Source: Thermoplasmata archaeon
Lineage (GTDB): Archaea > Thermoplasmatota > Thermoplasmata > Thermoplasmatales > Thermoplasmataceae
NCBI GenBank assembly: GCA_049965275.1
Contig: JBMFWM010000001.1
Coordinates: 2,752 to 66,751, forward strand
DNA length: 64,000 nt
Reading direction: 5' to 3'
Both the position numbers and the translations under genes were made by a program. Below the pieces are notes generated by a model. The model saw nothing but the letters and a program-made list of their open reading frames with translations. It was not told the origin of the DNA and did not search any database. Positions 1 through 64,000 of this stretch are shown here, in pieces; the first letter of the stretch is position 1; each line of letters begins with the position of its first letter.

Positions 1-2063
1 CGGAATCAGCATTTGTAATGTTCAGCCATGGAAGCTCCTTCAGCAGCTCAAATGCTCAATGGGCACCAACTGGTACCGGGGGAGCATTCACAACGCATCT
101 TATGCCTGGATCTTATGCAATGATGGTTTTGCTCAGTTACCATAACCCTTCCTCTGTTTATTCCATTTCTCTTGGTCAAGGCGGCTTCAGTGCACTTGGA
201 AGCATCACCCTGTCTTCTAACGAAACTGCAGGTCTCTACACTCCCCTTTACGTATCAGCAAATGCCGATCTGGCACAGCTAGCAATGTCGGGTAACGGCT
301 CTGAGAGAAATCCGTATGTTCTTCCCGGATACGATTATTTGAGATCCATAGGTATCGATTCCGTAAGCACGCTGAACGAGGCTTTCAATATAGTTAACGA
401 CTACCTTTTCCCTGAATTCACAGGCATTCTAGTTAAGGATTCCAGCGCCTATGCAGTTATGAATGGTTTCAAGAATCCAGGAGGAGGCCCTGCATTCCAG
501 TATGTGCTTTCAGGTAAACTTAACCTTGCCATCGCCCAGGCCCTTGGCATGACGCCAGCAAACAACCTGGGCGTTTACATCTATAACTCATCACATGTCA
601 TCATGACCAACAGCACCGTATCAGGGGCTTTTCCTGCTGCAATATTCAATGGCAACACCTATTACAACGTCCCCTATGTTGCTGGCCTGACACTGTGGAA
701 CGTCACCTCAAGCCTTGTGGAAAACAACCTGATATGCAGCGAGGGATCCGGGTTGCTGATATATGGCGACGCTTCAATATTATCGGGCAATTACGTCTGG
801 AATAACACGTTTATCAATGCACCCGTTATATCTAATGGATCTTACTATGGTTCTGCACCCATAGGGCTCACGGTAGAAAGCAGTGGGAATACGATTTTCA
901 ACAATATTTTTGACACAACCATAACGATTGTGAGCATTGACGGGTTATATGCAAATATATACAATGACGGCAACGTAACATATCATAATGCATTCAATAT
1001 ATCAAGGAGACCGGCTGCCAGCTCCACAGTTATGGATGGAGAACTTCTCACAGGAAGCATAATTGGAAGCAATTATCAGGGAGGAAATTTCTATTACAAT
1101 TATTTCGGCGATGGATCATCCCCCTACAACGGTAGCGGGCTAGGACTTGCATTTCCCGGGCAGAATATTTTCAACGGAAGTATTAATGATGGATTCGACT
1201 TTGTTCCGCTACAGGTATATACAACAATGGTCAATGTATCGGCATCGGGGCTGCCTGTAAATCAGATCACATACTTTGACATAAACAATGCTATCTACAG
1301 CATTAGCTACAACAGTGTAAAGAGCATATACGTTCCTAACGGCACATACCAGATCCTAGGGTTTATCCTCCTCAATACTGAGGAGCAGTTTGTGCCAACT
1401 TCATACATTGGTTCGCAGATGCTGCAATCCGGAATTTTTTACGTCCATGGACCTGTGGGGAACATATTCATTGGGTATAACCTATACATGAATGTCACTG
1501 TCAAGGAAACCGGGGTGCCCGCAGGATCAACGTGGGGTTTCTCAATACCGCAGGCTGGTATTGGGTTCACTCTGGATGGTGGCAGCGTATCAATTTTCCT
1601 TGAGTCTGGAAAACTTTACCAGATATTCCCGCAGTCCGTACCGGGATATTATACAGACAGCGTATATCCATTCTCAGTCTCCGGGTCCCCGCTTAACATC
1701 ACAATAGCTTACTTCCCGACAGGTATGCCATCCTCGTTCTCGGTCACTTTTCATGAAACCGGACTTCCCAGCGGTACCCTCTGGCACGTCTATATCGACA
1801 CACAGGAATTCAACAGCACTTCTCCTACCATGACTATCATTAACATTACAGATGGAACATATGCCTACAATGTGACTCATATAAGCGGATACCAGAATAT
1901 CTTGGGGCAGCAATTCACGGTTAATCAGTCCAATATTACAATCGACCTGATGTTTACAAGAACTGCAGGCAGCGCATCATCGCTGTACATAATTGTGGCG
2001 GCAATTGTGGGTCTGGCCGCTGGATCTATTATATCTTATGCGATACTGAGAAGAAGACGCTGA
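1..2063 (+). CDS. Cell-surface glycoprotein, 5' end off-window (beta-helix-like repeats, two C-terminal ETGxPxGxxW modules, C-terminal TM anchor)
   Basis: The frame stays open from the first ATG (18) back to the window edge. N-x-S/T sequons are very dense. There are repetitive N/S/T-rich stretches typical of parallel beta-helix proteins. The C-terminus has a hydrophobic helix (LYIIVAAIVGLAAGSIISYAIL) followed by RRRR. Confidence 0.7.
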   Translation, partial: ESAFVMFSHGSSFSSSNAQWAPTGTGGAFTTHLMPGSYAMMVLLSYHNPSSVYSISLGQGGFSALGSITLSSNETAGLYTPLYVSANADLAQLAMSGNGSERNPYVLPGYDYLRSIGIDSVSTLNEAFNIVNDYLFPEFTGILVKDSSAYAVMNGFKNPGGGPAFQYVLSGKLNLAIAQALGMTPANNLGVYIYNSSHVIMTNSTVSGAFPAAIFNGNTYYNVPYVAGLTLWNVTSSLVENNLICSEGSGLLIYGDASILSGNYVWNNTFINAPVISNGSYYGSAPIGLTVESSGNTIFNNIFDTTITIVSIDGLYANIYNDGNVTYHNAFNISRRPAASSTVMDGELLTGSIIGSNYQGGNFYYNYFGDGSSPYNGSGLGLAFPGQNIFNGSINDGFDFVPLQVYTTMVNVSASGLPVNQITYFDINNAIYSISYNSVKSIYVPNGTYQILGFILLNTEEQFVPTSYIGSQMLQSGIFYVHGPVGNIFIGYNLYMNVTVKETGVPAGSTWGFSIPQAGIGFTLDGGSVSIFLESGKLYQIFPQSVPGYYTDSVYPFSVSGSPLNITIAYFPTGMPSSFSVTFHETGLPSGTLWHVYIDTQEFNSTSPTMTIINITDGTYAYNVTHISGYQNILGQQFTVNQSNITIDLMFTRTAGSASSLYIIVAAIVGLAAGSIISYAILRRRR
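1491..1955 (+). repeat. Two tandem ~75-aa coding repeats (VTVKETGVPAGSTWGF... / VTFHETGLPSGTLWHV...)
   Basis: Both copies start with V-T-x-x-ETG-[VL]-P-x-G-[ST]-x-W and end with an N-I-T-I-x-x-x-F type strand. They are visible directly in the translation of 18..2063. Confidence 0.6.
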
Positions 2064-2072
2064 GAGAGCGCA

Positions 2073-2888
2073 TCATGAAGACATGTTATTCTTCAGGAAC
2101 TCTTCACCGAACAGCTTGCATGTAATGTAACCAACCAGGGCTGAGATACCCCGGATAATGTACCAGAAATTGATTATCTGCGGCTTGAATATTTCGGATG
2201 CCCTGAAGTGGCTCCAGACGTTTTCATGCTTCAGCGTCAACTGCTTTCGCCCGAATCCATTCCAGAATGCCTGCTCCACGAAGCCAACAACAGTGCTTCT
2301 CGCTCTATGGTATATAGTGCAGTCAGGGCAGTATTCTATCCTGGCTCCATGCATAACAGCCCTGATGTTTAGATCGATATCCTCAGCCGTGACGAAGATG
2401 GGATCAAATCCCCCAATCTCCAGGAAAAGTGACTTTTCATAACCAAGGTTAACGCTCGGATATGTGACGTCAAAATCATCAAAAAAAAGCTCAACCCGCC
2501 CAAGGCGCTCAAATGGCTGATAACCCATGGCAATAGCCTTCCCGGCCACCACTTTAGCTCCTTTCTTGAACAAGCGCCTCATTTTCATTATCCAGAACGC
2601 GTTTGCAATAGCATCGCCGTCCGTAAAAAGAACGTAGTCATAGACGGCCTGCCTCACTCCAATATTTCGACCCTCACCCCTGCTGCATTTCTTCTGGATC
2701 AGGTGCACAAACGGGAACTCGATCGAATACTTTAGCACTATATCGGCCGTCTCATCCTCGCTCAGCGAATCTACAACTATAACCTCGAACGGCTGCTCCT
2801 GCGACACAAGGCTGTCAAGAAGATCGACAATGTACTGCCCCATGTTAAGTGTAGTTATGACAACCGAAATGCCGTCCGGATCCCCCAT
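2073..2888 (-). CDS. Family 2 glycosyltransferase
   Basis: N-terminal ISVVITTLN...VVDSLSED and TDGD motifs are typical of the GT-A / GT2 fold. It lies next to a glycosylated surface protein gene. Confidence 0.8.
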   Translation of the reverse strand: MGDPDGISVVITTLNMGQYIVDLLDSLVSQEQPFEVIVVDSLSEDETADIVLKYSIEFPFVHLIQKKCSRGEGRNIGVRQAVYDYVLFTDGDAIANAFWIMKMRRLFKKGAKVVAGKAIAMGYQPFERLGRVELFFDDFDVTYPSVNLGYEKSLFLEIGGFDPIFVTAEDIDLNIRAVMHGARIEYCPDCTIYHRARSTVVGFVEQAFWNGFGRKQLTLKHENVWSHFRASEIFKPQIINFWYIIRGISALVGYITCKLFGEEFLKNNMSS

Positions 2889-2891
2889 GGA

Positions 2892-3083
2892 CTATACCCA
2901 ATCCATCCGCTTCAACTCACGTTCCTTCTTCGTCGCTTTTTTGTATTCCTTGTAATGTTCCCTGCAGAGATGGACTTTACCCTTGCCCTCAATCGAGGGA
3001 AAAGCCTTGTGTGCTAGATCTGCGGGCACTGTCTGGAAGCTGTCGTTAGTGCAACCTGGCACCTCACACTTCTTATCTGCCAT
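2892..3083 (-). CDS. Small zinc-finger protein (CxxC...CxxH), basic C-terminus
   Basis: 63 aa with CEVPGC ... CREH as putative Zn ligands and a K/R/E-rich tail. It is only 3 nt upstream of the GT2 gene start on the same strand. Confidence 0.5.
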   Translation of the reverse strand: MADKKCEVPGCTNDSFQTVPADLAHKAFPSIEGKGKVHLCREHYKEYKKATKKERELKRMDWV

Positions 3084-3149
3084 ACCGCAACGAATCCAGA
3101 ACTACATAGATGTATTTTTCGGTGCGGAATTTAATGTCGAACAATAAAT

Positions 3150-3453
3150 GCCCGGAGTAAGCCTCTTTCTGTTCCCCGCTTTTTGCGGCTGACAGCATTC
3201 GACTGATGACCTTTCGGTCTGCGTCTTACCCGGCCCTTGCGGTAACCTCACTGGGCCTGTTTAGACTTTCTCCATTCAGGGAGAGTTCCCATCGGTGCTT
3301 CCAGGAACGTCATCGTTCTGAATCACACTTTGCTGGAAACCGTGCATTTCTTTTCTCTTTACCATCCCTCTCGGGATACCGGCTTGCGCCGGTTGAACTT
3401 TACCATGGAGAGAGGACTTTCCTCACTCTTTCGAGCGTTAGCTGTCCTCGGGC
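3150..3453 (-). ncRNA. rnpB: RNase P RNA (archaeal type)
   Basis: The minus strand reads GCCCGAGGACAGC...GAGTGAGGAAAGTCCTCTCTCC... (CR-I GAGGAAAGUCC; plus-strand 3414-3424). It continues to ...GGGGAACAGAAAGAGGCUUACUCCGGGC (CR-V ACAGAA..GGCUUA; plus-strand 3157-3172). The 5' GCCCGAGG and 3' CUCCGGGC ends can pair as P1. Length is ~304 nt. The region is GC-rich within an otherwise gene-free 460-bp gap. Confidence 0.85.
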
Positions 3454-3545
3454 TTTTACATTCGGTCAAAGAAGAGTGAACAACTTTATTAGCTTTATTG
3501 GTGAATGTTCAGAAAAAAAGTGGTTTCAGTGCCGATCGCCATATA

Positions 3546-4163
3546 TCATACCTGAATCTTTTCTGCCCATTTCCTCGAGATCAGCATGTTTGCAAAACCC
3601 TCCTTCAGATGGACTATATCATTATTCCTGAGCACATAGTCCCCTTCAGGTTGTGATATAGGTGGAAGATCTGAAGTTATCCGCAGAAAAACATAATTAT
3701 CCTGAACCTTTTTCTGCTCTGTTACAGGCTGTAGCTCTATCTCTTCTCTCGTAACCACAGGAACCGGGACCTCGCGTTCCGAAGTATCGGTGAACCTGTG
3801 TATCATGTCCTGTATAATCTGCTTCTGCTTTTCAAGGAATTCCTTTTCCTCTGAAGTAAGCTGGTTCCATTCCTCTCCTTCAATCTCATGCAGGGAGAGA
3901 CGCATTAGCTTGCTGAACCTGAGTTGGAAAAAGACCGTAAAATCGGTCTCCACCTGCTTAATGCGCTCCTTTATCTTCATGTATTTCTCGATGTCAGAAG
4001 CAACGGCTCCATCCGCCTCGATCCTGAGGGTTCGGAGAGCTTCCAGTACACTGCGGTAAAAGTCTGATTCTATTTTCCTGACTTTTTTAGAGCTTTTCTC
4101 CACCCTCACAGCAGTCTGCAGGTCTGTGCAAACCTTGTCAACCTGAATGGGTGTAAGCGTCAT
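3546..4163 (-). CDS. GINS subunit (Gins51/Sld5-like) candidate
   Basis: An alpha-helical N-terminal half carries the ...KIESDFYRSVLEALRTL... pattern. A short beta-rich C-terminal domain (GDYVLRNNDIVHLKEGFANMLISRKWAE) matches the A+B domain layout of archaeal Gins51 as I remember it. Confidence 0.5.
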   Translation of the reverse strand: MTLTPIQVDKVCTDLQTAVRVEKSSKKVRKIESDFYRSVLEALRTLRIEADGAVASDIEKYMKIKERIKQVETDFTVFFQLRFSKLMRLSLHEIEGEEWNQLTSEEKEFLEKQKQIIQDMIHRFTDTSEREVPVPVVTREEIELQPVTEQKKVQDNYVFLRITSDLPPISQPEGDYVLRNNDIVHLKEGFANMLISRKWAEKIQV

Positions 4164-4228
4164 AGTGGTTAATCACCGATGCGATATTATTATCTTTCTG
4201 ATGATAAATTCCTCCTACTTGCTGAGGA

Positions 4229-5068
4229 TCATAATTGCATGGAGAATACGTACTCGGGAAGTTCCTGAAAAATCGATGCAAATATCTCCTCATGATTCCT
4301 GTACTGTTCCCTTATCATTATTGCCCTTTTTGGGACGGAATCGGGTGGAATGACCTTGTCTGGTTTAGCAGGATCGTCCACGTAATCGCTTTCAAGCATG
4401 AAATTCCAGATATTTTCATGAACTGCATTTCGCACGTTGTCTCTTGTTGCTAGAATGGACCTGGAAATTTCGGGACGCATTCGATTGAACTCTGGTGAAG
4501 CGTGGTGTTTGACAATTTTCCTCGGATTGGCTCCTGCCTGAATGGCCATTGTGTAAATGCCTTCAATTCCTGTAAGATCGAGGTCTTCAGTATGGAGTAC
4601 CACGGCACACCCTATTTCGCTGGATAACTGCATGCAACGCAGCATTATCTCGTTAGAATCTTCTGTAACCCGCGGTTCTACAGGAAAATGCGGTCTTCCG
4701 ATTTCACCAATTGCGCTCGCCCGGTTCTGCATGCAGTATTTAGCGGCAATTTCAACTCCATCAAGCATCATCTGTTTGGCATTAAACCGGCCCTTTTCCC
4801 AGAAAAAATAGTCAAGCGGGTACGGACCAAGCGTTACTGACACTTTTAACCCGCTTTCACGTACCATATCTGCCAGTTGAACCGTTATCTCATAGCGTCT
4901 TTCATAATAATTTGAATATCCGATCGAATAATCTGGTAGATTAACAAGGTTAATTCCTGATCCACCTGATGCCTTGAACCTCTTGACGGCTTCTTTCCCC
5001 TGCTCCCCTGGATTCAGGTGGAAGTGTGCGTCAAAAGCTCCAGGGATGACGGATGATCCCATTTCCAT
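4229..5068 (-). CDS. TatD-family metal-dependent hydrolase
   Basis: N-terminal DAHFHL metal-binding motif, internal VLHTED, and TIM-barrel amidohydrolase-like spacing. Confidence 0.75.
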   Translation of the reverse strand: MEMGSSVIPGAFDAHFHLNPGEQGKEAVKRFKASGGSGINLVNLPDYSIGYSNYYERRYEITVQLADMVRESGLKVSVTLGPYPLDYFFWEKGRFNAKQMMLDGVEIAAKYCMQNRASAIGEIGRPHFPVEPRVTEDSNEIMLRCMQLSSEIGCAVVLHTEDLDLTGIEGIYTMAIQAGANPRKIVKHHASPEFNRMRPEISRSILATRDNVRNAVHENIWNFMLESDYVDDPAKPDKVIPPDSVPKRAIMIREQYRNHEEIFASIFQELPEYVFSMQL

Positions 5069-5141
5069 ATATCATGGCAAAATGCTTATAAGTATGCTCC
5101 TGAAAAGTGCCTCTGAGTTGTATTGCAATTAATCAACAAAG

Positions 5142-5151
5142 CTTTATTATT
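5142..5151 (+). promoter_or_regulatory. Candidate TATA box for psmA
   Basis: CTTTATTATT lies ~35-40 nt upstream of the ATG at 5184. An AGGTG SD-like element is at 5172-5176. Confidence 0.3.
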
Positions 5152-5183
5152 CAAGATCCAATTTGCTGTGAAGGTGTTAGGCA

Positions 5184-5888
5184 ATGCAGCAAGGTCAAAT
5201 GAACTATGACAGGGCAATTACAGTCTTTTCCCCGGATGGGAGGTTATTTCAGGTTGAGTACGCGAGGGAGGCAGTCAAGAAAGGATCAACAGCACTTGGT
5301 CTCAAGTTTTCAAACGGGGTTGTTCTTATTTCCGACAGAAAGGTAAGGAGCAGGCTTGTAGAGCAGAACTCAGTTGAGAAAATACAGCTGATTGATGACT
5401 ACGTAGCAGCAGTGACATCAGGCCTGGTTGCAGACGCTAGGGTATTGATAGATTTCTCCAGAGTTGCGGCACAGCAGGAAAAAGTAACATATGGGGGCCT
5501 GATAAACATGGAAAATCTTGTCCGCAAAGTGGCTGACCAGATGCAGCAATACACTCAGTACGGCGGAGTCAGACCTTATGGTGTTTCGCTTATATACGCA
5601 GGAGTAGACAGGGTTGGACCCAGACTCTTCGACTGTGATCCAGCTGGAACAATAAACGAATACAAGGCAGTAGCAGTGGGATCAGGAAAGGATCAGGTAG
5701 TCGCATACCTTGAGAAAGAATACAAGGAAGACCTTAAGGAGAAGGAAGCAGTCGCTCTCGGCATTGCAGCCTTGAAGGTTGCACTCGAGGAAGAAGGCGG
5801 CGTGAAATCCCCCGAGATCGCAACAATTACTGTAGGTAACAAGTATTACTTCTACACAAAGGAAGAGACTGCAAAGTTCACTTCCTGA
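5184..5888 (+). CDS. psmA: Proteasome subunit alpha
   Basis: N-terminus [24 protein letters not shown] is the canonical proteasome alpha signature. Length is 234 aa. Confidence 0.95.
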
Positions 5889-6073
5889 GTAAAAAACCAG
5901 TAAAATCTGCATTTAAAATAACTTATGCAACCAACCATGGCCTAGGACGTGGCCATTCAAATGCTTTTTAAACATTTAACCCAAATCGGTGATTTTATCT
6001 CCTCCGAGAAAGGATCAAACTTATTGCATTCAGGTAAAGAATTAAATGTAAAAATTTTATACTCGCTGCAAAG

Positions 6074-6766
6074 ATGGTAAAAGTAGAGGATGCCATAGTC
6101 GCAAAGCTTGAGTCGCACGGGCACCGTTTTGAGATACTGGTTGATCCGGACGCTACAGACCGTATAAAGACCGGGATTATTGACATAGACAAGGATCTCG
6201 CACTTGATCAGGTGTTCAAGGATTCAAGGAAGGGAGAGAAAGCAGGTGAAGAAACCCTTAAGGAAGTATTCGGAACCACAGATATATCACAGGTGGCAAT
6301 TGAGATAGTGAAGCGCGGTGAAATCCACCTTACGACTGAACAAAGAAGGGAAATGCTCGAAAAAAAGAGGAAACAGATAGTCGAAATGATTGCCAGGGAA
6401 GCAATCAACCCACAGATGAACGCGCCTCATCCTCCTGCCAGAATACTTCAGGCAATGGAGGAATCAAAGGTGCATATCGACCCTTTCAAGAGTGCATCTG
6501 ATCAGCTCCAGACTGTCCTGAAAGCGATAAAGCCGCTGATCCCGATACGTATGGAAAGGATCAAAATCGCGGTAAAGCTGGTGGGGGACGCCTACGGGAG
6601 GGTGTATGGAGAACTTGCAAGAAGCGGATATATTGTCAAGGAAGAATGGGACCACTCCGGTGCATGGATTGGAATGCTTGAAATTCCAGCTGGAATGAGG
6701 GGTGATATCCTGGATCTCATCAGCAGGAAAGGCAAGGAAGGCGCAGAAGTCAGGTTGCTAAAATAA
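6074..6766 (+). CDS. SBDS-family ribosome maturation protein
   Basis: The [21 protein letters not shown]-terminus and three-domain length (230 aa) are typical of archaeal SBDS. It sits downstream of psmA, as in the archaeal exosome superoperon. Confidence 0.85.
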
Positions 6767-6768
6767 GT

Positions 6769-7308
6769 TCAGCTGGCTAGCTTGGGATCTATCCAGTAGG
6801 TCATCAGGATATCGTCCACATATTCTCCGTTTATTATGAACTGGGATTTTCTGGCACCTTCCTGGATGAATCCAATTTTTCTATAGGTTTCTATTGCGCT
6901 AACATTGGTTGAGAAGACTTCCAGGTTAACCTTTTTTATTCCGTTCTCCTCGGCCCAGCGCAGTGCCTCCCTTATAAGCTCAGATCCGATCCCCTGATGC
7001 CTGTATCCCTTCATAACTGCTATTCCAAGGTTTGCAGTATGCCTGTTCTTCTTATACACTCCTCTCTGAAGGGTCAGTACTCCTGGAATTTTATCGCCGA
7101 TTGAAGCGACAAGGGTCAGATCATCCGGATTTCGAAGCCTCTCCTGCTCGCCCCGCTCTGTGTACAGATAATATTCGCTGACAAAATAGATGCGCTCGTC
7201 CATAACGCTCTGCATGCACTCTATTATCTTCTTGGCATCTCTTGGTTCTGCCTTTCTTATCAAGAGCCTGTCTGCAGGTGACTCGACATGTTTTCGGATC
7301 AAAGACAA
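6769..7308 (-). CDS. GNAT-family N-acetyltransferase
   Basis: Acetyl-CoA binding motif YRHQGIGSELI (Q/RxxGxG/A) and the overall GNAT pattern. Confidence 0.8.
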   Translation of the reverse strand: MSLIRKHVESPADRLLIRKAEPRDAKKIIECMQSVMDERIYFVSEYYLYTERGEQERLRNPDDLTLVASIGDKIPGVLTLQRGVYKKNRHTANLGIAVMKGYRHQGIGSELIREALRWAEENGIKKVNLEVFSTNVSAIETYRKIGFIQEGARKSQFIINGEYVDDILMTYWIDPKLAS

Positions 7309-7309
7309 T

Positions 7310-7639
7310 TCAGTTCTCTCTCAATACGTTCATCAATCTCTTCAGAACACTTGATATGTCCTTTGATATTTTTTGAACGTTCTCGGCAATCTGTTTATGA
7401 CTTCTCGTAAAGCTTGCAGTCAGCACTGCACCTTCACGGGAAGGCTTTATGACTCCATTTTTTTCAAGTATCCTGAGGGAATACCGAACCTTATGCTCCG
7501 GAAGATTTGTTATTTGGGATAGTTTGATGATTCCAGCGGGCTGCGACTCACGCAGTGCCTCAATTATGGAAATGTGCCTGGCTAGCCTATCCACGTCTTC
7601 GACAAGTTCCCCCAAAATAACATGCTGCTTCTTCTGCAT
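7310..7639 (-). CDS. Winged-helix transcriptional regulator
   Basis: 109 aa. IKLSQITNLPEHKVRYSLRILEKNGVI is a typical wHTH recognition helix plus wing. Confidence 0.6.
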   Translation of the reverse strand: MQKKQHVILGELVEDVDRLARHISIIEALRESQPAGIIKLSQITNLPEHKVRYSLRILEKNGVIKPSREGAVLTASFTRSHKQIAENVQKISKDISSVLKRLMNVLREN

Positions 7640-7700
7640 GTATACCTTAAAGCGTTCTAAAAATAAATAATTGCTTACTAGTTAAGCATATCTGCAGGGT

Positions 7701-7916
7701 TCAAGGATAAATTATCTTACCGTTTTCTGTCACTGAAACATTCTTGCCAATCATTTTCTCTATAGCAGCGACCCTCTGTGAGATATATTCATCAAATTTA
7801 TCGGGTTGATCTGAAACGACCCTAATCTTGACTGCCTGGTACCTCAGCGCTATCTGCAGGCGCAGCTTAAAAGCCTCATCGTAGCCGAGCGATCCAATAT
7901 CGACGGATTTCAACAC
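7701..7916 (-). CDS. Hypothetical small protein (71 aa)
   Basis: ORF only, with no recognisable motif. It is co-oriented with the wHTH gene downstream. Confidence 0.35.
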   Translation of the reverse strand: MLKSVDIGSLGYDEAFKLRLQIALRYQAVKIRVVSDQPDKFDEYISQRVAAIEKMIGKNVSVTENGKIIYP

Positions 7917-8131
7917 TGCATGATGAGATACAAGGTTAAAGCTTTTCCAGCTTCATGTTTGCAGGGCATAGAGAGGCGAAGGAACCCATTCACCGGTGGT
8001 CAAGCAAGATTGCTCCAACCAAGCGATACAGGCAAGCAATTTGTAAATATTCAGTCAGGTCGCAAAGCAATAGGCTAAGGTAACAGCGAAAATGTAAATC
8101 ATTATTTTTGATCTGGCATAACCTGATTGCA

Positions 8132-9571
8132 ATGCGGGTTGAATTCCATAAAGTGGATAATTACAGATACTCTGCATACGATGAGAACAGCATGAATGTT
8201 CCAGCTGAGGTATTTGCATCTGATGCAATGATGGAAGCAGCAAAGCGCGACAGTTCACTGATCCAGCTCCTCAACATCACGGCACTGCCGGGTATTGTCG
8301 GAAGGGCAATTGCGATGCCAGATATCCATCAGGGTTACGGTTTCCCGATTGGTGGAGTTGCATTATTCGACTCTGACGAGGGGCTCGTCTCGCCCGGTGG
8401 AGTCGGATACGACATCAACTGTGGCGTCATACTGATCAGGACTGGGCTTGCCGAGACGGAGGTCTCTCCTTATCTAAAGGATCTTGTTGATTCGCTTTTC
8501 AGGGAAATTCCTGTCGGGTTCAACAAAGCAGGATTACGCAATGTATCTCATAATGATCTGGAGCAAATCTGCCTTTCAGGCGTGCGATGGTCAATTGACA
8601 AGGGGTACATAACCGAGGAGGATTCGCTGAAGATGGAAGACCTGGGGTCATTAGCAGTGGAAAGCACCGCGGCTATATCCGAGAGGGCAAAGGCAAGAGG
8701 GCTGAACCAGTTGCTTTCCATCGGGTCCGGTAACCACTTTGTGGAAATACAGAAGGTGGAGAAAATATTCAATAATTCAGCTGCGTCAAAATTAGGGCTT
8801 TTCGAGGGTGAAGTAATGATTATGGCGCATACTGGTTCACGCGGTCTCGGCCATCAGGTCGCAACTGATTACCTGAAAGCGCTCTCAGAGAGGCCTGATG
8901 GAGTCATTATGCATCCGGAAGACAGCCAGTTGATGTCAGCACACATCAAGTCAAGGATCGCTCATGATTATTTGGAGGCAATGAACGGTGCCGCAAACTT
9001 TGCCTTTGCAAACAGATCACTTATTCTTTGGAAGGTGAGGCAGATTTTTTCCCAGGTTTTCCATATGCCTAAGGATGATCCATCGATTCAGCTGGTATAT
9101 GCCATCTCGCATAACATGGCAAAAATTGAGGATCACATTATTTCCGGCAAACTGCATAAAGTGATCATTCACCGCAAAGGAGCCACCAGGGCATTCTCAA
9201 CTGATAATCCAACATTACAGGGCATATTTAAAGAGACAGGGCAGCCCGTGATAGTACCCGGTGACATGGGAACTGCCTCTTATCTTCTGACCGCAAGCAA
9301 AGGGAACGACGCAATATCATTTGAATCATCTTGCCACGGAGCGGGAAGGACTATGAGCAGACACCAGGCCACATCCAGATTCAGCTACACAGAAGTGTCT
9401 GGCGAACTAGAATCAATAGGGATCAAGGTCAGAGCTGCAACTAGAAAAGGCTTGGTTGAGGAAGCTCCCGGTAGTTACAAGGACATAGAAAGCGTGATAG
9501 AAGTCGTCTCAAGATCTGGAATATCCACGCCTACCTGCAGGCTCAAGCCGCTTGGAGTGATAAAGGGATGA
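8132..9571 (+). CDS. rtcB: RNA-splicing ligase RtcB
   Basis: Motifs PDIHQGYGFPIGGV, GGVGYDINCG, GSGNHF and SSCHGAGR. The ATG at 8132 (MRVEFHK...) is preferred over the TTG at 8108. Confidence 0.95.
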   Translation: MRVEFHKVDNYRYSAYDENSMNVPAEVFASDAMMEAAKRDSSLIQLLNITALPGIVGRAIAMPDIHQGYGFPIGGVALFDSDEGLVSPGGVGYDINCGVILIRTGLAETEVSPYLKDLVDSLFREIPVGFNKAGLRNVSHNDLEQICLSGVRWSIDKGYITEEDSLKMEDLGSLAVESTAAISERAKARGLNQLLSIGSGNHFVEIQKVEKIFNNSAASKLGLFEGEVMIMAHTGSRGLGHQVATDYLKALSERPDGVIMHPEDSQLMSAHIKSRIAHDYLEAMNGAANFAFANRSLILWKVRQIFSQVFHMPKDDPSIQLVYAISHNMAKIEDHIISGKLHKVIIHRKGATRAFSTDNPTLQGIFKETGQPVIVPGDMGTASYLLTASKGNDAISFESSCHGAGRTMSRHQATSRFSYTEVSGELESIGIKVRAATRKGLVEEAPGSYKDIESVIEVVSRSGISTPTCRLKPLGVIKG

Positions 9572-10599
9572 CAGCCCGCATCGGAATAACGGAGGTATCA
9601 GGTCATATATTCTGGGAAAACAGAATGCAGAAGGGGACCCTCAGACTTGATGGAGAGAACATTGTCTTTACAAAGAACATACCAAACTCACCAGCTTATA
9701 TTGGGACAGTGATTCCTGCCCCATTCAATTCACATGTGCACATTTCCGACTCATTCATTAAAGATGAACCACCATCAAATCTTCTTGAATCTGTGGGACC
9801 TGGCGGCTTTAAACATACATCTCTTAATAGGGCAAGCAGCTCTGAAAAGGAGGCAGGGATAAGAAAATCATTAGAGATAATGGACAAGACAGGAAGTTTT
9901 GGTTTCTGTGATTTCAGGGAAGACGGGATTGATGGCACAAAACTTGGTAGGAACATACGCAATGGTCAGGTAAAGGTTATACTTGGTCGGCCCGGGCGCA
10001 TCTCTGAGATAGATCAGGTACTTAATGCTTCAAACGGTATAGCAATGAGCTCTATTATCGATGATGACTCTGAGCTTTTACGATTGTCTGCAGAGAGGGC
10101 ACACAGGGATAGAAAATTGTTTGCCCTGCATCTCAGCGAAGCAGTGAGAGAAGACGCAGAGGCGGCTATTGAATTAAATCCGGATTTTCTGGTGCATTGT
10201 GGATTCTGCAGCCATTCTGATCTTTCTATGATCAGCAAAAAGGGTATTTCTATAGCAATTACTCCAAGATCAAATGTATTTTATGGCATCGGCGTGGACT
10301 ATTCCCGATTCATTGGCGCTGGAATCAATGTTATGTTAGGTACTGATAACTGCATGGTTGTAAACCCTGATTTATTTGCTGAGATGAGCTTTTTGTACCT
10401 AAATGCAAAATACACAACGAGGATAGATCCTGAGACAATAATATCAATGGCGACCCTTAACTGGCGGAAAGTTTTCCCTTCTGCCGATGCCGGGCTTAGG
10501 AACAAATTTCTCTTTTTCGGATCAAACCTTATGACACCATATGAGGTGGTTATGCGTTCTTCAGGCGAAAAATTTTCGCGAATTGAAATGAAATATTAA
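9568..10599 (+). CDS. Amidohydrolase-superfamily protein (chlorohydrolase/deaminase-like)
   Basis: PAPFNSHVHISDS (HxH metal motif) and a late LGTDN motif. The start overlaps the rtcB stop (ATGA). Confidence 0.6.
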   Translation: MTARIGITEVSGHIFWENRMQKGTLRLDGENIVFTKNIPNSPAYIGTVIPAPFNSHVHISDSFIKDEPPSNLLESVGPGGFKHTSLNRASSSEKEAGIRKSLEIMDKTGSFGFCDFREDGIDGTKLGRNIRNGQVKVILGRPGRISEIDQVLNASNGIAMSSIIDDDSELLRLSAERAHRDRKLFALHLSEAVREDAEAAIELNPDFLVHCGFCSHSDLSMISKKGISIAITPRSNVFYGIGVDYSRFIGAGINVMLGTDNCMVVNPDLFAEMSFLYLNAKYTTRIDPETIISMATLNWRKVFPSADAGLRNKFLFFGSNLMTPYEVVMRSSGEKFSRIEMKY

Positions 10600-10678
10600 C
10601 CACATTAAGCATGCCTAAAAACCGCTATTTTGCGGCTTTACATAAATAATATCCAGTGTTATAAGGCAGTCAAAAACG

Positions 10679-10687
10679 TTTATATTA
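10679..10687 (+). promoter_or_regulatory. Candidate TATA box for the surface glycoprotein gene
   Basis: TTTATATTA lies 17-25 nt upstream of the GTG at 10704. This spacing suggests a leaderless or very short-leader mRNA, or a slightly later start (TTG at 10722). Confidence 0.35.
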
Positions 10688-10703
10688 TGTTTTTTACTTC
10701 CCC

Positions 10704-13625
10704 GTGAAGAGGACGATCCTATTGAAAAGGAACATAATAATAGCGATATTACTAACGACAATGATGCTGCTTGGAGCAGTCGTCATTACTAGTAATTCCT
10801 ACGCAATAACACCGAAAACAGGGATAGTAAATGAGCACATATTCTATGCGGAGAATGGAAACACGATATCCAACGCAAATGCCTCAACTGTTACAAATAT
10901 ATACAATTACCAGGGAGTCCTCGTATCAAGTTCAACCGGAGCAAGCGTTTCGTTTAATCTGACATATGGAAACTACCAGCTCGTCGTGCAGCCACTCTTT
11001 GGTAACGTTGCAGGATTTGGTTATGTAATCGCCAGCAAGCTTTACTATAATCTGACAGTTGGCAAACCAACAGCATCGCTGAATCTGACAGTTCCTGTCG
11101 CTTCAACATCAACGCATAGCTTCTCCATTACCGGACTCTCTCCATCCAGCGCAACCGTATCTTTCATAGATTCCAGTGGATTTGTTTTCAATACAATAAC
11201 CACAAATGGTACTGCAAGGAACGTCAGTCTTCCGAGTGGGCCTCTTACTGTCAGGGTATACTACGACGGAGCATATTTCCAGTACGGCGTGAACGTAGTC
11301 GGCACATCTCCTGTATCTGTCTCAATAACAGGGCAAGAGAATATATTCGGCTATGTGACAAGCAGTACAGGCGCAACGATCAGTTCAGTTAACGTTGTAG
11401 TACTTAACAAGACATCGCTTTCATACAACACACAGCAGTTCACAGGTGATCAGTACACAGTCTTCTCAAACAACTGGACAGACAGTGTTGTTGTGATATC
11501 ATCACCTGGATATGCACCTTATCAGTTATATCCCGTCAAGACAGGACCGAATTCAGTTGTTCTGACACCGTCAAACTCAACGATAACGACATCATATGCA
11601 CTGTCAAAGAACCCATCATATCTTAATGTTTCCATAACATATTCTCTGAGTAACTCAACACCAATTCCAAACCTACCGAACGCCAGTGTAGGCTCTCTTT
11701 ACTGGCAGGAGGTCCTTGATCATTTCACCTCTTCTTATCTTAATACTTACCTGACTTCACAGTTCCTTAACTATACCAACTCAACGATAATGGTTGGTTC
11801 CTACAACTATGCGTTGCAAACGGCAAAAGTGAGCGGATCCGTGACACTTACTGCTTCCACTTTCTCTGCGACAGTTGAGGCAGCATATTACAACAATGCA
11901 GTTACTACTTCTGTCTACAAACCGCCTCTGGCTGTTAAGATATTTGGTCTTGCGACAGTTAATGAACCTGGAAAACTGCAGTATCTTTACCAGTTCGCAT
12001 ACAGTAACTCAAGTCTTGGACTAGCCAGTTCTTCTGTTACTGTGACATCATACACCTCACCAATCAAAGTCAGCGCCTTATCCTCCACAGGATTTTTCAC
12101 ACTGAACTTTGGGTCCTTGAAACTTCCAACTTTCATAAATGCAAACATGGGCATGTCCTGGAAGGGTCTTACCTCAAGCCAGTACATGCTTAACTCCACC
12201 CAGAAGAATACAGTATTTGTGGTCCCAACGAACACATCCGTTTCTATCAATGTCTCTAACGCGTTCTACAACCCGGTTACTGGTCAGAGTAACTACCTCC
12301 TGTCCAACTTCACCTGGACTATAAACGGAAAAAGCGTTGTTTATGGCTACAATATTTCATATAACTTTGGAACCACTTTGAAGAACACTGTGAACATAAC
12401 AGGTGTCAGTGCTTCGAACCAGACAAACAAGACATCTTTCACTGTTTACGCATATAACGGAACACCCTTTGCAAACTATACAATAAGCTACAGCGGGAAG
12501 TCTCCTTACAGAGGAAACACCTCTACAACATCTACCTCACCGGTTCCGATATCTGTTCCGCAGCTTACTCCAACATCTTTCAGCGCATACAATTCATCCC
12601 TTACTATTCCCGGAACAAGCTACAAGATGTTCCTTGAATACGACTGGAACTTTACAAACTTCACATCTGCATCGCCTAACGCAACAAACAGGTTCCCCAC
12701 ACCTACACTGAATGGAACCACTCTTCCAGGAAACCTGACGGTTACAGGAGTGACGGGCGGATCGACAAAAGTATACTTTGCCGTCAATGTAACGGTGACT
12801 ACGCCACCTTCACCGGCAATAAACGTCTATAATTTGACAAACACAAAGCTCTCCATAATCAACCCGGTATCCGGTGTTAGTGTACTTCTTTCGGGTAACG
12901 CGACAACTGATCCATATTTCCCCATCTCCGAACTTTCATTCAACTGGTCATTCTCGTACCAGAATGGCACGAAGATTGGATACAATTCAGCAGCTATACC
13001 GTTTGTATCTGGAAGTTTCAATGGCACATGGGTCGTAGTCAAATTCAACACTCTCCAGAACGTGGTTGTAACCCTAAAAGTTACACATAATGGGGTCTCA
13101 GGTTACCTGAACAGAACGCTTACAATGCTTGTGAACACCCCAAGACTAGTTGTGAACTCCATATATGTAGCAGGTAAGCTCGTTCAGGGTAGTGCGTCGA
13201 CGCTCTACATTAATGTCACTAACAAAGGTAACCTGAACACTACAAACTTCCAGATATGGATAGTTGTCAACGGCCTTACTGTTGCATCACACTCATATAC
13301 AAATGAACCTCTCAACGTTTCTCAGACTAGGAATCTCTCCTTCACTTGGTCCCCGAACCTCAAGGGTAGCCTCAACATAGAAGTGCTCGCAAACAACACC
13401 AGCGAGCCGACATACTTTAACCAGCTAGGCGCATACACCACAACAGTATCTGTCTCGCCTCCCGCCTATACCACTCCGCTGATTGTTATAGGAATAATTG
13501 CTGTTATAGTGGTAATATTCCTGGGATATTACAGGTTTGCAACAAGAGGGTCAAAAGCGTCAAAGACCGAGACGAAACCAAAGATACAGATACCTGAGCA
13601 GAAGAAGCTCGAAAAGAAAAAATAA
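10704..13625 (+). CDS. Large membrane-anchored surface glycoprotein with a C-terminal CARDB-like domain
   Basis: N-terminal signal/TM segment (IIIAILLTTMMLLGAVVITSNSYA), S/T/N-rich, and sequons throughout. A CARDB-like segment runs GSASTLYINVTNKGNLNTTNFQIWIVVNG...LSFTWSPNLKGSLNIEVLAN. The C-terminus has a TM helix plus a K-rich tail. Confidence 0.75.
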   Translation: MKRTILLKRNIIIAILLTTMMLLGAVVITSNSYAITPKTGIVNEHIFYAENGNTISNANASTVTNIYNYQGVLVSSSTGASVSFNLTYGNYQLVVQPLFGNVAGFGYVIASKLYYNLTVGKPTASLNLTVPVASTSTHSFSITGLSPSSATVSFIDSSGFVFNTITTNGTARNVSLPSGPLTVRVYYDGAYFQYGVNVVGTSPVSVSITGQENIFGYVTSSTGATISSVNVVVLNKTSLSYNTQQFTGDQYTVFSNNWTDSVVVISSPGYAPYQLYPVKTGPNSVVLTPSNSTITTSYALSKNPSYLNVSITYSLSNSTPIPNLPNASVGSLYWQEVLDHFTSSYLNTYLTSQFLNYTNSTIMVGSYNYALQTAKVSGSVTLTASTFSATVEAAYYNNAVTTSVYKPPLAVKIFGLATVNEPGKLQYLYQFAYSNSSLGLASSSVTVTSYTSPIKVSALSSTGFFTLNFGSLKLPTFINANMGMSWKGLTSSQYMLNSTQKNTVFVVPTNTSVSINVSNAFYNPVTGQSNYLLSNFTWTINGKSVVYGYNISYNFGTTLKNTVNITGVSASNQTNKTSFTVYAYNGTPFANYTISYSGKSPYRGNTSTTSTSPVPISVPQLTPTSFSAYNSSLTIPGTSYKMFLEYDWNFTNFTSASPNATNRFPTPTLNGTTLPGNLTVTGVTGGSTKVYFAVNVTVTTPPSPAINVYNLTNTKLSIINPVSGVSVLLSGNATTDPYFPISELSFNWSFSYQNGTKIGYNSAAIPFVSGSFNGTWVVVKFNTLQNVVVTLKVTHNGVSGYLNRTLTMLVNTPRLVVNSIYVAGKLVQGSASTLYINVTNKGNLNTTNFQIWIVVNGLTVASHSYTNEPLNVSQTRNLSFTWSPNLKGSLNIEVLANNTSEPTYFNQLGAYTTTVSVSPPAYTTPLIVIGIIAVIVVIFLGYYRFATRGSKASKTETKPKIQIPEQKKLEKKK

Positions 13626-13688
13626 TCATGGGTATTTTTTAACCCAAATTCATTATTTTATTTATTTTGACCAAAAGATAGTTTTGAT

Positions 13689-13716
13689 GGAGCTTCGTTT
13701 AGGCTCCTTTTTTTTT
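13689..13716 (+). terminator. Hairpin plus T9 tract downstream of the surface protein gene
   Basis: GGAGC-ttcgtttag-GCTCC is followed immediately by nine T (13708-13716), ~65 nt after the stop codon. Oligo-T is the archaeal termination signal. Confidence 0.5.
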
Positions 13717-14069
13717 GTATTGCATGTACTGTTTCTTTACTCTTTACAGCCTTACCTGAGTCCGCTTATTCAAGTCTTGGTGATCTTTATGCCTTGAAAT
13801 AATTCGAGTAAAATAATCCGGATCAACACTCACTGCTATTATCATTAGGGTAAACCATAATAACGCGATCTCTTGTTGGAATTTTGGCACTTGCATGAAA
13901 ACGAACATTCTGCATGACTGAAAATTATTCCAAGATTTTCAATAGAAAGTGAAATGTAAGGCAGGTAATTGACTGTGCATTCGCATCCGCCAGATGGAAC
14001 ACATGACTTTGTTCAATTCGCACATAATCTTGATATTACGTTATTTATGGTTTAAGACCTCAACGAAGT

Positions 14070-15716
14070 CTACATCTCGTCAAGCAGTGTAATCCCAAGC
14101 AGGTAGCAGGCGTCCTGAAGAACATGCCTGTAAATATTGACGACCTTTGCCCTCTTCACCTCATGTTCACCAGATCCAACAACCCTGCAATTATTGTAAA
14201 AATCATTAAAAGAACGCACAAGTTCCAGCACGTATGAAGCAATAGGGTCCACCCGAAGTCCGTCCCTTGCAGCCTGAAGCGAGTACGGATACAGGTAGAG
14301 CATCCGAAGCAGGGAGCGTTCGTACTGATCAAAGACATTGCTTATTTCACCGCCGGTCTTGGCTTCCTTCAGTATCTTCGTAGTTCTTGCGTATGAATAC
14401 ATGATATAAGGTGCCGAATCTCCTTCAAGGTTGAGTGCTTCAGACCATTTGAATACCAGTTCTTTTCCAAGGTTTATCTTGGCAATCTGGAACCTGATAG
14501 CAGAAACTGCTACTGCGCTTGCAATTTTGTGCAGACCATCTTCAGGCAGGTCGGGCCTCTTTGACTTTACTATCTCCAGCGCGTTCTGCTCTGCTTTCTC
14601 AATCAACTCATCAAGTGTCACGACGTTTCCAGACCTAGTTGACATTTTACCGCTGTCAAGAGAGATAAAGCTGTAGAATACAAATGATATTTTAGAACGC
14701 AGGTTCACCATGTCCTGAAGGATTTCATTAAGGGACTTTGCATAGTCCCGGTGATCTTCGCCAAGAACGTCAATGAGCCAGTCATAATTCAGTGACTTGA
14801 ACTTATGGTAGGCGAGATCCCGTAGGGTATAGAGAGAAGTTCCATCCGCCCTGCGCAGGAAGACCTTTGATCCGTTACTGAGCTCTATGAACTGGGCATC
14901 ATTCTCGCTTTTTATGTTGTCGGAAAGGGAGGAAAGGACATCATCCATCTCCTGACTCTTTAAAAATGCTGATTCCCAGACGTAATCGTCAATCTTGATC
15001 CCAATACTTGAAAGAGATGTAGTGATTCCTTTGAGCATCACTGTGCATATTTCACGCACTTCCCTTACCACAGTTGGCTCTCCGGATTCATACTTCTTGA
15101 TCAGTGCTTCGATCTCCTTCTCCTTGGTTTTATCCTCTTCTATCTCGCGGTAAACTTTCCTGTACCCTTCTAAAAGGTGCTGAATATCTATGATTCTGTC
15201 GGGTGACTTAAGGTAACCAAGGTAAAGACCCATTACCTGCTTCCCGGTATCATTGACGAAATATTGCGTCGATACCCGGTAACCGCAGCGCTTAAGGATC
15301 CTGGCAAGGGAATCACCAACGATAGAGTTCCTTGCCCTCCCGATGTGAATAGGGCCAGTAGGGTTCGTACTTGTATGCTCAAGCAGAACACGCTCTGGGT
15401 CCTGGAAAGTATCCGGGAAGACGCCCTTCTCTTTCAGAGAAGTGTCCATTATATCAAGGTATGATTGCTCCTTTATCTTGATGTTGAGATACTTGCCATC
15501 TAAACTAACTGAAGAGACATATTTCTCCTTACCCAATTCATTCAATACACTTTGCATCAACTTTTCAAACCCGGGCTTGCCAGAAAAACGGAAAAGTTTC
15601 AGGGAAAAATCTGCATGTCCAGTCCTATCAGTATCTAGGTCTTTAGCGCTGACATCAAGCGCCAGATTCCTGCATGTACGAATAATTGAATCCCTGATAT
15701 CGTCAAAGAGCAGCAC
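14070..15716 (-). CDS. argS: Arginine--tRNA ligase
   Basis: STNPTGPIHIGRARNSIVGD (class I HIGH-type motif as in ArgRS), a C-terminal DALR-like anticodon-binding helix bundle, and 548 aa length. Confidence 0.9.
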   Translation of the reverse strand: MLLFDDIRDSIIRTCRNLALDVSAKDLDTDRTGHADFSLKLFRFSGKPGFEKLMQSVLNELGKEKYVSSVSLDGKYLNIKIKEQSYLDIMDTSLKEKGVFPDTFQDPERVLLEHTSTNPTGPIHIGRARNSIVGDSLARILKRCGYRVSTQYFVNDTGKQVMGLYLGYLKSPDRIIDIQHLLEGYRKVYREIEEDKTKEKEIEALIKKYESGEPTVVREVREICTVMLKGITTSLSSIGIKIDDYVWESAFLKSQEMDDVLSSLSDNIKSENDAQFIELSNGSKVFLRRADGTSLYTLRDLAYHKFKSLNYDWLIDVLGEDHRDYAKSLNEILQDMVNLRSKISFVFYSFISLDSGKMSTRSGNVVTLDELIEKAEQNALEIVKSKRPDLPEDGLHKIASAVAVSAIRFQIAKINLGKELVFKWSEALNLEGDSAPYIMYSYARTTKILKEAKTGGEISNVFDQYERSLLRMLYLYPYSLQAARDGLRVDPIASYVLELVRSFNDFYNNCRVVGSGEHEVKRAKVVNIYRHVLQDACYLLGITLLDEM

Positions 15717-15759
15717 GCGTCTTCATGATCGGGCTGTATAAATCATTTTCTTACATTGC

Positions 15760-17013
15760 TCAGAGAAACTCAACACCAGCGCCCAGCCTTTTAAGATCAG
15801 ACAAAAAAGAAGGATAGCTTTTTGCTATCTTTTCTACGTTTGAATGCATTACAGGTTTGCCAGAGGCAATTCCAGCGATAATCCCTGCCATGATCATTCT
15901 GTGTTCAGTGAACTCAAGCAATTCCGGATGTCTGCCGGAATCGCCTTTTCTGATGAAAAGAAGATCACCCGAATCCTGGATCCTTGATCCGAAAGCGCGT
16001 GCCAGTCTCTTTATATCAGCATACCTGTCACTTTCCTTCCCTCGGAGCCTTCCTGGATTCATAATACGGCATCCCGCTTCAGAGAACATACCAAGGACGG
16101 CAAGAGGCGGTGCTAGATCCGGGTTCGAAGCTGCATCGACTGTAATCTGCTCCAGTTGCCTTTTGGAGACAGTATAAGAACCCTCTTTGGCCGCTTCACT
16201 GTTGCATGGAATCATTTGCAGGATTGCGGAATCCGGCTGGTCCGAATTATGTTGGAGTCCATGAACGATGATGCCATCCGGAGAGCAAAGGAGTCCGGCG
16301 GCAAACAGAAAACCTGCCGCAGAATAATCACCATCCGCGGAAAGGCTAAGCGGAGCATGATTAAATTCACCTGTTACCTTGAAACCATCCCCTGTTTCCT
16401 TGACTGCAGGTCCAAATCTTGAAAGTATGCTTGCGGTCAGTTTCACATATCCACTTGATACACTCCTTTCACTGATCATGACAATGCCCTCACCTCCAAT
16501 CATTGACTGAAACAATATACAAGCACTGACAAACTGCGAACTTTCTGATCCATCAATCCTGATCTTGCCACTTGTAATCCGGGATCCGTCAAGATGAAGA
16601 GTGAGATCATTCAATCTGTAGGTTAACCCTCTTTCCGATAGTGCGTCTAGAAGAGGGCGAATTGGTCTCCCGGCCAACTGTCTGCTTACTTCAATATCAA
16701 TTACAGATCGTTTCCCGGCAAGTAAACCTATGACAAGGCGATATGACGTCCCCGACTCACCTGCAAATATCCTATCAGGATTCCTGAATTCTCCCTGCAC
16801 CTTTATGGAATTTTTGTAACTGCTCACATTAAGGCCACATTTCTTGGCGATCTCAATTGAGATCAGATCATCGTCGCAAAAGGCAACATTACCAAGCGCA
16901 AGCGGCGTGCTGCTGAACGCTGATATCAAAACAGCTCTCTGAGTGAAACTTTTGGATCCTGGGGCAGTAACTTCTCCATGAAGATCGCAATGCGAAACAA
17001 GCACCGAGGTCAA
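15760..17013 (-). CDS. aroA: 3-phosphoshikimate 1-carboxyvinyltransferase (EPSP synthase)
   Basis: APGSKSFTQRAVL N-terminal motif, 417 aa, and first gene of an overlapping aro operon. Confidence 0.9.
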   Translation of the reverse strand: MTSVLVSHCDLHGEVTAPGSKSFTQRAVLISAFSSTPLALGNVAFCDDDLISIEIAKKCGLNVSSYKNSIKVQGEFRNPDRIFAGESGTSYRLVIGLLAGKRSVIDIEVSRQLAGRPIRPLLDALSERGLTYRLNDLTLHLDGSRITSGKIRIDGSESSQFVSACILFQSMIGGEGIVMISERSVSSGYVKLTASILSRFGPAVKETGDGFKVTGEFNHAPLSLSADGDYSAAGFLFAAGLLCSPDGIIVHGLQHNSDQPDSAILQMIPCNSEAAKEGSYTVSKRQLEQITVDAASNPDLAPPLAVLGMFSEAGCRIMNPGRLRGKESDRYADIKRLARAFGSRIQDSGDLLFIRKGDSGRHPELLEFTEHRMIMAGIIAGIASGKPVMHSNVEKIAKSYPSFLSDLKRLGAGVEFL

Positions 17014-17825
17014 CTAAATTTCACCGTCGCCTTTGTGTTACTGAGTCTGGTCATTATAACTTCATACCTTCTTGAAGGAAAATTCTTTGCTGCATTGATA
17101 ATATCCTCATGATTATCGTAAATTGCAAACATTGCAGGCCCCTTCCCTGAAATAGATGAGTAGGTTGCTCCGCTCCTCAGAAGATAAGAAAGAATCTCAT
17201 GATCATAACCCAGTATGTTACCCAGAATCAAACCATTCAATACCATTGCCTCGTAGTAAAAACCATCTTCAACCAATCTCCTTAATGGTCCAAATGAACT
17301 TGCGGCATTCTTGATTGATGCCTGATCTATCTTGGATGTCAACCGCCTCACATTCTTCGGATAGCAAACAAGAACGTCTCTCTCCTTTACCGGGCGGTGA
17401 ATGAGAATCTCGTCTTTATTGTTATCTGTCAGGGTTACTCCACCATACAAGGCACAGCATATGTCATCTATAGCACCTGTAATCGATGTGCCATTTGCCC
17501 TTGAACATTTTGCAGCAACAACTGGGACATCAGACAGATCCTTCTCGTGATAATGAAAAAACCCAAGAACAACAGCTAGAGTTAGGGCGCTGCTGCTCTT
17601 AAGGCCGACGGCTCTGGGTATTCTGCTTCTTACGCGAACATACGGATGATATTCCATGCCATACATTCTGTTGAGCAGATCAAGTGTCTTTTCTATGGCA
17701 ATACTGTTTTTCCTGTCCTGATCAAGAAACTCCACATCAAGAGGAAGATTAACGCCTATAGCTGCTCCAATCCCGTTTGCAAATGCAGAAATTACGGAGA
17801 GGCCGCCATGTGTCGTGACCTTCAA
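17010..17825 (-). CDS. aroK: Shikimate kinase, archaeal GHMP-kinase type
   Basis: GHMP motif PRAVGLKSSSALTLAVV and 271 aa length. It overlaps aroA and aroE by 4 nt each. Confidence 0.8.
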   Translation of the reverse strand: MKVTTHGGLSVISAFANGIGAAIGVNLPLDVEFLDQDRKNSIAIEKTLDLLNRMYGMEYHPYVRVRSRIPRAVGLKSSSALTLAVVLGFFHYHEKDLSDVPVVAAKCSRANGTSITGAIDDICCALYGGVTLTDNNKDEILIHRPVKERDVLVCYPKNVRRLTSKIDQASIKNAASSFGPLRRLVEDGFYYEAMVLNGLILGNILGYDHEILSYLLRSGATYSSISGKGPAMFAIYDNHEDIINAAKNFPSRRYEVIMTRLSNTKATVKFS

Positions 17826-18646
17826 GGTGAAATACCTCTGAACTTCTGGAACTCCTTTCTAAATAGGGCCTCAACCGTCTTGCCTGAAAGATCAAACATT
17901 TTATCAAGAGTGGCCAAGCCCTGCCCTATAAACATCTCCTCCCCGTTAATAATTCTCCATCCGCTTTCCTCCATAATCCTGAGGAACAGGGTCCTTGGTG
18001 GATTGTAAACGAGATCAATTGCAACTCCGCTTTTTGCCCTGCGTCGAGGGGGAGGGGGAAGAACCCTCTCCACCGATTCAGGAGTGCAGTTTACCACAAT
18101 ATCGCATAACCTGAACATATCGGAGTAAGAAATCACGGGATAATCGAGATCATAGGCTTCCAGCTTCCTCTCGGTCAACTCGGGGTTCCTGCTGGCAACG
18201 TGCAGAGATGCCGGCGTGTATCTGCCTGATATGGTATGCATCACGCTTCTTGCAGCCCCGCCTGAACCGACTATCACCACATTCATATCGTTGAGGGATA
18301 CATTGTTCCTGACAATGAGATTCTCAAACCCTGCTACGTCAAGGTTGTCTCCTGTAATCCTGCTACCGGAAAAGCTTAGAAGGTTTACGGACTGCGTCTT
18401 TCCTGCCGCAGGTGAAAGCCTATCGCAGAAATCCAGGACAGTGTTCTTGTGTGGTGATGTTACGTTCAGAGCAAAAAAATGATCCCCCGCACGTTTGAGA
18501 AATGGCGCCAGATTGGCCGGCGCCAGGTCAATAGCGGCATAAAATGCATCTATAGCCATCTCACTGAATATACTGTTATAAACAAACTGGCCCGCTGACT
18601 GGGATACCGGCCTGCCTATCAATCCTACTAATTTTCCTTCAGCCAT
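17822..18646 (-). CDS. aroE: Shikimate dehydrogenase
   Basis: LIGRPVSQSAGQFVYN substrate motif and VIVGSGGAARSV dinucleotide fold. Confidence 0.85.
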   Translation of the reverse strand: MAEGKLVGLIGRPVSQSAGQFVYNSIFSEMAIDAFYAAIDLAPANLAPFLKRAGDHFFALNVTSPHKNTVLDFCDRLSPAAGKTQSVNLLSFSGSRITGDNLDVAGFENLIVRNNVSLNDMNVVIVGSGGAARSVMHTISGRYTPASLHVASRNPELTERKLEAYDLDYPVISYSDMFRLCDIVVNCTPESVERVLPPPPRRRAKSGVAIDLVYNPPRTLFLRIMEESGWRIINGEEMFIGQGLATLDKMFDLSGKTVEALFRKEFQKFRGISP

Positions 18647-19710
18647 TTGCCTAACGCCTCCAAATATTTATCAACCGGCAATACCAAATTCCTGCAGGAT
18701 TCGGGGCCATCCAATACCTGCACCGTGATATTGCCTGATCTTACCTTTTTGTCGTATTTTATTGCATCCATAAGCTTCTGGTGCATATCCTCTCCTATGG
18801 ATATCTGATCGATATTGAAGCGTTTGGCGATATCATCAATCCGGTCACTTGCAATATCTTTAATCCCAAACATGCGAAACATTAACTGTGATTCGATCTT
18901 CATCCCCCACATAACTGCCGTACCATGCGGGATCGTATACTCGGATGCCCTTTCAATCGCATGCCCCACGGTGTGCCCAAAGTTCAGAAGTTCCCTCCCA
19001 CCTGACTTTTCCTGCGGGTCATTAGATACAATATCCATCTTTATTCGGGCACATTTGAATATCAGATCAGGAAGTGCAGGATATCTTGTGAATGCTGTAT
19101 AATCCGAAAAAGAAAGAAGATCATCTATGATGGAAGCATCCCGTATGAAACCATATTTTGCCATCTCAGCGATTCCCTGCTTCTGATGTTCCGAACCCTT
19201 TCCAAGAAAAACAGAATCCATCATCACTGTGCTTGGGTTATAGAATGTACCGACTGCATTCTTGCCGTCCGCAAGGTCTATTCCGTTCTTTCCGCCAAGG
19301 GAAGAGTCCACCATGGCAAGCAATGTTGTGGGAAAAGCGACCAGGCCAATTCCGCGCATGTATGTTGATGCGCAGAATCCGGTCAGATCCCCAAGTGTTC
19401 CACCGCCAAAATATGCTATGGAAGATCCTCTGTCCAGTCTGCATGATCGCATGACTTTTATCAGATCGATGTACGAGTCAAATGTCTTTAGCCCTTCTCC
19501 ATCCTCCACTCGCACAATCTGGACTTCAGGCAACGATTTCTCAATGCTCTCGAAGGCGATGTTCCAGGAATTCAGAAAACCGGAACCCGCAACAATGAGT
19601 CCCGTGTTGCTTTCGCTAATGGCAGAAATCATTCTACTAGATATTCCATTACCGACCAATAACCTGCATTCGGAGACAGGTGTGTTGCAGGAAAATGTAT
19701 GTTCGAGCAT
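18628..19710 (-). CDS. aroB: 3-dehydroquinate synthase (classical AroB type)
   Basis: GGGTLGDLTGFCASTYMRGI and metal-binding FGHTVGHAIE motifs. Confidence 0.85.
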   Translation of the reverse strand: MLEHTFSCNTPVSECRLLVGNGISSRMISAISESNTGLIVAGSGFLNSWNIAFESIEKSLPEVQIVRVEDGEGLKTFDSYIDLIKVMRSCRLDRGSSIAYFGGGTLGDLTGFCASTYMRGIGLVAFPTTLLAMVDSSLGGKNGIDLADGKNAVGTFYNPSTVMMDSVFLGKGSEHQKQGIAEMAKYGFIRDASIIDDLLSFSDYTAFTRYPALPDLIFKCARIKMDIVSNDPQEKSGGRELLNFGHTVGHAIERASEYTIPHGTAVMWGMKIESQLMFRMFGIKDIASDRIDDIAKRFNIDQISIGEDMHQKLMDAIKYDKKVRSGNITVQVLDGPESCRNLVLPVDKYLEALGKWLKEN

Positions 19711-19840
19711 TTCCGTTCTCGCTCACATGCTTTCTCTCTTCATTTATTTATTCTATTACCCTCATTTTCTTTTCATCAATTACTTGGAAATAAGAAAAAC
19801 AAATGGCTTTTAATCAGGTTTTGATACACATGACAACTAA

Positions 19841-21691
19841 ATGTTCAGTGATACCATTGATTTTAGCAGGATAGAGGAGGAGGGGTATCCATTCATAAGG
19901 TATCACGGGATGATTTGTGGAAATAGAACTGCAGCCCTTGTTGCAGCGAATGGCACTATTGATTGGGCATGTCTCCCGAGGTTTGATTCAGACCCAGTGT
20001 TTGCATCTCTTCTTGACTCCAGGAAAGGTGGCTATTTCTCTATTAGACCTGCGGATACTTCAGATTTAAGGGTCTATCAGAACTACAAGGAAATGACGAA
20101 CATTCTGCATACCGAATTCATCCGGAATGGCAAGACTGTGCTTCGTCTTACAGACTTCATTCCTGCCTCTGAATATTCGACAATAAATTTTCCCGAGATA
20201 CACAGGTACGTCGAAGCGCCTGAAACGGACATCCGGGTCAACGTCGAATTCAAGCCCATCTTCGATTTCACTCGCGCAAAACCCAGCATTGAGAAAACAA
20301 CCTCCGGGTACATATTCAAATCGGATTCTCGGTCTGCGGCAATCGTAAGCGATTCACCTCTTTATCTTAAGGATGATACTGTAGTGGGATCCTTTCTCCT
20401 TAAACGCTATGCGTCAAAATGGCTTGTTCTTCTCATGGACGTTAAGAATCTGGCCAAGATCACTGATTACAAGTCTTATGAACGCCTAGAGGAGACATCC
20501 AACTACTGGAGGAACTGGCTTTCACAGTGCAACTATCACGGAGTCTACAGCCAGCAGGTTTCGAGATCTGCACTTGCTCTCAAAGGACTGTTCTACGAAC
20601 CCACTGGCCTCATGGTTGCAGCTCCCACTTCCAGCCTTCCAGAAGCCATTGGAGGAGAGAGGAATTTTGATTACAGGTATGCTTGGGTCAGGGACACCGC
20701 CTATGTGGTTGAAGCTCTTTCAATGATCGGGCTGAAAAAGGAAGCGACCAAATTCCTTTATGATATGATGGAAAGCATAACTAAGAGCAACCAGCTCCGA
20801 ACAATATACACAATAGACGGGAGCACATCACTCAGGGAGAGAACAATTGATTTTGACGGCTACATGCATACAAAACCTGTCCGTGTCGGGAACAAGGCTT
20901 CCAGCCAACTCCAGATAGATGAATATGGATCAATCATAAATGCAATTTACTATCTTGCGAGGATTGGGGGAATAGTCAACTCATACCTCTGGAACTTCGT
21001 GGTGGATTTCCTCAAAACGCTGGAGAAACTTTGGAAAGAACCTGACTCCAGCATTTGGGAGTTCAGGACTGAACCGAAGCACTACGTTTACTCAAAACTG
21101 ATCTGCTGGTCCGCCTTCGACCGTGCCATCCTCATGGGAAAGATGCTAAAGATGTCCGGCCCGTTTGATGCTTGGAGGGAGATTGCGAACCAGATCAAGA
21201 AAGCCATACTTGACAATGGGGTGGACCCGACTGGATCTTACCTTACGCAGTACTTCGGTTCCGATCAGGTTGACGGCGCGCTTTTGCGGCTGCCGCTCCT
21301 TGGGTTCTTGCCCACAAGTGATCCGCTCGTTTCTGGAACAATCGAGAAAATAGAAGAGGATCTTATGTATGATGGCTATCTTTTCCGACGATACCTCAAT
21401 GACGACGGATTCCGTGTTCCGGATAATGCCTTCCTGCTTCTCTCGTTCTGGTATGTTGAGGATCTCGTGTATCTTGGCAAGATGCGAAAAGCACGTGAGG
21501 CTTTTGAAAGCCTGATACAGAGAGGGAATCATTTAAACCTCTTCTCTGAGGAGATAGATCTTAAGTCAGGCGAGATGCTTGGTAATTTTCCTCAGGCATT
21601 ATCTCACATTGGCGTGGTGAGAGTAGCGACCCGGCTCAACGAGTCATTCAAGCAAAAGCTTAATGCTTCAAGCGTCAAGAGCAACTATTGA
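19841..21691 (+). CDS. Glycoside hydrolase family 15 (glucoamylase/trehalase-like)
   Basis: NFDYRYAWVRDTAY and (alpha/alpha)6-barrel type motifs in 616 aa. GH15 trehalases are known from Thermoplasma species. Confidence 0.8.
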   Translation: MFSDTIDFSRIEEEGYPFIRYHGMICGNRTAALVAANGTIDWACLPRFDSDPVFASLLDSRKGGYFSIRPADTSDLRVYQNYKEMTNILHTEFIRNGKTVLRLTDFIPASEYSTINFPEIHRYVEAPETDIRVNVEFKPIFDFTRAKPSIEKTTSGYIFKSDSRSAAIVSDSPLYLKDDTVVGSFLLKRYASKWLVLLMDVKNLAKITDYKSYERLEETSNYWRNWLSQCNYHGVYSQQVSRSALALKGLFYEPTGLMVAAPTSSLPEAIGGERNFDYRYAWVRDTAYVVEALSMIGLKKEATKFLYDMMESITKSNQLRTIYTIDGSTSLRERTIDFDGYMHTKPVRVGNKASSQLQIDEYGSIINAIYYLARIGGIVNSYLWNFVVDFLKTLEKLWKEPDSSIWEFRTEPKHYVYSKLICWSAFDRAILMGKMLKMSGPFDAWREIANQIKKAILDNGVDPTGSYLTQYFGSDQVDGALLRLPLLGFLPTSDPLVSGTIEKIEEDLMYDGYLFRRYLNDDGFRVPDNAFLLLSFWYVEDLVYLGKMRKAREAFESLIQRGNHLNLFSEEIDLKSGEMLGNFPQALSHIGVVRVATRLNESFKQKLNASSVKSNY

Positions 21692-21693
21692 TC

Positions 21694-22218
21694 CTAATCG
21701 AGGCCTCTCTGACGCCTTGAATAGCTTCCCTCACGTCTTCTCAGATTAAAAGATACGAGCAGCAATATGAAGCCAGAGGCAAAAAGTGATACACCAAAAA
21801 CAATTGTATATGTAACCACATAACTTATCCTGTAGACTGTGAGCCTGGCGTATGCATTTAGGTTTGCATTATTCTTCAGGATAAGTGTCCAGTTTCCTGA
21901 ATCTCCTGCAACCACATCCTTCTTTAATGAACCGTTTCCAGTAATGTTACCTATGGCAGTAACTGCTCCTGACGGTGCAACCAGGCAGGCTGTAAAGTTT
22001 GCTCTTGAGTTATTTGCTACCACTGAATAAAAAAGATAATCCCCCTGTTTTATTGTGACATTGTACGTAAGATGATATGAGGATCCGGCCTGAATGCTTA
22101 CATCCTTTGATTCGGGAGTATCGGATATTATGAATACGACAGAAAGCGCGATCAGGACAATGGCTATCACAATAAGGATGTATGACAGCCTAGCAATTTT
22201 CTTATAGTCCCTCAGCAC
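21694..22218 (-). CDS. Hypothetical bitopic membrane protein with a sequon-rich ectodomain
   Basis: N- and C-terminal hydrophobic helices, several N-x-S/T sites, and an R-rich tail. Confidence 0.5.
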   Translation of the reverse strand: MLRDYKKIARLSYILIVIAIVLIALSVVFIISDTPESKDVSIQAGSSYHLTYNVTIKQGDYLFYSVVANNSRANFTACLVAPSGAVTAIGNITGNGSLKKDVVAGDSGNWTLILKNNANLNAYARLTVYRISYVVTYTIVFGVSLFASGFILLLVSFNLRRREGSYSRRQRGLD

Positions 22219-22267
22219 CTGTCAGATCCCGCTCCTGTACTAAGAGATAACCCTGCATCATAATAAA

Positions 22268-24625
22268 TCATTTCCTAACCTGCGCCATTAGGTCCGGGGA
22301 TTCATCTATGGAGACGATTTCCGCCCTTGTCACTCCCTCGATGAGCCTTCTGTGCTTCTCAAGCAATCCTCTTTCGCCGTGAAGGATGATACTGCTTCCT
22401 GAAACCTTCCCGGATTTTGATGCTTCAGATCTGATCATGGCTATCGTCCGGATTACATATTCGAGGTTCCTGTGCATTTCTTCAGAGGCTGCAGGATATG
22501 AGACCGGCCAGGATTGATTGTGAATGGATCCTTCCTTCTTGAGGACTGTATGATACAGTTCCTCTGTGATGAATGGCATTATCGGAGCATACATTTTCAG
22601 AATAGACTCAAATGCAACATAAAGCGTTGAGGCAATCTCCATTCTCTCGGCAGGATCCAGATCCTCCATCTTCATCCTCGCTTTGGATATTTCAAGGTAG
22701 TTGTCGCAAAACGTGTTCCAGAAGAAGTTGTCAAGCACCATGCGTGCTTTGGAAAGGCTGTATGAGTTCATGAATTCCGTCATGGATCTGGTCACCTCAG
22801 CCAGTTCCTTTAATATCCAGTTTTCAGGTTCTCCCTTCACGCTTTCAATAGTGGAAACATGTCCTTCCCCCAGGGTTGAGACAAGGTTGCCCGCGTTCAG
22901 TATTTTTACCACTGTCTTGCGGCCTCTCATGAAGTCCTTCTCGTCAATCGATATGTCCTCACCGTTACCAGAGACCGTTGACCAGTGCCTGACAGCATCA
23001 GATCCGTATTTCTGTACAAAATCATTTGGTGAAAACTTGTCTCCGCGGCTCTTGCTCATCTTCAGTCCCTGTGGATTCTTGACTATCCCGCTCAGCACTA
23101 TTTGGCCCCATGGAAGCTTATTGTCATGAATCATTGCCCTAACTATGCTTGTGAATGCCCAGGAGGTGATGATCTCGTGACCCTGGAATCTCGCAGTCAT
23201 TGGATATATTTTCTCGAACAGGCCTCTAGGCAAGCTTGCAAGTCTTGGAGAAAGAGAAGAAGTTGCCCAGGTGTCCATCACATCTGTCTCTCCAACAAAT
23301 TCTGTTCCACTGCACTTTGGACAGGAACCATTGTACTTTGTGAATCTTGGATCCACAGGAAGCATGGTTACATCTGCATAGACAATTTCGCCGCAGTTCT
23401 TGCAATACCAGAGAGGGAAAGTGACTCCAAAAACCCTTTGCCTTGATATGCACCAGTCAACCTTCAATCCTCTGACCCAGTTATCATACCTGACCTTCAT
23501 GAAATCCGGGTACCACTTTATGGAATTTCCGGCAGCGTCCATTCTATCCCTGAGATCCAGGTACTTTATGTACCATTGATCGAGGATGCCTATTTCAACG
23601 GGAGTGTCGCACCGTTCATGTACGTTGACTGTCTGTTTCTTCCTTTCTGCTTTCGTTATAAACCCATTTGATTTTAGATGCTCGACAATAATTTTTCTTG
23701 CCTCTGTTGTAGTGATGCCGGCACGTACAAAAGAGTCGCCGTTCATTCTGCCATTTGAGTCGATTATGATCCTTGTATCCAGTGAATACTTCCTCCAGAG
23801 ATCAACGTCATTCTGGTCTCCAAAAGTACATACCATCTCGGCTCCTGTGCCTTTCCCCGGGTCTACGAAAGGATCTGAATGGATCCTGACACTGAAATCA
23901 TATAATGGGACTGATACTTTTTTTCCTATGAATTCTGAATATCTTGCATCATCCGGGTTCACGAACACGGCAACACATGATCCAAGCATCTCAGGTCGTG
24001 TTGTCGCTATTTGTATGTCCTTTGTATCGACTCCTTTGAATCGAATATAATAAAAGTCTGTTTCCCTCTCCATGTCCTTCATATCGATTTGCGAGATCGC
24101 CGTCCTGCATGACGGGCAGATAAGTACAGGACCTTTGTTCCTGTAAGCCCTCTTCTTCCGGACAAGATCCAGAAACATTGTTTGCGATATCCTCCTGGAC
24201 TCTTCGGAATAAGTCCGATATGCATTGCGCAGATCTGCGCTGAGTCCAAGTTTCCTGAACATTTCTTTTATTTTAGCCCCTCCTTCAAGGCCAGCCTCGT
24301 TGCAAAGACCTATAAATTCTTCCGGCTGGAAATCACGCAACCTCTTCCCTGAAATTTTTTCAGTATATTTTTCGGTAGGCAGGCCATTGTCATCGAAGCC
24401 CATAGGATAAAACACATTAAAGCCGGACATTCGTTTAAAGCGAGCAATTATGTCCTGGTGAACATATGAAAATGAATGCCCCATATGGAGATCACCAGAC
24501 ACCGTAGGAGGAGGAGAGTCAATCGAATATATCTCGCCTCTGGCGTCTGGGTTGAAGGCATAGGTAGAGTGTTCCTCCCAGAATACTCTCCACTTCTCTT
24601 CCATCTTTGCCATGTCCAGATCCAT
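22268..24625 (-). CDS. valS: Valine--tRNA ligase
   Basis: Class Ia motifs PPPTVSGDLHMGH (HIGH) and KMSKSRG (KMSKS), plus a CP1 editing insertion. The 785-aa size fits archaeal ValRS better than IleRS or LeuRS. Confidence 0.8.
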   Translation of the reverse strand: MDLDMAKMEEKWRVFWEEHSTYAFNPDARGEIYSIDSPPPTVSGDLHMGHSFSYVHQDIIARFKRMSGFNVFYPMGFDDNGLPTEKYTEKISGKRLRDFQPEEFIGLCNEAGLEGGAKIKEMFRKLGLSADLRNAYRTYSEESRRISQTMFLDLVRKKRAYRNKGPVLICPSCRTAISQIDMKDMERETDFYYIRFKGVDTKDIQIATTRPEMLGSCVAVFVNPDDARYSEFIGKKVSVPLYDFSVRIHSDPFVDPGKGTGAEMVCTFGDQNDVDLWRKYSLDTRIIIDSNGRMNGDSFVRAGITTTEARKIIVEHLKSNGFITKAERKKQTVNVHERCDTPVEIGILDQWYIKYLDLRDRMDAAGNSIKWYPDFMKVRYDNWVRGLKVDWCISRQRVFGVTFPLWYCKNCGEIVYADVTMLPVDPRFTKYNGSCPKCSGTEFVGETDVMDTWATSSLSPRLASLPRGLFEKIYPMTARFQGHEIITSWAFTSIVRAMIHDNKLPWGQIVLSGIVKNPQGLKMSKSRGDKFSPNDFVQKYGSDAVRHWSTVSGNGEDISIDEKDFMRGRKTVVKILNAGNLVSTLGEGHVSTIESVKGEPENWILKELAEVTRSMTEFMNSYSLSKARMVLDNFFWNTFCDNYLEISKARMKMEDLDPAERMEIASTLYVAFESILKMYAPIMPFITEELYHTVLKKEGSIHNQSWPVSYPAASEEMHRNLEYVIRTIAMIRSEASKSGKVSGSSIILHGERGLLEKHRRLIEGVTRAEIVSIDESPDLMAQVRK

Positions 24626-24700
24626 AGAGGATTATTGCTAGGATCTTAAAAATCTAGGCGGTTAAATCATAGATAGGTTGGTTATATCAGAACGCCTATT

Positions 24701-25129
24701 TCATTTCCTGATTGAAAGTTTACTGGCTAATTCCTTCATTTCAGCAGCTTGAAGGCCGTGAGAGATCTCTTTCCACCAGCCAGCAATGTTTATACCATCA
24801 TTTGTCCGTCTGGGTATGACATGCATGTGGAGATGGAAGACGCTCTGATTGGCAGTCTCATGATTAGCAAGAAAGAGGTTTGTCCCTGCGCAAAAACCGG
24901 TTTCAACCATATGCGATGAGAAGCGGCGTGCAACCTCTGCAACCTTTCCGAAAGTTTCTGCATCTACATTCTCAAGATATTCAAAATGATGCTTCGGTAT
25001 GACGAGTAAATGACCTCTGGAAATAGGGTTAACATCAAGGATGGCAATAACATCTGAATCATCATACAATCTTGCGGAAGGAATCTCTCCTGCGACTATT
25101 CTACAGAACACGCAATCATTATTTTCCAT
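24701..25129 (-). CDS. HIT-family nucleotide hydrolase/transferase
   Basis: CVFCRI N-terminus and histidine triad HLHMHVIP. The start at 25129 (MENNDCVFC) is preferred over 25162. Confidence 0.85.
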   Translation of the reverse strand: MENNDCVFCRIVAGEIPSARLYDDSDVIAILDVNPISRGHLLVIPKHHFEYLENVDAETFGKVAEVARRFSSHMVETGFCAGTNLFLANHETANQSVFHLHMHVIPRRTNDGINIAGWWKEISHGLQAAEMKELASKLSIRK

Positions 25130-25358
25130 GGGTATTGAATGTGCCGATGTATAAAAACTCATTCAGTTACGGCATTAAAGAATGCCTGCGTTGGAACAAG
25201 ATTCAAAAACTTTCTATGCGTTCACATTTATCTTAAATAAAATATTAATGCGCTTTCATCTATCTTATACATAAAGATAAACTGCTGGCTAGACTCCAAA
25301 TTACAGGTTTTTAACGGAAGAGATAAGCTACTGGAGTAATTACCACTCTTGTATTCAC

Positions 25359-26171
25359 ATGACAGAGAAGAACAATATACAATTCAAGGTTCTTGTTGAA
25401 TCTGGACAGGATCCATCAAGCAAGTCAATCTCGGCTCACATAATTGAACATTATCCGTTTCAACCTAGTTCTATTAAAGGAATCCTGACTTATGATGGAT
25501 ACGCAATTTACAGGTCAGAAGAGAGGCACCTCAACATGAACGGATTGGAAGAAGTACTTGCAGAACTGGGCATAAAAGCTTCAACAATCATTTTCCTATC
25601 CAAGCACAGTTCGCAGGCAAAGATCAAGTCCCTTACTGTTCATGCAATGGGAAACATAGGAGAAGCACTTCTGGGAGGTTTTCCATCACAGGTCTCTATG
25701 TCTGATCCTGGAAACATGTCTTCGGCGTTAAGGATTATGAGGAAGAACCCAGTTGAAGGCTTCAACATAACATTTGAAGCAACGCATCATGGCCCGCTCA
25801 TCAAGGCACCCTCCTTCTTCATAGAGATAGGTACAGAAAAGGAAGACTGGGAGAACAGGTCTGTGCTTGATACAGTATCAAAGGCTGTTATGAATTGCAG
25901 TGATGATGGTAAAGGCGGATTTATTGGCATCGGAGGCGGGCACTATTCTCCAAAGATCACTGAATATGCAGTCTCCAGTGGCATCAATGTGGGGCACATA
26001 CTATCAAAGCATACCCATGAATTTCTTACTGTTGACCTGCTAAAGCAATGCGTAGAGAGAACCAAGGGATTCATGGGATTCCTGGTGGACTGGAAGGGTA
26101 CTAGAGGTCCAATCAGGGAAATGGTCCGAAACATTGCATCTGAAGGATCATTTGAATTAATCTCTATATGA
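25359..26171 (+). CDS. dtdA: D-aminoacyl-tRNA deacylase, archaeal DtdA type
   Basis: LSKHSSQAKIKSLTVHAMGN and FEATHHGP motifs are characteristic of DTD2. Confidence 0.8.
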   Translation: MTEKNNIQFKVLVESGQDPSSKSISAHIIEHYPFQPSSIKGILTYDGYAIYRSEERHLNMNGLEEVLAELGIKASTIIFLSKHSSQAKIKSLTVHAMGNIGEALLGGFPSQVSMSDPGNMSSALRIMRKNPVEGFNITFEATHHGPLIKAPSFFIEIGTEKEDWENRSVLDTVSKAVMNCSDDGKGGFIGIGGGHYSPKITEYAVSSGINVGHILSKHTHEFLTVDLLKQCVERTKGFMGFLVDWKGTRGPIREMVRNIASEGSFELISI

Positions 26172-26322
26172 GAATATATTAATTATCATATATATAGAAT
26201 ATGATATTTATTTTCCTGCTGTTCCACGTGTTTTTGAAATAATTTTAGTTCTAGACTTGACATAACATTTAAATACTATCAAATTCTTTACATTTAAGGT
26301 TAAAAGCCAAGGAATAAAGTAA

Positions 26323-27288
26323 ATGGAAGAGTGTGTGGAGGACGAGCCTCCTAATAAAACACCTTTTTTCCGTGCACGCAAGATGGAGAGAGTTCTCAAT
26401 TTCAAACGACTTTTTGTGAAATATGAGGGCGGCGGTGTCACGGGAACACAGAAAGACAGGATCTCTAAGTATCATGTCATGAGGGCGCGGGAACTTGGAT
26501 ATGACACGGTTTCATTAGGGTCCTGCGGTAATTATGGCGCATCGCTTGCTTATTTTGCAGGCGAGTATGGAATGAACTCAATAATTGGAGTGCCTTCATC
26601 CTATTCTGGTGACCGGCTATCGGAAATCAGGTCGTATGGAGGCAGCCTCCTTGAGCTTCCAATGAAATATGAAGAGGTCGTTGAATACATGCGCCAGAAG
26701 GCTACTGACGAGAACTGGTACGATTCGAACCCCGGAAATTCAAATTCGGAACTCGACTTTCAGGGCTATTCGCAGATCGCTTCTGAAATCGTTAGCCAGC
26801 TCGGAAGAACTCCGGAATTTATATCTGCACCTGTCGGGAACGGTACTACGCTTACTGGTATATACAAAGGATTCAGGTTGCTGAGAGATGCTGGATTGAT
26901 TGATTCAGTTCCCAGGTTGATAGCGGCATCGACCGATGGTGGAAATCCTGTTGTCAGATCATGGAGGAAGGGACACAGGAAAATCCAGAATCTCGGACCA
27001 CTAGATATCAGAGAAACCTCCATAAACGAGCCTCTTGTATCTTATGTATCGTTTGATGGTCAGGCGGCCCTCGACTCGATATATGAAAGCAATGGCTTTG
27101 CATTCGAGGTCCCGGATACAGAGATGATGCGCTATTCCCAGCTTTTGATGGTTCATGAGAACGTCGACGCGCTTCCAGCTTCTAGTTCAGCTGTAGTGGC
27201 AGCCAACAGGGTTGCACAGATGCTTAACAGGAAGATAGATTGTGTTGTCATTATTACGGGTAAAGGGAAAAATTGGAAGATGCAGTAG
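26323..27288 (+). CDS. Fold-type II PLP-dependent enzyme (threonine synthase / cysteine synthase / SbnA-like)
   Basis: TPFF...VKYEGGGVTGTQK(44)DR places the PLP lysine (codon at 26452-26454). SCGNYG and the glycine loop PVGNGTT are also present. Confidence 0.75.
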   Translation: MEECVEDEPPNKTPFFRARKMERVLNFKRLFVKYEGGGVTGTQKDRISKYHVMRARELGYDTVSLGSCGNYGASLAYFAGEYGMNSIIGVPSSYSGDRLSEIRSYGGSLLELPMKYEEVVEYMRQKATDENWYDSNPGNSNSELDFQGYSQIASEIVSQLGRTPEFISAPVGNGTTLTGIYKGFRLLRDAGLIDSVPRLIAASTDGGNPVVRSWRKGHRKIQNLGPLDIRETSINEPLVSYVSFDGQAALDSIYESNGFAFEVPDTEMMRYSQLLMVHENVDALPASSSAVVAANRVAQMLNRKIDCVVIITGKGKNWKMQ

Positions 27289-28310
27289 TCCTTGCAGAAT
27301 CGGTCTTTGGAACTACATACGGCAAAACTGCCAATGGTCTTGTGAGATTCTCAAGGCGCTATAACGTTAGATATGTCATTGACAGTAGCCATGCCGGCGA
27401 AGATGCAGGAATGATTCTTAATGGAAAGAAATGTGGAATCCCGGTAGTTCCTGCATTGCCAGTTAACGCCGATCCTCCGCTTTCGACTCTTGTCGTTGGT
27501 GTAGCAACAGATGGTGGCGTTCTACCTTCTAAATACAGGAAATTTATAGCTGATGCCCTCAAATCTGGCTTGAACGTTGTAAGTGGGCTTCATGAATTCC
27601 TTAGCGACGATCCAGAATTCGCCAAACTTGCCTCAAAGAACGGGAGATCAATAACCGACGTTCGGAAGATGTTCAGGGACAGGAAGGACATGTTCACAGG
27701 CAGGATCCTTGATGTGAAGTCCACGAAGATAGCGGTTCTGGGTACAGACAGTGCAGTCGGTAAACGAACCACTTCCGTTTTTCTTTCCGAGAGCATGAAA
27801 AAGAAAGGAAACACCTCGGAGATGATAGGCACCGGACAAACTTCCTGGATGCAGGGATTCAAGTACACAATAGTCCTTGACGCGATTATCAATGACTTTG
27901 TATCCGGCGCTCTGGAGACTGTCACGGTCGAAGCGTGGAACGATCTCCATCCGGATTATATGTTCCTGGAAGGCCAGGGGTCTGTGCTGCATCCCGCATA
28001 TCCTGGAAGCTTTGAGATAATCGGGGCGCTTCATCCTGATGCCATAGTACTTCAGCATTCCCCCAAACGCTTATACTATGACGGTTTTGAGAAGTTTAAA
28101 ATCCCGCCGCTTGAAAAATACATCCGGATTCTTGAACTCTTATCAGACAAGAAGGTCATAGCTGTCGCCATCAACCGCGACGATATGACAAACAGCGAGA
28201 TGCTTGACTACATGGACATGGTGGAAAAGAAGTACGGAATTCCGGCTTTCGATCCACTTGGAAATTTAGATCATATCACCGCGTATATCCAGGACACACT
28301 TGGGAAGTGA
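27273..28310 (+). CDS. DUF1611-family P-loop protein (DgcN-like)
   Basis: N-terminal VVLAESVFGTTYGKTANGLVRFS pattern and Walker A VLGTDSAVGKRTTS (27741-27773). It overlaps the upstream stop by 16 nt. Confidence 0.65.
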   Translation: MEDAVVLAESVFGTTYGKTANGLVRFSRRYNVRYVIDSSHAGEDAGMILNGKKCGIPVVPALPVNADPPLSTLVVGVATDGGVLPSKYRKFIADALKSGLNVVSGLHEFLSDDPEFAKLASKNGRSITDVRKMFRDRKDMFTGRILDVKSTKIAVLGTDSAVGKRTTSVFLSESMKKKGNTSEMIGTGQTSWMQGFKYTIVLDAIINDFVSGALETVTVEAWNDLHPDYMFLEGQGSVLHPAYPGSFEIIGALHPDAIVLQHSPKRLYYDGFEKFKIPPLEKYIRILELLSDKKVIAVAINRDDMTNSEMLDYMDMVEKKYGIPAFDPLGNLDHITAYIQDTLGK

Positions 28311-29742
28311 TTTAACGTCTGCTGACTATCGCGACCGAATTGCAATCATAGACAGGATCACTATCTCACGTCCAATCATTGAGAAGAGAAAGATCAGTTC
28401 CAGCATTCTAATTGACGCTCAAGGCGTAAGACATGAATTCCAACTTATCTTCTCTTACAGGGAGGATCTGCAGATAACCGAGAATCTTGCCGGACTCATA
28501 CTGACGATGCCGGCCATAAATTTCACTTATTTTGCCAAGGAACTGGTAATCGACTTTGAAGTCTCCGAGACAGATATTTCCCAGTTGAATGCATTCATCC
28601 ATGTAAACAACAGGGAGGTCTTTGTAAATGCAATATGCAGAAGAAGGTACGACTTCTACAAGGCAGAAGCTCTACCCCAACCTGATGAGATTACTGAAAT
28701 AAATGCAAATGGCCTCACCAAGCTGATTGCTAAAAATGTCATCCCAAATGCAGAAGCCAAAAAGTCTTCGATGAATAATGGGAAGGCTGCCGTTCTGTCA
28801 AGCGGTGGAAAGGAGAGCCTCCTGACATATTCTATCCTGAAAGAGACTGGCTTTGACGTCCACCCCATATTCTTCAACGAATCAGGGGCGCACTGGAGGG
28901 CTGCAAAACCTGCATTTGATTCCTTTACGCTGAACAATAGGAACACGACGAAGGTATGGTCAAATGCCGACAGGTTTTACAGGTTCTGCCTTGGGCTCCT
29001 GCCTTTCCTTAACCAGAGCGTGATCAGGAAAAGGACAGATACATACCCGGTACAGCTGTTCACATTTCCCGTCTACATAATGTCAATGGTCCCCGTGCTT
29101 ATATCGCGAGGAATTCCGATCGCATTCATGGGCAACGAGTTTGATGATCCAAAGGACATGCCACCGTTCCATGGCATACGGCACTACCACGCAATCTTCG
29201 ATCAGACACCTGATTTCACCAATATGATATCCTCATACCTTCTTTCCAAAGGCTTCAACCTCTCCATATCGTCTCTCGTATATCCAGTTACTGCAACAAT
29301 AGTCGAGCGCATTTTGATCCGGCGATATCCTGACATATTTGCACTGCAGCGCTCCTGTCATTCCTGCTCATCTATTGGCGGCAAGATAATACCATGCGGA
29401 AAGTGCTCGAAGTGCATGGGCATAATAATGCTCATCCTTGGATCCGGCGGAGACCCGGGGAGGATTGGATATAAAAAAGGAGATATCGAGAACGCGAAGA
29501 TCAGTTCCGGTAAGCTCCGTCTCGATTCAGACGAAATTGAATATCTCTATTCTGCGAATAAGGCGGATTCGCATGTAACAGGGATTCATGTGCTTCCCTT
29601 TGAAGACTATCCGTTTTCACTTCTCCCGAAAAGAATCCGGCAGGCTGTACTTCCTATCTTTAAGCAATATACCTCCGGTGTGTATGCCCTCGATAATGGT
29701 TCATGGAAGCAGACTCAGAAATATGATCCCATCATGGCCTGA
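28300..29742 (+). CDS. PP-loop ATP pyrophosphatase, QueC-like core with an unknown ~160-aa N-terminal domain
   Basis: SGGKES PP-loop at 28801-28818. A C-terminal CHSCx9CGKCSKC cluster at ~29356-29415 resembles the QueC Zn site. The start overlaps the upstream stop by 11 nt. Confidence 0.65.
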   Translation: MGSDLTSADYRDRIAIIDRITISRPIIEKRKISSSILIDAQGVRHEFQLIFSYREDLQITENLAGLILTMPAINFTYFAKELVIDFEVSETDISQLNAFIHVNNREVFVNAICRRRYDFYKAEALPQPDEITEINANGLTKLIAKNVIPNAEAKKSSMNNGKAAVLSSGGKESLLTYSILKETGFDVHPIFFNESGAHWRAAKPAFDSFTLNNRNTTKVWSNADRFYRFCLGLLPFLNQSVIRKRTDTYPVQLFTFPVYIMSMVPVLISRGIPIAFMGNEFDDPKDMPPFHGIRHYHAIFDQTPDFTNMISSYLLSKGFNLSISSLVYPVTATIVERILIRRYPDIFALQRSCHSCSSIGGKIIPCGKCSKCMGIIMLILGSGGDPGRIGYKKGDIENAKISSGKLRLDSDEIEYLYSANKADSHVTGIHVLPFEDYPFSLLPKRIRQAVLPIFKQYTSGVYALDNGSWKQTQKYDPIMA

Positions 29743-30215
29743 AGCTGTTCCTGGCTTCCTGCCGTGGCATATTCGGCTAATGGCGCTGCGTTAAGAGAAA
29801 GAAAGCTGTGTCCCCAATTAAACTTTGACATGACTTGTTCCGCAAGTTCTGTGTAACCTGTAATGTAAAGCGCTGCGCAAACGGCCTCTGCTGATGAAAG
29901 TATATTCGGTTTACCATAGTTAACCGGGTTTGCAGCAAGTAGCATCGGAAGCTTCCTCTGCCTCCTGTAAACCCCTCTTTCCAGCCTCCCGGGGTTGCTC
30001 CAGGATCCATCAAGGGCGCACAGTCCACATCGCTCTACTGCGGCCTTGTCAGATTTGAGAATATAGAGGTCTGCGAACGGGTTCAGGACAACAGAGCATC
30101 CAATCCTGCTTTCTGGTATCTGTCCTGCAAGACCAAGTCTCTGGAGCTTCTTCATGGTCGATTTCTTCGGGTCGTCCTCGCCGTAGTATACAAACCTGAT
30201 AATCACTGATCGCAA
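29715..30215 (-). CDS. tsr3: 16S rRNA aminocarboxypropyltransferase Tsr3
   Basis: YYGEDDPKKSTMKKLQRLGL, LLAANPVNYG and NWGHSFLSLN match the Tsr3/DUF367 pattern as remembered from Sulfolobus and yeast Tsr3. Confidence 0.8.
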   Translation of the reverse strand: MRSVIIRFVYYGEDDPKKSTMKKLQRLGLAGQIPESRIGCSVVLNPFADLYILKSDKAAVERCGLCALDGSWSNPGRLERGVYRRQRKLPMLLAANPVNYGKPNILSSAEAVCAALYITGYTELAEQVMSKFNWGHSFLSLNAAPLAEYATAGSQEQLQAMMGSYF

Positions 30216-30271
30216 TCTTTTACCAGATATGATTTCGATTAATTTAATTAGCCTCTGAATGCTATCACAAG

Positions 30272-31885
30272 ATGCATTACATAGTTATCACGGGTGGAGT
30301 GATATCCGGGCTTGGAAAGGGAACTATTACTTCAAGCCTTTCCCACATTCTCTCCAATTCCGGACACAACGTTTCTGCTATGAAGATTGATCCGTACATA
30401 AATTACGATGCAGGCACGATGAATCCTTACCAGCACGGCGAGGTTTTCGTGCTTGAGGATGGCGGGGAAGTGGATCTGGATCTGGGAAACTACGAGCGCT
30501 TCCTGGACAGAAACCTTGTCACTGACAACAACATAACAACCGGAAAGATCTACAGCGAGGTAATTCGCAGGGAAAGGGAAGGGAAGTACCTTGGCAGCAC
30601 CGTCCAGATCATACCGCACATTACAAACGAGATAAAGAGGAGGATAAGGGGCTTAGCGCAATCTGACTCTGCCGAGATATTGCTTATTGAAGTCGGTGGG
30701 ACGGTCGGTGATATCGAATCCATGCCATTTCTTGAGGCACTCAGGGAACTCAACAGGGAGGAACCGAGGAATTCGGTTCTCTTCTGTCACGTTACACTCA
30801 TACCTGAAGTCGGGGCGAGCAGGGAACAGAAAACCAAGCCCACACAGCACAGCGTCAACGAGCTAAGGGGAATCGGTATCCAGCCAGATATCATATTTTG
30901 CAGGCTTAAGGGGCAGCTTTCAGACGAGTCAAAAAAGAAGATATCTCTCTTTACGGATGTCCCCGAAGCGGGAATAATAGGCGTACCGGATGCAAAGAGC
31001 CCATACTGGGTCCCAGAGATCATGAACAGGCAGGGTATCCTGCAGTATATCGAGGCATATTTCGGGATGAAACCATCGACCTTCGCGGATCCATGGAAGA
31101 AATACAAGGAGAATATAGACAAAGTCAAGGATAGCGTCAGGATCGCTGTGGTTGGTAAATACACGCATTTGCTTGATGCCTACATGAGCCACAAGGAGGC
31201 TTTCACCCATGTTACAGGAATAACTGGAATAGGAGTTGATCTGGTATGGTTGGATTCAGACAGCCTGAAAGAATCCACGAATGATCTTGAAGGCGTTGAT
31301 GGCATCCTCGTTCCGGGTGGTTTCGGCTACAGGGGTGTTGAGGGCAAAATTATCGCATGCAGGTATGCAAGAGAGCACCAGATACCATTCCTTGGAATCT
31401 GCCTTGGTTTCCAGGCTGCAGTTATTGAATATGCCAGAAACGTTCTTGGTATGCAGGGTGCAAACAGCACCGAGTTTGATCCGAACACCAAGTATCCTGT
31501 TATTGATCTTTTACCTGAGCAGGAAGGTGTATCTGAAATGGGCGGGACAATGAGGCTTGGCGCAAAAACCGTAATTGTCAGGGAGAATACGATTGCCTAC
31601 GATATATATGCGAGCGAACATATCTCTGAGAGGCACAGGCACCGGTATGAGGTGAACCCGGGATATATTGAAAAATTCGAAGAATCCGGTATGCACTTTT
31701 CAGGCGTGGACGATGCAGGCATACGTATGGAAATACTTGAATTGATGGGAAGGAAAAACTTTATTGCCACGCAATACCATAGTGAATTCAAATCCAGGCC
31801 CTTATTTCCATCACGTGTCCATAAATATTTGGTGGAAATGGCACTGGAGTACAGGAAGGGAAGATCGAATGAAAGAAGTTCTTAA
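30272..31885 (+). CDS. pyrG: CTP synthase
   Basis: [13 protein letters not shown]-terminus and the GATase domain GICLGFQ. Length is 537 aa. Confidence 0.95.
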
Positions 31886-32198
31886 CAATCTTGCTGATAA
31901 GATAAACAAGAGGCTTGCAACCGACGAGAAGTTCAAGAAGAAGCTTTCAGGCGTAAAGAAGACATTCTGCATCGACTTTGACGGGAAAGACTTCTACAAC
32001 TTCTCCCTTGAAAACGGTTCGGTTTCAGAAATAATGGACGGAAAGAAGGATGCTGATATATACATAGAGGTATCGTCAGATCTCTTCAACAAGCTTCTCA
32101 GCGGAGAGGAGGATGCAATGTCTGCCTATTTTGAGAAGAAGATCAAGATAAAGGCATCACTGATGGATAAGCTTCTCATTAGCGACCTGCTGAAATGA
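31869..32198 (+). CDS. SCP2 (sterol-carrier-like) domain protein
   Basis: [18 protein letters not shown]...[42 protein letters not shown] is a typical SCP2 fold pattern. The ATG at 31869 is chosen because the ORF-track start at 31764 would overlap pyrG by 122 nt. Confidence 0.7.
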
Positions 32199-35100
32199 TT
32201 CCAGACATCAGGGCGTACTCAGCCAGGTTAGAAAACGAGGTTCGCGCATCCTATGAGCTTGCCAAGAGGGCGAGATCTAAAGGCTTCGACGTCACAGACA
32301 GGGTGGAAATACCTCTTGCAACAGACATGGCAGAGAGGATAGAAGCGCTAATACAGATAGAAGGACTCGCAGAAATGATCCGCGAAAGCTCCAAGACTAT
32401 GTCCAGGGAGGAATCTTCTATCTGGGTCGCCAGGCAGGTTGCGAAGAATTTTCTTCCGCAGGGAAAGAAGATAGCGCTCGACAAGGCAGTTCGGGTCGGG
32501 CTTGCGATTCTGACCGAAGGCATACTCGTTGCTCCGCTCGAAGGTATAGCGGATGTGAGCGTACTTCCGAACGATGACGGCACAGATTTTGCATCCATTG
32601 TTTACTCCGGCCCCATAAGAGGCGCCGGTGGAACCGCGCAGGCAATGAGCGTTCTCATAGCTGATGTGGTTAGGAGGGACCTGGGAATTGGATCTTTCAC
32701 TGCCACCGAGGATGAAATACAGCGCTATACCGAGGAGATCGATCACTACAACCGGATAAAGCATCTTCAGTATCTTCCGTCTCCGGATGAGATACGGCTT
32801 GTTGTCTCAAGATCTCCTGTGATGATAGATGGCGAAGGAAGCGAGGAAGAGGAGGTTTCCGGTCACAGGAATATGACAAGGATAAAGAGCAACAGGATTC
32901 GCGGCGGTATGTGCCTCGTAATCTCTGAAGGCCTGATACAGAAATCAAAGAAGATACTGAAGCACACCAGCGCTCTTTCGCTTCATGAATGGGACTTCCT
33001 GTCAATGATAAGCGGACAGAAGAGCGATGATTCCGGCGAATCCACGCAGAAGTCTGAAAAATTCCTTAAAGATATAATTGCTGGGAGACCGGTTTTTTCC
33101 CACCCATCCAGGCCTGGTGGATTCCGGCTTCGTTATGGAAGGTCCCGGACATCCGGGCTTGCGGCAGCATCGATCAATCCAGCGTCAATGATCATACTTG
33201 GCGGTTTTATCGCAATCGGATCACAAATCAAGGTCGAGCTTCCGGGAAAAGCTGCAGCCATAACTTCCTGCGACAGCATAGAGGGACCAATGGTTCTTCT
33301 CGACGACGGGCGGCATATAAGGGTTAACACAATCAAGGATGCTAACGATGTTCTGGATCACATTGTTCAGATCACCGATGTTGGCGAAATATTGATCTCA
33401 TACGGCGACTTCGCCGAGAACAACCACAAGCTTGAAAAACCATCATTCACGTCTGAGTGGTGGGATATTCTTGCAAGGAAGATACCGGGTGCTCACATAG
33501 ATTCTGATAAGATTACATGCGAGGATGCTTTCGAGATTTCCAGAAAGCTTGGCATTCCGCTCCATCCGAAATTCCTCTATTTCTGGCATGATATAACGAA
33601 CGACGAACTCAAGTTTCTGGTAGACGAAACGGCTTCCGGCCTGTCCGCTAATCATATCAGTTATAGAAAGACAGACAGCATTGTTGACATACTGATCAAG
33701 CTAGGGGTGCCATTCAGCACTGAGACCGGCAAACAAATATCTCCGCATGATCCTGAAGTCATAATTCGGACACTTGGTCTGGATAGATACCAGAAAGAAG
33801 AGATCTTTTCAAAGATAGATGAAGGAAAAACTGTAGTGGAGAACCTCAGCATGCTTTCTGGTGTGATGATCATGGAAAGGTCTCCAACCAGAATCGGTGC
33901 CAGGATGGGCAGGCCAGAGAAATCCGGCGATCGCAAGATGAAGCCCAAGGTCCACGTACTCTTCCCCGTGGAATCATACGGTGATAACCGACGATCCATA
34001 ATAATGGCCGAGGACCGGGCTTCTGAAGGCTATGAGAGCGAAGTCGCATCAAGGAAATGTCCGAAGTGCGGAAACATAACTCCGGTTCCAATATGCGAAG
34101 AATGCGGCCAGCCCACCATATTCGCTGAATCGAAGAAGATGAACCAGATAAACCTGCAGAGACTTGTATCGGCAGCCGAGAACAACATCAAGGTCAGTCT
34201 CTCAGACATAAAGGAATTCAAGGGCGTGAAGAAACTCATGTCCGATATGAAGGCATGCGAACCGCTCGAAAAGGGAATGCTCAGGTCCCTGCATGATGTT
34301 TCGATCAACAAGGACGGAACATGCAGGTATGACATGTCAGATATACCGCTCACCCACTTCAAGCCGGAAGAGATAGGAACCTCCATTCAGAGGCTGCATG
34401 AACTCGGCTACGAAGGAGATGAAGAATTCGAGCTGTTTCCGCAGGATGTCATAATACCGGCAGATGCAGCCAGATACATGCTTCATGTGTCACAATTCAT
34501 CGATCAGCTCCTTGTATCATATTACAGGATGGAACCTTACTATTCATGCACCAAGCCAGAAGATCTTATCGGGCAGCTGATCATTGGGCTAGCACCACAT
34601 ACAAGCGGCGGAATCGTCGGCAGGATTATCGGCATCTCACACGTATCAGGATGTTACGCTCACCCACTCTTCCATGCGGCAAAAAGGAGGAACTGCGATG
34701 GTGATGAGGATAGCATAATGCTTTTGCTTGACGGTCTGCTCAACTTCTCAAGATGGTTCCTGCCATCGACACGTGGCGGGCTAATGGACGCTCCTCTGGT
34801 ACTTACGCTTCACCTGAAGGCGGACGAGGTGGACAAGGAGGCAATGAACCTTGACACACTGTCTGAGTATCCCGAGGAATTCTATGAGGCAGCAAGAGAG
34901 GAGAAGATGCCTTCAACCATAGAGGGAATAATGGTTTCCCTCAAAAAGCACGAATCACTGAATGGTACCGTCATGGGGATCGGCTACACACATCACACCA
35001 GAGACATAAATGAGGGAGTCACTGTATCTGCATACAAAACAATCGGTTCAATGCAGGAGAAGATAGAAAAGCAGCTCGGCCTTGCAGAGATAATAAGGGC

Positions 35101-35452
35101 AGTTGACCAGAATGACGTTGCAGCCAGGGTTCTTAACTCGCATTTCCTTCCTGACATCTACGGGAACTTCAGGGCTTTCTTCTCTCAGGAGTTTAGGTGC
35201 ACAAAATGCAATACAAAGTACCGCAGAATTCCTCTTTCCGGAAAATGCAGGAAGTGCGGAAATACAAGCATAAATCTGACGATTCACAAAGCATCGATAG
35301 TCAAGTATCTTGAAGAGACTATCCACGTGTCAAACAAGTACGACATGCCTGACTATTTGAAGGCAAGGATAGCGAATCTTGCAAGAACTATAACAGGAAC
35401 ATTTGCGGAAGACAAAGAAGATACGCTAGAAACGTATGAGGATGCATCATGA
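32195..35452 (+). CDS. polC: DNA polymerase II (PolD) large subunit DP2
   Basis: 1085 aa with Zn-finger clusters (CPKCGNx6CEECG; CTKCNx12CRKCG) and conserved DP2 blocks (GLAPHTSGGIVGRIIG, NCDGDEDS). Confidence 0.95.
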   Translation: MIPDIRAYSARLENEVRASYELAKRARSKGFDVTDRVEIPLATDMAERIEALIQIEGLAEMIRESSKTMSREESSIWVARQVAKNFLPQGKKIALDKAVRVGLAILTEGILVAPLEGIADVSVLPNDDGTDFASIVYSGPIRGAGGTAQAMSVLIADVVRRDLGIGSFTATEDEIQRYTEEIDHYNRIKHLQYLPSPDEIRLVVSRSPVMIDGEGSEEEEVSGHRNMTRIKSNRIRGGMCLVISEGLIQKSKKILKHTSALSLHEWDFLSMISGQKSDDSGESTQKSEKFLKDIIAGRPVFSHPSRPGGFRLRYGRSRTSGLAAASINPASMIILGGFIAIGSQIKVELPGKAAAITSCDSIEGPMVLLDDGRHIRVNTIKDANDVLDHIVQITDVGEILISYGDFAENNHKLEKPSFTSEWWDILARKIPGAHIDSDKITCEDAFEISRKLGIPLHPKFLYFWHDITNDELKFLVDETASGLSANHISYRKTDSIVDILIKLGVPFSTETGKQISPHDPEVIIRTLGLDRYQKEEIFSKIDEGKTVVENLSMLSGVMIMERSPTRIGARMGRPEKSGDRKMKPKVHVLFPVESYGDNRRSIIMAEDRASEGYESEVASRKCPKCGNITPVPICEECGQPTIFAESKKMNQINLQRLVSAAENNIKVSLSDIKEFKGVKKLMSDMKACEPLEKGMLRSLHDVSINKDGTCRYDMSDIPLTHFKPEEIGTSIQRLHELGYEGDEEFELFPQDVIIPADAARYMLHVSQFIDQLLVSYYRMEPYYSCTKPEDLIGQLIIGLAPHTSGGIVGRIIGISHVSGCYAHPLFHAAKRRNCDGDEDSIMLLLDGLLNFSRWFLPSTRGGLMDAPLVLTLHLKADEVDKEAMNLDTLSEYPEEFYEAAREEKMPSTIEGIMVSLKKHESLNGTVMGIGYTHHTRDINEGVTVSAYKTIGSMQEKIEKQLGLAEIIRAVDQNDVAARVLNSHFLPDIYGNFRAFFSQEFRCTKCNTKYRRIPLSGKCRKCGNTSINLTIHKASIVKYLEETIHVSNKYDMPDYLKARIANLARTITGTFAEDKEDTLETYEDAS

Positions 35453-36228
35453 TTGGATCCATTTATGCAGTGGGTGCTGCAGGCACAGGCAAGTCAACAT
35501 TTTCGGCATCGCTGAAAGAGTGGATGATTGCGCAGGGCTTCGATACTGCGGTTGCAAACCTCGATCCTGGCGCTGAGTATCTGCCGTATGATGCAGATTT
35601 TGACATCAGGGACATGATATCGCTGAGCGAGGTAATGTCCGAATATTCACTCGGGCCTAATGGAGCCCAGATAGTTGCCGCTGACCTGCTACTGGAAAAC
35701 TTCCAGGTTATGCTCAAGCCGCTTGAGGAATTTGACGACTATTATGTCATATTCGACACTCCCGGCCAGATAGAACTCTTTGCGTTCAGGCAAGCGGCTC
35801 CTCAATTAGTGGATTCACTGAGCGGTTCAAGGGCAACAATTGCATTCGTATCCGATGCAGTACTTGCTTCTACACCATCGGGCTTTGTTTCCCAGAAGCT
35901 TTTGTATGGAGCCGTGGTTTCGAGGTTTTTCAAGCCTTCCATGAACGTCATGAACAAGAGCGATCTGATTTCAGATAAGGAGATGGACACGATAAAGGAA
36001 TGGGAGGAAGACACCGATAAGCTGCTCGAAGCATACATGGATGAGAAGCAGAAGACAGACAAGAGTTACTTCGCAGGGATTATACGGGCATTCAGCGAAA
36101 TTAATGTCGCCGGCAAGGTAATTCCAGTATCTTCCAGGGATCTCCTTGGCTTTGAGGACGTCTATTCAAGCATGTCTATGAGCTTCACCGGTGGAGAAGA
36201 TACTGACACTTCGTTGAAAGACGACTGA
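35449..36228 (+). CDS. GPN-loop GTPase
   Basis: P-loop VGAAGTGKST and the GPN motif (SLGPNGA). The start overlaps the PolD stop (ATGA). Confidence 0.85.
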   Translation: MIGSIYAVGAAGTGKSTFSASLKEWMIAQGFDTAVANLDPGAEYLPYDADFDIRDMISLSEVMSEYSLGPNGAQIVAADLLLENFQVMLKPLEEFDDYYVIFDTPGQIELFAFRQAAPQLVDSLSGSRATIAFVSDAVLASTPSGFVSQKLLYGAVVSRFFKPSMNVMNKSDLISDKEMDTIKEWEEDTDKLLEAYMDEKQKTDKSYFAGIIRAFSEINVAGKVIPVSSRDLLGFEDVYSSMSMSFTGGEDTDTSLKDD

Positions 36229-36541
36229 TATACGACATTAGCATAGGGTGGGTACTAGTTGTGAATACAAAAGCCTCTACTTTGCCGAATCTTATTACTA
36301 TAGAATATTTGCATGCATTAGTCAATTGAGGCAAATTCCGTTGATTATACAAGCTTTCATTTGCCAGTAAACGAAAAGGTATATTTCGCTTTAAAAATAT
36401 ATATTCTGTAAATCTTAAAAAAATAAGTCGTTCATGTGTTTCCTAAAACTTTCGAAAGTCACTTAATAACAGATCACATTTCTGCGGTTTATTTTTGGTG
36501 GGCTACGAAAGTTATATACCCTCGACACCATAGAGTCAAAA

Positions 36542-36754
36542 ATGCCACAAAAGCGTCATTGTCTGATCTGTGGTGGTCTTATTTTTTCCGGCCTATACTG
36601 TTCCTCCTGCTTCGTTGAAATGCGTCGCATAAGGACAAAGGACGAACCCAGTTTTGACGAGTGGCTCTCATTGGCCAGAGGAAACAGGCCGATCTTGAAG
36701 CAAATGCCATCAGAGGATAAGGATCTATATATTTTTGATTCTACACCGAAATAA
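36542..36754 (+). CDS. Small zinc-ribbon protein
   Basis: CLICGG...CSSC motifs in 70 aa, preceded by a 313-bp AT-rich spacer. Confidence 0.4.
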   Translation: MPQKRHCLICGGLIFSGLYCSSCFVEMRRIRTKDEPSFDEWLSLARGNRPILKQMPSEDKDLYIFDSTPK

Positions 36755-36800
36755 AGGATAAAAATTATTAATTAAGTCCTAATTTCAAAGCGGTGAAAAA

Positions 36801-37415
36801 ATGACAGATAAGTGGAATGCAAAAGACAACGTAAAGCCGAAGGATCTGGAAGGTATATCCAATCAGCAGATCGATTACCATTTTGAGACACATTACAAAG
36901 GATATGTCAACAAGCTGAACGAAATCTGGGAGAAACTGCCTAATGCAGACAGATCAAAGGCCAACCAGAATTATAGCGAATTCCGTGAGCTCAAGAACGA
37001 GGAGACTTTCAACTACGACGGAGCTCTGCTGCATGAATACTACTTTCAAGCACTCCACAAGGCAGAATCCAGTGTGCCGGAATCCGTGAAGAAGGAATTA
37101 GAGGCTTCATTCGGCAGTTATGAGAAATGGGTGGAAGACTTCAAGGCAACCGGAGTAGCATTCAGGGGCTGGTCACTTTTAGTTTTCGATCTAAACACAG
37201 GAAAGCTCAGGAACATCGGAACAGATGCGCACAACAACAATGGAATCTGGAACGCAGTCCTGATACTTGCTCTTGACGTCTACGAGCATGCTTACTACAC
37301 AGACTACGGTCCTAAGAGGGCGCCATACCTTGATGCATTCATGAAGAACGTTTCCTGGAAGCATGTCGAGGGAAGACTGAACAAAGCGAAGAAGATGTAC
37401 GAAATTTTTAAATAA
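36801..37415 (+). CDS. sod: Fe/Mn superoxide dismutase
   Basis: HFETHYKGYV and ALDVYEHAYY (DxWEHAYY-type) metal ligand motifs. Confidence 0.95.
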   Translation: MTDKWNAKDNVKPKDLEGISNQQIDYHFETHYKGYVNKLNEIWEKLPNADRSKANQNYSEFRELKNEETFNYDGALLHEYYFQALHKAESSVPESVKKELEASFGSYEKWVEDFKATGVAFRGWSLLVFDLNTGKLRNIGTDAHNNNGIWNAVLILALDVYEHAYYTDYGPKRAPYLDAFMKNVSWKHVEGRLNKAKKMYEIFK

Positions 37416-37421
37416 TATTTT

Positions 37422-38042
37422 ATGGACTTTATAGACCAGGTCCTGTCTCTGCGTATGTCAGAAACCTCTCTAGAGGTTCTTGAGAAGCGTGAAGAGTTCA
37501 TACGCATTGGCAAGTCTGGTCCAGAAGATCTTTTTTCCGAATTATGTTTCTGCATCCTTGCCGCGAACACGTCCGCTGAGATGGGACTCAGGGTCCAGAA
37601 GGTTATCGGTTCCCGGCGGTTTCTTAACCTCCCACAGGAAGAGCTTAGTTCTCTCCTAAAGAGAGTGAAATACCGGTTTTACAACGTAAGAAGCAAGTTC
37701 ATCGTCAATGCACGATGGATAGCTCCGGAACTACCTGAACTCGTGGCATCGAGCGACAGGGAAGGCGCCAGGGAATATCTTGTTTCCAACGTGGATGGAA
37801 TAGGCTACAAGGAGGCATCCCACTTTCTTCGTAATGTCGGCATATTTGATTTCGCCATTCTTGACAAGCATGTTCAGGCTATGCTTCTCCCGGGACTGAA
37901 TGAAAAAATTGGGGCGCTCTCTCAAAAGAGATATCTTGAACTCGAGGGCGTTTTCAAAAAAATATCTGAAAGGTTTGAGCTTGAACCTGGGATCATGGAT
38001 CTCTACATGTGGAAAATTGCAACTGGAAGGATCATAAAGTAA
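37422..38042 (+). CDS. ogg: 8-oxoguanine DNA glycosylase/AP lyase (archaeal Ogg2 type, HhH-GPD)
   Basis: FCILAANTSA and HhH motif VDGIGYKEASHFLRNVG followed by ILDKH. Confidence 0.8.
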   Translation: MDFIDQVLSLRMSETSLEVLEKREEFIRIGKSGPEDLFSELCFCILAANTSAEMGLRVQKVIGSRRFLNLPQEELSSLLKRVKYRFYNVRSKFIVNARWIAPELPELVASSDREGAREYLVSNVDGIGYKEASHFLRNVGIFDFAILDKHVQAMLLPGLNEKIGALSQKRYLELEGVFKKISERFELEPGIMDLYMWKIATGRIIK

Positions 38043-39440
38043 ATGACAATCACAGTCCTGGATTCCAGGATTCTTGATCTTAATTACAGGTATTACTACG
38101 GGAGTCTAGATCCGATCGTCCGTAACGCCGGCATAGCCGTTGCTGAAGAGATAGAAAAGCTGACGCCTGCAGGCGCAAACATCCTTATGATCTGTGGGAC
38201 AGGAAATAAGGCCGGTGACGCTATAAATGCTGCATCCATTCTTCGAGACAAGCGCAACCTGAAATTTATTTTTCCCAGAGGAGTGGATCATATCAAGTCT
38301 GATAAGATACGCTCTATCTTTGAATCATTGAAAATTGATCCTCTACCGCCAGAACGTATTGACGAAGCAATAAAAGGATCTGATCTGCTGGTTGACGCAC
38401 TTCTCGGAACCGGCATCAAGGGAAAACCATCTGCTGATTATGCCAGGATCATATCGATCATGAATGGATCCGGAAAACCTATCCTGTCAATCGATATGCC
38501 GAGCGGGTTTGGCACAGAAGTGCATATTTCGCCCAAAGTTACGGTTACAATGCATAGCGCCAAGGAAGGAATGACCAGAGGAAATTCCGGTACTATAGCG
38601 GTAAAGGATATTGGAATACCAGAAGATCTGGTTAACACATCCGGACCGGGTTATTTTCTGTCATATCCACTCCCGGATTTTGCGTCTCACAAAGGCATGA
38701 ACGGAAAACTCGGAATATTCGCTGGGGCCAGATATCCCGGAGCTGCCATCGTTGCATCACTTGGCGCCGAAAAAATAGGTCTTGACTTGATACATATCTA
38801 CACGGATACAGCATTCCGGGACCTGGTGCAGGGATACTCTCCTTTCCTTATTACTGTTCCATCCAGCGATCTAAGCAGATCAGAGGAGAATGATTCGCTG
38901 CTCATCGGGCCGGGAAACGGCCTGAATGAAGAAAATGATGAGATAATGTCTAAGCTCCTGTCTCTGGACAAGCCAACCCTGCTGGATGCAGATGGCATAA
39001 AAACTCTTAACAGGTGCAAGTACACGCGAAAGAGACCGATCGTAGTCACCCCGCACAGAAAGGAGTTTGAGATACTGACGGGAATGGAAGCCACGGAGGA
39101 TAATGCATACTCTTACGCAAAAAAAACAGGAAATGTGGTTCTCCTGAAGGGGAAGGTTGACATCATCACTGATGGCAAACGGATAATCCACTCGCCAGGC
39201 GGAAATGCGAGGATGACAATGGGAGGAACAGGCGACCTTCTCGCCGGTATCGTCGCCGCCCTGCTTGCCAAGGGGATTGATGAACTGCATGCAAGCGCTC
39301 TTGGATCCTTCATAAACAAGAAGGTTGGGGAGACGGCATTTTTGAGGCATAGTTACTGGTTTGGAATAATGGACATGGTTAACCTTATACCAGAAACCAT
39401 GACCTGGATGTACAATTTTTGTTATGAAACGAGGGATTAA
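38043..39440 (+). CDS. nnr: Bifunctional NAD(P)H-hydrate repair enzyme Nnr (epimerase + ADP-dependent dehydratase)
   Basis: YjeF_N motif CGTGNKAGDA and C-terminal kinase-like GGTGDLLAGIVAA. Confidence 0.9.
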   Translation: MTITVLDSRILDLNYRYYYGSLDPIVRNAGIAVAEEIEKLTPAGANILMICGTGNKAGDAINAASILRDKRNLKFIFPRGVDHIKSDKIRSIFESLKIDPLPPERIDEAIKGSDLLVDALLGTGIKGKPSADYARIISIMNGSGKPILSIDMPSGFGTEVHISPKVTVTMHSAKEGMTRGNSGTIAVKDIGIPEDLVNTSGPGYFLSYPLPDFASHKGMNGKLGIFAGARYPGAAIVASLGAEKIGLDLIHIYTDTAFRDLVQGYSPFLITVPSSDLSRSEENDSLLIGPGNGLNEENDEIMSKLLSLDKPTLLDADGIKTLNRCKYTRKRPIVVTPHRKEFEILTGMEATEDNAYSYAKKTGNVVLLKGKVDIITDGKRIIHSPGGNARMTMGGTGDLLAGIVAALLAKGIDELHASALGSFINKKVGETAFLRHSYWFGIMDMVNLIPETMTWMYNFCYETRD

Positions 39441-39961
39441 TGCCACCCCATTCAATAGACGAAAAGTTTGTATTAGATACGAGTGCGATACTTTCCAGGA
39501 AATATGATCTTTCATCTTCGCGCTTCTATGTCACAAACTCGATACTGAAAGAGATAGAAAAGGGAAAAATTTCTAGGTATCTCGAGATGGCAGAATCATC
39601 CCTGAATATTATCAATCCTGACGCTGATTCAATTGCCAAAGTAAAGAACGCAGCACAGGAAACAGGCGATATCAACAGATTGAGTCCTACCGACATAGAG
39701 GCTGTGGCACTTGCCTTGCAGATTGGTGCAACCCTCATCACCGATGATTATTCAATGCAGAATGTTTCAAACGTGTTAGGTATCAAAGCCATCAGCGCCT
39801 CCATCAGGGAAATCGGAAAAGTTATACAATGGGTATATAGATGCACAGGTTGCGGCAGAATTTACGAAGAAAATATCGGAACTTGCAGGATTTGTGGTCA
39901 TTCATTGAGGAACTATCCTCGAAAGATAAAAAAGATCCCGGAGAATGAGGAGAAGTCATAG
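39440..39961 (+). CDS. nob1: Endonuclease Nob1 (PIN domain + zinc ribbon)
   Basis: FVLDTSAIL PIN N-terminus, TDDYSMQNV, and C-terminal CTGCGx12CRICG ribbon. Confidence 0.8.
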   Translation: MPPHSIDEKFVLDTSAILSRKYDLSSSRFYVTNSILKEIEKGKISRYLEMAESSLNIINPDADSIAKVKNAAQETGDINRLSPTDIEAVALALQIGATLITDDYSMQNVSNVLGIKAISASIREIGKVIQWVYRCTGCGRIYEENIGTCRICGHSLRNYPRKIKKIPENEEKS

Positions 39962-40077
39962 CATATAGACTGAACAGTACTATCAATTATTGCGTGCAGA
40001 AGAAAAACGAGAAATGTTTTTCAGTTCACAAAGATCGAGTTGGAAAAGGAATTATGCCATAAAGCACTTGCAATAAT

Positions 40078-40668
40078 ATGATTGACATATCTCTGCCACT
40101 TCAAAACGGCATGATAACCTACCCTGGAGATGCACATTACGAGGAATACGCGTATAAGACACATGAGAAGGACCATGTGCATATAACAAGGGTTTTGATG
40201 GAAACGCATTCCGGCACTCACATAGACGCGCCATTTCACATGTTACCGAATGGGAAGAAACTCAGCGAGATTCCTCTTGAAAACTTCATGGGACGCGCAA
40301 CCGTTATCGAATGCAACGGTACAGAAGTCAAAGAATCCGATATTCCCGAGACTCATGAGAAGATGGTGTTATTCAAGACCCGGAATTCAGATATGTATGA
40401 CTCTTTTCATACTGATTTCGTGTACGTATCTTTACCAGCAGCAAAGAAACTTGTGTCGCATGGTGTGAAATTAGTTGGTATAGATTATCTCTCAATTGAA
40501 AAGTTCAACTCCCCTCAACCAGTGGTGCACTGGGAAATCTTAAAAGCAGGTGCTGTCATCGTTGAAGGAATCAACATGAAAGGGGTAAAGCCAGGCAACT
40601 ACAACATGGTCTGTTTCCCATTGAAAATGTCCGAAGATGGAGGACCCTGCAGGGCCATTCTGTACTGA
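40078..40668 (+). CDS. Cyclase-family protein / kynurenine formamidase-like
   Basis: HSGTHIDAPFH metal-binding motif and 196 aa length. Confidence 0.75.
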   Translation: MIDISLPLQNGMITYPGDAHYEEYAYKTHEKDHVHITRVLMETHSGTHIDAPFHMLPNGKKLSEIPLENFMGRATVIECNGTEVKESDIPETHEKMVLFKTRNSDMYDSFHTDFVYVSLPAAKKLVSHGVKLVGIDYLSIEKFNSPQPVVHWEILKAGAVIVEGINMKGVKPGNYNMVCFPLKMSEDGGPCRAILY

Positions 40669-40883
40669 AGTTTATTGCACAGGGTAAAAATTTTTCCTTT
40701 ACGACTTATTGTTCTGTAACTCAATCAGAGGGAAATATTGTCAGACATTATCCTTCATACTATTTGGCAAGATAAATTCAACCAATGAACCGCAATATAG
40801 GGGATATTCAGAATTAAACAACATTTTACAGACTTCGTAGAAAGAAAGCAAAAGTATTAATATTTGCGAAACAATGTCTGACA

Positions 40884-41528
40884 ATGACCGGATCCATATC
40901 AGTAACACTGGAGAATTATTTCAGGAACCTGTTACTTAACAATCTATACGTTCCTTCCAGTTTTTCTTACGTGATGCTGGTTGGTCTCATGTTGCTATCT
41001 GTAGCGCTCATATTCAAAGGCAGCAAAACCTGGGCAATTCTTTTCGCAGCACTTGGTGCTTATTACGGTTATATCTTCTCCTCATTCATTCTGCATTATA
41101 TTCCACTGGCAAACATGCCTACGTACCTTATACTTCTTATAGGAATACTAATCGGTGCAGTTCTGATGTCCGTGTTCGTAAAGATCGCACTCTCCGTCGG
41201 CTCAGGAATACTTGCCTTCATTATATTAATAGGAATTTATCCTGCATATCTACCAGAAGTTCTCGTTGTTAGTGTGATGATTTTTGCAATTATCTACTTC
41301 CTGTACAAGCGTGTTACTATGGTTGTTGCTGGCATTATGGGTGCTTTCCTACTCTGGTTTGTTCTGATTATTCTCGGCTTGACTTCGCTCGAAGCACAAA
41401 TTGTTGCAGGTGTACTTTATCCGCTTGGATTGTACCTTCAGCTGGTAGAGAGATCAAGAAAGAAGGAGAACTACAGGAGAAGCCGGAGAATCCCCCAGTA
41501 TTACCAGGAGTACAGGTACCGGTACTAG
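40884..41528 (+). CDS. Hypothetical polytopic membrane protein
   Basis: Five to six hydrophobic helices and a basic Y/R-rich C-terminal tail. Confidence 0.55.
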   Translation: MTGSISVTLENYFRNLLLNNLYVPSSFSYVMLVGLMLLSVALIFKGSKTWAILFAALGAYYGYIFSSFILHYIPLANMPTYLILLIGILIGAVLMSVFVKIALSVGSGILAFIILIGIYPAYLPEVLVVSVMIFAIIYFLYKRVTMVVAGIMGAFLLWFVLIILGLTSLEAQIVAGVLYPLGLYLQLVERSRKKENYRRSRRIPQYYQEYRYRY

Positions 41529-41535
41529 TTTGATA

Positions 41536-43254
41536 TCATGCGTCTCTGAGCAATCCAGTTAAATCTTCCGCAAACTGCACTGCGTCTCCTACATATCCAT
41601 AATCTGCGTACTTGAATATTTGTGCCTGCGGATCTTTGTTGACGGCGATAACAGTTCCGGCATATCGTATCCCGACGACATGATTATCATGGCCAGATAA
41701 ACCGAGAGCTATATATAACCTGGGAGAAATTGAGTAACCTGTAAGTCCGATCTGCTGCTGTCTAGGAATCCAGTTAAGATCAACTATAGGCCTAGACCCT
41801 CCAATAGAAGCACTCAGGACGCTAGCAAGCTCGGCAACATGGGCGACATTTTCCTTCTTAACCAAGCCCTTCCCTATTCCGATGACTGTTTTAGCATCCC
41901 TGAGGGGGCGGAACTCTGATGATATATATTCTCTTGATAATGCCACTTCCTGGAACGAGGATGACAGGTCAACTTCCTCATAAGCAATATTGTGTGTTCC
42001 TTTCGACAGTGGGAATATTCCCTGCCTAACGGATGCCATCCCCGGACTTGATTTTGAAGTGATCCTTGCAACCATGCCTCCACCAAACGCAGGTTTGTAC
42101 TGTAATAGCTTTCCATTCTGGACGTCAAGGTTAATGCAGTCCGCTGTAAGACCAAGCGACAGGGATGCTGCAACGTAGGAAGAAATTTCCCTGCCTTCGA
42201 CAGATGAGGAGAATACGACGTAACTTGGTTTCATTTCCCTTATATATCTAGTAAGATATTCGCTGAACCCCTTAATCGAAGCATTGTTCAACTTTATGTA
42301 CCTGTTACACCTCATGCCCTGTATCTTGCTTTTATCGTCATTTCCCAAAGCAACAACAGAAAAAGAATGCTTCAGGCCAAGATCCGAAAGTTTCCCGGCG
42401 ATCTCGAATGCGCTCCTGAGATCACTGTATGAAATAACGACAGCATGATTGGCACAATCCGGTGAAGGTACATCACCTAAAGCCAAGTCCGGATCGTTTG
42501 ACTCTTTAATAATCGTCTTTCTAACAAGTGCAGCAATCTCCTTTATGTCAGGAAGCATTTTTACAGATCTGAAACTGTCGATCCTCTCCGTAGATTCGAC
42601 GACTGTCGGAGAATCAGACCCTCTCACTGAAGTGCCTGTATCTGAAGCTGACCACTTTTCAATCCTGGAACTCATATCCGGAACACTAGGACTCACAAAT
42701 CTTGCGCGATTGATCTTCTCGCTGACAGAAATGAGGAAAGGGAGGGTCATCCTGTAAGTTGCGAAGCCGGTTTCAAGTTCCTGCTCCACTATTGCAGCCA
42801 TGTCATCACTTAATTCTAGTTTAGAGACAGAGGTCTTGAAAGGATATCCTGACAACACTGCAACTTCAGGAGGGATCTGTGATGTTTCCCCGTCCAGGGA
42901 ATATTTTCCAAGAAGAACAATATCAGGTTTCAGTTTGAGTACCACTGAGGATAGGACCTTGGCAGTCACCCAGGTATCTGCTCCAGCAAAAGCTGGATCG
43001 GAGATAAGGATAGCCCTGTCCGCACCCATCCTGAGGGATGAGTTCAATATTTCCGATGCCGAGGGCGGTCCCATCGTCACTACGGTGACCTGCCCTCCAT
43101 GCTTCTCTTTCTGCCTGATTCCCTCTTCGACAGCACGTTTGTCAAAAGGATTAATGATGAGTGGAACCTGATCACGTTTTATCCTGTTTGTTGAAGGATC
43201 AAACTGTATCTTGCTTATCTCAGGGATCTGCTTGACAAAGACAAGTATGTTCAT
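41536..43254 (-). CDS. Electron transfer flavoprotein, fused beta (N-terminal) and alpha (C-terminal) subunits
   Basis: The N-terminal half (VFVKQIPE...NPFDKRAVEEG...GADRAILISD) is EtfB-like. The C-terminal half (GGSRPIVDLNWIPRQQQIGLTGYSISPRLYIALGLSGHDNHVVG...AVNKD) is EtfA-like. Both lie in one 572-aa ORF. Confidence 0.85.
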   Translation of the reverse strand: MNILVFVKQIPEISKIQFDPSTNRIKRDQVPLIINPFDKRAVEEGIRQKEKHGGQVTVVTMGPPSASEILNSSLRMGADRAILISDPAFAGADTWVTAKVLSSVVLKLKPDIVLLGKYSLDGETSQIPPEVAVLSGYPFKTSVSKLELSDDMAAIVEQELETGFATYRMTLPFLISVSEKINRARFVSPSVPDMSSRIEKWSASDTGTSVRGSDSPTVVESTERIDSFRSVKMLPDIKEIAALVRKTIIKESNDPDLALGDVPSPDCANHAVVISYSDLRSAFEIAGKLSDLGLKHSFSVVALGNDDKSKIQGMRCNRYIKLNNASIKGFSEYLTRYIREMKPSYVVFSSSVEGREISSYVAASLSLGLTADCINLDVQNGKLLQYKPAFGGGMVARITSKSSPGMASVRQGIFPLSKGTHNIAYEEVDLSSSFQEVALSREYISSEFRPLRDAKTVIGIGKGLVKKENVAHVAELASVLSASIGGSRPIVDLNWIPRQQQIGLTGYSISPRLYIALGLSGHDNHVVGIRYAGTVIAVNKDPQAQIFKYADYGYVGDAVQFAEDLTGLLRDA

Positions 43255-43592
43255 GCAACTTCAACGAGGATTTCCCCATTCTCCACCTTTGCCTTGTAAG
43301 ATTTTAGTGGAGAAATATCGCCAGATCCCTCTGGAGGGCTGACAACAGAGCCGTTGGAAGGCTCAAACGTCGCAAAATGGTTCGGGCATATGAGCTTGCC
43401 ATCATCCACGAAACCTTCTGAAAGATCATAATCTTCATGTGTGCAATAACAGGATGTAGCGTAGAAGTTGTTCTTGATCCTGATTATGAGGACCTCCAAA
43501 TCCCCAACCTTCGCTTTCATCAGATCGCCATCCTTCATGGAAGTTTCCTTGCCAACCTTAAACCATGCCATACTTCCAGATTGGATAATCAA
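43251..43592 (-). CDS. Rieske [2Fe-2S] ferredoxin-like protein
   Basis: CTH ... CPNH (CxH / CxxH) motifs with typical ~20-residue spacing in 113 aa. The stop overlaps the ETF start (ATGA-type 4-nt overlap). Confidence 0.8.
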   Translation of the reverse strand: MIIQSGSMAWFKVGKETSMKDGDLMKAKVGDLEVLIIRIKNNFYATSCYCTHEDYDLSEGFVDDGKLICPNHFATFEPSNGSVVSPPEGSGDISPLKSYKAKVENGEILVEVA

Positions 43593-43689
43593 ATTATAAT
43601 CTTTCCTTCATAGAAGAACCTACAATTAAGGGCACTCAAGTTGCATCTTAATGTCTCTTCATGAGCACAAAAAAGCTCCATTTCCATTT

Positions 43690-43697
43690 TTTTATAC
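43690..43697 (+). promoter_or_regulatory. Candidate TATA box for map (leaderless spacing)
   Basis: TTTTATAC is centred ~26 nt upstream of the ATG at 43720. Confidence 0.4.
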
Positions 43698-43719
43698 TAA
43701 CAATGCATACCTTATCGTC

Positions 43720-44601
43720 ATGGCGGAAATCACCGACGATGCAAGGAACAAGTTCATTCAGGCAGGCAAAATAGGCAAACTTGCACTCGAGAAGGCTTTG
43801 TCTGAGATCGAATCCGGGGCTCTTTTCCTGACTGCAGCTGAAAAGGCTGAGGGACTTATAAGAGAGATGGGAGCCAAGCCATCTTTTCCGGTAAACTTAT
43901 CGATTAACAACGAAGCAGCGCACTACACTCCAGCTCCGAATGATAAAAAAGTTTTCAGGACCGGCGATCTTGTAAAAGTGGACATTGGAGCCAGTATAGA
44001 CGGATACCTCTCGGATAATGCGGCTACCGTTGAAGTGGGAGAAAGGGGCAGGAATAGCGATTTAATTGATTGCACAAGGGAAGCGCTCAACAAGGCAATT
44101 TCCGTTCTCAGGCCAGGCAGCAGGGTTCGCGACCTCGGTAGCGTCATCGGTGAAACAATAACTTCACATGGCTACAAGCCTGTGAAAAACCTTGGAGGGC
44201 ATGGTGTTGGCAGATACGATCTACATTCAGCCCCTTTCATTCCTAACTACGATGATCAAAACGGCAACGTGCTTCGACCTGGACAGGCTATAGCGATTGA
44301 GCCTTTTGCAAGCACAGGCATAGGCATGATACACAACGGTCCAGGTGGTAACATATACATATTGAGCGGAACAAAGATCAACCAGGATGAACCCGTTTAC
44401 AGGAACTTCAATACTATCCCGTTTGCATCAAGATGGCTCAAGGATGTCGTTCCGGATCCTCCCACCTACCTCCGTTCCATGATCAAGGCGCGTCAGGTCT
44501 CCGAATTCGCTATATTGAAAGAACACAGCGGCGCAATGATAGCGCAGTCTGAGCACACAATACTCATTCTTGAAGACCGGATTGTTGTCACAACGCAGTG
44601 A
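43720..44601 (+). CDS. map: Methionine aminopeptidase (type 2, archaeal)
   Basis: Pita-bread metal ligands (VKVDIGASIDGY, GHGVG, IEPF, EHT). The internal ATG at 43720 is preferred because the 23 upstream codons cover the TATA box. Confidence 0.85.
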   Translation: MAEITDDARNKFIQAGKIGKLALEKALSEIESGALFLTAAEKAEGLIREMGAKPSFPVNLSINNEAAHYTPAPNDKKVFRTGDLVKVDIGASIDGYLSDNAATVEVGERGRNSDLIDCTREALNKAISVLRPGSRVRDLGSVIGETITSHGYKPVKNLGGHGVGRYDLHSAPFIPNYDDQNGNVLRPGQAIAIEPFASTGIGMIHNGPGGNIYILSGTKINQDEPVYRNFNTIPFASRWLKDVVPDPPTYLRSMIKARQVSEFAILKEHSGAMIAQSEHTILILEDRIVVTTQ

Positions 44602-44602
44602 A

Positions 44603-45199
44603 TCACAATTTGTTGAGTATCCTCTGCAATACGGTTTTTGCAAGCTTCTCCGGAGGGAGCGTTGCATCAAGCTTTTCTATTTCTGGTGACATGAGGCTTG
44701 AATAGAAGGCAGAAACCCTGTCGAGATCGACGGCGTTTTCAAGCAAATCACTGTGCCGGTATTTGGCAATACGCTGCCTGGCGACTTCCGTCTTTATATC
44801 CAGAAAGAATGTAAGATCAGGGCTAAGTGTTATGACCCTTGAAACAAACCTCATCCAATCGAGTGCCTGGCTAGTCGATCCGAATGTACCTGACATTGAG
44901 GACCCCTGGTATGCGTATGACGATAAAATATACCTGTCGCTTATCACAACATCATGATCCTGCAGATTCTCGACTATCTCCCGCTGATGGTTATAGCGGT
45001 CGTAGGTAAAGAGTAGAAAAAGTGAAACCGGATCATATGAGTCAGGATTATCATCGAGGATCTTTCTCATTCTGGCTGTCGGCTCCGCAGTTGTCCAGAC
45101 CGTTTTTCCTTCCTCTACAAGCCTCTGTTTCACAAGATTGACAAGTGTGGATTTACCTGAGCCATCTATTCCCTCAACAACTGCAAAAACCGGCGTCAT
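44603..45199 (-). CDS. tmk: Thymidylate kinase
   Basis: VEGIDGSGKST P-loop and DRY motif (SDRYILSSYAYQ). Confidence 0.9.
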   Translation of the reverse strand: MTPVFAVVEGIDGSGKSTLVNLVKQRLVEEGKTVWTTAEPTARMRKILDDNPDSYDPVSLFLLFTYDRYNHQREIVENLQDHDVVISDRYILSSYAYQGSSMSGTFGSTSQALDWMRFVSRVITLSPDLTFFLDIKTEVARQRIAKYRHSDLLENAVDLDRVSAFYSSLMSPEIEKLDATLPPEKLAKTVLQRILNKL

Positions 45200-45325
45200 A
45201 ACAGATACACGCTAATTGTTCAAACATTATTTTATTTTGCTGGCTCAAAATGGGTTTGCGCATATTGTAAAATTCTTAGATCACAATGGGAAATCGAGTG
45301 CTCAGGACACAGGAATAAAGCTTAA

Positions 45326-46513
45326 ATGAATCCCTCCTCTATTGGAATTATGTCTTCAGGGTTCAATACAAGGGCAGTGCAGGATGGGGAATTGAGAATC
45401 AAGGAATTTGGCAATATGACTACACCTATATTTGAGAACTCGACATTTGCAAATCCCAACGAGTCTCAGAATCCCGCTACCGATCATACGAGGGGAAAAC
45501 CCTACATGTATACAAGATGGGGTAATCCGACGCTGCAGTCCCTCGAGAAGAAATACGCTTCTCTTGACCAGGTGGATGAAGCTCTCTCCTTTTCATCCGG
45601 AATGGCTGCAATAACTTCCAGCCTCCTGGCACTGCTCAAGAAGGGCGATCACCTGCTGTCCGTAAATGAGCTTTACGGTGAAACTTTCCTCTTCTTTACC
45701 AAGACCCTTCCTGATATGGGAATCAATGTCAGCTTTATCTCAACCGATGAACTGAATAGTGAAGATATAGATCTTAGGAAATATAAGGCAGTATATACTG
45801 AATCAATAGTGAATCCGACTCTTGGAGTGTGCGACCTTGATCATATTGGATCGATAGCTGCTGAAGCAGGATCGCCTCTGCTGGTAGATTCGACGTTTGC
45901 ATCGCCATATAATCAGAATCCTTCGAAATTCCATGCATCAGTGACTCTTCACAGCGGAACCAAATATATAGGTGGCCATGCAGACATAATACTGGGACTT
46001 GCAGGTTTCAGCAAGGACTATCTCGAGAGGATCTGGCTCTCAAGGAAAACCTTCGGCGGTATACCCGATCCATTGCAGGCATTCCTTGCCCTCAGAGGAA
46101 TAAAGACGCTTGGTCTCAGAATGAAAGTCCAGAATGAAAATGCACTCGCCCTTGCAAGATTCCTTGAGCAGCACAAAAGCGTAAGGAAGGTATTTTATCC
46201 CGGACTTGAGAGTTTCAGGTATCATGAAATTGCAAAACGTAACCTGAAGGGATACGGTGGCATGATATCGTTTGAGCTTAAAGATGGGGTTCCGGCAGCT
46301 AGAAAGATGATGAAGAACCTGAAAATATGCTCATCTGCACCGAGCCTCGGAGGTATAGAATCGCTTATCACACTTCCGATCGATACAACGCACGGATCAT
46401 TGACTCCTGCTGAAAGGGCTAAAATGGGCATTCCGGAAGGATTGATCAGGTTCTCTGTCGGAATAGAGGATTCAGAAGATCTCATTGAGGACTTCCAGAA
46501 AGCCTTGTCATGA
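45326..46513 (+). CDS. Cys/Met-metabolism PLP enzyme (cystathionine gamma-synthase/lyase or O-acylhomoserine sulfhydrylase family)
   Basis: The HSGTKYIGGHAD PLP-lysine motif and C-terminal IRFSVGIED are hallmarks of the family. Specificity is not resolvable by eye. Confidence 0.85.
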   Translation: MNPSSIGIMSSGFNTRAVQDGELRIKEFGNMTTPIFENSTFANPNESQNPATDHTRGKPYMYTRWGNPTLQSLEKKYASLDQVDEALSFSSGMAAITSSLLALLKKGDHLLSVNELYGETFLFFTKTLPDMGINVSFISTDELNSEDIDLRKYKAVYTESIVNPTLGVCDLDHIGSIAAEAGSPLLVDSTFASPYNQNPSKFHASVTLHSGTKYIGGHADIILGLAGFSKDYLERIWLSRKTFGGIPDPLQAFLALRGIKTLGLRMKVQNENALALARFLEQHKSVRKVFYPGLESFRYHEIAKRNLKGYGGMISFELKDGVPAARKMMKNLKICSSAPSLGGIESLITLPIDTTHGSLTPAERAKMGIPEGLIRFSVGIEDSEDLIEDFQKALS

Positions 46514-46517
46514 TGCA

Positions 46518-46877
46518 TCAGTAAAGTGAAAGCGATCCAGTGATCACATCAAGTTGCTCGGATTCCGCGGGGCCCGCCCCAAGGCAGGTTGCCGTTCCCG
46601 GGGGAATCTGCGTAAGTCCCGCATCCGTAATAAGCGACGTGCTTATTCCCGCGGCTTCAAACTTTTCCTTGATTTCATATAATCCCTTGAGGTCATCAAC
46701 CCTGACAACGACCTTCTTTTGGCCCTGATCCAGCCACTGACGGAAGATACGCTTATCATTCTTCATTGAATGAAGTGCCAGGGAAACCGCGGCATGAGCC
46801 ACTTGGGCAGCCATTTTTCCCTTGCCAAGATCAAGATCCTTGCGAACCACAATGATCATCTTGACTTCTCTTACCAT
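46518..46877 (-). CDS. pth: Peptidyl-tRNA hydrolase, archaeal Pth2 type
   Basis: VVRKDLDLGKGKMAAQVAHAA and TDAGLTQIPPGT motifs. Confidence 0.9.
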   Translation of the reverse strand: MVREVKMIIVVRKDLDLGKGKMAAQVAHAAVSLALHSMKNDKRIFRQWLDQGQKKVVVRVDDLKGLYEIKEKFEAAGISTSLITDAGLTQIPPGTATCLGAGPAESEQLDVITGSLSLY

Positions 46878-47428
46878 GGAACACTCTTCCTTTTCATCCT
46901 GAAACCAACTATGTTCACAACTCTATGAAGCGGAGGTGTAATGATAAGAATAATCAGGACTGCAGGTATGTTCCAATATACCTGGAAGAAGAAGCCAGGA
47001 GCAGCAATGTAGAGTAAAAGTAATGCCATCAGTGCGAAGGGATACTGATCGAGGAGGAAACCGTTCTGACCGCTTGACATTCCCAGTCTTCGTTTAATGA
47101 ATGAACCAGTTACATCTCCAAGCATTGATCCGAGGGAAAGCATGAGTATAGGCACTGAGAAGAGCGGTATAACAAAAGCATAGTTTATACCGGAACCAAG
47201 AGCGTATGCAATTCCAAATAAGATTAGTCCCAGGATATAGCCGAATACTATACCTCCGACAAAGCCGCCCCAGCTCTTGCCGTCGCCAAGTATCCTCCTA
47301 CCACTCCTGAAACTCCTGCCGAAATCCATCTTAGTGCTTCCCTTTGTCAACACAGCAGAAGGATTGGCAACAAATGCAGGCAGGAAGAAATATAGGGAAT
47401 AGAAGATCTGCAGTAGAATATCAGCCAT
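46871..47428 (-). CDS. carS: CDP-archaeol synthase
   Basis: LPAFVANPSAV and GRRILGDGKSWGG motifs (DUF46/CarS) with 5 TM helices. Confidence 0.85.
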   Translation of the reverse strand: MADILLQIFYSLYFFLPAFVANPSAVLTKGSTKMDFGRSFRSGRRILGDGKSWGGFVGGIVFGYILGLILFGIAYALGSGINYAFVIPLFSVPILMLSLGSMLGDVTGSFIKRRLGMSSGQNGFLLDQYPFALMALLLLYIAAPGFFFQVYWNIPAVLIILIITPPLHRVVNIVGFRMKRKSVPW

Positions 47429-48053
47429 ACAGATCCACAGCCTTGAGGACGTCTGCTTTTGTCACTATTCCTTTTAATGTCCCCTCGTCGAATATTAGCA
47501 CTGCATTGGAAAACTTGAGTATTGGATATATCATTGATATGGGGCTGCTCTTGTCAACCTGCGGAAGGGCTGGACCCATTATGTTCTTGACTACCATATT
47601 TCTGAGCGTCTCTATAGATTTGCCATTTACAAGCAGATCGTTAATACCAGCCTCTGTGACAGTACCGACAATCCTCTTCTGTTCCATAACGGGAAGCTGG
47701 GAGTACCCCTTCTCTCTCATTATGTTGAGAGCCTTTACAACGGACTCAGAAGAACTTATGACAACCACTGTCGGCGACATGATTTTGGAAACATTCATGT
47801 CTATTGAGGTAGCACGCATACCGCTCTGGTTCAACACCTCGTAAATTTTCCTTACTTTCTCGTAAGTAGGGTTTATCTCTCCTTTTTCCAGCCTTGCGAT
47901 ATAGGACTGACTCACCCCTGTGCGACCAGCCAGTTCTTTCTGGCTGATACCGAGATTCTTTCTCATCTTGCGAATTTCCGGTATGGTTGGAAGCATTTCT
48001 ATACTCATATAGTGACTGCCTAAATAATATTGACCCAAGTTACTTTCAGACAA
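47421..48053 (-). CDS. XRE-type HTH + tandem CBS domain transcriptional regulator
   Basis: IRKMRKNLGISQKELAGRTGVSQSYIARLEKG is followed by two CBS repeats. An alternative start lies at 48008. Confidence 0.8.
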   Translation of the reverse strand: MSESNLGQYYLGSHYMSIEMLPTIPEIRKMRKNLGISQKELAGRTGVSQSYIARLEKGEINPTYEKVRKIYEVLNQSGMRATSIDMNVSKIMSPTVVVISSSESVVKALNIMREKGYSQLPVMEQKRIVGTVTEAGINDLLVNGKSIETLRNMVVKNIMGPALPQVDKSSPISMIYPILKFSNAVLIFDEGTLKGIVTKADVLKAVDLYG

Positions 48054-48132
48054 TATCGCTAATGCTTGATCACTTGGCGTTAGAAGGGTCGCTGGCAGAA
48101 AGCTTCTTGGAGCTTTTTGTTTAGAGAAGCAT

Positions 48133-49119
48133 CTAAGAGCTGATCGAATAAAGTTTTCTCCGTAGATCCGTCAGATCCCTCGTTTCCCTGATGAGTCCCT
48201 GCCTTATCAGCGATGATAAAGAATTCTGGGTTGTTCTGCGATTCAGGCCAGTAAGCTTCATGATCCTATCCTGATCTATCGTTCCATGAGAGCTTATGAT
48301 AAAGTATACAAATCTCGGAGAAGGTCCCCCAGTGATCTCTGGCTGTACAGGATGTATCCCGAACGTATCCCCCCTAAGGCTCTGGCGCTGCGTTTCTAGT
48401 GCGGCAACACTGGAGGGCGCAATGTTTCCAAGGTTGACATCTTTGCCGAGTCTAATTATCAGGCTTGTCTGCTGGACTTCCTGCGGTGCTTCGAACATTA
48501 TTCTCTTCAAGCCGAATTCAGAAACTATTGCATCCACCCAGTCCCATTTTATATTACCAGATTCGTCATAAATTGCAACACCTTTGCCGGATTCACGCCC
48601 TTCCACAATCACCATGTCTATATCCATGTCCAGTGCTGCACGGATCCTGTCAAGTGAAGCATTCAAAGTTAGCTGGTTCCTAGAATCCTTCTTCCCGACC
48701 TCAATGTGAACCCTCATTCCGAGGGATCTTGCAAGGCCCACCATTGACTTCTTCTCTGCTCTTGATATTTCTATTACTCCCTCACTTATCTCCAAAGTGC
48801 CGAACCCTTCTGCAGCAAGCTTTCTTATGCAGTCTTGCTGCTTTCCCTTCGTAATGCAATATTCAAGCAGCGTGCCACCATTAGAAACGCTGACTCCCAT
48901 GGATTTCCATCGATCGACCCACTTTCTAACGCTTCCAGAGTCCATGATGAATGGAATGCCCCATCCTATCTTTGCGACGTCAATGTACTGTGCGACGGCT
49001 TCTGCCTCCACTCCAGGAAACTTGGAAATTCTATCAAGAACCATGGTTATTCCTTCATTATGCGGCTTTGGTCTTGATGCATCAATAATTTCTTGCAGAA
49101 ATTTAGGCATACTTCGCAA
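48133..49119 (-). CDS. comA: Phosphosulfolactate synthase (ComA family) fused to a C-terminal winged-helix domain
   Basis: KPHNEGITMVLD, IDVAKIGWG, GGTLLEY, LEISEGVI, EVGKKD, VEGRESG, FEAPQEVQQ, VNLGNI and LETQRQSLRGDTFG track the ComA family over ~255 aa. The last ~70 aa (IMKLTGLNRRTTQNSLSSLIRQGLIRE) look like a MarR-type wHTH. Confidence 0.8.
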   Translation of the reverse strand: MRSMPKFLQEIIDASRPKPHNEGITMVLDRISKFPGVEAEAVAQYIDVAKIGWGIPFIMDSGSVRKWVDRWKSMGVSVSNGGTLLEYCITKGKQQDCIRKLAAEGFGTLEISEGVIEISRAEKKSMVGLARSLGMRVHIEVGKKDSRNQLTLNASLDRIRAALDMDIDMVIVEGRESGKGVAIYDESGNIKWDWVDAIVSEFGLKRIMFEAPQEVQQTSLIIRLGKDVNLGNIAPSSVAALETQRQSLRGDTFGIHPVQPEITGGPSPRFVYFIISSHGTIDQDRIMKLTGLNRRTTQNSLSSLIRQGLIRETRDLTDLRRKLYSISS

Positions 49120-49134
49120 TAAAGAGAGGATATA

Positions 49135-49236
49135 TGAATATTAATGCTATTAACATGATAACATATAAGAAAAATTTTCCAATTACATGAATAATTAATG
49201 CCTATAAAATTACTTAAAATCCCTTTACGCATTAAT
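49135..49236. promoter_or_regulatory. Repeated ATTAATGC-containing motifs in the comA/cysH divergent promoter region
   Basis: ATGAATATTAATGCTAT (49135-49151) and ATGAATAATTAATGCCTAT (49187-49205) are direct repeats ~54 bp apart. An inverted core GCATTAAT is at 49229-49236. Copy 2 overlaps a TATA-like CCTATAAAATT. Confidence 0.4.
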
Positions 49237-49240
49237 ACGT

Positions 49241-49978
49241 ATGGAACAAGTCGATAATTTTCCAGATGAAACAGTTGGTGCCGCTGAGATAGTCAGGTGG
49301 GTTGCAAACACATACGGGAGAAGCGCTCTTTTTGCATGCAGCTTCAGTGCAGAGGATATGGTCTTACTTCACATGATTGTGTCTTGCAGGAATGAAGGAA
49401 TAGAGATTCCCGAGATAATAACACTGGATACCGGCAGGCTTCATGAGGAAACGTATGAAGTCATGCAGTCAGCAAGGGAAAAATACGGCATACAAATTAA
49501 GGCATTGCATCCCGATAGCTTTGCCCTGAGTGAATTGGTGACTGCGTACGGCCCGAACCTTTTCTACAAATCAGTTGATTTGAGGCAGAAATGCTGTAAT
49601 GTGAGGAAAACTGTTCCGCTCAACAATGCACTTGAAAACAAGCTTGCATGGATAACCGGTCTCCGCAGGGAACAGTCTCCAGGGAGATCACAGGTAAAGA
49701 AAATATCAAAAGACGACGCAAGGAATGGCCTCATGAAGATAAACCCGCTTTCTGACTGGAGCGGTGAAGAAGTTTGGAACTACATCCGGAAATATCAGAT
49801 ACCATACAACCGGTTGCACGATAAGGGGTTCCCAAGCATAGGCTGTGCACCTTGCACACATGCTGTCATGCCAGGTGAAGACATAAGGGCTGGAAGATGG
49901 TGGTGGGAAGACGGCAAGAAGGAATGCGGCATACATGAAGCTTCTCAGGATCAAAGAAACATTATCTCTGGGAGGTAA
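49241..49978 (+). CDS. cysH: Adenylylsulfate (APS)/PAPS reductase, Fe-S (APS-reductase) type
   Basis: CSFSAEDMVL and C-terminal KKECGIH catalytic motifs, plus the Cys signature QKCCNV ... GCAPCT (CC...CxxC) associated with [4Fe-4S] APS reductases. Confidence 0.85.
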   Translation: MEQVDNFPDETVGAAEIVRWVANTYGRSALFACSFSAEDMVLLHMIVSCRNEGIEIPEIITLDTGRLHEETYEVMQSAREKYGIQIKALHPDSFALSELVTAYGPNLFYKSVDLRQKCCNVRKTVPLNNALENKLAWITGLRREQSPGRSQVKKISKDDARNGLMKINPLSDWSGEEVWNYIRKYQIPYNRLHDKGFPSIGCAPCTHAVMPGEDIRAGRWWWEDGKKECGIHEASQDQRNIISGR

Positions 49979-49983
49979 AACCC

Positions 49984-51123
49984 ATGTTGTCTGCTCCTCA
50001 TGGTGGAAACCTGATTTCAATCCCGGAGCTGAATCCTGATGAAGCATCCATGCTTGACGGCGGGATAAGAGTCAGGATACATGATGATATGAGATCAACC
50101 ATAAGGTTGATCTCCCGCGGTGTATACAGCCCATTAAAAGGCTTCAACAATAGTGTCGATCTTCACTCTATTCTCAAGGATCAGAGGCTTTCAAATGGCA
50201 CGATCTGGTCAATGCCAATACTGCTTCCGGTCAGTGAAAGCATTTATTCTTCCCTGTCTGAAGGCGATGAAGCTCTTCTTTCAGACAGCCTGGGGACAGT
50301 TTCGACCATGTTGATTTCGGACAAATTCAAGATAGACTTAAATGATACATGCAGATTGATATTCGGTACTGACGATCCACAGCATCCTGGGGTGAACAGA
50401 TTCCTTAACAATGGCAATCATTTCGTTGGTGGCGATCTGAACAGCGTGTTTGAGTATATTCTTCCTTTCCACGAAAGGGTAATGTACCCTAAGGAGACCA
50501 GGAAGTATTTTGAGCAAATGGGATGGAAAGACGTGGTAGCATTCCAGACCAGAAATATTCCTCACCTTGGACATGAATTCATGCATCTGAAGGCACTCGA
50601 ATCACATGATGGATTGTTCATAAATCCCGTGATAGGAAGAAAGAAGAGCGGTGACTTCCGTGATGAGGCCATAATAGCAGCGTATGACGCAATGTTAAAG
50701 CATCACTATCCGGAAGGAAGGGTGATCATGTCTCCAATAAATTATGAAATGCAGTATGCCGGTCCGCGGGAAACTTTACATCATGCAATAATGAGGAAGA
50801 ATTTTGGAGCGTCAAGTTTTATCGTCGGAAGGGATCATGCTGGAGTCGGAAACTTTTATGGACCTTTAGACGCACAGAGAAACTGTGACTCTTTTGAAGA
50901 TCTCGGAATAAACATACTTAAGTTTGAGGAAGCGTCTTACTGCAGGAAGTGCAATAAAGTGTCGTTTATAAGCGATTGTAACCATGACCAAGGAGACAGA
51001 TTGAAGTTTAGTGGAACTGAAGTAAGAAAAATGATGTTATCCGGGTCAGCAATAGAGAATATAAGTGTCCGGGAGGAAGTTCTTAATTCAGTTAGAAAAA
51101 TAAATCCGATGTTTCAGGACTGA
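49984..51123 (+). CDS. sat: Sulfate adenylyltransferase (ATP sulfurylase)
   Basis: FQTRNIPHLGHEF and VGRDHAGVG motifs. There is no fused APS kinase domain. Confidence 0.9.
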   Translation: MLSAPHGGNLISIPELNPDEASMLDGGIRVRIHDDMRSTIRLISRGVYSPLKGFNNSVDLHSILKDQRLSNGTIWSMPILLPVSESIYSSLSEGDEALLSDSLGTVSTMLISDKFKIDLNDTCRLIFGTDDPQHPGVNRFLNNGNHFVGGDLNSVFEYILPFHERVMYPKETRKYFEQMGWKDVVAFQTRNIPHLGHEFMHLKALESHDGLFINPVIGRKKSGDFRDEAIIAAYDAMLKHHYPEGRVIMSPINYEMQYAGPRETLHHAIMRKNFGASSFIVGRDHAGVGNFYGPLDAQRNCDSFEDLGINILKFEEASYCRKCNKVSFISDCNHDQGDRLKFSGTEVRKMMLSGSAIENISVREEVLNSVRKINPMFQD

Positions 51124-51308
51124 TTCTCAATTATCGAAGATCTTGGATTATCTCAAAGAGGCACTCATGCAACACAAAGCAAAACAGGTCATTCGCATGG
51201 ATACTTGATCTTGCCAATGCAGCATTTTGGCTTCGAACCTCTTAAGCATATTATTGAATTTTTTATTTATACCTAAATGTATTTTAGGTCAAATCAACTT
51301 TAGTATAG

Positions 51309-51938
51309 TTGATCTACAGAATATCCGGTAATGCAATATATACGAACGACACAAAGGTAGGGGATATCTCATACCAGGGCACTGGAATGCGCTTCTATCA
51401 GGCCATATTTACTGGACCGGTCAGTTTCACATTGGAGAGAATGGGAAGAGGCTTCAGAATTCTTGATAGCGGTCTTGATATGGGTAAGACTGGCCGTGGA
51501 TATAGCATCGAATATAATTTCCAGACTTACAGACCCAAGAGCGACCAGCTGAGGCAATTCATCATGAGCAGGATAAACAGCCTGGAAGTAGAATCGGCTG
51601 GAAGCACCATGTTCACCATCAATAGAACGGCAGATGGTTTCACCATAGACTGCAACGATAATACTTCACTTGTTCCTGCGTTTGCTATGTATTCAATATT
51701 AGCCCAATATACCATGGCTGGAGGCATGAACACTTATATTCAGCCTCGGGCACAAGTGCCACCCATATATCGTGGAATATCCACTGCACTTGGATTTGCA
51801 GCGCTGATATTCCTGTTCACTGCTGGTACAGGATATCTCCCTGTTTACGTGAGCTATGCCTTATTTCTGATTCTCCTAATCTCTTCGTATGTGGTGAGGT
51901 ATGCGGGCAGGTCTTCGACTAGAAGAAAGGATAATTAA
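51309..51938 (+). CDS. Hypothetical protein with two C-terminal TM helices
   Basis: ORF only. The start is uncertain (TTG at 51309, first ATG at 51387). Confidence 0.4.
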   Translation: MIYRISGNAIYTNDTKVGDISYQGTGMRFYQAIFTGPVSFTLERMGRGFRILDSGLDMGKTGRGYSIEYNFQTYRPKSDQLRQFIMSRINSLEVESAGSTMFTINRTADGFTIDCNDNTSLVPAFAMYSILAQYTMAGGMNTYIQPRAQVPPIYRGISTALGFAALIFLFTAGTGYLPVYVSYALFLILLISSYVVRYAGRSSTRRKDN

Positions 51939-52320
51939 ACTTACACCTTCCAAGAACACTTCTTATTACTTCTTTTGGTCCGCTCAAATCTGATCCAAGC
52001 AAAGTCTATACTAAAACAAACATTAGGACTTTGTCCTGTCATGTTTTAGGTTTTTCTGGTATATTCAACTCGCCGAACAAATGTAATTTCTTCAGATCAT
52101 GTGATGTCTATACTGTTCGGAGGGAAAGATACTTCGCCCGCCTCCTCGGTCCTTTTAAAAAAATTTTGTAACTCATCTAGGAGCGGGATAATTTATAAAG
52201 GATTGATTTCACCTACAGTCTTTGGTTCTACAAAATATATCGAAACGAAAGAAGAATTCGTAAAATTATTATAGCTTCCTATTTTAGAGACGTCGTAATC
52301 AACAAGACCAGGGATGAACA

Positions 52321-52971
52321 ATGAAGAAAAAAACTTTAGTAATAGGCTCCATGTTGGTAGCCTTGATAGTTATTATCTCTTCTTTTTCGATTTTTTATTT
52401 CGATTATGAAAGGAAAGTGGATAAAACCATTAGTTTTTCCTTCAACTCGGATTCTGTAAATTATTCAGTTCCTGTATACAATAACTGTTCGGGTACGATG
52501 TTTACTATTTCATTCAATATAACGGGATTTCCTGGCGGGACTATTGATCTTCAGCCAAATTTTGTCTTATGTTCTAGGATGACGCCTGCTAACTATTCTC
52601 TAAACGCATCCTTATCAAATAATAGTTATTATGGTATAACATTCACCGCATCATCGCTGTTTGTAAAAAGCAATCAAACCTCTGGCGAACAATATGGGTG
52701 GCTTGTTGAGAATAATACACGGTTTAGTGCCCGTGGGCCCTCAATTGAGTGGAACAATAGCGGCATATGGTCTCCATCTGCTGGCAGTTTGGTCCTTCCA
52801 CCCGGCAACTTTAAAGTTACTGAAAAGGTGTTTTTCATAAGCCTTCAGCCGTCACAGTCTGTGCTAAATGTAAAATATGCAAGAGCTTGGGTAAAGGTTC
52901 TTTCCATGGATATCAATGCTATTATCAGGACAGGTACAGATTTCACAATATCTGATATTTCACTATCATAA
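52321..52971 (+). CDS. Hypothetical N-terminally anchored/secreted protein
   Basis: MKKK + hydrophobic helix followed by a sequon-rich beta-type ectodomain. No recognisable family. Confidence 0.5.
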   Translation: MKKKTLVIGSMLVALIVIISSFSIFYFDYERKVDKTISFSFNSDSVNYSVPVYNNCSGTMFTISFNITGFPGGTIDLQPNFVLCSRMTPANYSLNASLSNNSYYGITFTASSLFVKSNQTSGEQYGWLVENNTRFSARGPSIEWNNSGIWSPSAGSLVLPPGNFKVTEKVFFISLQPSQSVLNVKYARAWVKVLSMDINAIIRTGTDFTISDISLS

Positions 52972-53187
52972 GAAAATCAAAAGAAAAACAAAATTACTCA
53001 TAAGCGTTATAATTGAATTATCACTGCGACTTCTTATCTCGGTTTAAGTACCCACTATTTTTGATTGTGTGGCGATAGCTTTAATCTTTCACCCTGATTC
53101 AAAAGGCTACGTACACTACACACTTGACAGGAAACTTTTTGAACAAATCAGATTCGTTACTTTGGCCCCAAATCTTGCGGCTATGAC

Positions 53188-55554
53188 CTAAATGTCATAA
53201 TGCCTGAAAATAATGTTCTTGAAAAGATCTGCCACAACCATTACCGAGAAAGCAATTACTAGCACGAGAAGCACATATTCAATCGGTATAGCAGTGACAA
53301 GTATTCCGGCGGCAGATATAGCGGAAATGAATATTATGTCGCAGATGCTCGCAATTAGAAGCCACTTGCTTGGTCTGGAACTCCAGAATCTCTTTCTTTC
53401 ACGAACCATGTATACGGTGAACTGGCCGGAAAATACTAGCATGTCAAATATGTAGGTCTGGATCTGACCTAGTGTAAGTTTAAGCTCGGTTGCGGTCCAG
53501 AGAACAAAAAATGCTTCCGCAATCACGAACAAGGATAGGCTGATTGATGATCCTACAAGTGACCTGACGTTCCATTTTTCAGGCTTGTCTGAAAACCTTA
53601 CTTTGTCTGTCGCTATGGCCATTGTTGCAAAGTCGTTGGCAAAGAGGAGCAGGATAACATCGAATGGTGTAGTGACGAAGAATCCATAGATAAAGAAGGA
53701 GATCGTGAGGAAAAATGCAACCTGCATAGTCTTGATAATCTTGTTCAGGGTGTAAGTAAGCATCCGCTGGAAGATCTTTCTGCCGTCTTCCACGGCGCTC
53801 ACTATATCCATTATTCCCTGGTGAGTGAGGACTATGCTGGCTGAGGCCTTTGCGACGTCAGTTGCAGTTGATACTGCTATGCCGACTTCGGCCTGCTTCA
53901 GTGCTGGTGCATCATTCACACCGTCACCTGTCATTCCTGTGATGTGTTTCTTCCTTTGTAGTGCCTTCACGAGATTGAACTTGTCTTCCGGAAGAACCTC
54001 AGCAAAAGCATCGCAGTCCTCGACATCCCAGTTGCCATCTGAAGAGGCGGGTATCTTGCATATTCTATCTCCTATCCCCACCTCACTTGCAATTTCCATT
54101 GCAATTGGCTCAGAGTCACCTGTTATCATCCTTGGCTTGATTCCAAGTTCCCTGATCCTCTTGATGAGCCCGGCAGAATCGTCCCTCGGTGCGTCGTGGA
54201 GGGGGATTAGACCACAGAATTCATAATCTTCTCCGTTGACGGATCGGGCAACACCAATTGACCTGAATCCTTTCCTAGCAAGATCGGTAACCCTCTCTAT
54301 AACATTCTCATTCTCAACTGGTTTGCTTAACTCAAGAAGTACTTTCGGAGCACCTTTAGTTACGCTTATAATCATGCCATCCTTTTCTGCGACTGCAGCT
54401 GTCCTCTTTGTTGAGGGGTCGAACGGAACAAATTTTCTTATCTTATGACCGGTAGAGTCAACACCTGCCTGTTTGGCATAATCCAATACTGCCAGATCAA
54501 TTGAATCCTGGCTCGAAATGTCCGAAGCAAGAACAGCGCATAATAGCATTTCATTCATGTCAACGCCGTATGACACAGGATCAGATACGGAAAGCCTGTT
54601 CTGTGTCAGCGTTCCAGTCTTGTCGAAACAGATCGCGTCCATTGATGCTGCGTCTTCGACGGCGGAAAGCCTCGTAACCAGCGCACCCTTTTGAGAAAGA
54701 TCAACGGCCCCATAGGCACTTGCAATCGTGAAGGTAGCAGGCAAAGCCACAGGAACAGAAGCAATCAGAACAACTAGCGAGTAAGGGATTGTGTTGTATA
54801 TCCCAACACCATATATTAAAGAAAAAATGAACAGTGATATTACGAGTGCCACATCTATTGCAATGAGATACTTCACTATGCTGAGGATCAGTTTTTCAAG
54901 ATGTGAATCTGATTTTGCAACTTTAACCAGTTCGGCGGTCTTCCCGAAGAAAGTCTTGCTCCCGGTTGACACAACTACACCAGTAGCCTCACCTCTTTTG
55001 AGTACTGAACCCGAATAGAGAAGGCTTCCAGCCTCCTTGCTTACCGCATTAGATTCACCAGTGAGCGCAGACTGGTCGACAAGTATATCACCAGACATCA
55101 TCTTGACATCGGCAGGAACAAGATCACCAAGCCTGCAATGTATGATGTCACCGGGCACAAGATTCTTTGACTGAACTTCAATCCAGTTTGAATCTCGGAG
55201 AACCCTGGCATTTGTCATCATCTTATTTTCCAGCAGTTCAAGGGCATTGTCTGCCTTAGATTCCTGAAAAAAACTGACAAGGCTGTTGAACAGAAGAAGG
55301 GCCAGTATGATGTATGTATCAACCCTCTTTCCCAGGATATATGATATGATTGCTGTGGCCTCCAGCATCCAGGGAACCGGGGACCAGAACTTAAGGAGGA
55401 ATTTTTTAACTCTGCTTTCCTTCTCCTTTTCTACAGTGTTATATCCATACTTACTAAGTCTTGCCTTAACCTGATCCTCATTGAGCCCATTAGGTGAGGC
55501 AACCAGCTGCCTGAACACCTCATTTATATCCTGTTTCTCCACACTGTCTGTCAA
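53188..55554 (-). CDS. P-type ATPase, plasma-membrane H+-ATPase-like (type III)
   Basis: TGES, CFDKTGTLT, MITGD and MTGDGVNDAPALKQAEVGIAV motifs. The 788-aa size and the lack of heavy-metal CPx motifs fit type IIIA. Confidence 0.85.
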   Translation of the reverse strand: MTDSVEKQDINEVFRQLVASPNGLNEDQVKARLSKYGYNTVEKEKESRVKKFLLKFWSPVPWMLEATAIISYILGKRVDTYIILALLLFNSLVSFFQESKADNALELLENKMMTNARVLRDSNWIEVQSKNLVPGDIIHCRLGDLVPADVKMMSGDILVDQSALTGESNAVSKEAGSLLYSGSVLKRGEATGVVVSTGSKTFFGKTAELVKVAKSDSHLEKLILSIVKYLIAIDVALVISLFIFSLIYGVGIYNTIPYSLVVLIASVPVALPATFTIASAYGAVDLSQKGALVTRLSAVEDAASMDAICFDKTGTLTQNRLSVSDPVSYGVDMNEMLLCAVLASDISSQDSIDLAVLDYAKQAGVDSTGHKIRKFVPFDPSTKRTAAVAEKDGMIISVTKGAPKVLLELSKPVENENVIERVTDLARKGFRSIGVARSVNGEDYEFCGLIPLHDAPRDDSAGLIKRIRELGIKPRMITGDSEPIAMEIASEVGIGDRICKIPASSDGNWDVEDCDAFAEVLPEDKFNLVKALQRKKHITGMTGDGVNDAPALKQAEVGIAVSTATDVAKASASIVLTHQGIMDIVSAVEDGRKIFQRMLTYTLNKIIKTMQVAFFLTISFFIYGFFVTTPFDVILLLFANDFATMAIATDKVRFSDKPEKWNVRSLVGSSISLSLFVIAEAFFVLWTATELKLTLGQIQTYIFDMLVFSGQFTVYMVRERKRFWSSRPSKWLLIASICDIIFISAISAAGILVTAIPIEYVLLVLVIAFSVMVVADLFKNIIFRHYDI

Positions 55555-55676
55555 ATATGTCTCCGGATATCATCGGAAATATGTCTTGGTTCATTGATTT
55601 TTTGCTTGAAGCATTATTTCGGCCAATCTCGATTGATCCGATGGAATGATTATGCAATACGTCTATGAATCGGTTC

Positions 55677-56066
55677 TCAATGCAATCGTCTTCTAAGTCT
55701 ATCAAACAGAAACTGAGTTGTGATGCCTGTCAGTACAATAAATAACAGTGCATAGAATATGACTGCGAATTCGAGAACAGAAACGATTGAAGCATCTTGA
55801 AGTAAGGCTAAAAGTAAAAGGGCCGCTGATACAGAAAAACCCAAGATAGCAGCAGTTTTTGCTGCTTGGGATCCAAGCTTTCTTATTCTGGCATCGTTCA
55901 CCATTCTCGATTTATTTGGAAAAGCTAAATCAAGCATTTTCTTATAATACTCCAAGAGACTTTCAGGCACTCTTCCTCCATTCGAATTCAGAAAATACTT
56001 GAAGAGCTGTCCCTTAAACGCGTAGCTAAGAGTATGAAGCTGGTAAGTGATCTGGATCCGTAACAT
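55677..56066 (-). CDS. Hypothetical membrane protein (possibly the remnant of a gene disrupted by IS insertion)
   Basis: ORF with two C-terminal TM helices. Its 5' end abuts or overlaps the truncated IS21-like transposase fragment. Confidence 0.3.
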   Translation of the reverse strand: MLRIQITYQLHTLSYAFKGQLFKYFLNSNGGRVPESLLEYYKKMLDLAFPNKSRMVNDARIRKLGSQAAKTAAILGFSVSAALLLLALLQDASIVSVLEFAVIFYALLFIVLTGITTQFLFDRLRRRLH

Positions 56067-56322
56067 ACCTTGTTCTTCTTGCCGTACTTTGGAGGCTTCT
56101 TTGCCTTCAGGTATTTCCTAACTGTGGGCCTGCTTATCCCCATCTCCTTTGCAATGTCGCTCACAGACATTCCACTGTCACGTTTTTCGCTAATCATGTA
56201 CCACGCCTCCGCTTCGAACAGTTGAATCACCACTTCCATAATGGAAAGTGGAAAGAATTAACCGCCTATTTTGGAAAGTTCTATTCCGCCTTTTTTTGGA
56301 AAAAATTCAACCGGCGTTGACA
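56066..56322 (-). mobile_element. IS21-family remnant: terminal repeat region plus the first ~60 codons of an IstA-like transposase (HTH only)
   Basis: ISEKRDSGMSVSDIAKEMGISRPTVRKYLKAKKPPKYG is an IstA-like N-terminal HTH that then loses similarity. Upstream, the element end reads 5'-TGTCAACGCCGG... (minus strand, from 56322). It carries two ~25-bp direct sub-repeats (CGCC-Tn-GGAAA-..TTC..A..CCG) at 56262-56290 and 56287-56316, as in multi-repeat IS21 ends. Confidence 0.55.
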
Positions 56323-56661
56323 TCTTCTGCTCGACAGTAAACTTTCCTGCCATTCTAGATCAACATATGTCCCGGCTTGTGCAGGAGTTTCAAAAAACCC
56401 ACTCTTCACTCCCCCTTACATCTCCCTAGTTCTATATATTCTCTCTTATAAGTGACCAAATGATAAAGGGAGCACATAATATGTATTTTGGAGTAATCCA
56501 CGGGAGCTATAAACTTCCAATAAACTCCTGACAGTTTAAAATGGTGAGTAAAATATAACTCATGTCCTGTTATGATCTCATTCAGATAATCTTATGACTA
56601 TATTGAGTATCATTTAGAAAGTAGTACATAATCGTTAAGGTCAATATGTAATCATGCGTCT

Positions 56662-58002
56662 GTGGCAGCTTCTTTCTCAAGAACCCTAAAATTTTCTGAT
56701 GCAGTTTTCATAAACCTTGGCGCAATAATTGGGGCAGGAATATTTGTCATAATAGGCATTTCAGCTGCTGCTGCGGGGCCAGCAATCCTTATCTCAATTC
56801 CCCTTGCGGCAGCCGTTGCAATACTTACAGGTATAAGCTTTTCACAGGTTGCTCGCCATGTGGATAAGGAAGGAGGTGTCTACGAATACGGAAAAGAAGC
56901 TCTTAATCCATATGCAGGTTTCATTGGTGGCACTCTGTGGACTTATGGGAACATAATAGCACTAGCAGCGGTCTCGATAAGCTTTGGCGGTTATCTTGAC
57001 GCTCTGTTTGGCTCAAAATTTCCCGTGATATTTATTGCGGCCGGCATTGTTATTTCTTTCGGCGTTCTGAACGCGCTGGGCATAAAGAATTCAGCAAAGA
57101 CACTAAAGATGATCGTAGCCGTTAATGTTTCTATTCTTGTGCTTTTCACGATGATAGGTTTGTTCTTTTTCCATCCGTCGCATCTGACCAACTTCTTTGG
57201 AAAGGGTGGAGGAGGAATAATTTCTGGTGCGGCCATCATATTTTTTGCTTTTTCCGGCTTCTCCAGGGTCACCACTGTATCTGAAGAGGTCATTAATCCC
57301 GAAAAAACTATTCCAAAAGCCATCATTGTGTCAATTTTAATCTCGGCTGTTCTTTATTTTCTGATCAGCCTGGCTGCAGTGGGTCTATCCACTCCACAAA
57401 CACTGGCGACATCCACCTCACCACTCGCCCTGGCTTCTTCAAAAACCGGTATATTTTTCCTTGTTGAAATTGTTTCAATAGGGGCTCTTGTGGCGACATC
57501 AGGAGTTATACTTACAGGAATACTTGGCACATCACGGGTTATGTTTGCAATGGCTCGAGACAAGGAAATTCCTTCCATCTTGTCTAAACTTGACAAATTT
57601 TCAACGCCGATTTTAGCGATCATAGTTTCTGTCCTTCTTGCCATAGTAATGATGCCTCTGGCTTCATTCGGGACCATTGTCGAGGCTTCAAATACATGCG
57701 TATTATCAGCATATTCAATTATCAACATAGCGGCCCTGAAAACTCACATGAAATACAGAAAACTTGGTAGTCCTGTTAAAAGCAATGGCAAACATGACAA
57801 GTTCTACTTGATACCAAGTGCCGGTTTGGCAACAATATTCGTCTTTTTTATCTTTCTTGGTCTGGAGAGCATTCTTATTGCTGCAATAGTATTTGTTATC
57901 GCTACATCTTATTACTTGATAAAGGTAAAGATTCAGGGAGAAGGGAAAGTACCTCCGGTGCGCAGTAGAGTTAGGTTGTTTGGATACTCCAGAGCACGTT
58001 AG
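56662..58002 (+). CDS. APC-superfamily amino acid permease
   Basis: ~12 TM helices, N-terminal NLGAIIGAGIFV motif, and a GTG start. Confidence 0.8.
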   Translation: MAASFSRTLKFSDAVFINLGAIIGAGIFVIIGISAAAAGPAILISIPLAAAVAILTGISFSQVARHVDKEGGVYEYGKEALNPYAGFIGGTLWTYGNIIALAAVSISFGGYLDALFGSKFPVIFIAAGIVISFGVLNALGIKNSAKTLKMIVAVNVSILVLFTMIGLFFFHPSHLTNFFGKGGGGIISGAAIIFFAFSGFSRVTTVSEEVINPEKTIPKAIIVSILISAVLYFLISLAAVGLSTPQTLATSTSPLALASSKTGIFFLVEIVSIGALVATSGVILTGILGTSRVMFAMARDKEIPSILSKLDKFSTPILAIIVSVLLAIVMMPLASFGTIVEASNTCVLSAYSIINIAALKTHMKYRKLGSPVKSNGKHDKFYLIPSAGLATIFVFFIFLGLESILIAAIVFVIATSYYLIKVKIQGEGKVPPVRSRVRLFGYSRAR

Positions 58003-58355
58003 CTCATTGTTATGATGCTTGTTTCTCCTATTTTTATAGAAAACCATAAACAGTGGCATATGCACAGAAGTACAGCGAATGCAAAATATCAGGGGTCACT
58101 ATAACACTTCTTGAAAATGTCTATTAATGCCAATTATTCTAAGCGCCTGATTTATCAGCTAACGACACCTAATGATTTAGCTCATGGCCTAGTAAACAAT
58201 CTATGGTAAAATTAAGTTTTTGCAATATGAACATTTTCATAATGTGTTATTTCCATCTGCTATTTTCAATAAGGATGAAACATATAGGGATTCATGGAAT
58301 CGCTCATCACGAGATCTCCTGATTAAGTGTACAATAGGCAATTGAAATAATACTG

Positions 58356-59153
58356 TTAGAGATGTAAAACCACAGAATAGTTCTGATACATGATGTAGAT
58401 GGCAACTACAATCACTATTACTGCAAATATCTGGGTCAGCCTTCTTTTTGGTACCTTACCGGCAAGTCTTGCACCAAACCACCCGCCAAATATTCCTCCT
58501 ATGATGAAAAGTGCTGAGATGATCAGGTTCAGATCTCCGCTTATTGCATATCTAGCAGCAGTTATTACACCAAAGGTTCCAACAGACAAGAGAGATGTGC
58601 CCACAGCCTGGAGTATATTTAGTCCCCCTCCGAAAAGCAGCCCGGGAACTATGAGAAATCCCCCACCTATTCCAAAATAGCCTGAAGCGAATCCCACAGT
58701 CAGCCCAGCTAGGATCAATATTATCAATGATCTCGAAGAATTTACTATCTTTCTCTCGACTTGCGAAATGTCGATACATTTTCGCTTGAGCATGTAAATC
58801 GCGATTCCAATCATTAAGAAACTGAAGAAAAACAGGAGGTCATTACCCGGAGTAAGGAGCCCAAGTTCTGAACCTGCCAGAACACCTACTATTCCCGGCA
58901 AAGTGAATTCAATGCCAACCTTATAGTTGACATGTTTCTTCAGCGTGTGCGGGATTAGATTCAAGTATGCATTTATGCCTACTGCCAGTGCAGTGGTTCC
59001 AATAACAATGTGTGGATGATCGAATCCCACAAAATATATCAGTAATGGGATGGCTAGTATTGAACCTCCACCACCAATCAGTCCCAGTGAAAACCCAACA
59101 AGTATGCCGGAAATTATTGAAAGAATGATCTGTGTTTCTGTTAAGACAAACAT
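58356..59153 (-). CDS. TauE/SafE (TSUP) family sulfite/organosulfonate exporter
   Basis: Two-fold repeated 4-TM architecture with LIGGGGSILAIPLL and GIGGGFLIVPGL motifs. Confidence 0.8.
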   Translation of the reverse strand: MFVLTETQIILSIISGILVGFSLGLIGGGGSILAIPLLIYFVGFDHPHIVIGTTALAVGINAYLNLIPHTLKKHVNYKVGIEFTLPGIVGVLAGSELGLLTPGNDLLFFFSFLMIGIAIYMLKRKCIDISQVERKIVNSSRSLIILILAGLTVGFASGYFGIGGGFLIVPGLLFGGGLNILQAVGTSLLSVGTFGVITAARYAISGDLNLIISALFIIGGIFGGWFGARLAGKVPKRRLTQIFAVIVIVVAIYIMYQNYSVVLHL

Positions 59154-59159
59154 AAGAAC

Positions 59160-59507
59160 TTAGAAAGTTATTACAGAATACCCATCTTGAACTCTGGAAT
59201 CAACTTCGACTCCACCATAAACTGATTCCAGCCCAGGAAATATATCATCCTCTGTAAGTCCTTCGCCTGACATGCTCACCTTGCATATCTTCAAGGGTAT
59301 ACCTTCATTCCTGAGAATGTTAATCTGATCTAGGAACTGCGGAGAGCTCTTCTGATCTTTATTTGCAGCTTGCACTCCTCTTCCAAGGAACAGGAATTCA
59401 ACATTAGCCTTTGCATTCTTGACTGCATTGAATGCAAAACTGAATGCAACCATCTCAGTGTTAATGTTTTCCTTTCCTGTAATCAGCATAACCAGAATTT
59501 TTGCCAT
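59160..59507 (-). CDS. DsrE/DsrF-like sulfur-relay protein
   Basis: 115 aa. MAKILVMLITGKEN...VEFLFLGRGV fits a Rossmann-like DsrE pattern, with a single Cys in PLKICKVS. Confidence 0.6.
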   Translation of the reverse strand: MAKILVMLITGKENINTEMVAFSFAFNAVKNAKANVEFLFLGRGVQAANKDQKSSPQFLDQINILRNEGIPLKICKVSMSGEGLTEDDIFPGLESVYGGVEVDSRVQDGYSVITF

Positions 59508-59562
59508 CTTAAATCATCTCTACACTTGAGTACTATATTTCAAATTCTAGATAAAGTTTGTA

Positions 59563-59802
59563 TTATTCCTCAGTACCATCGTTTGAATATCCAGGATATT
59601 TTGTTCTATACCACACGGTGGTTAGAAGTAGCATAACTATTAAAACAAATGCAGTCGCAGAAACTGAAGACGGGCTTGGATCATATCCATTATATGAGCC
59701 GACGGTTAGCGCTGCTACTATAACAAGCAGAGTTGTCATTGCAATTATAAACGCTTTCACTCCTTTCTCGCTTTTTCTCTCTTCTTTATTGTTGTTATTC
59801 AT
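59563..59802 (-). CDS. Small two-TM membrane protein
   Basis: 79 aa with a charged N-terminus and two hydrophobic helices. Its start codon directly abuts the yeeE-like stop codon. Confidence 0.5.
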   Translation of the reverse strand: MNNNNKEERKSEKGVKAFIIAMTTLLVIVAALTVGSYNGYDPSPSSVSATAFVLIVMLLLTTVWYRTKYPGYSNDGTEE

Positions 59803-61032
59803 TCAATTTACCCCCTTTGACTTACCATATAGTATCCTGCCGACTATCAGAAGACTGATCGCAACCACCACAAAAAATTCAATGCTGCTTGCCGCCATTT
59901 GAAGATCTCCACTTAGAATGTGACCAGAAGCACATCCATCTGCCATTCGTGCCCCGAAGAGGACGAGGAAAGAACCGGAAAAAACCCCAACTGCTCTTTT
60001 CAGCTCATTTGGTCCGAACCTCTTCTTCCAGGTTCTCGGTACCCAGTAATTGAACGATTGAAATCTCCTGGAAACAAATATTGATACCAGAAAAGCTCCG
60101 AGAAGGGTTCCAATATCACTAAACGGTTCCCATCCTACTGTAGCAAATACAAGTTTACTGTAATTGTATGATGGTAGCCATAGATATCCAACCATCCAGC
60201 TGTATGTTGTCGATTCTCCAAATATTTGATGTAAGAACATTTCTAGTACAACGATAAGGCCAATAAACGCTCCCACAAATGTGAGCATCCACTTAAGGTT
60301 ATTATTTGGCGCCCAGTGTTCATTAGCATTCCGCGCTAGCTTATCTCTTGAACCTATTGGCAAGGCACTCCCCTCAATCAATGTCTCGGTGGCATCCTTG
60401 TGCATGGCCAGTTCTGGAGGAGGCATTTTATAATCAGAATGGGTTCCGATGTAAACACAGCTTTTGCCGCCCTTGTATCTTGGAAGGAAATAAGCCACTC
60501 CCAACATCAATGCCAGCCAGGCTATTGAAATCAGAAAACCAACAAATAAATTCGTGCCAACTTTGCCACCGAGATAAAGCTCACCATAATTATCAGTGTT
60601 CACTAGCCACTGACCTGCCGGTGTTTGATACAGGATAGTCCAGGCAGCTGCGCCCAGAAGACCTCCGGCAACGGCATACACTGCTTCCCTACGCCCTTCT
60701 CCCAATGCCATCCACTCGGTTCCGGGGACATATCCTGATAAAGCTACCCCTGCACCGAATATAACTGCACCAAGTGCAATCCCGATAACATAGAAAGGCT
60801 TTATTCCAAAATGGAAGCTTACGCCCAGTGCTGCTAGACCGTAAAGCGCAACAGCACCCACCCCTATTGCAATGGCTATACAGTTTATAAACAGCCTGTC
60901 TTCCCACTTTGAAAGTTTGAGAAGTATATCGGAATTAGAAATACCCCATAACTCTGCGAAGCCACCAATTGCAGCTCCAATGAATATACCTATCCACAAT
61001 GCTGCTGTGTATGATATTGTCATATGTTCCAA
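59803..61032 (-). CDS. YeeE/YedE-family sulfur (thiosulfate) transporter, two-domain form
   Basis: Duplicated Sulf_transp-like halves. The C-terminal half keeps GARMADGCASGH, while the N-terminal half has GAGVALSGYVPGTEW at the equivalent place. Confidence 0.75.
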   Translation of the reverse strand: MEHMTISYTAALWIGIFIGAAIGGFAELWGISNSDILLKLSKWEDRLFINCIAIAIGVGAVALYGLAALGVSFHFGIKPFYVIGIALGAVIFGAGVALSGYVPGTEWMALGEGRREAVYAVAGGLLGAAAWTILYQTPAGQWLVNTDNYGELYLGGKVGTNLFVGFLISIAWLALMLGVAYFLPRYKGGKSCVYIGTHSDYKMPPPELAMHKDATETLIEGSALPIGSRDKLARNANEHWAPNNNLKWMLTFVGAFIGLIVVLEMFLHQIFGESTTYSWMVGYLWLPSYNYSKLVFATVGWEPFSDIGTLLGAFLVSIFVSRRFQSFNYWVPRTWKKRFGPNELKRAVGVFSGSFLVLFGARMADGCASGHILSGDLQMAASSIEFFVVVAISLLIVGRILYGKSKGVN

Positions 61033-61139
61033 AGAACTATGAGATATCTGCTTATTAATATAATTATTCTATGCATATTATTGGCATTTTTTGTGCAAAC
61101 AGAAAGAAAAATTTAAGAATTGTTTAAGGTTGTGAATAA

Positions 61140-61754
61140 ATGATCGGGGAATACGCCATTTCGCTTTTTGACCACGAGTGCCTTCCATTGATAAATATAA
61201 TCTCAGCGAAAGGTACAGAAGTAGATAAGTTGTTCATTCTTTACCCTATGACTAGAAAAGTAGAAGAAGTGTTATATGATTTTTCAATGCAATCCGGCAT
61301 TAAATTGGAACTTGTACCAATTCATGACATCAATAACTTTTATGAAGTATACATAACGCTTGAAAAGATCTGTGAAAATAATGGATTTCCATCCTGGGTA
61401 AATATAGCAAGTGGGTCTGGAATGGCACTTTCGGCCCTCACACTTCATGCTTACTTGAAGGATGCTCCGCTTGTCATGTTTGATAAAGAAAAAGATACAA
61501 TAGTAAAAACTGATGTAAATAAATTAAAAAAAATTAAGATTTACAAAAACCGCTATTTTGAGGTTATTACTTTAATTTCTAAAAAGAACCAAACTAACTT
61601 AGGACTTGCCAGTCATTTCAAACTTTCAGTATCTTCCATGTCAAGAAGACTTAAGCACTTGGAAATGTTTGATATAGTAACAAGGAGAGGCCTAGGAAGG
61701 GTAAACTTCCCCTTTGAATACGAATTGACAGAATTTGGAAAAAGGCTCCTTTGA
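61140..61754 (+). CDS. Csa3-like CARF + winged-helix transcriptional regulator
   Basis: The N-terminal ~130 aa show a Rossmann-like pattern (YAISLFDHE..., DKLFILYP, VNIASGSGMALS) that parallels Csa3 CARF motifs as I remember them. The C-terminus is a wHTH (NQTNLGLASHFKLSVSSMSRRLKHLEMFDIV). Confidence 0.55.
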   Translation: MIGEYAISLFDHECLPLINIISAKGTEVDKLFILYPMTRKVEEVLYDFSMQSGIKLELVPIHDINNFYEVYITLEKICENNGFPSWVNIASGSGMALSALTLHAYLKDAPLVMFDKEKDTIVKTDVNKLKKIKIYKNRYFEVITLISKKNQTNLGLASHFKLSVSSMSRRLKHLEMFDIVTRRGLGRVNFPFEYELTEFGKRLL

Positions 61755-62050
61755 TTTGGCAAATCCGTTCCTGCGTTAATTTTAGACCTTCGATCTCATT
61801 GGGCGAACTTTTACAATCCTCTTTGCAGGAAAGAAATATAATTTTCTTCACAGAATGCTTCGATTTAAGAGGATTATATGAATAATAGATCATATGATTG
61901 CTTGGAATAAACATTTGAGTTTCTTTCTGAATTTTCTTAATTCAATACCAATCACGAAGGCTATACCACTTTGCGAAAGCAGATATGCTGTTATCGTCTA
62001 TAACTATAACATGAAATTTTTCACGGCGTCATCGCTAATTCTAATCACAG

Positions 62051-62925
62051 CTACTTAAAACTAGCAAATTCAGCTAATATTTGCGATAGCTTGGTCTCGA
62101 TCTCATGAGAAGTCAAGGAGGCTAGATCGCTCAAAGGTAATCCTAGTTGCTTCAATATTCTGTATCCAAGGTAATACCCAGTTTCCTTCCAGCCTTCAAT
62201 ATCGTACCAGGATCCGAAAAACCTGCTTGTTTTATCGATTTCCTTAACATCCTTAAGGAATAATTTGGATAAGTACTGTATATGATCTTCACACCATCTG
62301 CTCCACCCAGGTTGTCCAAGCGATTGGTGCCATTCTTCTGAATTCAATAATAGCGACTCAAAATATTCAGCAAAGCCTTCTTCATAGAGGTGCCAAATTG
62401 GTCCCACACCATAAGAAAGTTTCTTTTCTTTTCTAACTATTTCTTGGAACACATGGCCTGCTTCGTGGAGAATAAGTCCTTTCAATGCAACCTGACTTTC
62501 CCAATGCATGTCTATAATGTTTTCAAGGCCGAATAATATTGCAGGTTTTGATTTGTAATCCGTTGCCCATCCCGCTCCAGTGCCGATGCCAACGTAGATT
62601 ACAAACGTAAGATCTGATGAAAATAACTCCGCTGCTTTTGGATATGGTACAATTCAGATAAAGCTTTCAGGAGATTGATATGGGCTCCATTCATACGATT
62701 AATCTTTTCTGAATTTATAGGAAAGATCATTTTCTTTGCAACCTCTTTCCATTCAACACCATCATCAGAATAATTCTTGATGACTTTTTTAAAAACCTCT
62801 TCATCCTCATTGGAATAGAAACTTTCCCACAATTCTACCTGAATATCTGGACTGCTGGCTAGCTTGTCCATCCAGAACCTTATAAAATTTGGAAATGTGT
62901 CTATTATGTTATTCTTATCCGGCAT
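62051..62925 (-). pseudogene. DUF2268-like Zn-metallopeptidase gene, frameshifted
   Basis: The N-terminal part (62599..62925/63009) and the C-terminal part carrying HEAGH (62051..62509) are in different frames. The C-terminal frame stays open upstream to 62653 with a sensible sequence (DLTFVIYVGIGTGAGWATDY...). That implies a 1-nt frameshift near 62640-62655. Confidence 0.6.
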
Positions 62926-63024
62926 ATTTGTATAGCGAGAATTGCGTGAGTTTACACGATTTAATTTTATTGATGTTACCCAGTGGCTCCTCTCCGCTTT
63001 GGAATGCAAATCGCTTTCAGGGTG

Positions 63025-64000
63025 CTAATTAACGCTCTCTATTCCCAGGATCTTCATGGCCTTGATGCCACGGTCATCCTGCGATGTTACCACCTTCCTT
63101 ACATTGCTGTTTCTAACAAGGAACGTGATCCTTATGGTTTTCAGCACATCGATGCTCGAAGCAAGAGAAGTTATGTCACTGATCCTGTTGTATATCAGTG
63201 CAAGGAAGAGATACGCAATGTGGGAGAAGAGCATGTGAACCTTTATCTTCTGGGGGGTCCAGTGATATTCCGGTGACATCAGATCATGCATGCTTATTGT
63301 TCTGAAGCAGTGCTCCACCCTGTTCCTTCTTCTGTACAGATCTATTATTTCCTCACCTGGGAGGTCAGGGATGCTTGTGAATAGTGCAGTCTTCCCAAGC
63401 ATTTCCAGCCTTGAATGCAATCTGTTTCTGTCTATCGAAACACCGGGCAGCAGAATTGTCTCCTGCAGGTGCATGGATTCCAGGTACATTCTCGCCCTGT
63501 CCATGGAATCCGAATCGCCGGATTCCACTGTGCTCCTCACCTTACCATACGCTTTCCTGAACATCTTCATGAATGCAATGATTCTTTTCCTCTCAAGCTT
63601 TGAGGAATGATATATGATGATCCGGTGATCAATGCCATAAACAACCTTCCCTGTCTCCACAGATGAATCCTTTTCCACTGGAATTGCTGCGAGATCCCTG
63701 TGATCTGACAGCAGAAGAGCACCTATGTATTTCCTCTTCCTGATATACTGAATATTCTCCCTGGAATTGTATCCCCTGTCAAATATCAGTATGGACGATT
63801 CCGGAACCGCATCGACCATCGCTCTGAATGTCCTGGAATCATGCATATTTCCAGGGTGGGAATCCCCGTAGAACGGTATGTAATCCTCATTGGCTTCTAT
63901 GTAATACGACATCTGGTTCAGATCGTATCTGTGTGCCTTGTTGTGACCCTTCCTGACCATATCATTCTCTTTCATGTAAGTGTAGAAATTGGATCCGTCC
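63025..64000 (-). mobile_element. IS4/IS1634-type DDE transposase gene, N-terminus off-window
   Basis: ILIFDRGYNSRENI (second Asp region) and a C-terminal ...RNRVEHCFR... (E/K region) are present. The frame is open beyond 63975 to the window edge. Confidence 0.7.

Follow-up and report, generated by a model that had tools for sequence, protein, structure and literature searches.

The N-succinylamino-acid racemase route of the Gerlt laboratory is reportedly made up of a GNAT acyltransferase, an enolase-superfamily racemase and an M20 hydrolase, and is said to run irreversibly from D to L. In the catabolic DgcN-DgcA pair, a D-glutamate N-acetyltransferase (DgcN, EC 2.3.1.312; PMC11747546) acts together with an N-acetyl-D-glutamate racemase, the logic being N-acylation followed by inversion at C-alpha. 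Catalysis by MurL depends on ATP and Mg, yields AMP and converts L-Glu to D-Glu in one direction at the C-terminus of a peptide, through an adenylate mechanism that is itself only proposed (PMC5808125, PMC8788868). The PP-loop enzyme QueC carries the motif C(x)8CxxCxxC with its structural zinc (PMC13329287, PMC13376578). Here we describe an operon of a Thermoplasmata archaeon in which a PLP enzyme (ORF1), a DUF1611 protein (ORF2) and a PP-loop protein (ORF3) are encoded side by side. Our literature search found no paper on such a PLP/DUF1611/ORF3 cassette.

Operon structure and conservation

The locus was studied within a window of 64 kb, the whole stretch of DNA analysed (Table 1). ORF1 overlaps ORF2 by 16 nt and ORF2 overlaps ORF3 by 11 nt; the ORF listing and a reading of the sequence placed these overlaps, and all of the motifs quoted in the first-pass annotation, where that annotation had put them. 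The sole ATG, GTG or TTG start near each junction is a TTG, and the alignment of ORF2 with its homologues begins at residue 1. ORF1-ORF2-ORF3 is a single translationally coupled operon. The AT-rich region 5' of ORF1, in which a TATA-like TTTAAATA can be read, is likely to comprise its promoter and leader. The genes dtdA, tsr3 and pyrG were found around the trio, as had been reported. No second PALP paralogue and no epimerase or peptidase partner was found within the 64-kb window, and its only match to a GNAT was faint (E 2e-4, 52 aa).

Table 1. Positions within the window of the operon, parts of ORF3 and flanking genes
Feature	Position	Strand	Description
DtdA	25359-26171		flank of operon
Intergenic region 5' of ORF1	26172-26322	+	AT-rich; read from sequence
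TATA-like TTTAAATA	26268-26275		upstream of ORF1; read from sequence
ORF1	26323-27288	+	321 aa, ATG start
ORF2	27273-28310	+	345 aa, TTG start
ORF3	28300-29742	+	480 aa, TTG start
ORF3 N-terminal domain	28300-28773	+	residues 1-158; ORF3-family-specific
PP-loop SGGKES	28801-28818	+	ORF3 residues 168-173; variant of canonical SGGxDS
Cys cluster	29356-29415	+	C353-x2-C356-x9-C366-x2-C369-x2-C372; QueC-type zinc ribbon, C-x12-C-x2-C-x2-C
Tsr3	29715-30215	-	flank of operon
PyrG	30272-31885		flank of operon

The order DUF1611-ORF3 was observed in 83/83 related loci, and a PLP gene lay directly 5' of DUF1611 in 62 of the 76 loci that were informative, that is, had enough upstream DNA; in 14 informative loci ORF1 was absent beside the pair. 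Loci with the PALP gene upstream occur in at least six archaeal lineages, among them Thermoplasmatota, Bathyarchaeia, Thermococcus, Korarchaeia and Conexivisphaera, and the same three-gene order is seen in bacterial loci of the Aminicenantes type (L084-L087). Neighbouring genes overlap or are at most 30 nt apart at 57 of 62 ORF1-ORF2 junctions and at 76 of 78 ORF2-ORF3 junctions, the choice of start being approximate. A DUF1611-ORF3 fusion was met only once, on a single 6.3-kb contig, where a frameshift may have produced it artefactually. The flanks are variable: the upstream neighbour is an MFS transporter gene in T. volcanium and RpiA in Picrophilus, and in T. volcanium two further genes lie between ORF3 and Tsr3. 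The suggestion that the three genes are one expression unit is borne out by their order, by their tight or overlapping spacing and by their occurrence in archaea and bacteria. Synteny of the three families elsewhere had been named as a point to check, and they are indeed neighbours in Thermoplasmata, other archaea and some bacteria. The adjacency of the trio is more than chance and is conserved in many archaea and some bacteria.

ORF1 and ORF2

ORF1 belongs to the ThrC-like PRK06381 family of fold-type II PLP enzymes and matched PALP (PF00291) at 1.9e-52 in the family scan. Its PLP lysine, K44, lies in TGTQKDR; SCGNYG and PVGNGTT are also present, and an alignment of archaeal and bacterial members gave the family motifs CGN[YF]G, PV[GS]NG[TS]T, NEPL and LPAS. 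ThrC supplies the closest HMMs and solved structures (PDB 2zsj, 6cgq and 1uim, E 1e-25 to 1e-19), and ORF1 keeps the PLP lysine, the xxGNxG carboxylate loop, the PVGNG phosphate loop and the PAS motif. While ORF1 passed NF004996, an NCBIfam model named 'threonine synthase' (399 bits, cut-off 266), it failed TIGR00260 for thrC (77 bits, cut-off 167) and is no canonical ThrC or CysK. In the alignment to the PDB hits, the T of STGNT, the R of NPxR and the N of GNAGN in ThrC, which we take from the T. thermophilus ThrC literature to be phosphate ligands, are replaced by Y, D and T, and the position of the R is Q, H or S in relatives. A further difference from ThrC is the constant placement of ORF1 in an operon with DUF1611 and ORF3.

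ORF2 consists of DUF1611_N (PF17396) and DUF1611 (PF07755) according to the family scan. Its N domain is Rossmann-like and its C domain contains a P-loop; the Walker A motif GTDSAVGKRTT and GTDSAVGKRTTS are found in it. Its PDB matches are 2g0t (5.9e-45), 7xrj and 2obn. DgcN had been named as the characterised relative of ORF2, and this proved correct, as ORF2 matched the DgcN model NF041892 with 169 bits. The cut-off of that model is 480 bits, and ORF2 is a member of the DgcN family but no DgcN equivalog. Besides this family membership, the logic of N-acylation and then C-alpha inversion would be common to the operon and to DgcN-DgcA, and a DgcA-related enolase-superfamily epimerase is present in Bathyarchaeia and bacterial operons. 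However, the invariant neighbour of ORF2 is the PP-loop protein ORF3 and not DgcA, and the enolase partner resembles L-Ala-D/L-Glu epimerases (241 bits) more closely than it does DgcA (156 bits).

ORF3 and its relationship to QueC and MurL

No Pfam or NCBIfam family was matched by ORF3, an unclassified PP-loop ATP pyrophosphatase with an N-terminal alpha/beta domain and a QueC-fold PP-loop core, followed by a four-Cys zinc ribbon and a C-terminal helical/beta region (AF2 model, pLDDT 89.6, pTM 0.90). The best Foldseek matches were QueC, QatC, YcfA and Cap9, the alignment with QatC covering 464 columns, and the PP-loop sulfurtransferases TtuA, MnmA, ThiI and YcfA were among the weaker ones. The N-terminal domain is common to the bacterial creatininase fusions described below and absent from the MurL-like family of ~450 aa. 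The first-pass annotation had recognised nothing in this part of ORF3, and when it was modelled alone (AF2, pLDDT 89.8) Foldseek returned RNase-HI-like topology only (TM about 0.35, range 0.33-0.37; rmsd ~12 Å); an RNase H-type acidic set is not among its conserved residues. The presumed role of the domain is to recognise either the substrate or a protein partner. In the PP-loop, S168, G170, K171, E172 and S173 are invariant in 32 family members and G169 is nearly so. The loop is degenerate in some divergent fusion proteins. In a wide alignment C353, C366 and C369 never vary, C372 is almost invariant, and C356 is unconserved.

ORF3 shares with QueC, QatC, Cap9 and YcfA the PP-loop Rossmann fold and a C-terminal four-Cys zinc motif, and would share with them the general mechanism in which a carboxyl or carbonyl oxygen is adenylated and then attacked by a nucleophile. 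Yet it is no bona fide QueC, as it does not match PF06508 and reaches only 12 bits on the PADLOC QueC model. Its PP-loop is SGGKES instead of SGGxDS, the first spacer of the Cys motif has 12 residues instead of 8, and the QueC motifs YxQxHxxE, VPxRN and YPDC are not present in its sequence. The context also differs, being neither that of defence nor one with queD, queE or tgt as neighbours.

A phmmer search connected ORF3 to the ~450-aa family, of which 17 of 23 members match the NCBIfam MurL model NF041275 (best E 5.9e-12), and hhalign of the two families gave 99.9 % (E 4.7e-35) over ORF3 residues 150-458. The ORF3 profile also aligned to a protein with Pfam MurL_N and MurL_epimerase_C, P0477 (88 %, E 2.9e-6). 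The aligned counterpart of SGGKES is SFGKDS in the MurL-like family and GGGKDS in P0477, and beyond this ATP loop variant ORF3 and the MurL-related family share GNE, DQ[ST], RYP, the zinc ribbon QxSC...CxxCxKC and DP..G. ORF3 itself did not match the MurL model at E <= 0.1, so the link to MurL is transitive and remote (~18-20 % identity), and by sequence comparison ORF3 is a remote relative of MurL. As in MurD2-MurL, a P-loop enzyme making an N-acyl linkage would be encoded directly beside it. In contrast to MurL, ORF3 has an N-terminal 150 residues unrelated to those of the MurL-like family, is partnered by DUF1611 with a PLP enzyme added, and lacks a Mur ligase or peptidoglycan context, its hosts including wall-less Thermoplasmatales. 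A QueC-like adenylating or amidating enzyme, as described earlier, is not the model nearest to ORF3, whose family-specific motifs are shared with the MurL-related family.

Additional partners in other lineages

In the Aminicenantes-type bacteria ORF3 carries a fused creatininase-type amidohydrolase, and the gene that comes next encodes a dipeptide epimerase. The fusion is abundant, and its added domain carries the JGI family label 'creatinine amidohydrolase/Fe(II)-dependent formamide hydrolase-like'. The closest solved relative of the epimerase is the L-Ala-D/L-Glu epimerase of B. subtilis, with DLD aligned to DFD of that enzyme. Partners elsewhere include an M14-like peptidase, a RimI-like GNAT and an M20 enzyme, and at one locus (L077) a second PALP paralogue lies directly 5' of the epimerase and M14 genes. 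GNAT neighbours weakly match the self-resistance acetyltransferases Sat3, ArsN1 and STAT, some relatives adjoin a 2OG-Fe(II) oxygenase or TauD, and a distant family member (P0204) is the next gene after queC within a FolE/QueD/QueE/QueC cluster that is phage-like. Genes of translation or RNA modification (Tsr3, KsgA-like, DtdA, aaRS) make up many of the archaeal neighbours. Locus L090 is an independent recurrence of the operon design: a PRK06381-type PLP gene (37 % identity to ORF1; 423 bits) precedes a MurL-like gene, the gene of a Ddl-like ATP-grasp ligase where DUF1611 would otherwise be, and a small GNAT-like gene, with an M20 amidohydrolase nearby. A cofactor had been among the products suggested earlier, but the dipeptide epimerase, amidohydrolases and RimI-like GNAT point instead to N-acyl-amino-acid or dipeptide stereochemistry. 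As in the N-succinylamino-acid racemase route, acyltransferase (DUF1611 and/or GNAT), enolase-superfamily epimerase and amidohydrolase functions come together in the extended clusters; they differ in that the core is formed by ATP-consuming PP-loop and PLP enzymes, the enolase and hydrolase being optional.

Discussion

From the observed operon structure, conservation and homologies we infer a series of chemical steps, together with their substrate and direction (from L to D or the reverse). ORF2 would acylate or aminoacylate an amino acid at its alpha-amino group. ORF3 would then use ATP to adenylate the alpha-carboxylate of the resulting N-acyl amino acid, with PPi and, at a later stage, AMP being released; the adenylate would make the C-alpha proton acidic, so that the configuration could be inverted one way, as proposed for MurL, or the activated carboxylate could be coupled. 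ORF1, as a ThrC-like PLP enzyme and not a threonine synthase, would make or consume the free amino acid through beta/gamma-elimination or replacement. In other lineages an amidohydrolase (creatininase fusion, M14 or M20), the dipeptide epimerase and a small GNAT could complete a route of acylation, inversion and deacylation. We hold this reading tentatively, at a probability of roughly 0.4. If ORF3 epimerises, the enolase-type dipeptide epimerase of the bacterial and Bathyarchaeial operons looks redundant, and the scheme leaves the role of ORF1 unexplained; the formation of a PLP aldimine is impossible for N-acylated amino acids, which also counts against it. So do the remoteness of the MurL link, the informative loci in which ORF1 is absent beside the pair, the single and perhaps artefactual DUF1611-ORF3 fusion, the degenerate PP-loop of some divergent fusion proteins and the absence of an epimerase or peptidase partner from the 64-kb window.

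The trio might instead make a small amide or dipeptide-type metabolite, with ORF1 forming a non-proteinogenic amino acid by beta-replacement, ORF2 acylating, ORF3 acting as a Cap9/QatC-like amide ligase that activates a carboxylate by adenylation and joins it to an amine, and the GNAT, peptidase and epimerase tailoring, recycling or detoxifying the product. QueC-clade PP-loop enzymes are able to join an adenylated carboxylate to the N-terminal amine of a protein (PMC13376578), and the long QatC alignment, the self-resistance-like GNATs, the oxygenases and the ATP-grasp ligase of L090 agree with such a role. We nevertheless judge it rather unlikely: the motifs of ORF3 are those of the MurL-related family and not of QueC, Cap9 or QatC, the context is that of a core genome in many phyla with no secondary-metabolite-type transporter or regulator, and there is no known product. 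The same structural matches would suit a nucleobase (7-deazapurine or purine) pathway, in which ORF3, in the manner of QueC, YcfA or Cap9, would have a guanine-like carboxylate or carbonyl as its substrate in the modification of tRNA or a small molecule, and ORF1 and ORF2 would supply a partner amino acid. The position of P0204 after queC, the formamide hydrolase-like label of the fused domain and the translation and RNA-modification neighbours lend it some weight, but those neighbours differ between lineages and so look like lineage-specific synteny. Since ORF3 also lacks the QueC motifs and PF06508 match, and its conserved partners are amino-acid or peptide enzymes and not TGT, QueD or QueE, this pathway seems improbable.

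Activation followed by fold-II PLP replacement is the standard logic of cysteine and methionine synthesis, and the operon could in principle incorporate sulfur into cysteine, homocysteine or a thio-amino acid, with ORF2 activating a hydroxy-amino acid, ORF1 carrying out the replacement and ORF3, given its sulfurtransferase matches and five cysteines, delivering the sulfur. This is very improbable: four of the cysteines are conserved and form the QueC-type zinc ribbon, C356 as the remaining one is unconserved, the gene maps of related loci, in which most neighbours are unannotated, held no conserved sulfur-carrier or cysteine-desulfurase candidate, and the epimerase and amidohydrolase partners would be left unexplained. 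That a housekeeping threonine synthase, a DgcN-type acetyltransferase and a QueC merely lie next to each other could be argued from the NF004996 match of ORF1 and from the QueC-like fold and zinc motif of ORF3. It is scarcely credible, being contradicted by synteny of overlapping genes across archaeal phyla and bacteria, by the failure of ORF1 on TIGR00260 with changes at the positions aligned to the phosphate ligands of ThrC, and by the failure of ORF3 on all QueC models and of ORF2 on the DgcN cut-off.

Returning to the reading in which ORF2 acylates and ORF3 activates and inverts, the substrate may resemble glutamate, since every characterised relative of the partner enzymes works on glutamate in N-acyl or peptidyl form. 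We propose that this conserved operon is an enzyme module that acts on an amino acid by way of an N-acylated intermediate.

Organization of the cassette

ORF1, a ThrC-like fold-type II PLP enzyme, ORF2, a DUF1611/DgcN-family protein, and ORF3, a PP-loop ATP pyrophosphatase, form an operon that is conserved in other genomes. The first-pass annotation had described three plus-strand ORFs with overlaps of 16 nt and 11 nt, and the ORF listing bears this out; the motifs quoted there (K44 in GTQKDR, SCGNYG, PVGNGTT, GTDSAVGKRTTS, SGGKES and the Cys cluster) all sit in the sequence where they had been placed. ORF1 ends in AAT TGG AAG ATG CAG TAG, which in the other frame gives TTG GAA GAT GCA, and ORF2 ends in CTT GGG AAG TGA, which in the other frame gives TTG GGA AGT. 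The alignment of ORF2 homologues begins at ORF2 residue 1. A 151-nt AT-rich spacer precedes ORF1, and a putative TATA-like element, TTTAAATA, can be read within it.

Features of the cassette and of the convergent gene at its 3' end
Feature	Position	Strand	Remarks
ORF1	26323-27288	+	321 aa, ATG start
ORF2	27273-28310	+	345 aa, TTG start
ORF3	28300-29742	+	480 aa, TTG start
SGGKES PP-loop, ORF3	28801-28818	+	
Cys cluster, ORF3	29356-29415	+	
Tsr3	29715-30215	-	overlaps ORF3 3' end by 28 nt (29715-29742)

The cassette is flanked by genes for DtdA, the convergent Tsr3, PyrG, an SCP2 protein and the PolD large subunit. Among the matches fetched, a Thermoplasmata MAG comes nearest, its proteins being 92-97 % identical in amino-acid sequence. 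Elsewhere in the window, a full-length archaeal RNase P RNA (RF00373, 177.9 bits) lies at 3146-3457 on the minus strand, which confirms that the DNA is archaeal; no tRNA genes were found across the 64 kb. Another minus-strand ORF, of 174 aa (21694-22218), adjoins a class-I aminoacyl-tRNA synthetase gene; it has hydrophobic stretches near both protein ends and no match in Pfam.

ORF1 and ORF2 compared with threonine synthase and DgcN

ORF1 is a fold-type II PLP enzyme (PF00291, 1.9e-52). It had been described as being of the ThrC/CysK type, and its best models and structures are indeed threonine synthases, but it falls below the TIGR00260 thrC model (77.2 vs 167.1 bits). The sole thrC-named model that it passes is NF004996 (PRK06381), labelled 'threonine synthase'; in an unrelated bacterial cluster (L090) the PLP gene matches this model too (423 bits). 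We take the phosphate ligands for O-phosphohomoserine in the T. thermophilus ThrC structures to be the T of STGNT, the N-S...R of NSxNPxR and the N of GNAGN. When ORF1 is aligned to 2zsj and 6cgq the N-S is retained, whereas the T is replaced by Y71, the R by D and the N by T; in relatives of ORF1 the position of the R is occupied by Q, H or S. The motifs TGT[QH]KDR, CGN[YFH]G, NEPL and LPAS are invariant in the family alignment. The 64-kb window holds no second PALP paralogue.

ORF2 contains complete DUF1611_N and DUF1611 Pfam domains, and its nearest structure is TM0796 (PDB 2g0t). DgcN is a D-glutamate N-acetyltransferase that converts D-Glu to N-acetyl-D-Glu (PMC11747546). ORF2 differs from it in missing the DgcN equivalog NF041892 (168.8 bits against a cut-off of 480). 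DgcN also adjoins DgcA, whereas no MR_MLE gene, the DgcA-type racemase neighbour, occurs within the window; some related operons do have an MR_MLE gene, but it is closer to dipeptide epimerases. We also considered whether ORF3 might modify the N-terminus of ORF2 as in QatB-QatC. This seems unlikely, as the alignment of ORF2 with the main body of the 2g0t chain already starts at residue 4 and leaves no long free tail at the N-terminus.

Fold of ORF3 and its distance from QueC

No Pfam or NCBIfam model matched ORF3 at E <= 0.1. Its AlphaFold model (pLDDT 89.6, pTM 0.90) has QueC, QatC, YcfA and Cap9 as its nearest folds. The likeness to QueC that had been claimed for ORF3 holds for the fold and the zinc-ribbon cysteines, which are conserved in the family alignments, but not for the QueC profiles or the QueC substrate motifs. 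The PADLOC QueC model gave 12.4 bits (E 0.031) and PF06508 did not match. The P-loop (SGGxDS in QueC, SGGKES in ORF3) and the zinc motif (C(x)8CxxCxxC in QueC, C-x12-C-x2-C-x2-C in ORF3) are alike in kind but not identical. YxQxHxxE, VPxRN and YPDC, the substrate motifs of QueC (PMC13329287), are absent from ORF3 and from the ORF3-family consensus, and the conserved motifs of the family itself include ESGxHW, YPxQ and GxExDDP.

The N-terminal 160 or so amino acids, which had matched nothing recognizable, proved no easier to place: residues 1-158 fold confidently, and Foldseek found only an RNase-HI-like topology (TM ~0.35). The conserved residues of the domain lack an RNase H-type acidic set, and it is left unassigned. 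A defence system of the QatC/Cap9 type was rejected, since PADLOC gave no Qat or Cap match at the cassette, neither QatABD nor CD-NTase/Cap10 lies alongside, and the neighbours are core-genome genes.

Relationship of ORF3 to MurL

No other enzyme of the kind of MurL, an ATP-dependent peptide epimerase, has to our knowledge been characterised. The more weakly related homologues of ORF3, proteins of ~450 aa, make up a family that shares with it the P-loop variant and the motifs GNE, DQ[ST], S..EPL, RYP, QxSC, CxxCxKC and DP..G. In a profile-profile comparison (hhalign) the ORF3 family matched this family at 99.9 % (E 4.7e-35) over ORF3 residues 150-458. The NCBIfam MurL model is matched by 17 of its 23 members (best E 5.9e-12), all far under the equivalog cut-off. 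The profile of the ~450-aa family also found P0477 (L092:2585-4024), a protein with Pfam MurL_N and MurL_epimerase_C domains, to which the ORF3 profile aligns at 88 % (E 2.9e-6). This gene adjoins a TauD-type oxygenase gene and not a Mur ligase gene. None of the proteins retrieved with the MurL-like profile is named MurL by its source. ORF3 itself did not match the NCBIfam MurL equivalog NF041275 (cut-off 700) at E <= 0.1, nor did it match Pfam MurL_N or MurL_epimerase_C, although the Pfam set searched may not contain MurL models. Because it falls short of the MurL model, we regard ORF3 as a superfamily relative of MurL and not as a member; the homology of the catalytic regions points to superfamily relatedness only.

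MurL acts in one direction and depends on ATP and Mg2+, with AMP as a product, and it has been proposed to activate the alpha-carboxylate by forming an adenylate (PMC5808125, PMC8788868). MurD2 is the ligase that attaches L-Glu ahead of it. Reviews of 2018 and 2021 described MurL as being without known conserved domains (PMC5808125, PMC8788868). The MurL-family proteins examined here (P0477 and those of alignment A5) contain a PP-loop (GGGKDS / SFGKDS) and a QueC-type Cys ribbon, which would explain the formation of AMP. While MurL is paired with the L-Glu-adding MurD2 in genomes without a glutamate racemase, the neighbour of ORF3 is DUF1611, and no MurD2-type gene lies beside ORF3 on the gene maps of the window and the related loci.

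Conservation of the operon

The ORF3 family has 671 matches in a large protein collection, mostly Thermoplasmata proteins, and forms 239 clusters at 50 % identity; named homologues carry the NCBI label 'metal-binding protein'. Species-representative genomes gave at least 586 matching stretches, many of them in archaea without peptidoglycan. From these we sampled the best 80, together with three earlier loci (n=83). Whether the families are adjacent elsewhere had been an open point of the first-pass annotation: DUF1611 lies directly upstream of the ORF3 homologue in all 83 sampled loci, and an ORF1 homologue lies directly upstream of DUF1611 in 62 of the 76 whose upstream sequence extends far enough. 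The genes overlap or are separated by <=30 nt at 57 of 62 ORF1-ORF2 junctions and at 76 of 78 ORF2-ORF3 junctions. The carriers include Thermoplasmatales, other Thermoplasmatota, Methanomassiliicoccales, Bathyarchaeia, Thermococcus, Methanodesulfokora (Korarchaeia), Conexivisphaera/Nitrososphaerales and other Thermoproteota, and the upstream flank in T. volcanium is unlike that in Picrophilus. The Thermococcus carriers are metagenome-assembled genomes. Since two lineages have the DUF1611-ORF3 pair without the PLP gene, this pair is the obligate core, to which the PLP gene is often added as a third member. A DUF1611-ORF3 fusion (P0139) was given little weight as a Rosetta stone, being a single sequence on one 6.3-kb contig. 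We came across no description of the cassette when searching the literature on DUF1611, DgcN, archaeal QueC-like proteins, archaeal 'dark matter', the D-glutamate pathway and MurL.

Two loci are unusual. In the draft genome of Thermogymnomonas acidicola JCM 13583 (L059:6004-9418) all three cassette genes give split, frameshift-like tblastn matches, owing either to a draft rich in sequencing errors or to degeneration of the operon as a whole. On a 308-kb contig given as 'uncultured Eubacteriales bacterium' (L071, CAZIDF010000001.1) the cassette has the GNAT, M14 and epimerase neighbours that it also has in Bathyarchaeia and Thermoplasmatota, which may reflect either a wrong label on the bin or transfer of the cassette.

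Partner genes in other lineages

The 3' neighbour of ORF3 varies by lineage. In Thermoplasmatales it is Tsr3 (43 of the sampled loci), and in 22 loci from Bathyarchaeia, Thermococcus, Korarchaeia and others it is a RimI-like GNAT. Tsr3 was rejected as a functional partner, its position being lineage-specific synteny confined to Thermoplasmatales. Nine loci have an extra enolase-superfamily gene and an M14-like peptidase gene. The nearest solved relative of the former is the B. subtilis L-Ala-D/L-Glu epimerase (247 bits), with DLD opposite the DFD of that enzyme; YkfB/YcjG act on L-Ala-D/L-Glu. The characterised M14 relatives acting at N-acylated glutamate are presumably the MpaA-type enzymes. 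In one locus (L077) a second PLP paralogue directly precedes the epimerase and M14 genes. Aminicenantes-type and other bacteria have the order PLP enzyme, DUF1611, an ORF3 homologue fused to a creatininase-type amidohydrolase in one polypeptide, and a dipeptide epimerase with 45 % identity to its archaeal counterpart. The window lacks all of these additional partners (GNAT, epimerase, M14, creatininase fusion), and neighbours of 318, 423, 405, 580 and 445 aa in the bacterial operons gave no useful Pfam matches.

Three divergent creatininase fusions in alignment A4 (P0184, P0195 and P0177) have degenerate PP-loops (VSGSAES, VDGTRES and VESGTND), and judging from these residues may have lost ATP binding. 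One bacterial operon is adjoined by genes for GatE-like (GatB_N + GatB_Yqey, 648 aa) and GatD-like (462 aa) proteins (L084:11605-14917); GatE and GatD normally make up the archaeal Glu-tRNA(Gln) amidotransferase.

A similar design recurs independently in the bacterial cluster L090, around P0210, a member of the ~450-aa family. Along this cluster, a gene for an M20 amidohydrolase is followed by three others (one DUF5058, two without Pfam match) and by one for a PLP enzyme of the PRK06381 type, which has 37 % identity to ORF1; then come genes for the MurL-like protein, for an ATP-grasp enzyme resembling D-Ala-D-Ala ligase and for a small GNAT-like protein. Because the pairing of PLP enzyme and MurL-like protein recurs here with an amide-bond-forming ligase in place of DUF1611, the comparison suggests by analogy that DUF1611 may be the source of an N-acyl or peptidyl linkage.

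Possible function of the cassette

What the characterised relatives of the partner enzymes have in common is that they act on a glutamate with an acylated amino group, either on its configuration or on the bond beside it; MurL, for one, converts peptidyl-L-Glu to peptidyl-D-Glu. DgcN is the exception in that it makes the N-acyl linkage. As these relatives all concern N-acylated glutamate, we propose a module that would N-acylate its substrate, activate it as an adenylate and invert it, and deacylate it. ORF2 could be the acylating enzyme, ORF3 the ATP-consuming inverting (or coupling) enzyme, and ORF1 a PLP enzyme making or removing the free amino acid. While the operon, its conservation and the homologies are established by the analysis, we infer each chemical step, the direction and the substrate. 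If so, the cassette would be a widespread, undescribed system for ATP-driven stereo-inversion of amino acids, with a MurL-superfamily engine, DgcN-like N-acylation and a dedicated ThrC-like PLP enzyme, a tentative reading to which we give a probability of roughly 0.3. Within it, the engine would belong to a branch of the MurL superfamily present in archaea and bacteria, and would act on an N-acylated amino acid; in a variant, the cassette would yield a new metabolite, an N-acyl amino acid or a pseudo-dipeptide, that contains a D-residue.

This scheme has its weak points: the role of ORF1 is left unexplained, the second epimerase in some operons is apparently redundant, and ORF3 is a distant relation of MurL. 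The chief competing explanation has ORF3 working as an amide ligase within a small biosynthetic pathway. A lesser one, a role connected with nucleobases, is retained on account of the QueC-clade fold of ORF3 and the presence of a family member in a phage preQ0 cluster. In that phage-like cluster (L089:1-17389) a distant ORF3/MurL-like gene, P0204 (8001-9389), directly follows queC, in the company of genes for GTP cyclohydrolase I, PTPS (QueD), a radical-SAM protein and a family-B DNA polymerase, and of HNH genes, which suggests that a MurL-like PP-loop enzyme is involved in 7-deazaguanine DNA modification. Read as ThrC plus QueC, as a DgcN-DgcA pair, as MurD2-MurL or as QatC/Cap9 defence, the cassette fits none of these; it has one component type of each of the DgcN and MurL systems, and the dedicated PLP enzyme is an addition to both.

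What is new here is an unnamed PP-loop family within a conserved, uncharacterised operon, in which a MurL-related enzyme is locked together with DgcN-like and ThrC-like PLP enzymes. MurL and a far larger set of unannotated proteins can now be grouped with those PP-loop ATP pyrophosphatases that have a QueC-type zinc ribbon, a placement that fits the formation of AMP by MurL. The labels 'threonine synthase' (PRK06381) for ORF1-type proteins and 'metal-binding protein' (NCBI) for ORF3 homologues would be corrected, were the chemistry proposed above to be borne out. Should the stereo-inversion chemistry proposed for the cassette be true, it would be a new cellular way to set the configuration of amino acids, allowing archaea that are wall-less or ferment peptides, and sediment bacteria, to convert amino acids such as glutamate between the L and D forms in one direction without a classical racemase, and it would be relevant to how D-amino acids are turned over in hot, acidic and deep-sediment habitats.

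Follow-up and report, generated by a model that had tools for sequence, protein, structure and literature searches.

A cluster of genes in a stretch of Thermoplasmata DNA of 64,000 nucleotides (64 kb, referred to as the window) is best explained as a membrane module for sulfur trafficking that is conserved in acidophilic Thermoplasmatales and consists of two separable gene pairs plus a regulator. The first pair (unit 1) would comprise a cysteine-poor channel of YeeE fold and its two-TM small subunit, the second (unit 2) a single-cysteine DsrE carrier whose gene ends 6 nt before that of a TauE/TSUP anion permease; a Csa3-like CARF-wHTH regulator would be transcribed divergently from a promoter region shared with yeeE. 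Gene content, folds, a conserved cysteine and conserved linkage are shown. For its function we favour a reading in which a sulfane-carrying anion would be imported, its sulfur captured on Cys75 of the DsrE-like protein and sulfite released from the cell, at a probability of about 0.4 that covers the proposed substrates, the direction of transport and the physical contacts. YeeE and its small partner would admit a sulfane-carrying inorganic anion (thiosulfate or, where the habitat is acid, tetrathionate or polysulfide), and Cys75 of the probably trimeric DsrE-like protein would bind sulfur covalently as persulfide or thiosulfonate, acting as the TusA-like YeeD does for TsuA. The oxidised remainder, sulfite, would exit via TauE and the sulfane sulfur would be handed to assimilation or energy metabolism.

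Gene order at the locus and in relatives

Four ORFs were located on the minus strand. The YeeE-like gene (59803–61032, 409 aa) abuts the gene for a two-TM mini protein (59563–59802, 79 aa, no family match in Pfam) at the junction TGAATG with a gap of 0; an AT-rich spacer of 55 nt follows (59508–59562, minus strand), and then the DsrE-like gene (59160–59507, 115 aa), which is separated from the gene for a TauE/SafE (TSUP) permease (58356–59153, 265 aa) by TAA, 6 nt and ATG. The four co-directional genes with gaps of 0, 55 and 6 nt that had been described earlier were thus borne out by the sequence. A fifth part had been overlooked: the gene of a Csa3-like regulator (61140–61754, plus strand, 204 aa), divergent from yeeE, belongs to the unit, with the divergent promoter region (61033–61139, no strand assigned) between the two genes. 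The 55-nt spacer may, by inference, hold an internal promoter for dsrE–tauE, a pair that is free-standing in many relatives and divergent from yeeE-mini in loci L040 and L042.

Conservation was surveyed in 40 species-level Thermoplasmatales loci. In 36 of 39 judgeable loci the DsrE gene is followed immediately downstream by tauE, at gaps of about 5–32 nt in 35 of these (the L008 figure rests on a partial match). The DsrE gene has a YeeE-family neighbour in 24 of 37 loci and none in 13, and the complete window layout is present in seven species-level genomes. Beyond these, Mycobacterium botniense carries the same four families in the order YeeE-mini-TauE-DsrE, and its DsrE protein has 40% identity with the window protein and the same cysteine context. 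The units also occur apart: YeeE-mini is found alone in Picrophilus, M. sedula and S. ohwakuensis, and YeeE-mini-DsrE without TauE in L028 and L029, so that the DsrE protein can pair with YeeE alone. As the arrangement recurs in many species, it is not due to chance; loss of gene order in relatives, named beforehand as evidence against the module, was not what the synteny survey found.

The surroundings of the operon bear on a purely assimilatory uptake, in which both permeases would bring in sulfate, sulfite or thiosulfate to make cysteine, with the DsrE-like protein as the first cytoplasmic acceptor; we regard this as unlikely. Genes for a thioredoxin-type APS reductase (49241–49978), an ATP sulfurylase (49984–51123), a ComA-like sulfite-using enzyme (48133–49119) and a Cys/Met PLP enzyme (45326–46513) lie in the window 7–13 kb from the operon, in Sulfobacillus YeeE-mini closely follows genes for a NIR_SIR sulfite reductase and a siroheme-synthase-like protein, and TsuA/TsuB is itself an assimilatory system (PMC11073785). 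However, the two gene sets of the window are separated by a P-type ATPase, an amino-acid permease and IS remnants, and sulfate-assimilation genes are absent within ±7 kb in all related loci. TauE and SafE are described as exporters in the Pfam family description, and DsrE-TauE is also present in organotrophs growing on complex substrates, such as Oxyplasma (PMC11349054).

The YeeE-family channel and its small companion

The channel protein was assigned by Pfam to Sulf_transp (PF04143) with 61.3 bits against a cutoff of 27, and at 31.4 bits fell short of the cutoff of 400 set for the NCBIfam TsuA equivalog model. Its AF2 model (pLDDT 81.7, pTM 0.85) was searched against PDB folds with Foldseek, and the only significant matches were to StYeeE (8k1r/6leo, TM 0.61–0.72). 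With nine predicted TM helices and a central soluble insertion of ~60 aa it falls into a 'Cys-poor' clade of ~405-aa proteins. The true start is probably the ATG at 61023, giving 406 aa, because this ATG, unlike the TTG, is kept in relatives and the nearest homologue also has 406 aa.

Of the three cysteines Cys22, Cys91 and Cys293 (StYeeE numbering), which are essential in TsuA and SoxT (PMC11582611), only the last has an equivalent. In a profile alignment to Spirochaeta YeeE, Cys293 corresponds to C367, Cys22 to Ser32 and Cys91 to Val102. All 26 members of the clade, and the clade-B paralogues too, lack the same two of the three channel cysteines; the clade has Ser, Ala or Gly at the Cys22 position and Val, Phe or Leu at the Cys91 position, and C51 and C192 are its other conserved cysteines. 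The motif GARMADGCASGH was confirmed to be confined to the C-terminal half. With only one of the cysteines essential in TsuA and SoxT retained in the clade, thiosulfate as the substrate is an extrapolation: of the thiosulfate import first proposed, the YeeE fold and family stand and the substrate is weakened.

Compared with TsuA-TsuB (YeeE-YeeD of E. coli and Spirochaeta thermophila; 6LEO, 8K1R), the membrane fold and Pfam family are alike, the Cys293 equivalent sits in a retained C-terminal GxxxxGGCxxGH-type motif, and both loci encode a small soluble single-cysteine protein beside the channel. In contrast, the window YeeE has 17% identity to TsuA, about 405 aa instead of 330–350 aa, the central insertion, and C51 and C192 conserved instead of the two lost cysteines; its locus adds genes for a two-TM subunit, a TSUP permease and a Csa3-like regulator, and the soluble protein has a DsrE fold, not the TusA fold of TsuB. 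SoxT1A/SoxT1B and PmpAB are likewise YeeE-family channels encoded with cytoplasmic sulfur transferases, but SoxT proteins keep all three cysteines, and the partners of these channels are rhodanese, TusA and DsrE3C, with the ArsR-type regulators SoxR and sHdrR. A small cysteine-free membrane protein of unassigned role, Hden_0678, is noted beside soxT1A (PMC11582611), a setting like that of the mini protein.

The mini protein itself has no cysteine and shows two hydrophobic segments by hydropathy, at about residues 17–36 and 47–65. Its gene follows that of YeeE in 12 Thermoplasmatales loci and is also present in Picrophilus, M. sedula, S. ohwakuensis, Sulfobacillus and M. botniense, connected by a homology chain with E-values of 2e-8 to 3e-12 among 6247 ORFs. 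It is a conserved small companion of this YeeE clade, probably a subunit, in both Archaea and Bacteria. The conservation expected for this micro-membrane protein was therefore found, but it is not specific to this operon, being present with the YeeE clade in Sulfolobales, Sulfobacillus and Mycobacterium.

A substrate other than sulfur, with selenium, tellurium or a metal being handled by a YedE-like channel, thiol carriers and flavoprotein disulfide reductases, is very improbable. A YedE-like protein has been linked to selenium transport in Methanococcus (cited in PMC11582611), and the flavoproteins encoded beside YeeE-mini in Sulfobacillus and M. botniense score 245–258 bits on MerA, below its cutoff. 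These flavoproteins pass the cutoff of the dihydrolipoyl dehydrogenase model, however, and not that of MerA; selD or other selenium genes were not found in the 64-kb window, and all three recognisable families of the operon are linked to sulfur.

The DsrE-like protein, the permease and the direction of traffic

The soluble protein matches DsrE (PF02635) with 39.3 bits against a cutoff of 22.7 in Pfam and, as reported before, has a single cysteine, C75 (codon TGC, 59283–59285, minus strand), the putative active-site residue. Of 25 close homologues, 23 keep Cys75; in an alignment of 20 subfamily members with 23–62% identity no other column is invariant, and the residue aligns with the canonical DsrE-family cysteine of PDB entries 3mc3, 2pd2 and 1l1s; a generic DsrE fold without a conserved cysteine, which would have spoken against a carrier, is at odds with this invariance down to 23% identity. 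Its closest relatives in the PDB are DsrE3A (3mc3) and ST0148 (2pd2). A search of 1.84 billion representatives gave 49 clusters at E ≤ 1e-3, a small subfamily; most of its named members belong to acidophiles, and the gene is solitary in Methylacidiphilum and Acidianus. The protein is predicted to be the cytoplasmic sulfur carrier and hub of the module.

With the DsrE3A-TusA relay of Metallosphaera cuprina and other Sulfolobales (3MC3) it has in common the DsrE fold, the canonical cysteine and the acidophilic archaeal setting, 3mc3 being its best PDB sequence match. DsrE3A, the nearest relative that has been characterised, takes an oxidised sulfur group onto its cysteine and reacts only with tetrathionate, not with thiosulfate (PMC4175335). 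The window protein differs in having 115 aa against the 134-residue 3MC3 chain, in its single cysteine in place of the Cys-X7-Cys motif (residue 83 is Gly), in belonging to a separate small subfamily and in being linked to membrane permeases; lipoamide dehydrogenase, sHdr and TusA genes, to which DsrE3A is linked, were not found in the 64-kb window.

Absence of a TusA-like gene from the locus, part of the original prediction, was borne out: phmmer, a CPxP scan and Pfam searches of CPxP-bearing ORFs found no TusA/YeeD/YedF-like ORF in the 64-kb window, and no TusA-like ORF was found in 48 related loci, at a sensitivity limited by the use of E. coli sequences as phmmer queries. In Thermoplasmatota with sHdr II a DsrE-type protein is reported to be the only sulfur transferase (PMC11094781). 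That DsrE takes the place of TusA as the YeeE partner is nevertheless at best half the story, because the DsrE gene is coupled more strongly with tauE than with yeeE: the pairing in L028 and L029 agrees with the idea, whereas the linkage to tauE is the tighter one by the counts given above. The proposed circuit of import, sulfur capture and sulfite export fared similarly. It has a chemical precedent in YeeD/TsuB, which splits thiosulfate into Cys-persulfide and sulfite (PMC11073785, PMC11582611) and, as YeeD, is essential for YeeE uptake (PMC11073785); but thiosulfate is insecure as the substrate and is unstable at the pH of acidophile habitats (general chemistry; PMC11323534), and DsrE is tied more to TauE.

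The permease matches PF01925 with 168 bits against a cutoff of 32.6, over profile positions 2–236 of 237 (Pfam). The name of the TauE/SafE family is based on genetic inference in other organisms, and we know of no TSUP protein with a biochemically proven substrate or direction. TauE-type permeases are encoded with sulfur-transfer proteins and a dedicated repressor in the cst operon of S. aureus and, together with a YeeE/YedE-like protein, in the BigR operon of Xylella and Agrobacterium. These operons carry SQR, persulfide dioxygenase and rhodanese, and their repressors are persulfide-sensing and CsoR- or ArsR-type; the window has neither those enzymes nor those repressor types.

The pairing of tauE with sulfide-detoxifying enzymes in the cst and Xylella BigR operons is one argument for the main rival, a module for detoxification of reactive sulfur and sulfite, which we consider somewhat unlikely. 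SO2/HSO3− and H2S would diffuse from strong acid into the near-neutral cytoplasm and be trapped there, the cysteine of the DsrE-like protein would buffer or carry sulfur in sulfane or S-sulfonate form, and sulfite, thiosulfate or sulfane species would be expelled by TauE, possibly together with YeeE/mini; DsrE-TauE would be the conserved core and YeeE an optional second conduit. Such a core is consistent with DsrE-TauE being the most conserved pair, present alone and without YeeE in Thermoplasma, Oxyplasma and others, and with the concentration of both the DsrE subfamily and the YeeE clade in the acidophilic lineages Thermoplasmatales, Sulfolobales, Sulfobacillus and Methylacidiphilum. The M. 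botniense module adjoins SQR-like and dihydrolipoyl-dehydrogenase-like flavoproteins, its DsrE gene lying directly upstream of the SQR-like one; the DsrE4 group (prototype Mcup_1724, downstream of SQR), by description likewise small stand-alone DsrE-type proteins of acidophiles, is SQR-linked with a proposed role in reactive-sulfur detoxification (PMC4175335, PMC11094781). Against detoxification, the 64-kb window has no SQR, persulfide dioxygenase or rhodanese, and the YeeE-family members characterised to date all import sulfur or selenium (PMC11582611). Sulfolobaceae proteins, one of them from S. ohwakuensis, have 50–55% identity to the window YeeE, and a YeeE-type gene in Sulfolobaceae is induced 211-fold and 4-fold by S0, which its authors interpreted as uptake in a model with sulfite going out and thiosulfate coming in via YeeE (PMC11323534).

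The divergent regulator and implications for acidophiles

In its AF2 model (pLDDT 81) the regulator consists of an N-terminal CARF-type Rossmann-like domain and a C-terminal winged helix. At the sequence level weak matches to MarR, HxlR and ArsR HTH models were obtained with Pfam and NCBIfam, and no CARF match with Pfam; the top Foldseek matches were Csa3 (6wxq/2wte) and the CARF domains of Can2, Cam1 and Csm6, with E-values of 3e-7 to 1e-5. By this fold search the length (about 204–212 aa) and two-domain architecture are those of Csa3 (2WTE, 6WXQ), whereas identity to Csa3 is 16% and the gene is paired with a sulfur transporter operon, not with CRISPR genes; neither cas genes nor CRISPR-like repeats (repeated 18-mers) were found in the 64-kb window. 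C78 is the single invariant cysteine in the alignment, and the gene holds the same divergent position at five clade-A and nine clade-B YeeE loci. Intergenic alignment of the window with L005, L007, L010 and L011 revealed a conserved TGCA-N17-TGCA element at 61072–61096, a candidate operator judged from its sequence, and a TATA-like box lies at about 61053–61066, roughly 30 nt upstream of the yeeE ATG.

An improbable extension of the import reading is a self-contained 'sulfite shuttle', switched by the CARF regulator, for net import of zero-valent sulfur from insoluble elemental sulfur. Sulfite exported by TauE would attack S8 outside the cell to give thiosulfate or polythionates, these would be taken up again through the Cys-poor YeeE/mini channel, and Cys75 would remove the sulfane atom and regenerate sulfite for the next round; the regulator would sense a non-CRISPR nucleotide ligand, possibly an adenylated sulfur intermediate such as APS, PAPS or pAp.

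For acidophilic archaea, the passage of inorganic sulfur across the membrane and the fate of sulfite have repeatedly been stated to be unknown (PMC4175335, PMC5461723, PMC11323534), and the locus is a good candidate for this transport. It links a channel of the YeeE clade to which the Sulfolobaceae YeeE proteins belong, a putative sulfite exporter, a one-cysteine carrier and a previously unnoticed small membrane subunit under one regulator, and these four or five genes form a compact set open to direct testing. A widespread clade would do without the three-cysteine relay that has been considered essential for transport of the YeeE type, the cytoplasmic partner of YeeE may be of DsrE rather than TusA fold, and a Csa3-like CARF regulator appears to have been recruited to a non-CRISPR operon. 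A sulfite shuttle, if true, would provide a genetic basis for the uptake model of Sulfolobaceae (PMC11323534) and would extend CARF signalling to metabolism.

Operon architecture and its variants in Thermoplasmatales

The four co-directional minus-strand genes of the original prediction were recovered in the ORF list, and their spacing was matched by the DNA. The YeeE-like ORF (59803-61032, 409 aa; Pfam Sulf_transp, 61.3 bits) is followed by the mini ORF (59563-59802, 79 aa; no Pfam family matched), the DsrE-like ORF (59160-59507, 115 aa; Pfam DsrE, 39.3 bits) and the TauE ORF (58356-59153, 265 aa; Pfam TauE, 168 bits), all on the minus strand; the YeeE/mini junction reads TGAATG, the next spacer is AT-rich and 55 nt long, and the last junction is TAA, 6 nt and ATG. 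The true start of YeeE is probably the ATG at 61023, because relatives keep this ATG, and not the TTG, when their upstream regions are aligned, and because the closest homologue has 406 aa. Two hydrophobic stretches were seen in the mini protein, which is free of Cys; the DsrE-like protein has a single Cys (C75).

The DsrE alignment was scanned against one genome per GTDB species, which gave 40 loci, nearly all labelled Thermoplasmat-, and neighbouring genes were tallied by tblastn with the proteins of the window as queries; the set was gathered via the DsrE gene and does not count YeeE-mini pairs lacking DsrE. Gene order was conserved in relatives: the exact layout of the window was found at seven loci (L005, L006, L007, L010, L011, L018 and L035), and tauE lies immediately 3' of dsrE in 36 of 39 judgeable copies (tblastn). 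A YeeE-family gene adjoins dsrE in 24/37 loci (tblastn), as clade A YeeE (>60% identity) with a co-directional mini gene (10 loci), clade B YeeE (37–41% identity) without a mini gene (12 loci) or clade A YeeE and mini in divergent orientation (2 loci). YeeE-mini-DsrE without TauE was found at L028 and L029, the next gene at L029 being a DNA methyltransferase, and in Thermoplasma acidophilum and Oxyplasma the locus consists of DsrE-TauE alone. From this mix of layouts the system is therefore modular, the DsrE-like gene being partnered by YeeE (with or without mini), by TauE or by both. L018 carries clade-B YeeE-DsrE-TauE (2-2299) and clade-A YeeE-mini-DsrE-TauE (5500-8146) about 3 kb apart on one contig, which suggests that these paralogous modules differ in substrate or regulation. 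The tightest pair is DsrE-TauE; a detoxification and efflux module centred on this pair is the main rival to the import reading developed below, and is considered somewhat less likely.

Two loci carry remnants 5' of dsrE that may be traces of gene loss: a YeeE C-terminal remnant at L009, which has no yeeE (6757-6867, 65% identity over 37 aa), and a mini-like remnant at L012, which has no mini (6738-6917, 35% over 60 aa). L023 (JBMFGW010000124.1), which is among the three loci where dsrE is not followed by tauE, is labelled Phycisphaerae bacterium; its DsrE-like protein and P-type ATPase are 72% and 49% identical to those of the window, and the contig is probably mis-binned Thermoplasmatales.

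Putative carrier cysteine, YeeE clade and mini protein

A profile search with the DsrE-like protein against 1.84 billion representative proteins returned only 49 clusters at E≤1e-3, with named members from Ferroplasma, Cuniculiplasma, Acidianus, Sulfolobaceae, Methylacidiphilum, Fervidicoccus and a Firmicute; no transporter gene adjoins the copies in Methylacidiphilum and Acidianus. Cys75, on whose conservation the proposed carrier role depended, proved to be the sole invariant alignment column, and its position matches that of the family Cys in DsrE3A (3mc3), ST0148 and MTH1491. The Cys-X7-Cys motif of DsrE3A is absent from the protein of the window.

The AF2 model of YeeE (pLDDT 81.7, pTM 0.85) matched only StYeeE structures (Spirochaeta thermophila YeeE) in the PDB; a phmmer search of these structures' sequences with YeeE alone as query gave nothing relevant, and StYeeE was reached by the clade profile only. 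In the profile alignment StYeeE Cys22 corresponds to Ser32 of the window (clade variants GISN/GIAN/GIGN), Cys91 to Val102 (clade variants SGY(V/F/L)PG) and Cys293 to C367, which is conserved in the clade. TsuA and SoxT proteins have 330–350 aa and three conserved cysteines, each of which is needed in SoxT1B (PMC11582611); the clade of the window, in contrast, has the Cys293 equivalent and lacks those of Cys22 and Cys91. Conserved instead are C51, C192 and the motifs LHQIFGESTT and GWEPFSD. With the NCBIfam TsuA equivalog the score was 31 bits, where the cutoff is 400, and by its aligned residues the clade is not canonical TsuA.

Clade B YeeE (L013, L015, L019, L020, L024, L027, L030, L033, L036, L043 and L044) has the same Cys pattern and motifs as clade A, together with an N-terminal extension of ~45 aa with one additional hydrophobic helix, an insertion of ~20 aa in the C-terminal half and no mini gene. 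The additional helix was rejected as a fused copy of mini, as HMM matches were not significant (E 0.19–7); the extension might stand in for part of the mini subunit, a similarity that did not reach significance in the search.

Members of the YeeE clade (47–65% identity) were found in Ferroplasma, Picrophilus, Sulfolobales, Sulfobacillus, Sulfoacidibacillus, several Mycobacterium species and Athalassotoga. In Picrophilus, M. sedula, S. ohwakuensis, Sulfobacillus and M. botniense an ORF of 75–88 aa comes after the YeeE gene, overlapping it or beginning a few nt from its stop. In a target set of 6247 ORFs the Thermoplasmatales mini HMM matched S. ohwakuensis (E 2e-8) and M. sedula (E 7e-5), the M. 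sedula mini matched Sulfobacillus (E 3e-10) and the Sulfobacillus mini matched M. botniense (E 3e-12); there was almost no other match among these ORFs, the nearest having E 0.05. Judged by this chain of matches, the small proteins after YeeE are homologous across Thermoplasmatales, Sulfolobales and bacteria, and the impression of a conserved micro-membrane protein held.

Mycobacterium botniense (L048, 5001-10781) has the order YeeE-mini-YgaP_TM-TauE-DsrE, where YgaP_TM is a YgaP-like 2-TM protein, with an SQR-like flavoprotein next in line. The DsrE of this species shares 40% identity with that of the window, as well as the C(K/E)VS context and the C-terminal TF. In Sulfobacillus thermosulfidooxidans (L047, 5001-8103) a NIR_SIR sulfite reductase lies just 5' of YeeE-mini. 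The flavoprotein adjoining YeeE-mini in both species passed the NCBIfam dihydrolipoyl dehydrogenase model and not that of MerA, which was rejected; the Picrophilus MBL-fold gene after YeeE-mini scored as RNase Z-like and was rejected as persulfide dioxygenase.

Genomic setting and divergent regulator

Close homologues all come from Thermoplasmatales of acidic sites, and the product of the gene divergent from the operon has a 100% identical counterpart in a 'Thermoplasmata archaeon' MAG. The segment 58000-62000 has a G+C of 0.39–0.40 compared with ~0.45 in the rest of the window, and the module lies between a DDE transposase (63025-63975) and an HTH_7 transposase-like fragment (55988-56239); both features are consistent with lateral mobility and with a patchy, cross-domain spread of the module. 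The remainder of the window is largely housekeeping, except for a sulfate-assimilation group 7–13 kb from the operon (48133-51123 and 45326-46513), which comprises a ComA-like phosphosulfolactate synthase, a thioredoxin-type APS reductase, ATP sulfurylase and, close by, a Cys/Met PLP enzyme; the window has no sulfite reductase. The ComA-like protein (328 aa, minus strand) is fused to a C-terminal HTH and could be a sulfite-responsive regulator. This group is the main support for a purely assimilatory module, which is quite improbable; no sulfate-assimilation genes were found within ±7 kb of the module in relatives. Elsewhere in the window, a 572-aa protein (41536-43592, minus strand) with two ETF-domain matches and an ETF alpha FAD-binding domain has the look of a beta-alpha fusion; a Rieske protein of 113 aa comes next, an unusual pairing.

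Divergent from the operon lies a 204-aa regulator gene (61140-61754, plus strand) with weak HTH matches only among family models. Its AF2 model (pLDDT 81) was structurally closest to Csa3 and other CARF domains, and the protein is predicted to be a Csa3-like CARF and winged-helix protein, with one invariant Cys (C78). Homologues occupy the same divergent position at five clade-A and nine clade-B loci and were not detected 5' of the stand-alone DsrE-TauE pairs examined, except for a short C-terminal remnant at L031. The intergenic region (61033-61139) contains a conserved TGCA-N17-TGCA element (61072-61096) and TATA-like boxes. Neither cas genes nor CRISPR-like repeats were found in the window, and a sulfur transporter operon with a dedicated CARF regulator and none of these nearby is unusual. 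At L006 (about 3-2207), from a close relative, an IS interrupts the regulator gene, leaving fragments 3-220 and 1974-2207, with a transposase (928-1827) 59% identical to that at 63025-63975; this locus is a natural regulator knock-out beside an intact YeeE-mini-DsrE-TauE operon.

Proposed sulfur route

Folds, families, the invariant Cys and the modular linkage are observed; substrates and direction of transport are what we infer from these data. The favoured reading, with a probability of roughly 0.4, is that YeeE/mini would bring in a sulfane-carrying anion, Cys75 of the DsrE-like protein would bind the sulfur covalently and TauE would let sulfite out. It is preferred because each family keeps its described role, because of its likeness to YeeE-YeeD, in which YeeD cleaves thiosulfate to persulfide and sulfite (PMC11073785), and because it fits Sulfolobaceae data on S0, where a YeeE-type gene, not equated here with the S. 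ohwakuensis protein, was up 211-fold and 4-fold and the model has sulfite exported and thiosulfate imported (PMC11323534). In line with the original prediction, no TusA-like ORF was found in the window, nor was one found in the 48 loci scanned, with E. coli sequences as queries. Because cysteines of TsuA are missing, DsrE3A is specific for tetrathionate (PMC4175335) and thiosulfate is labile in acid, thiosulfate is no more likely to be the substrate than tetrathionate or polysulfide is.

The view that this wiring belongs to no described system agreed with the literature search, in which no paper turned up on a YeeE-mini-DsrE-TauE module, on the small subunit or on control of a sulfur operon by a Csa3-like protein; for Acidiplasma and Sulfolobaceae, YeeE just carries the label 'thiosulfate uptake' there. 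The component families are well known and already annotated as such in public records. In kind, the module comes nearest to the YeeE-type systems that import sulfur with the help of a Cys carrier in the cytoplasm.
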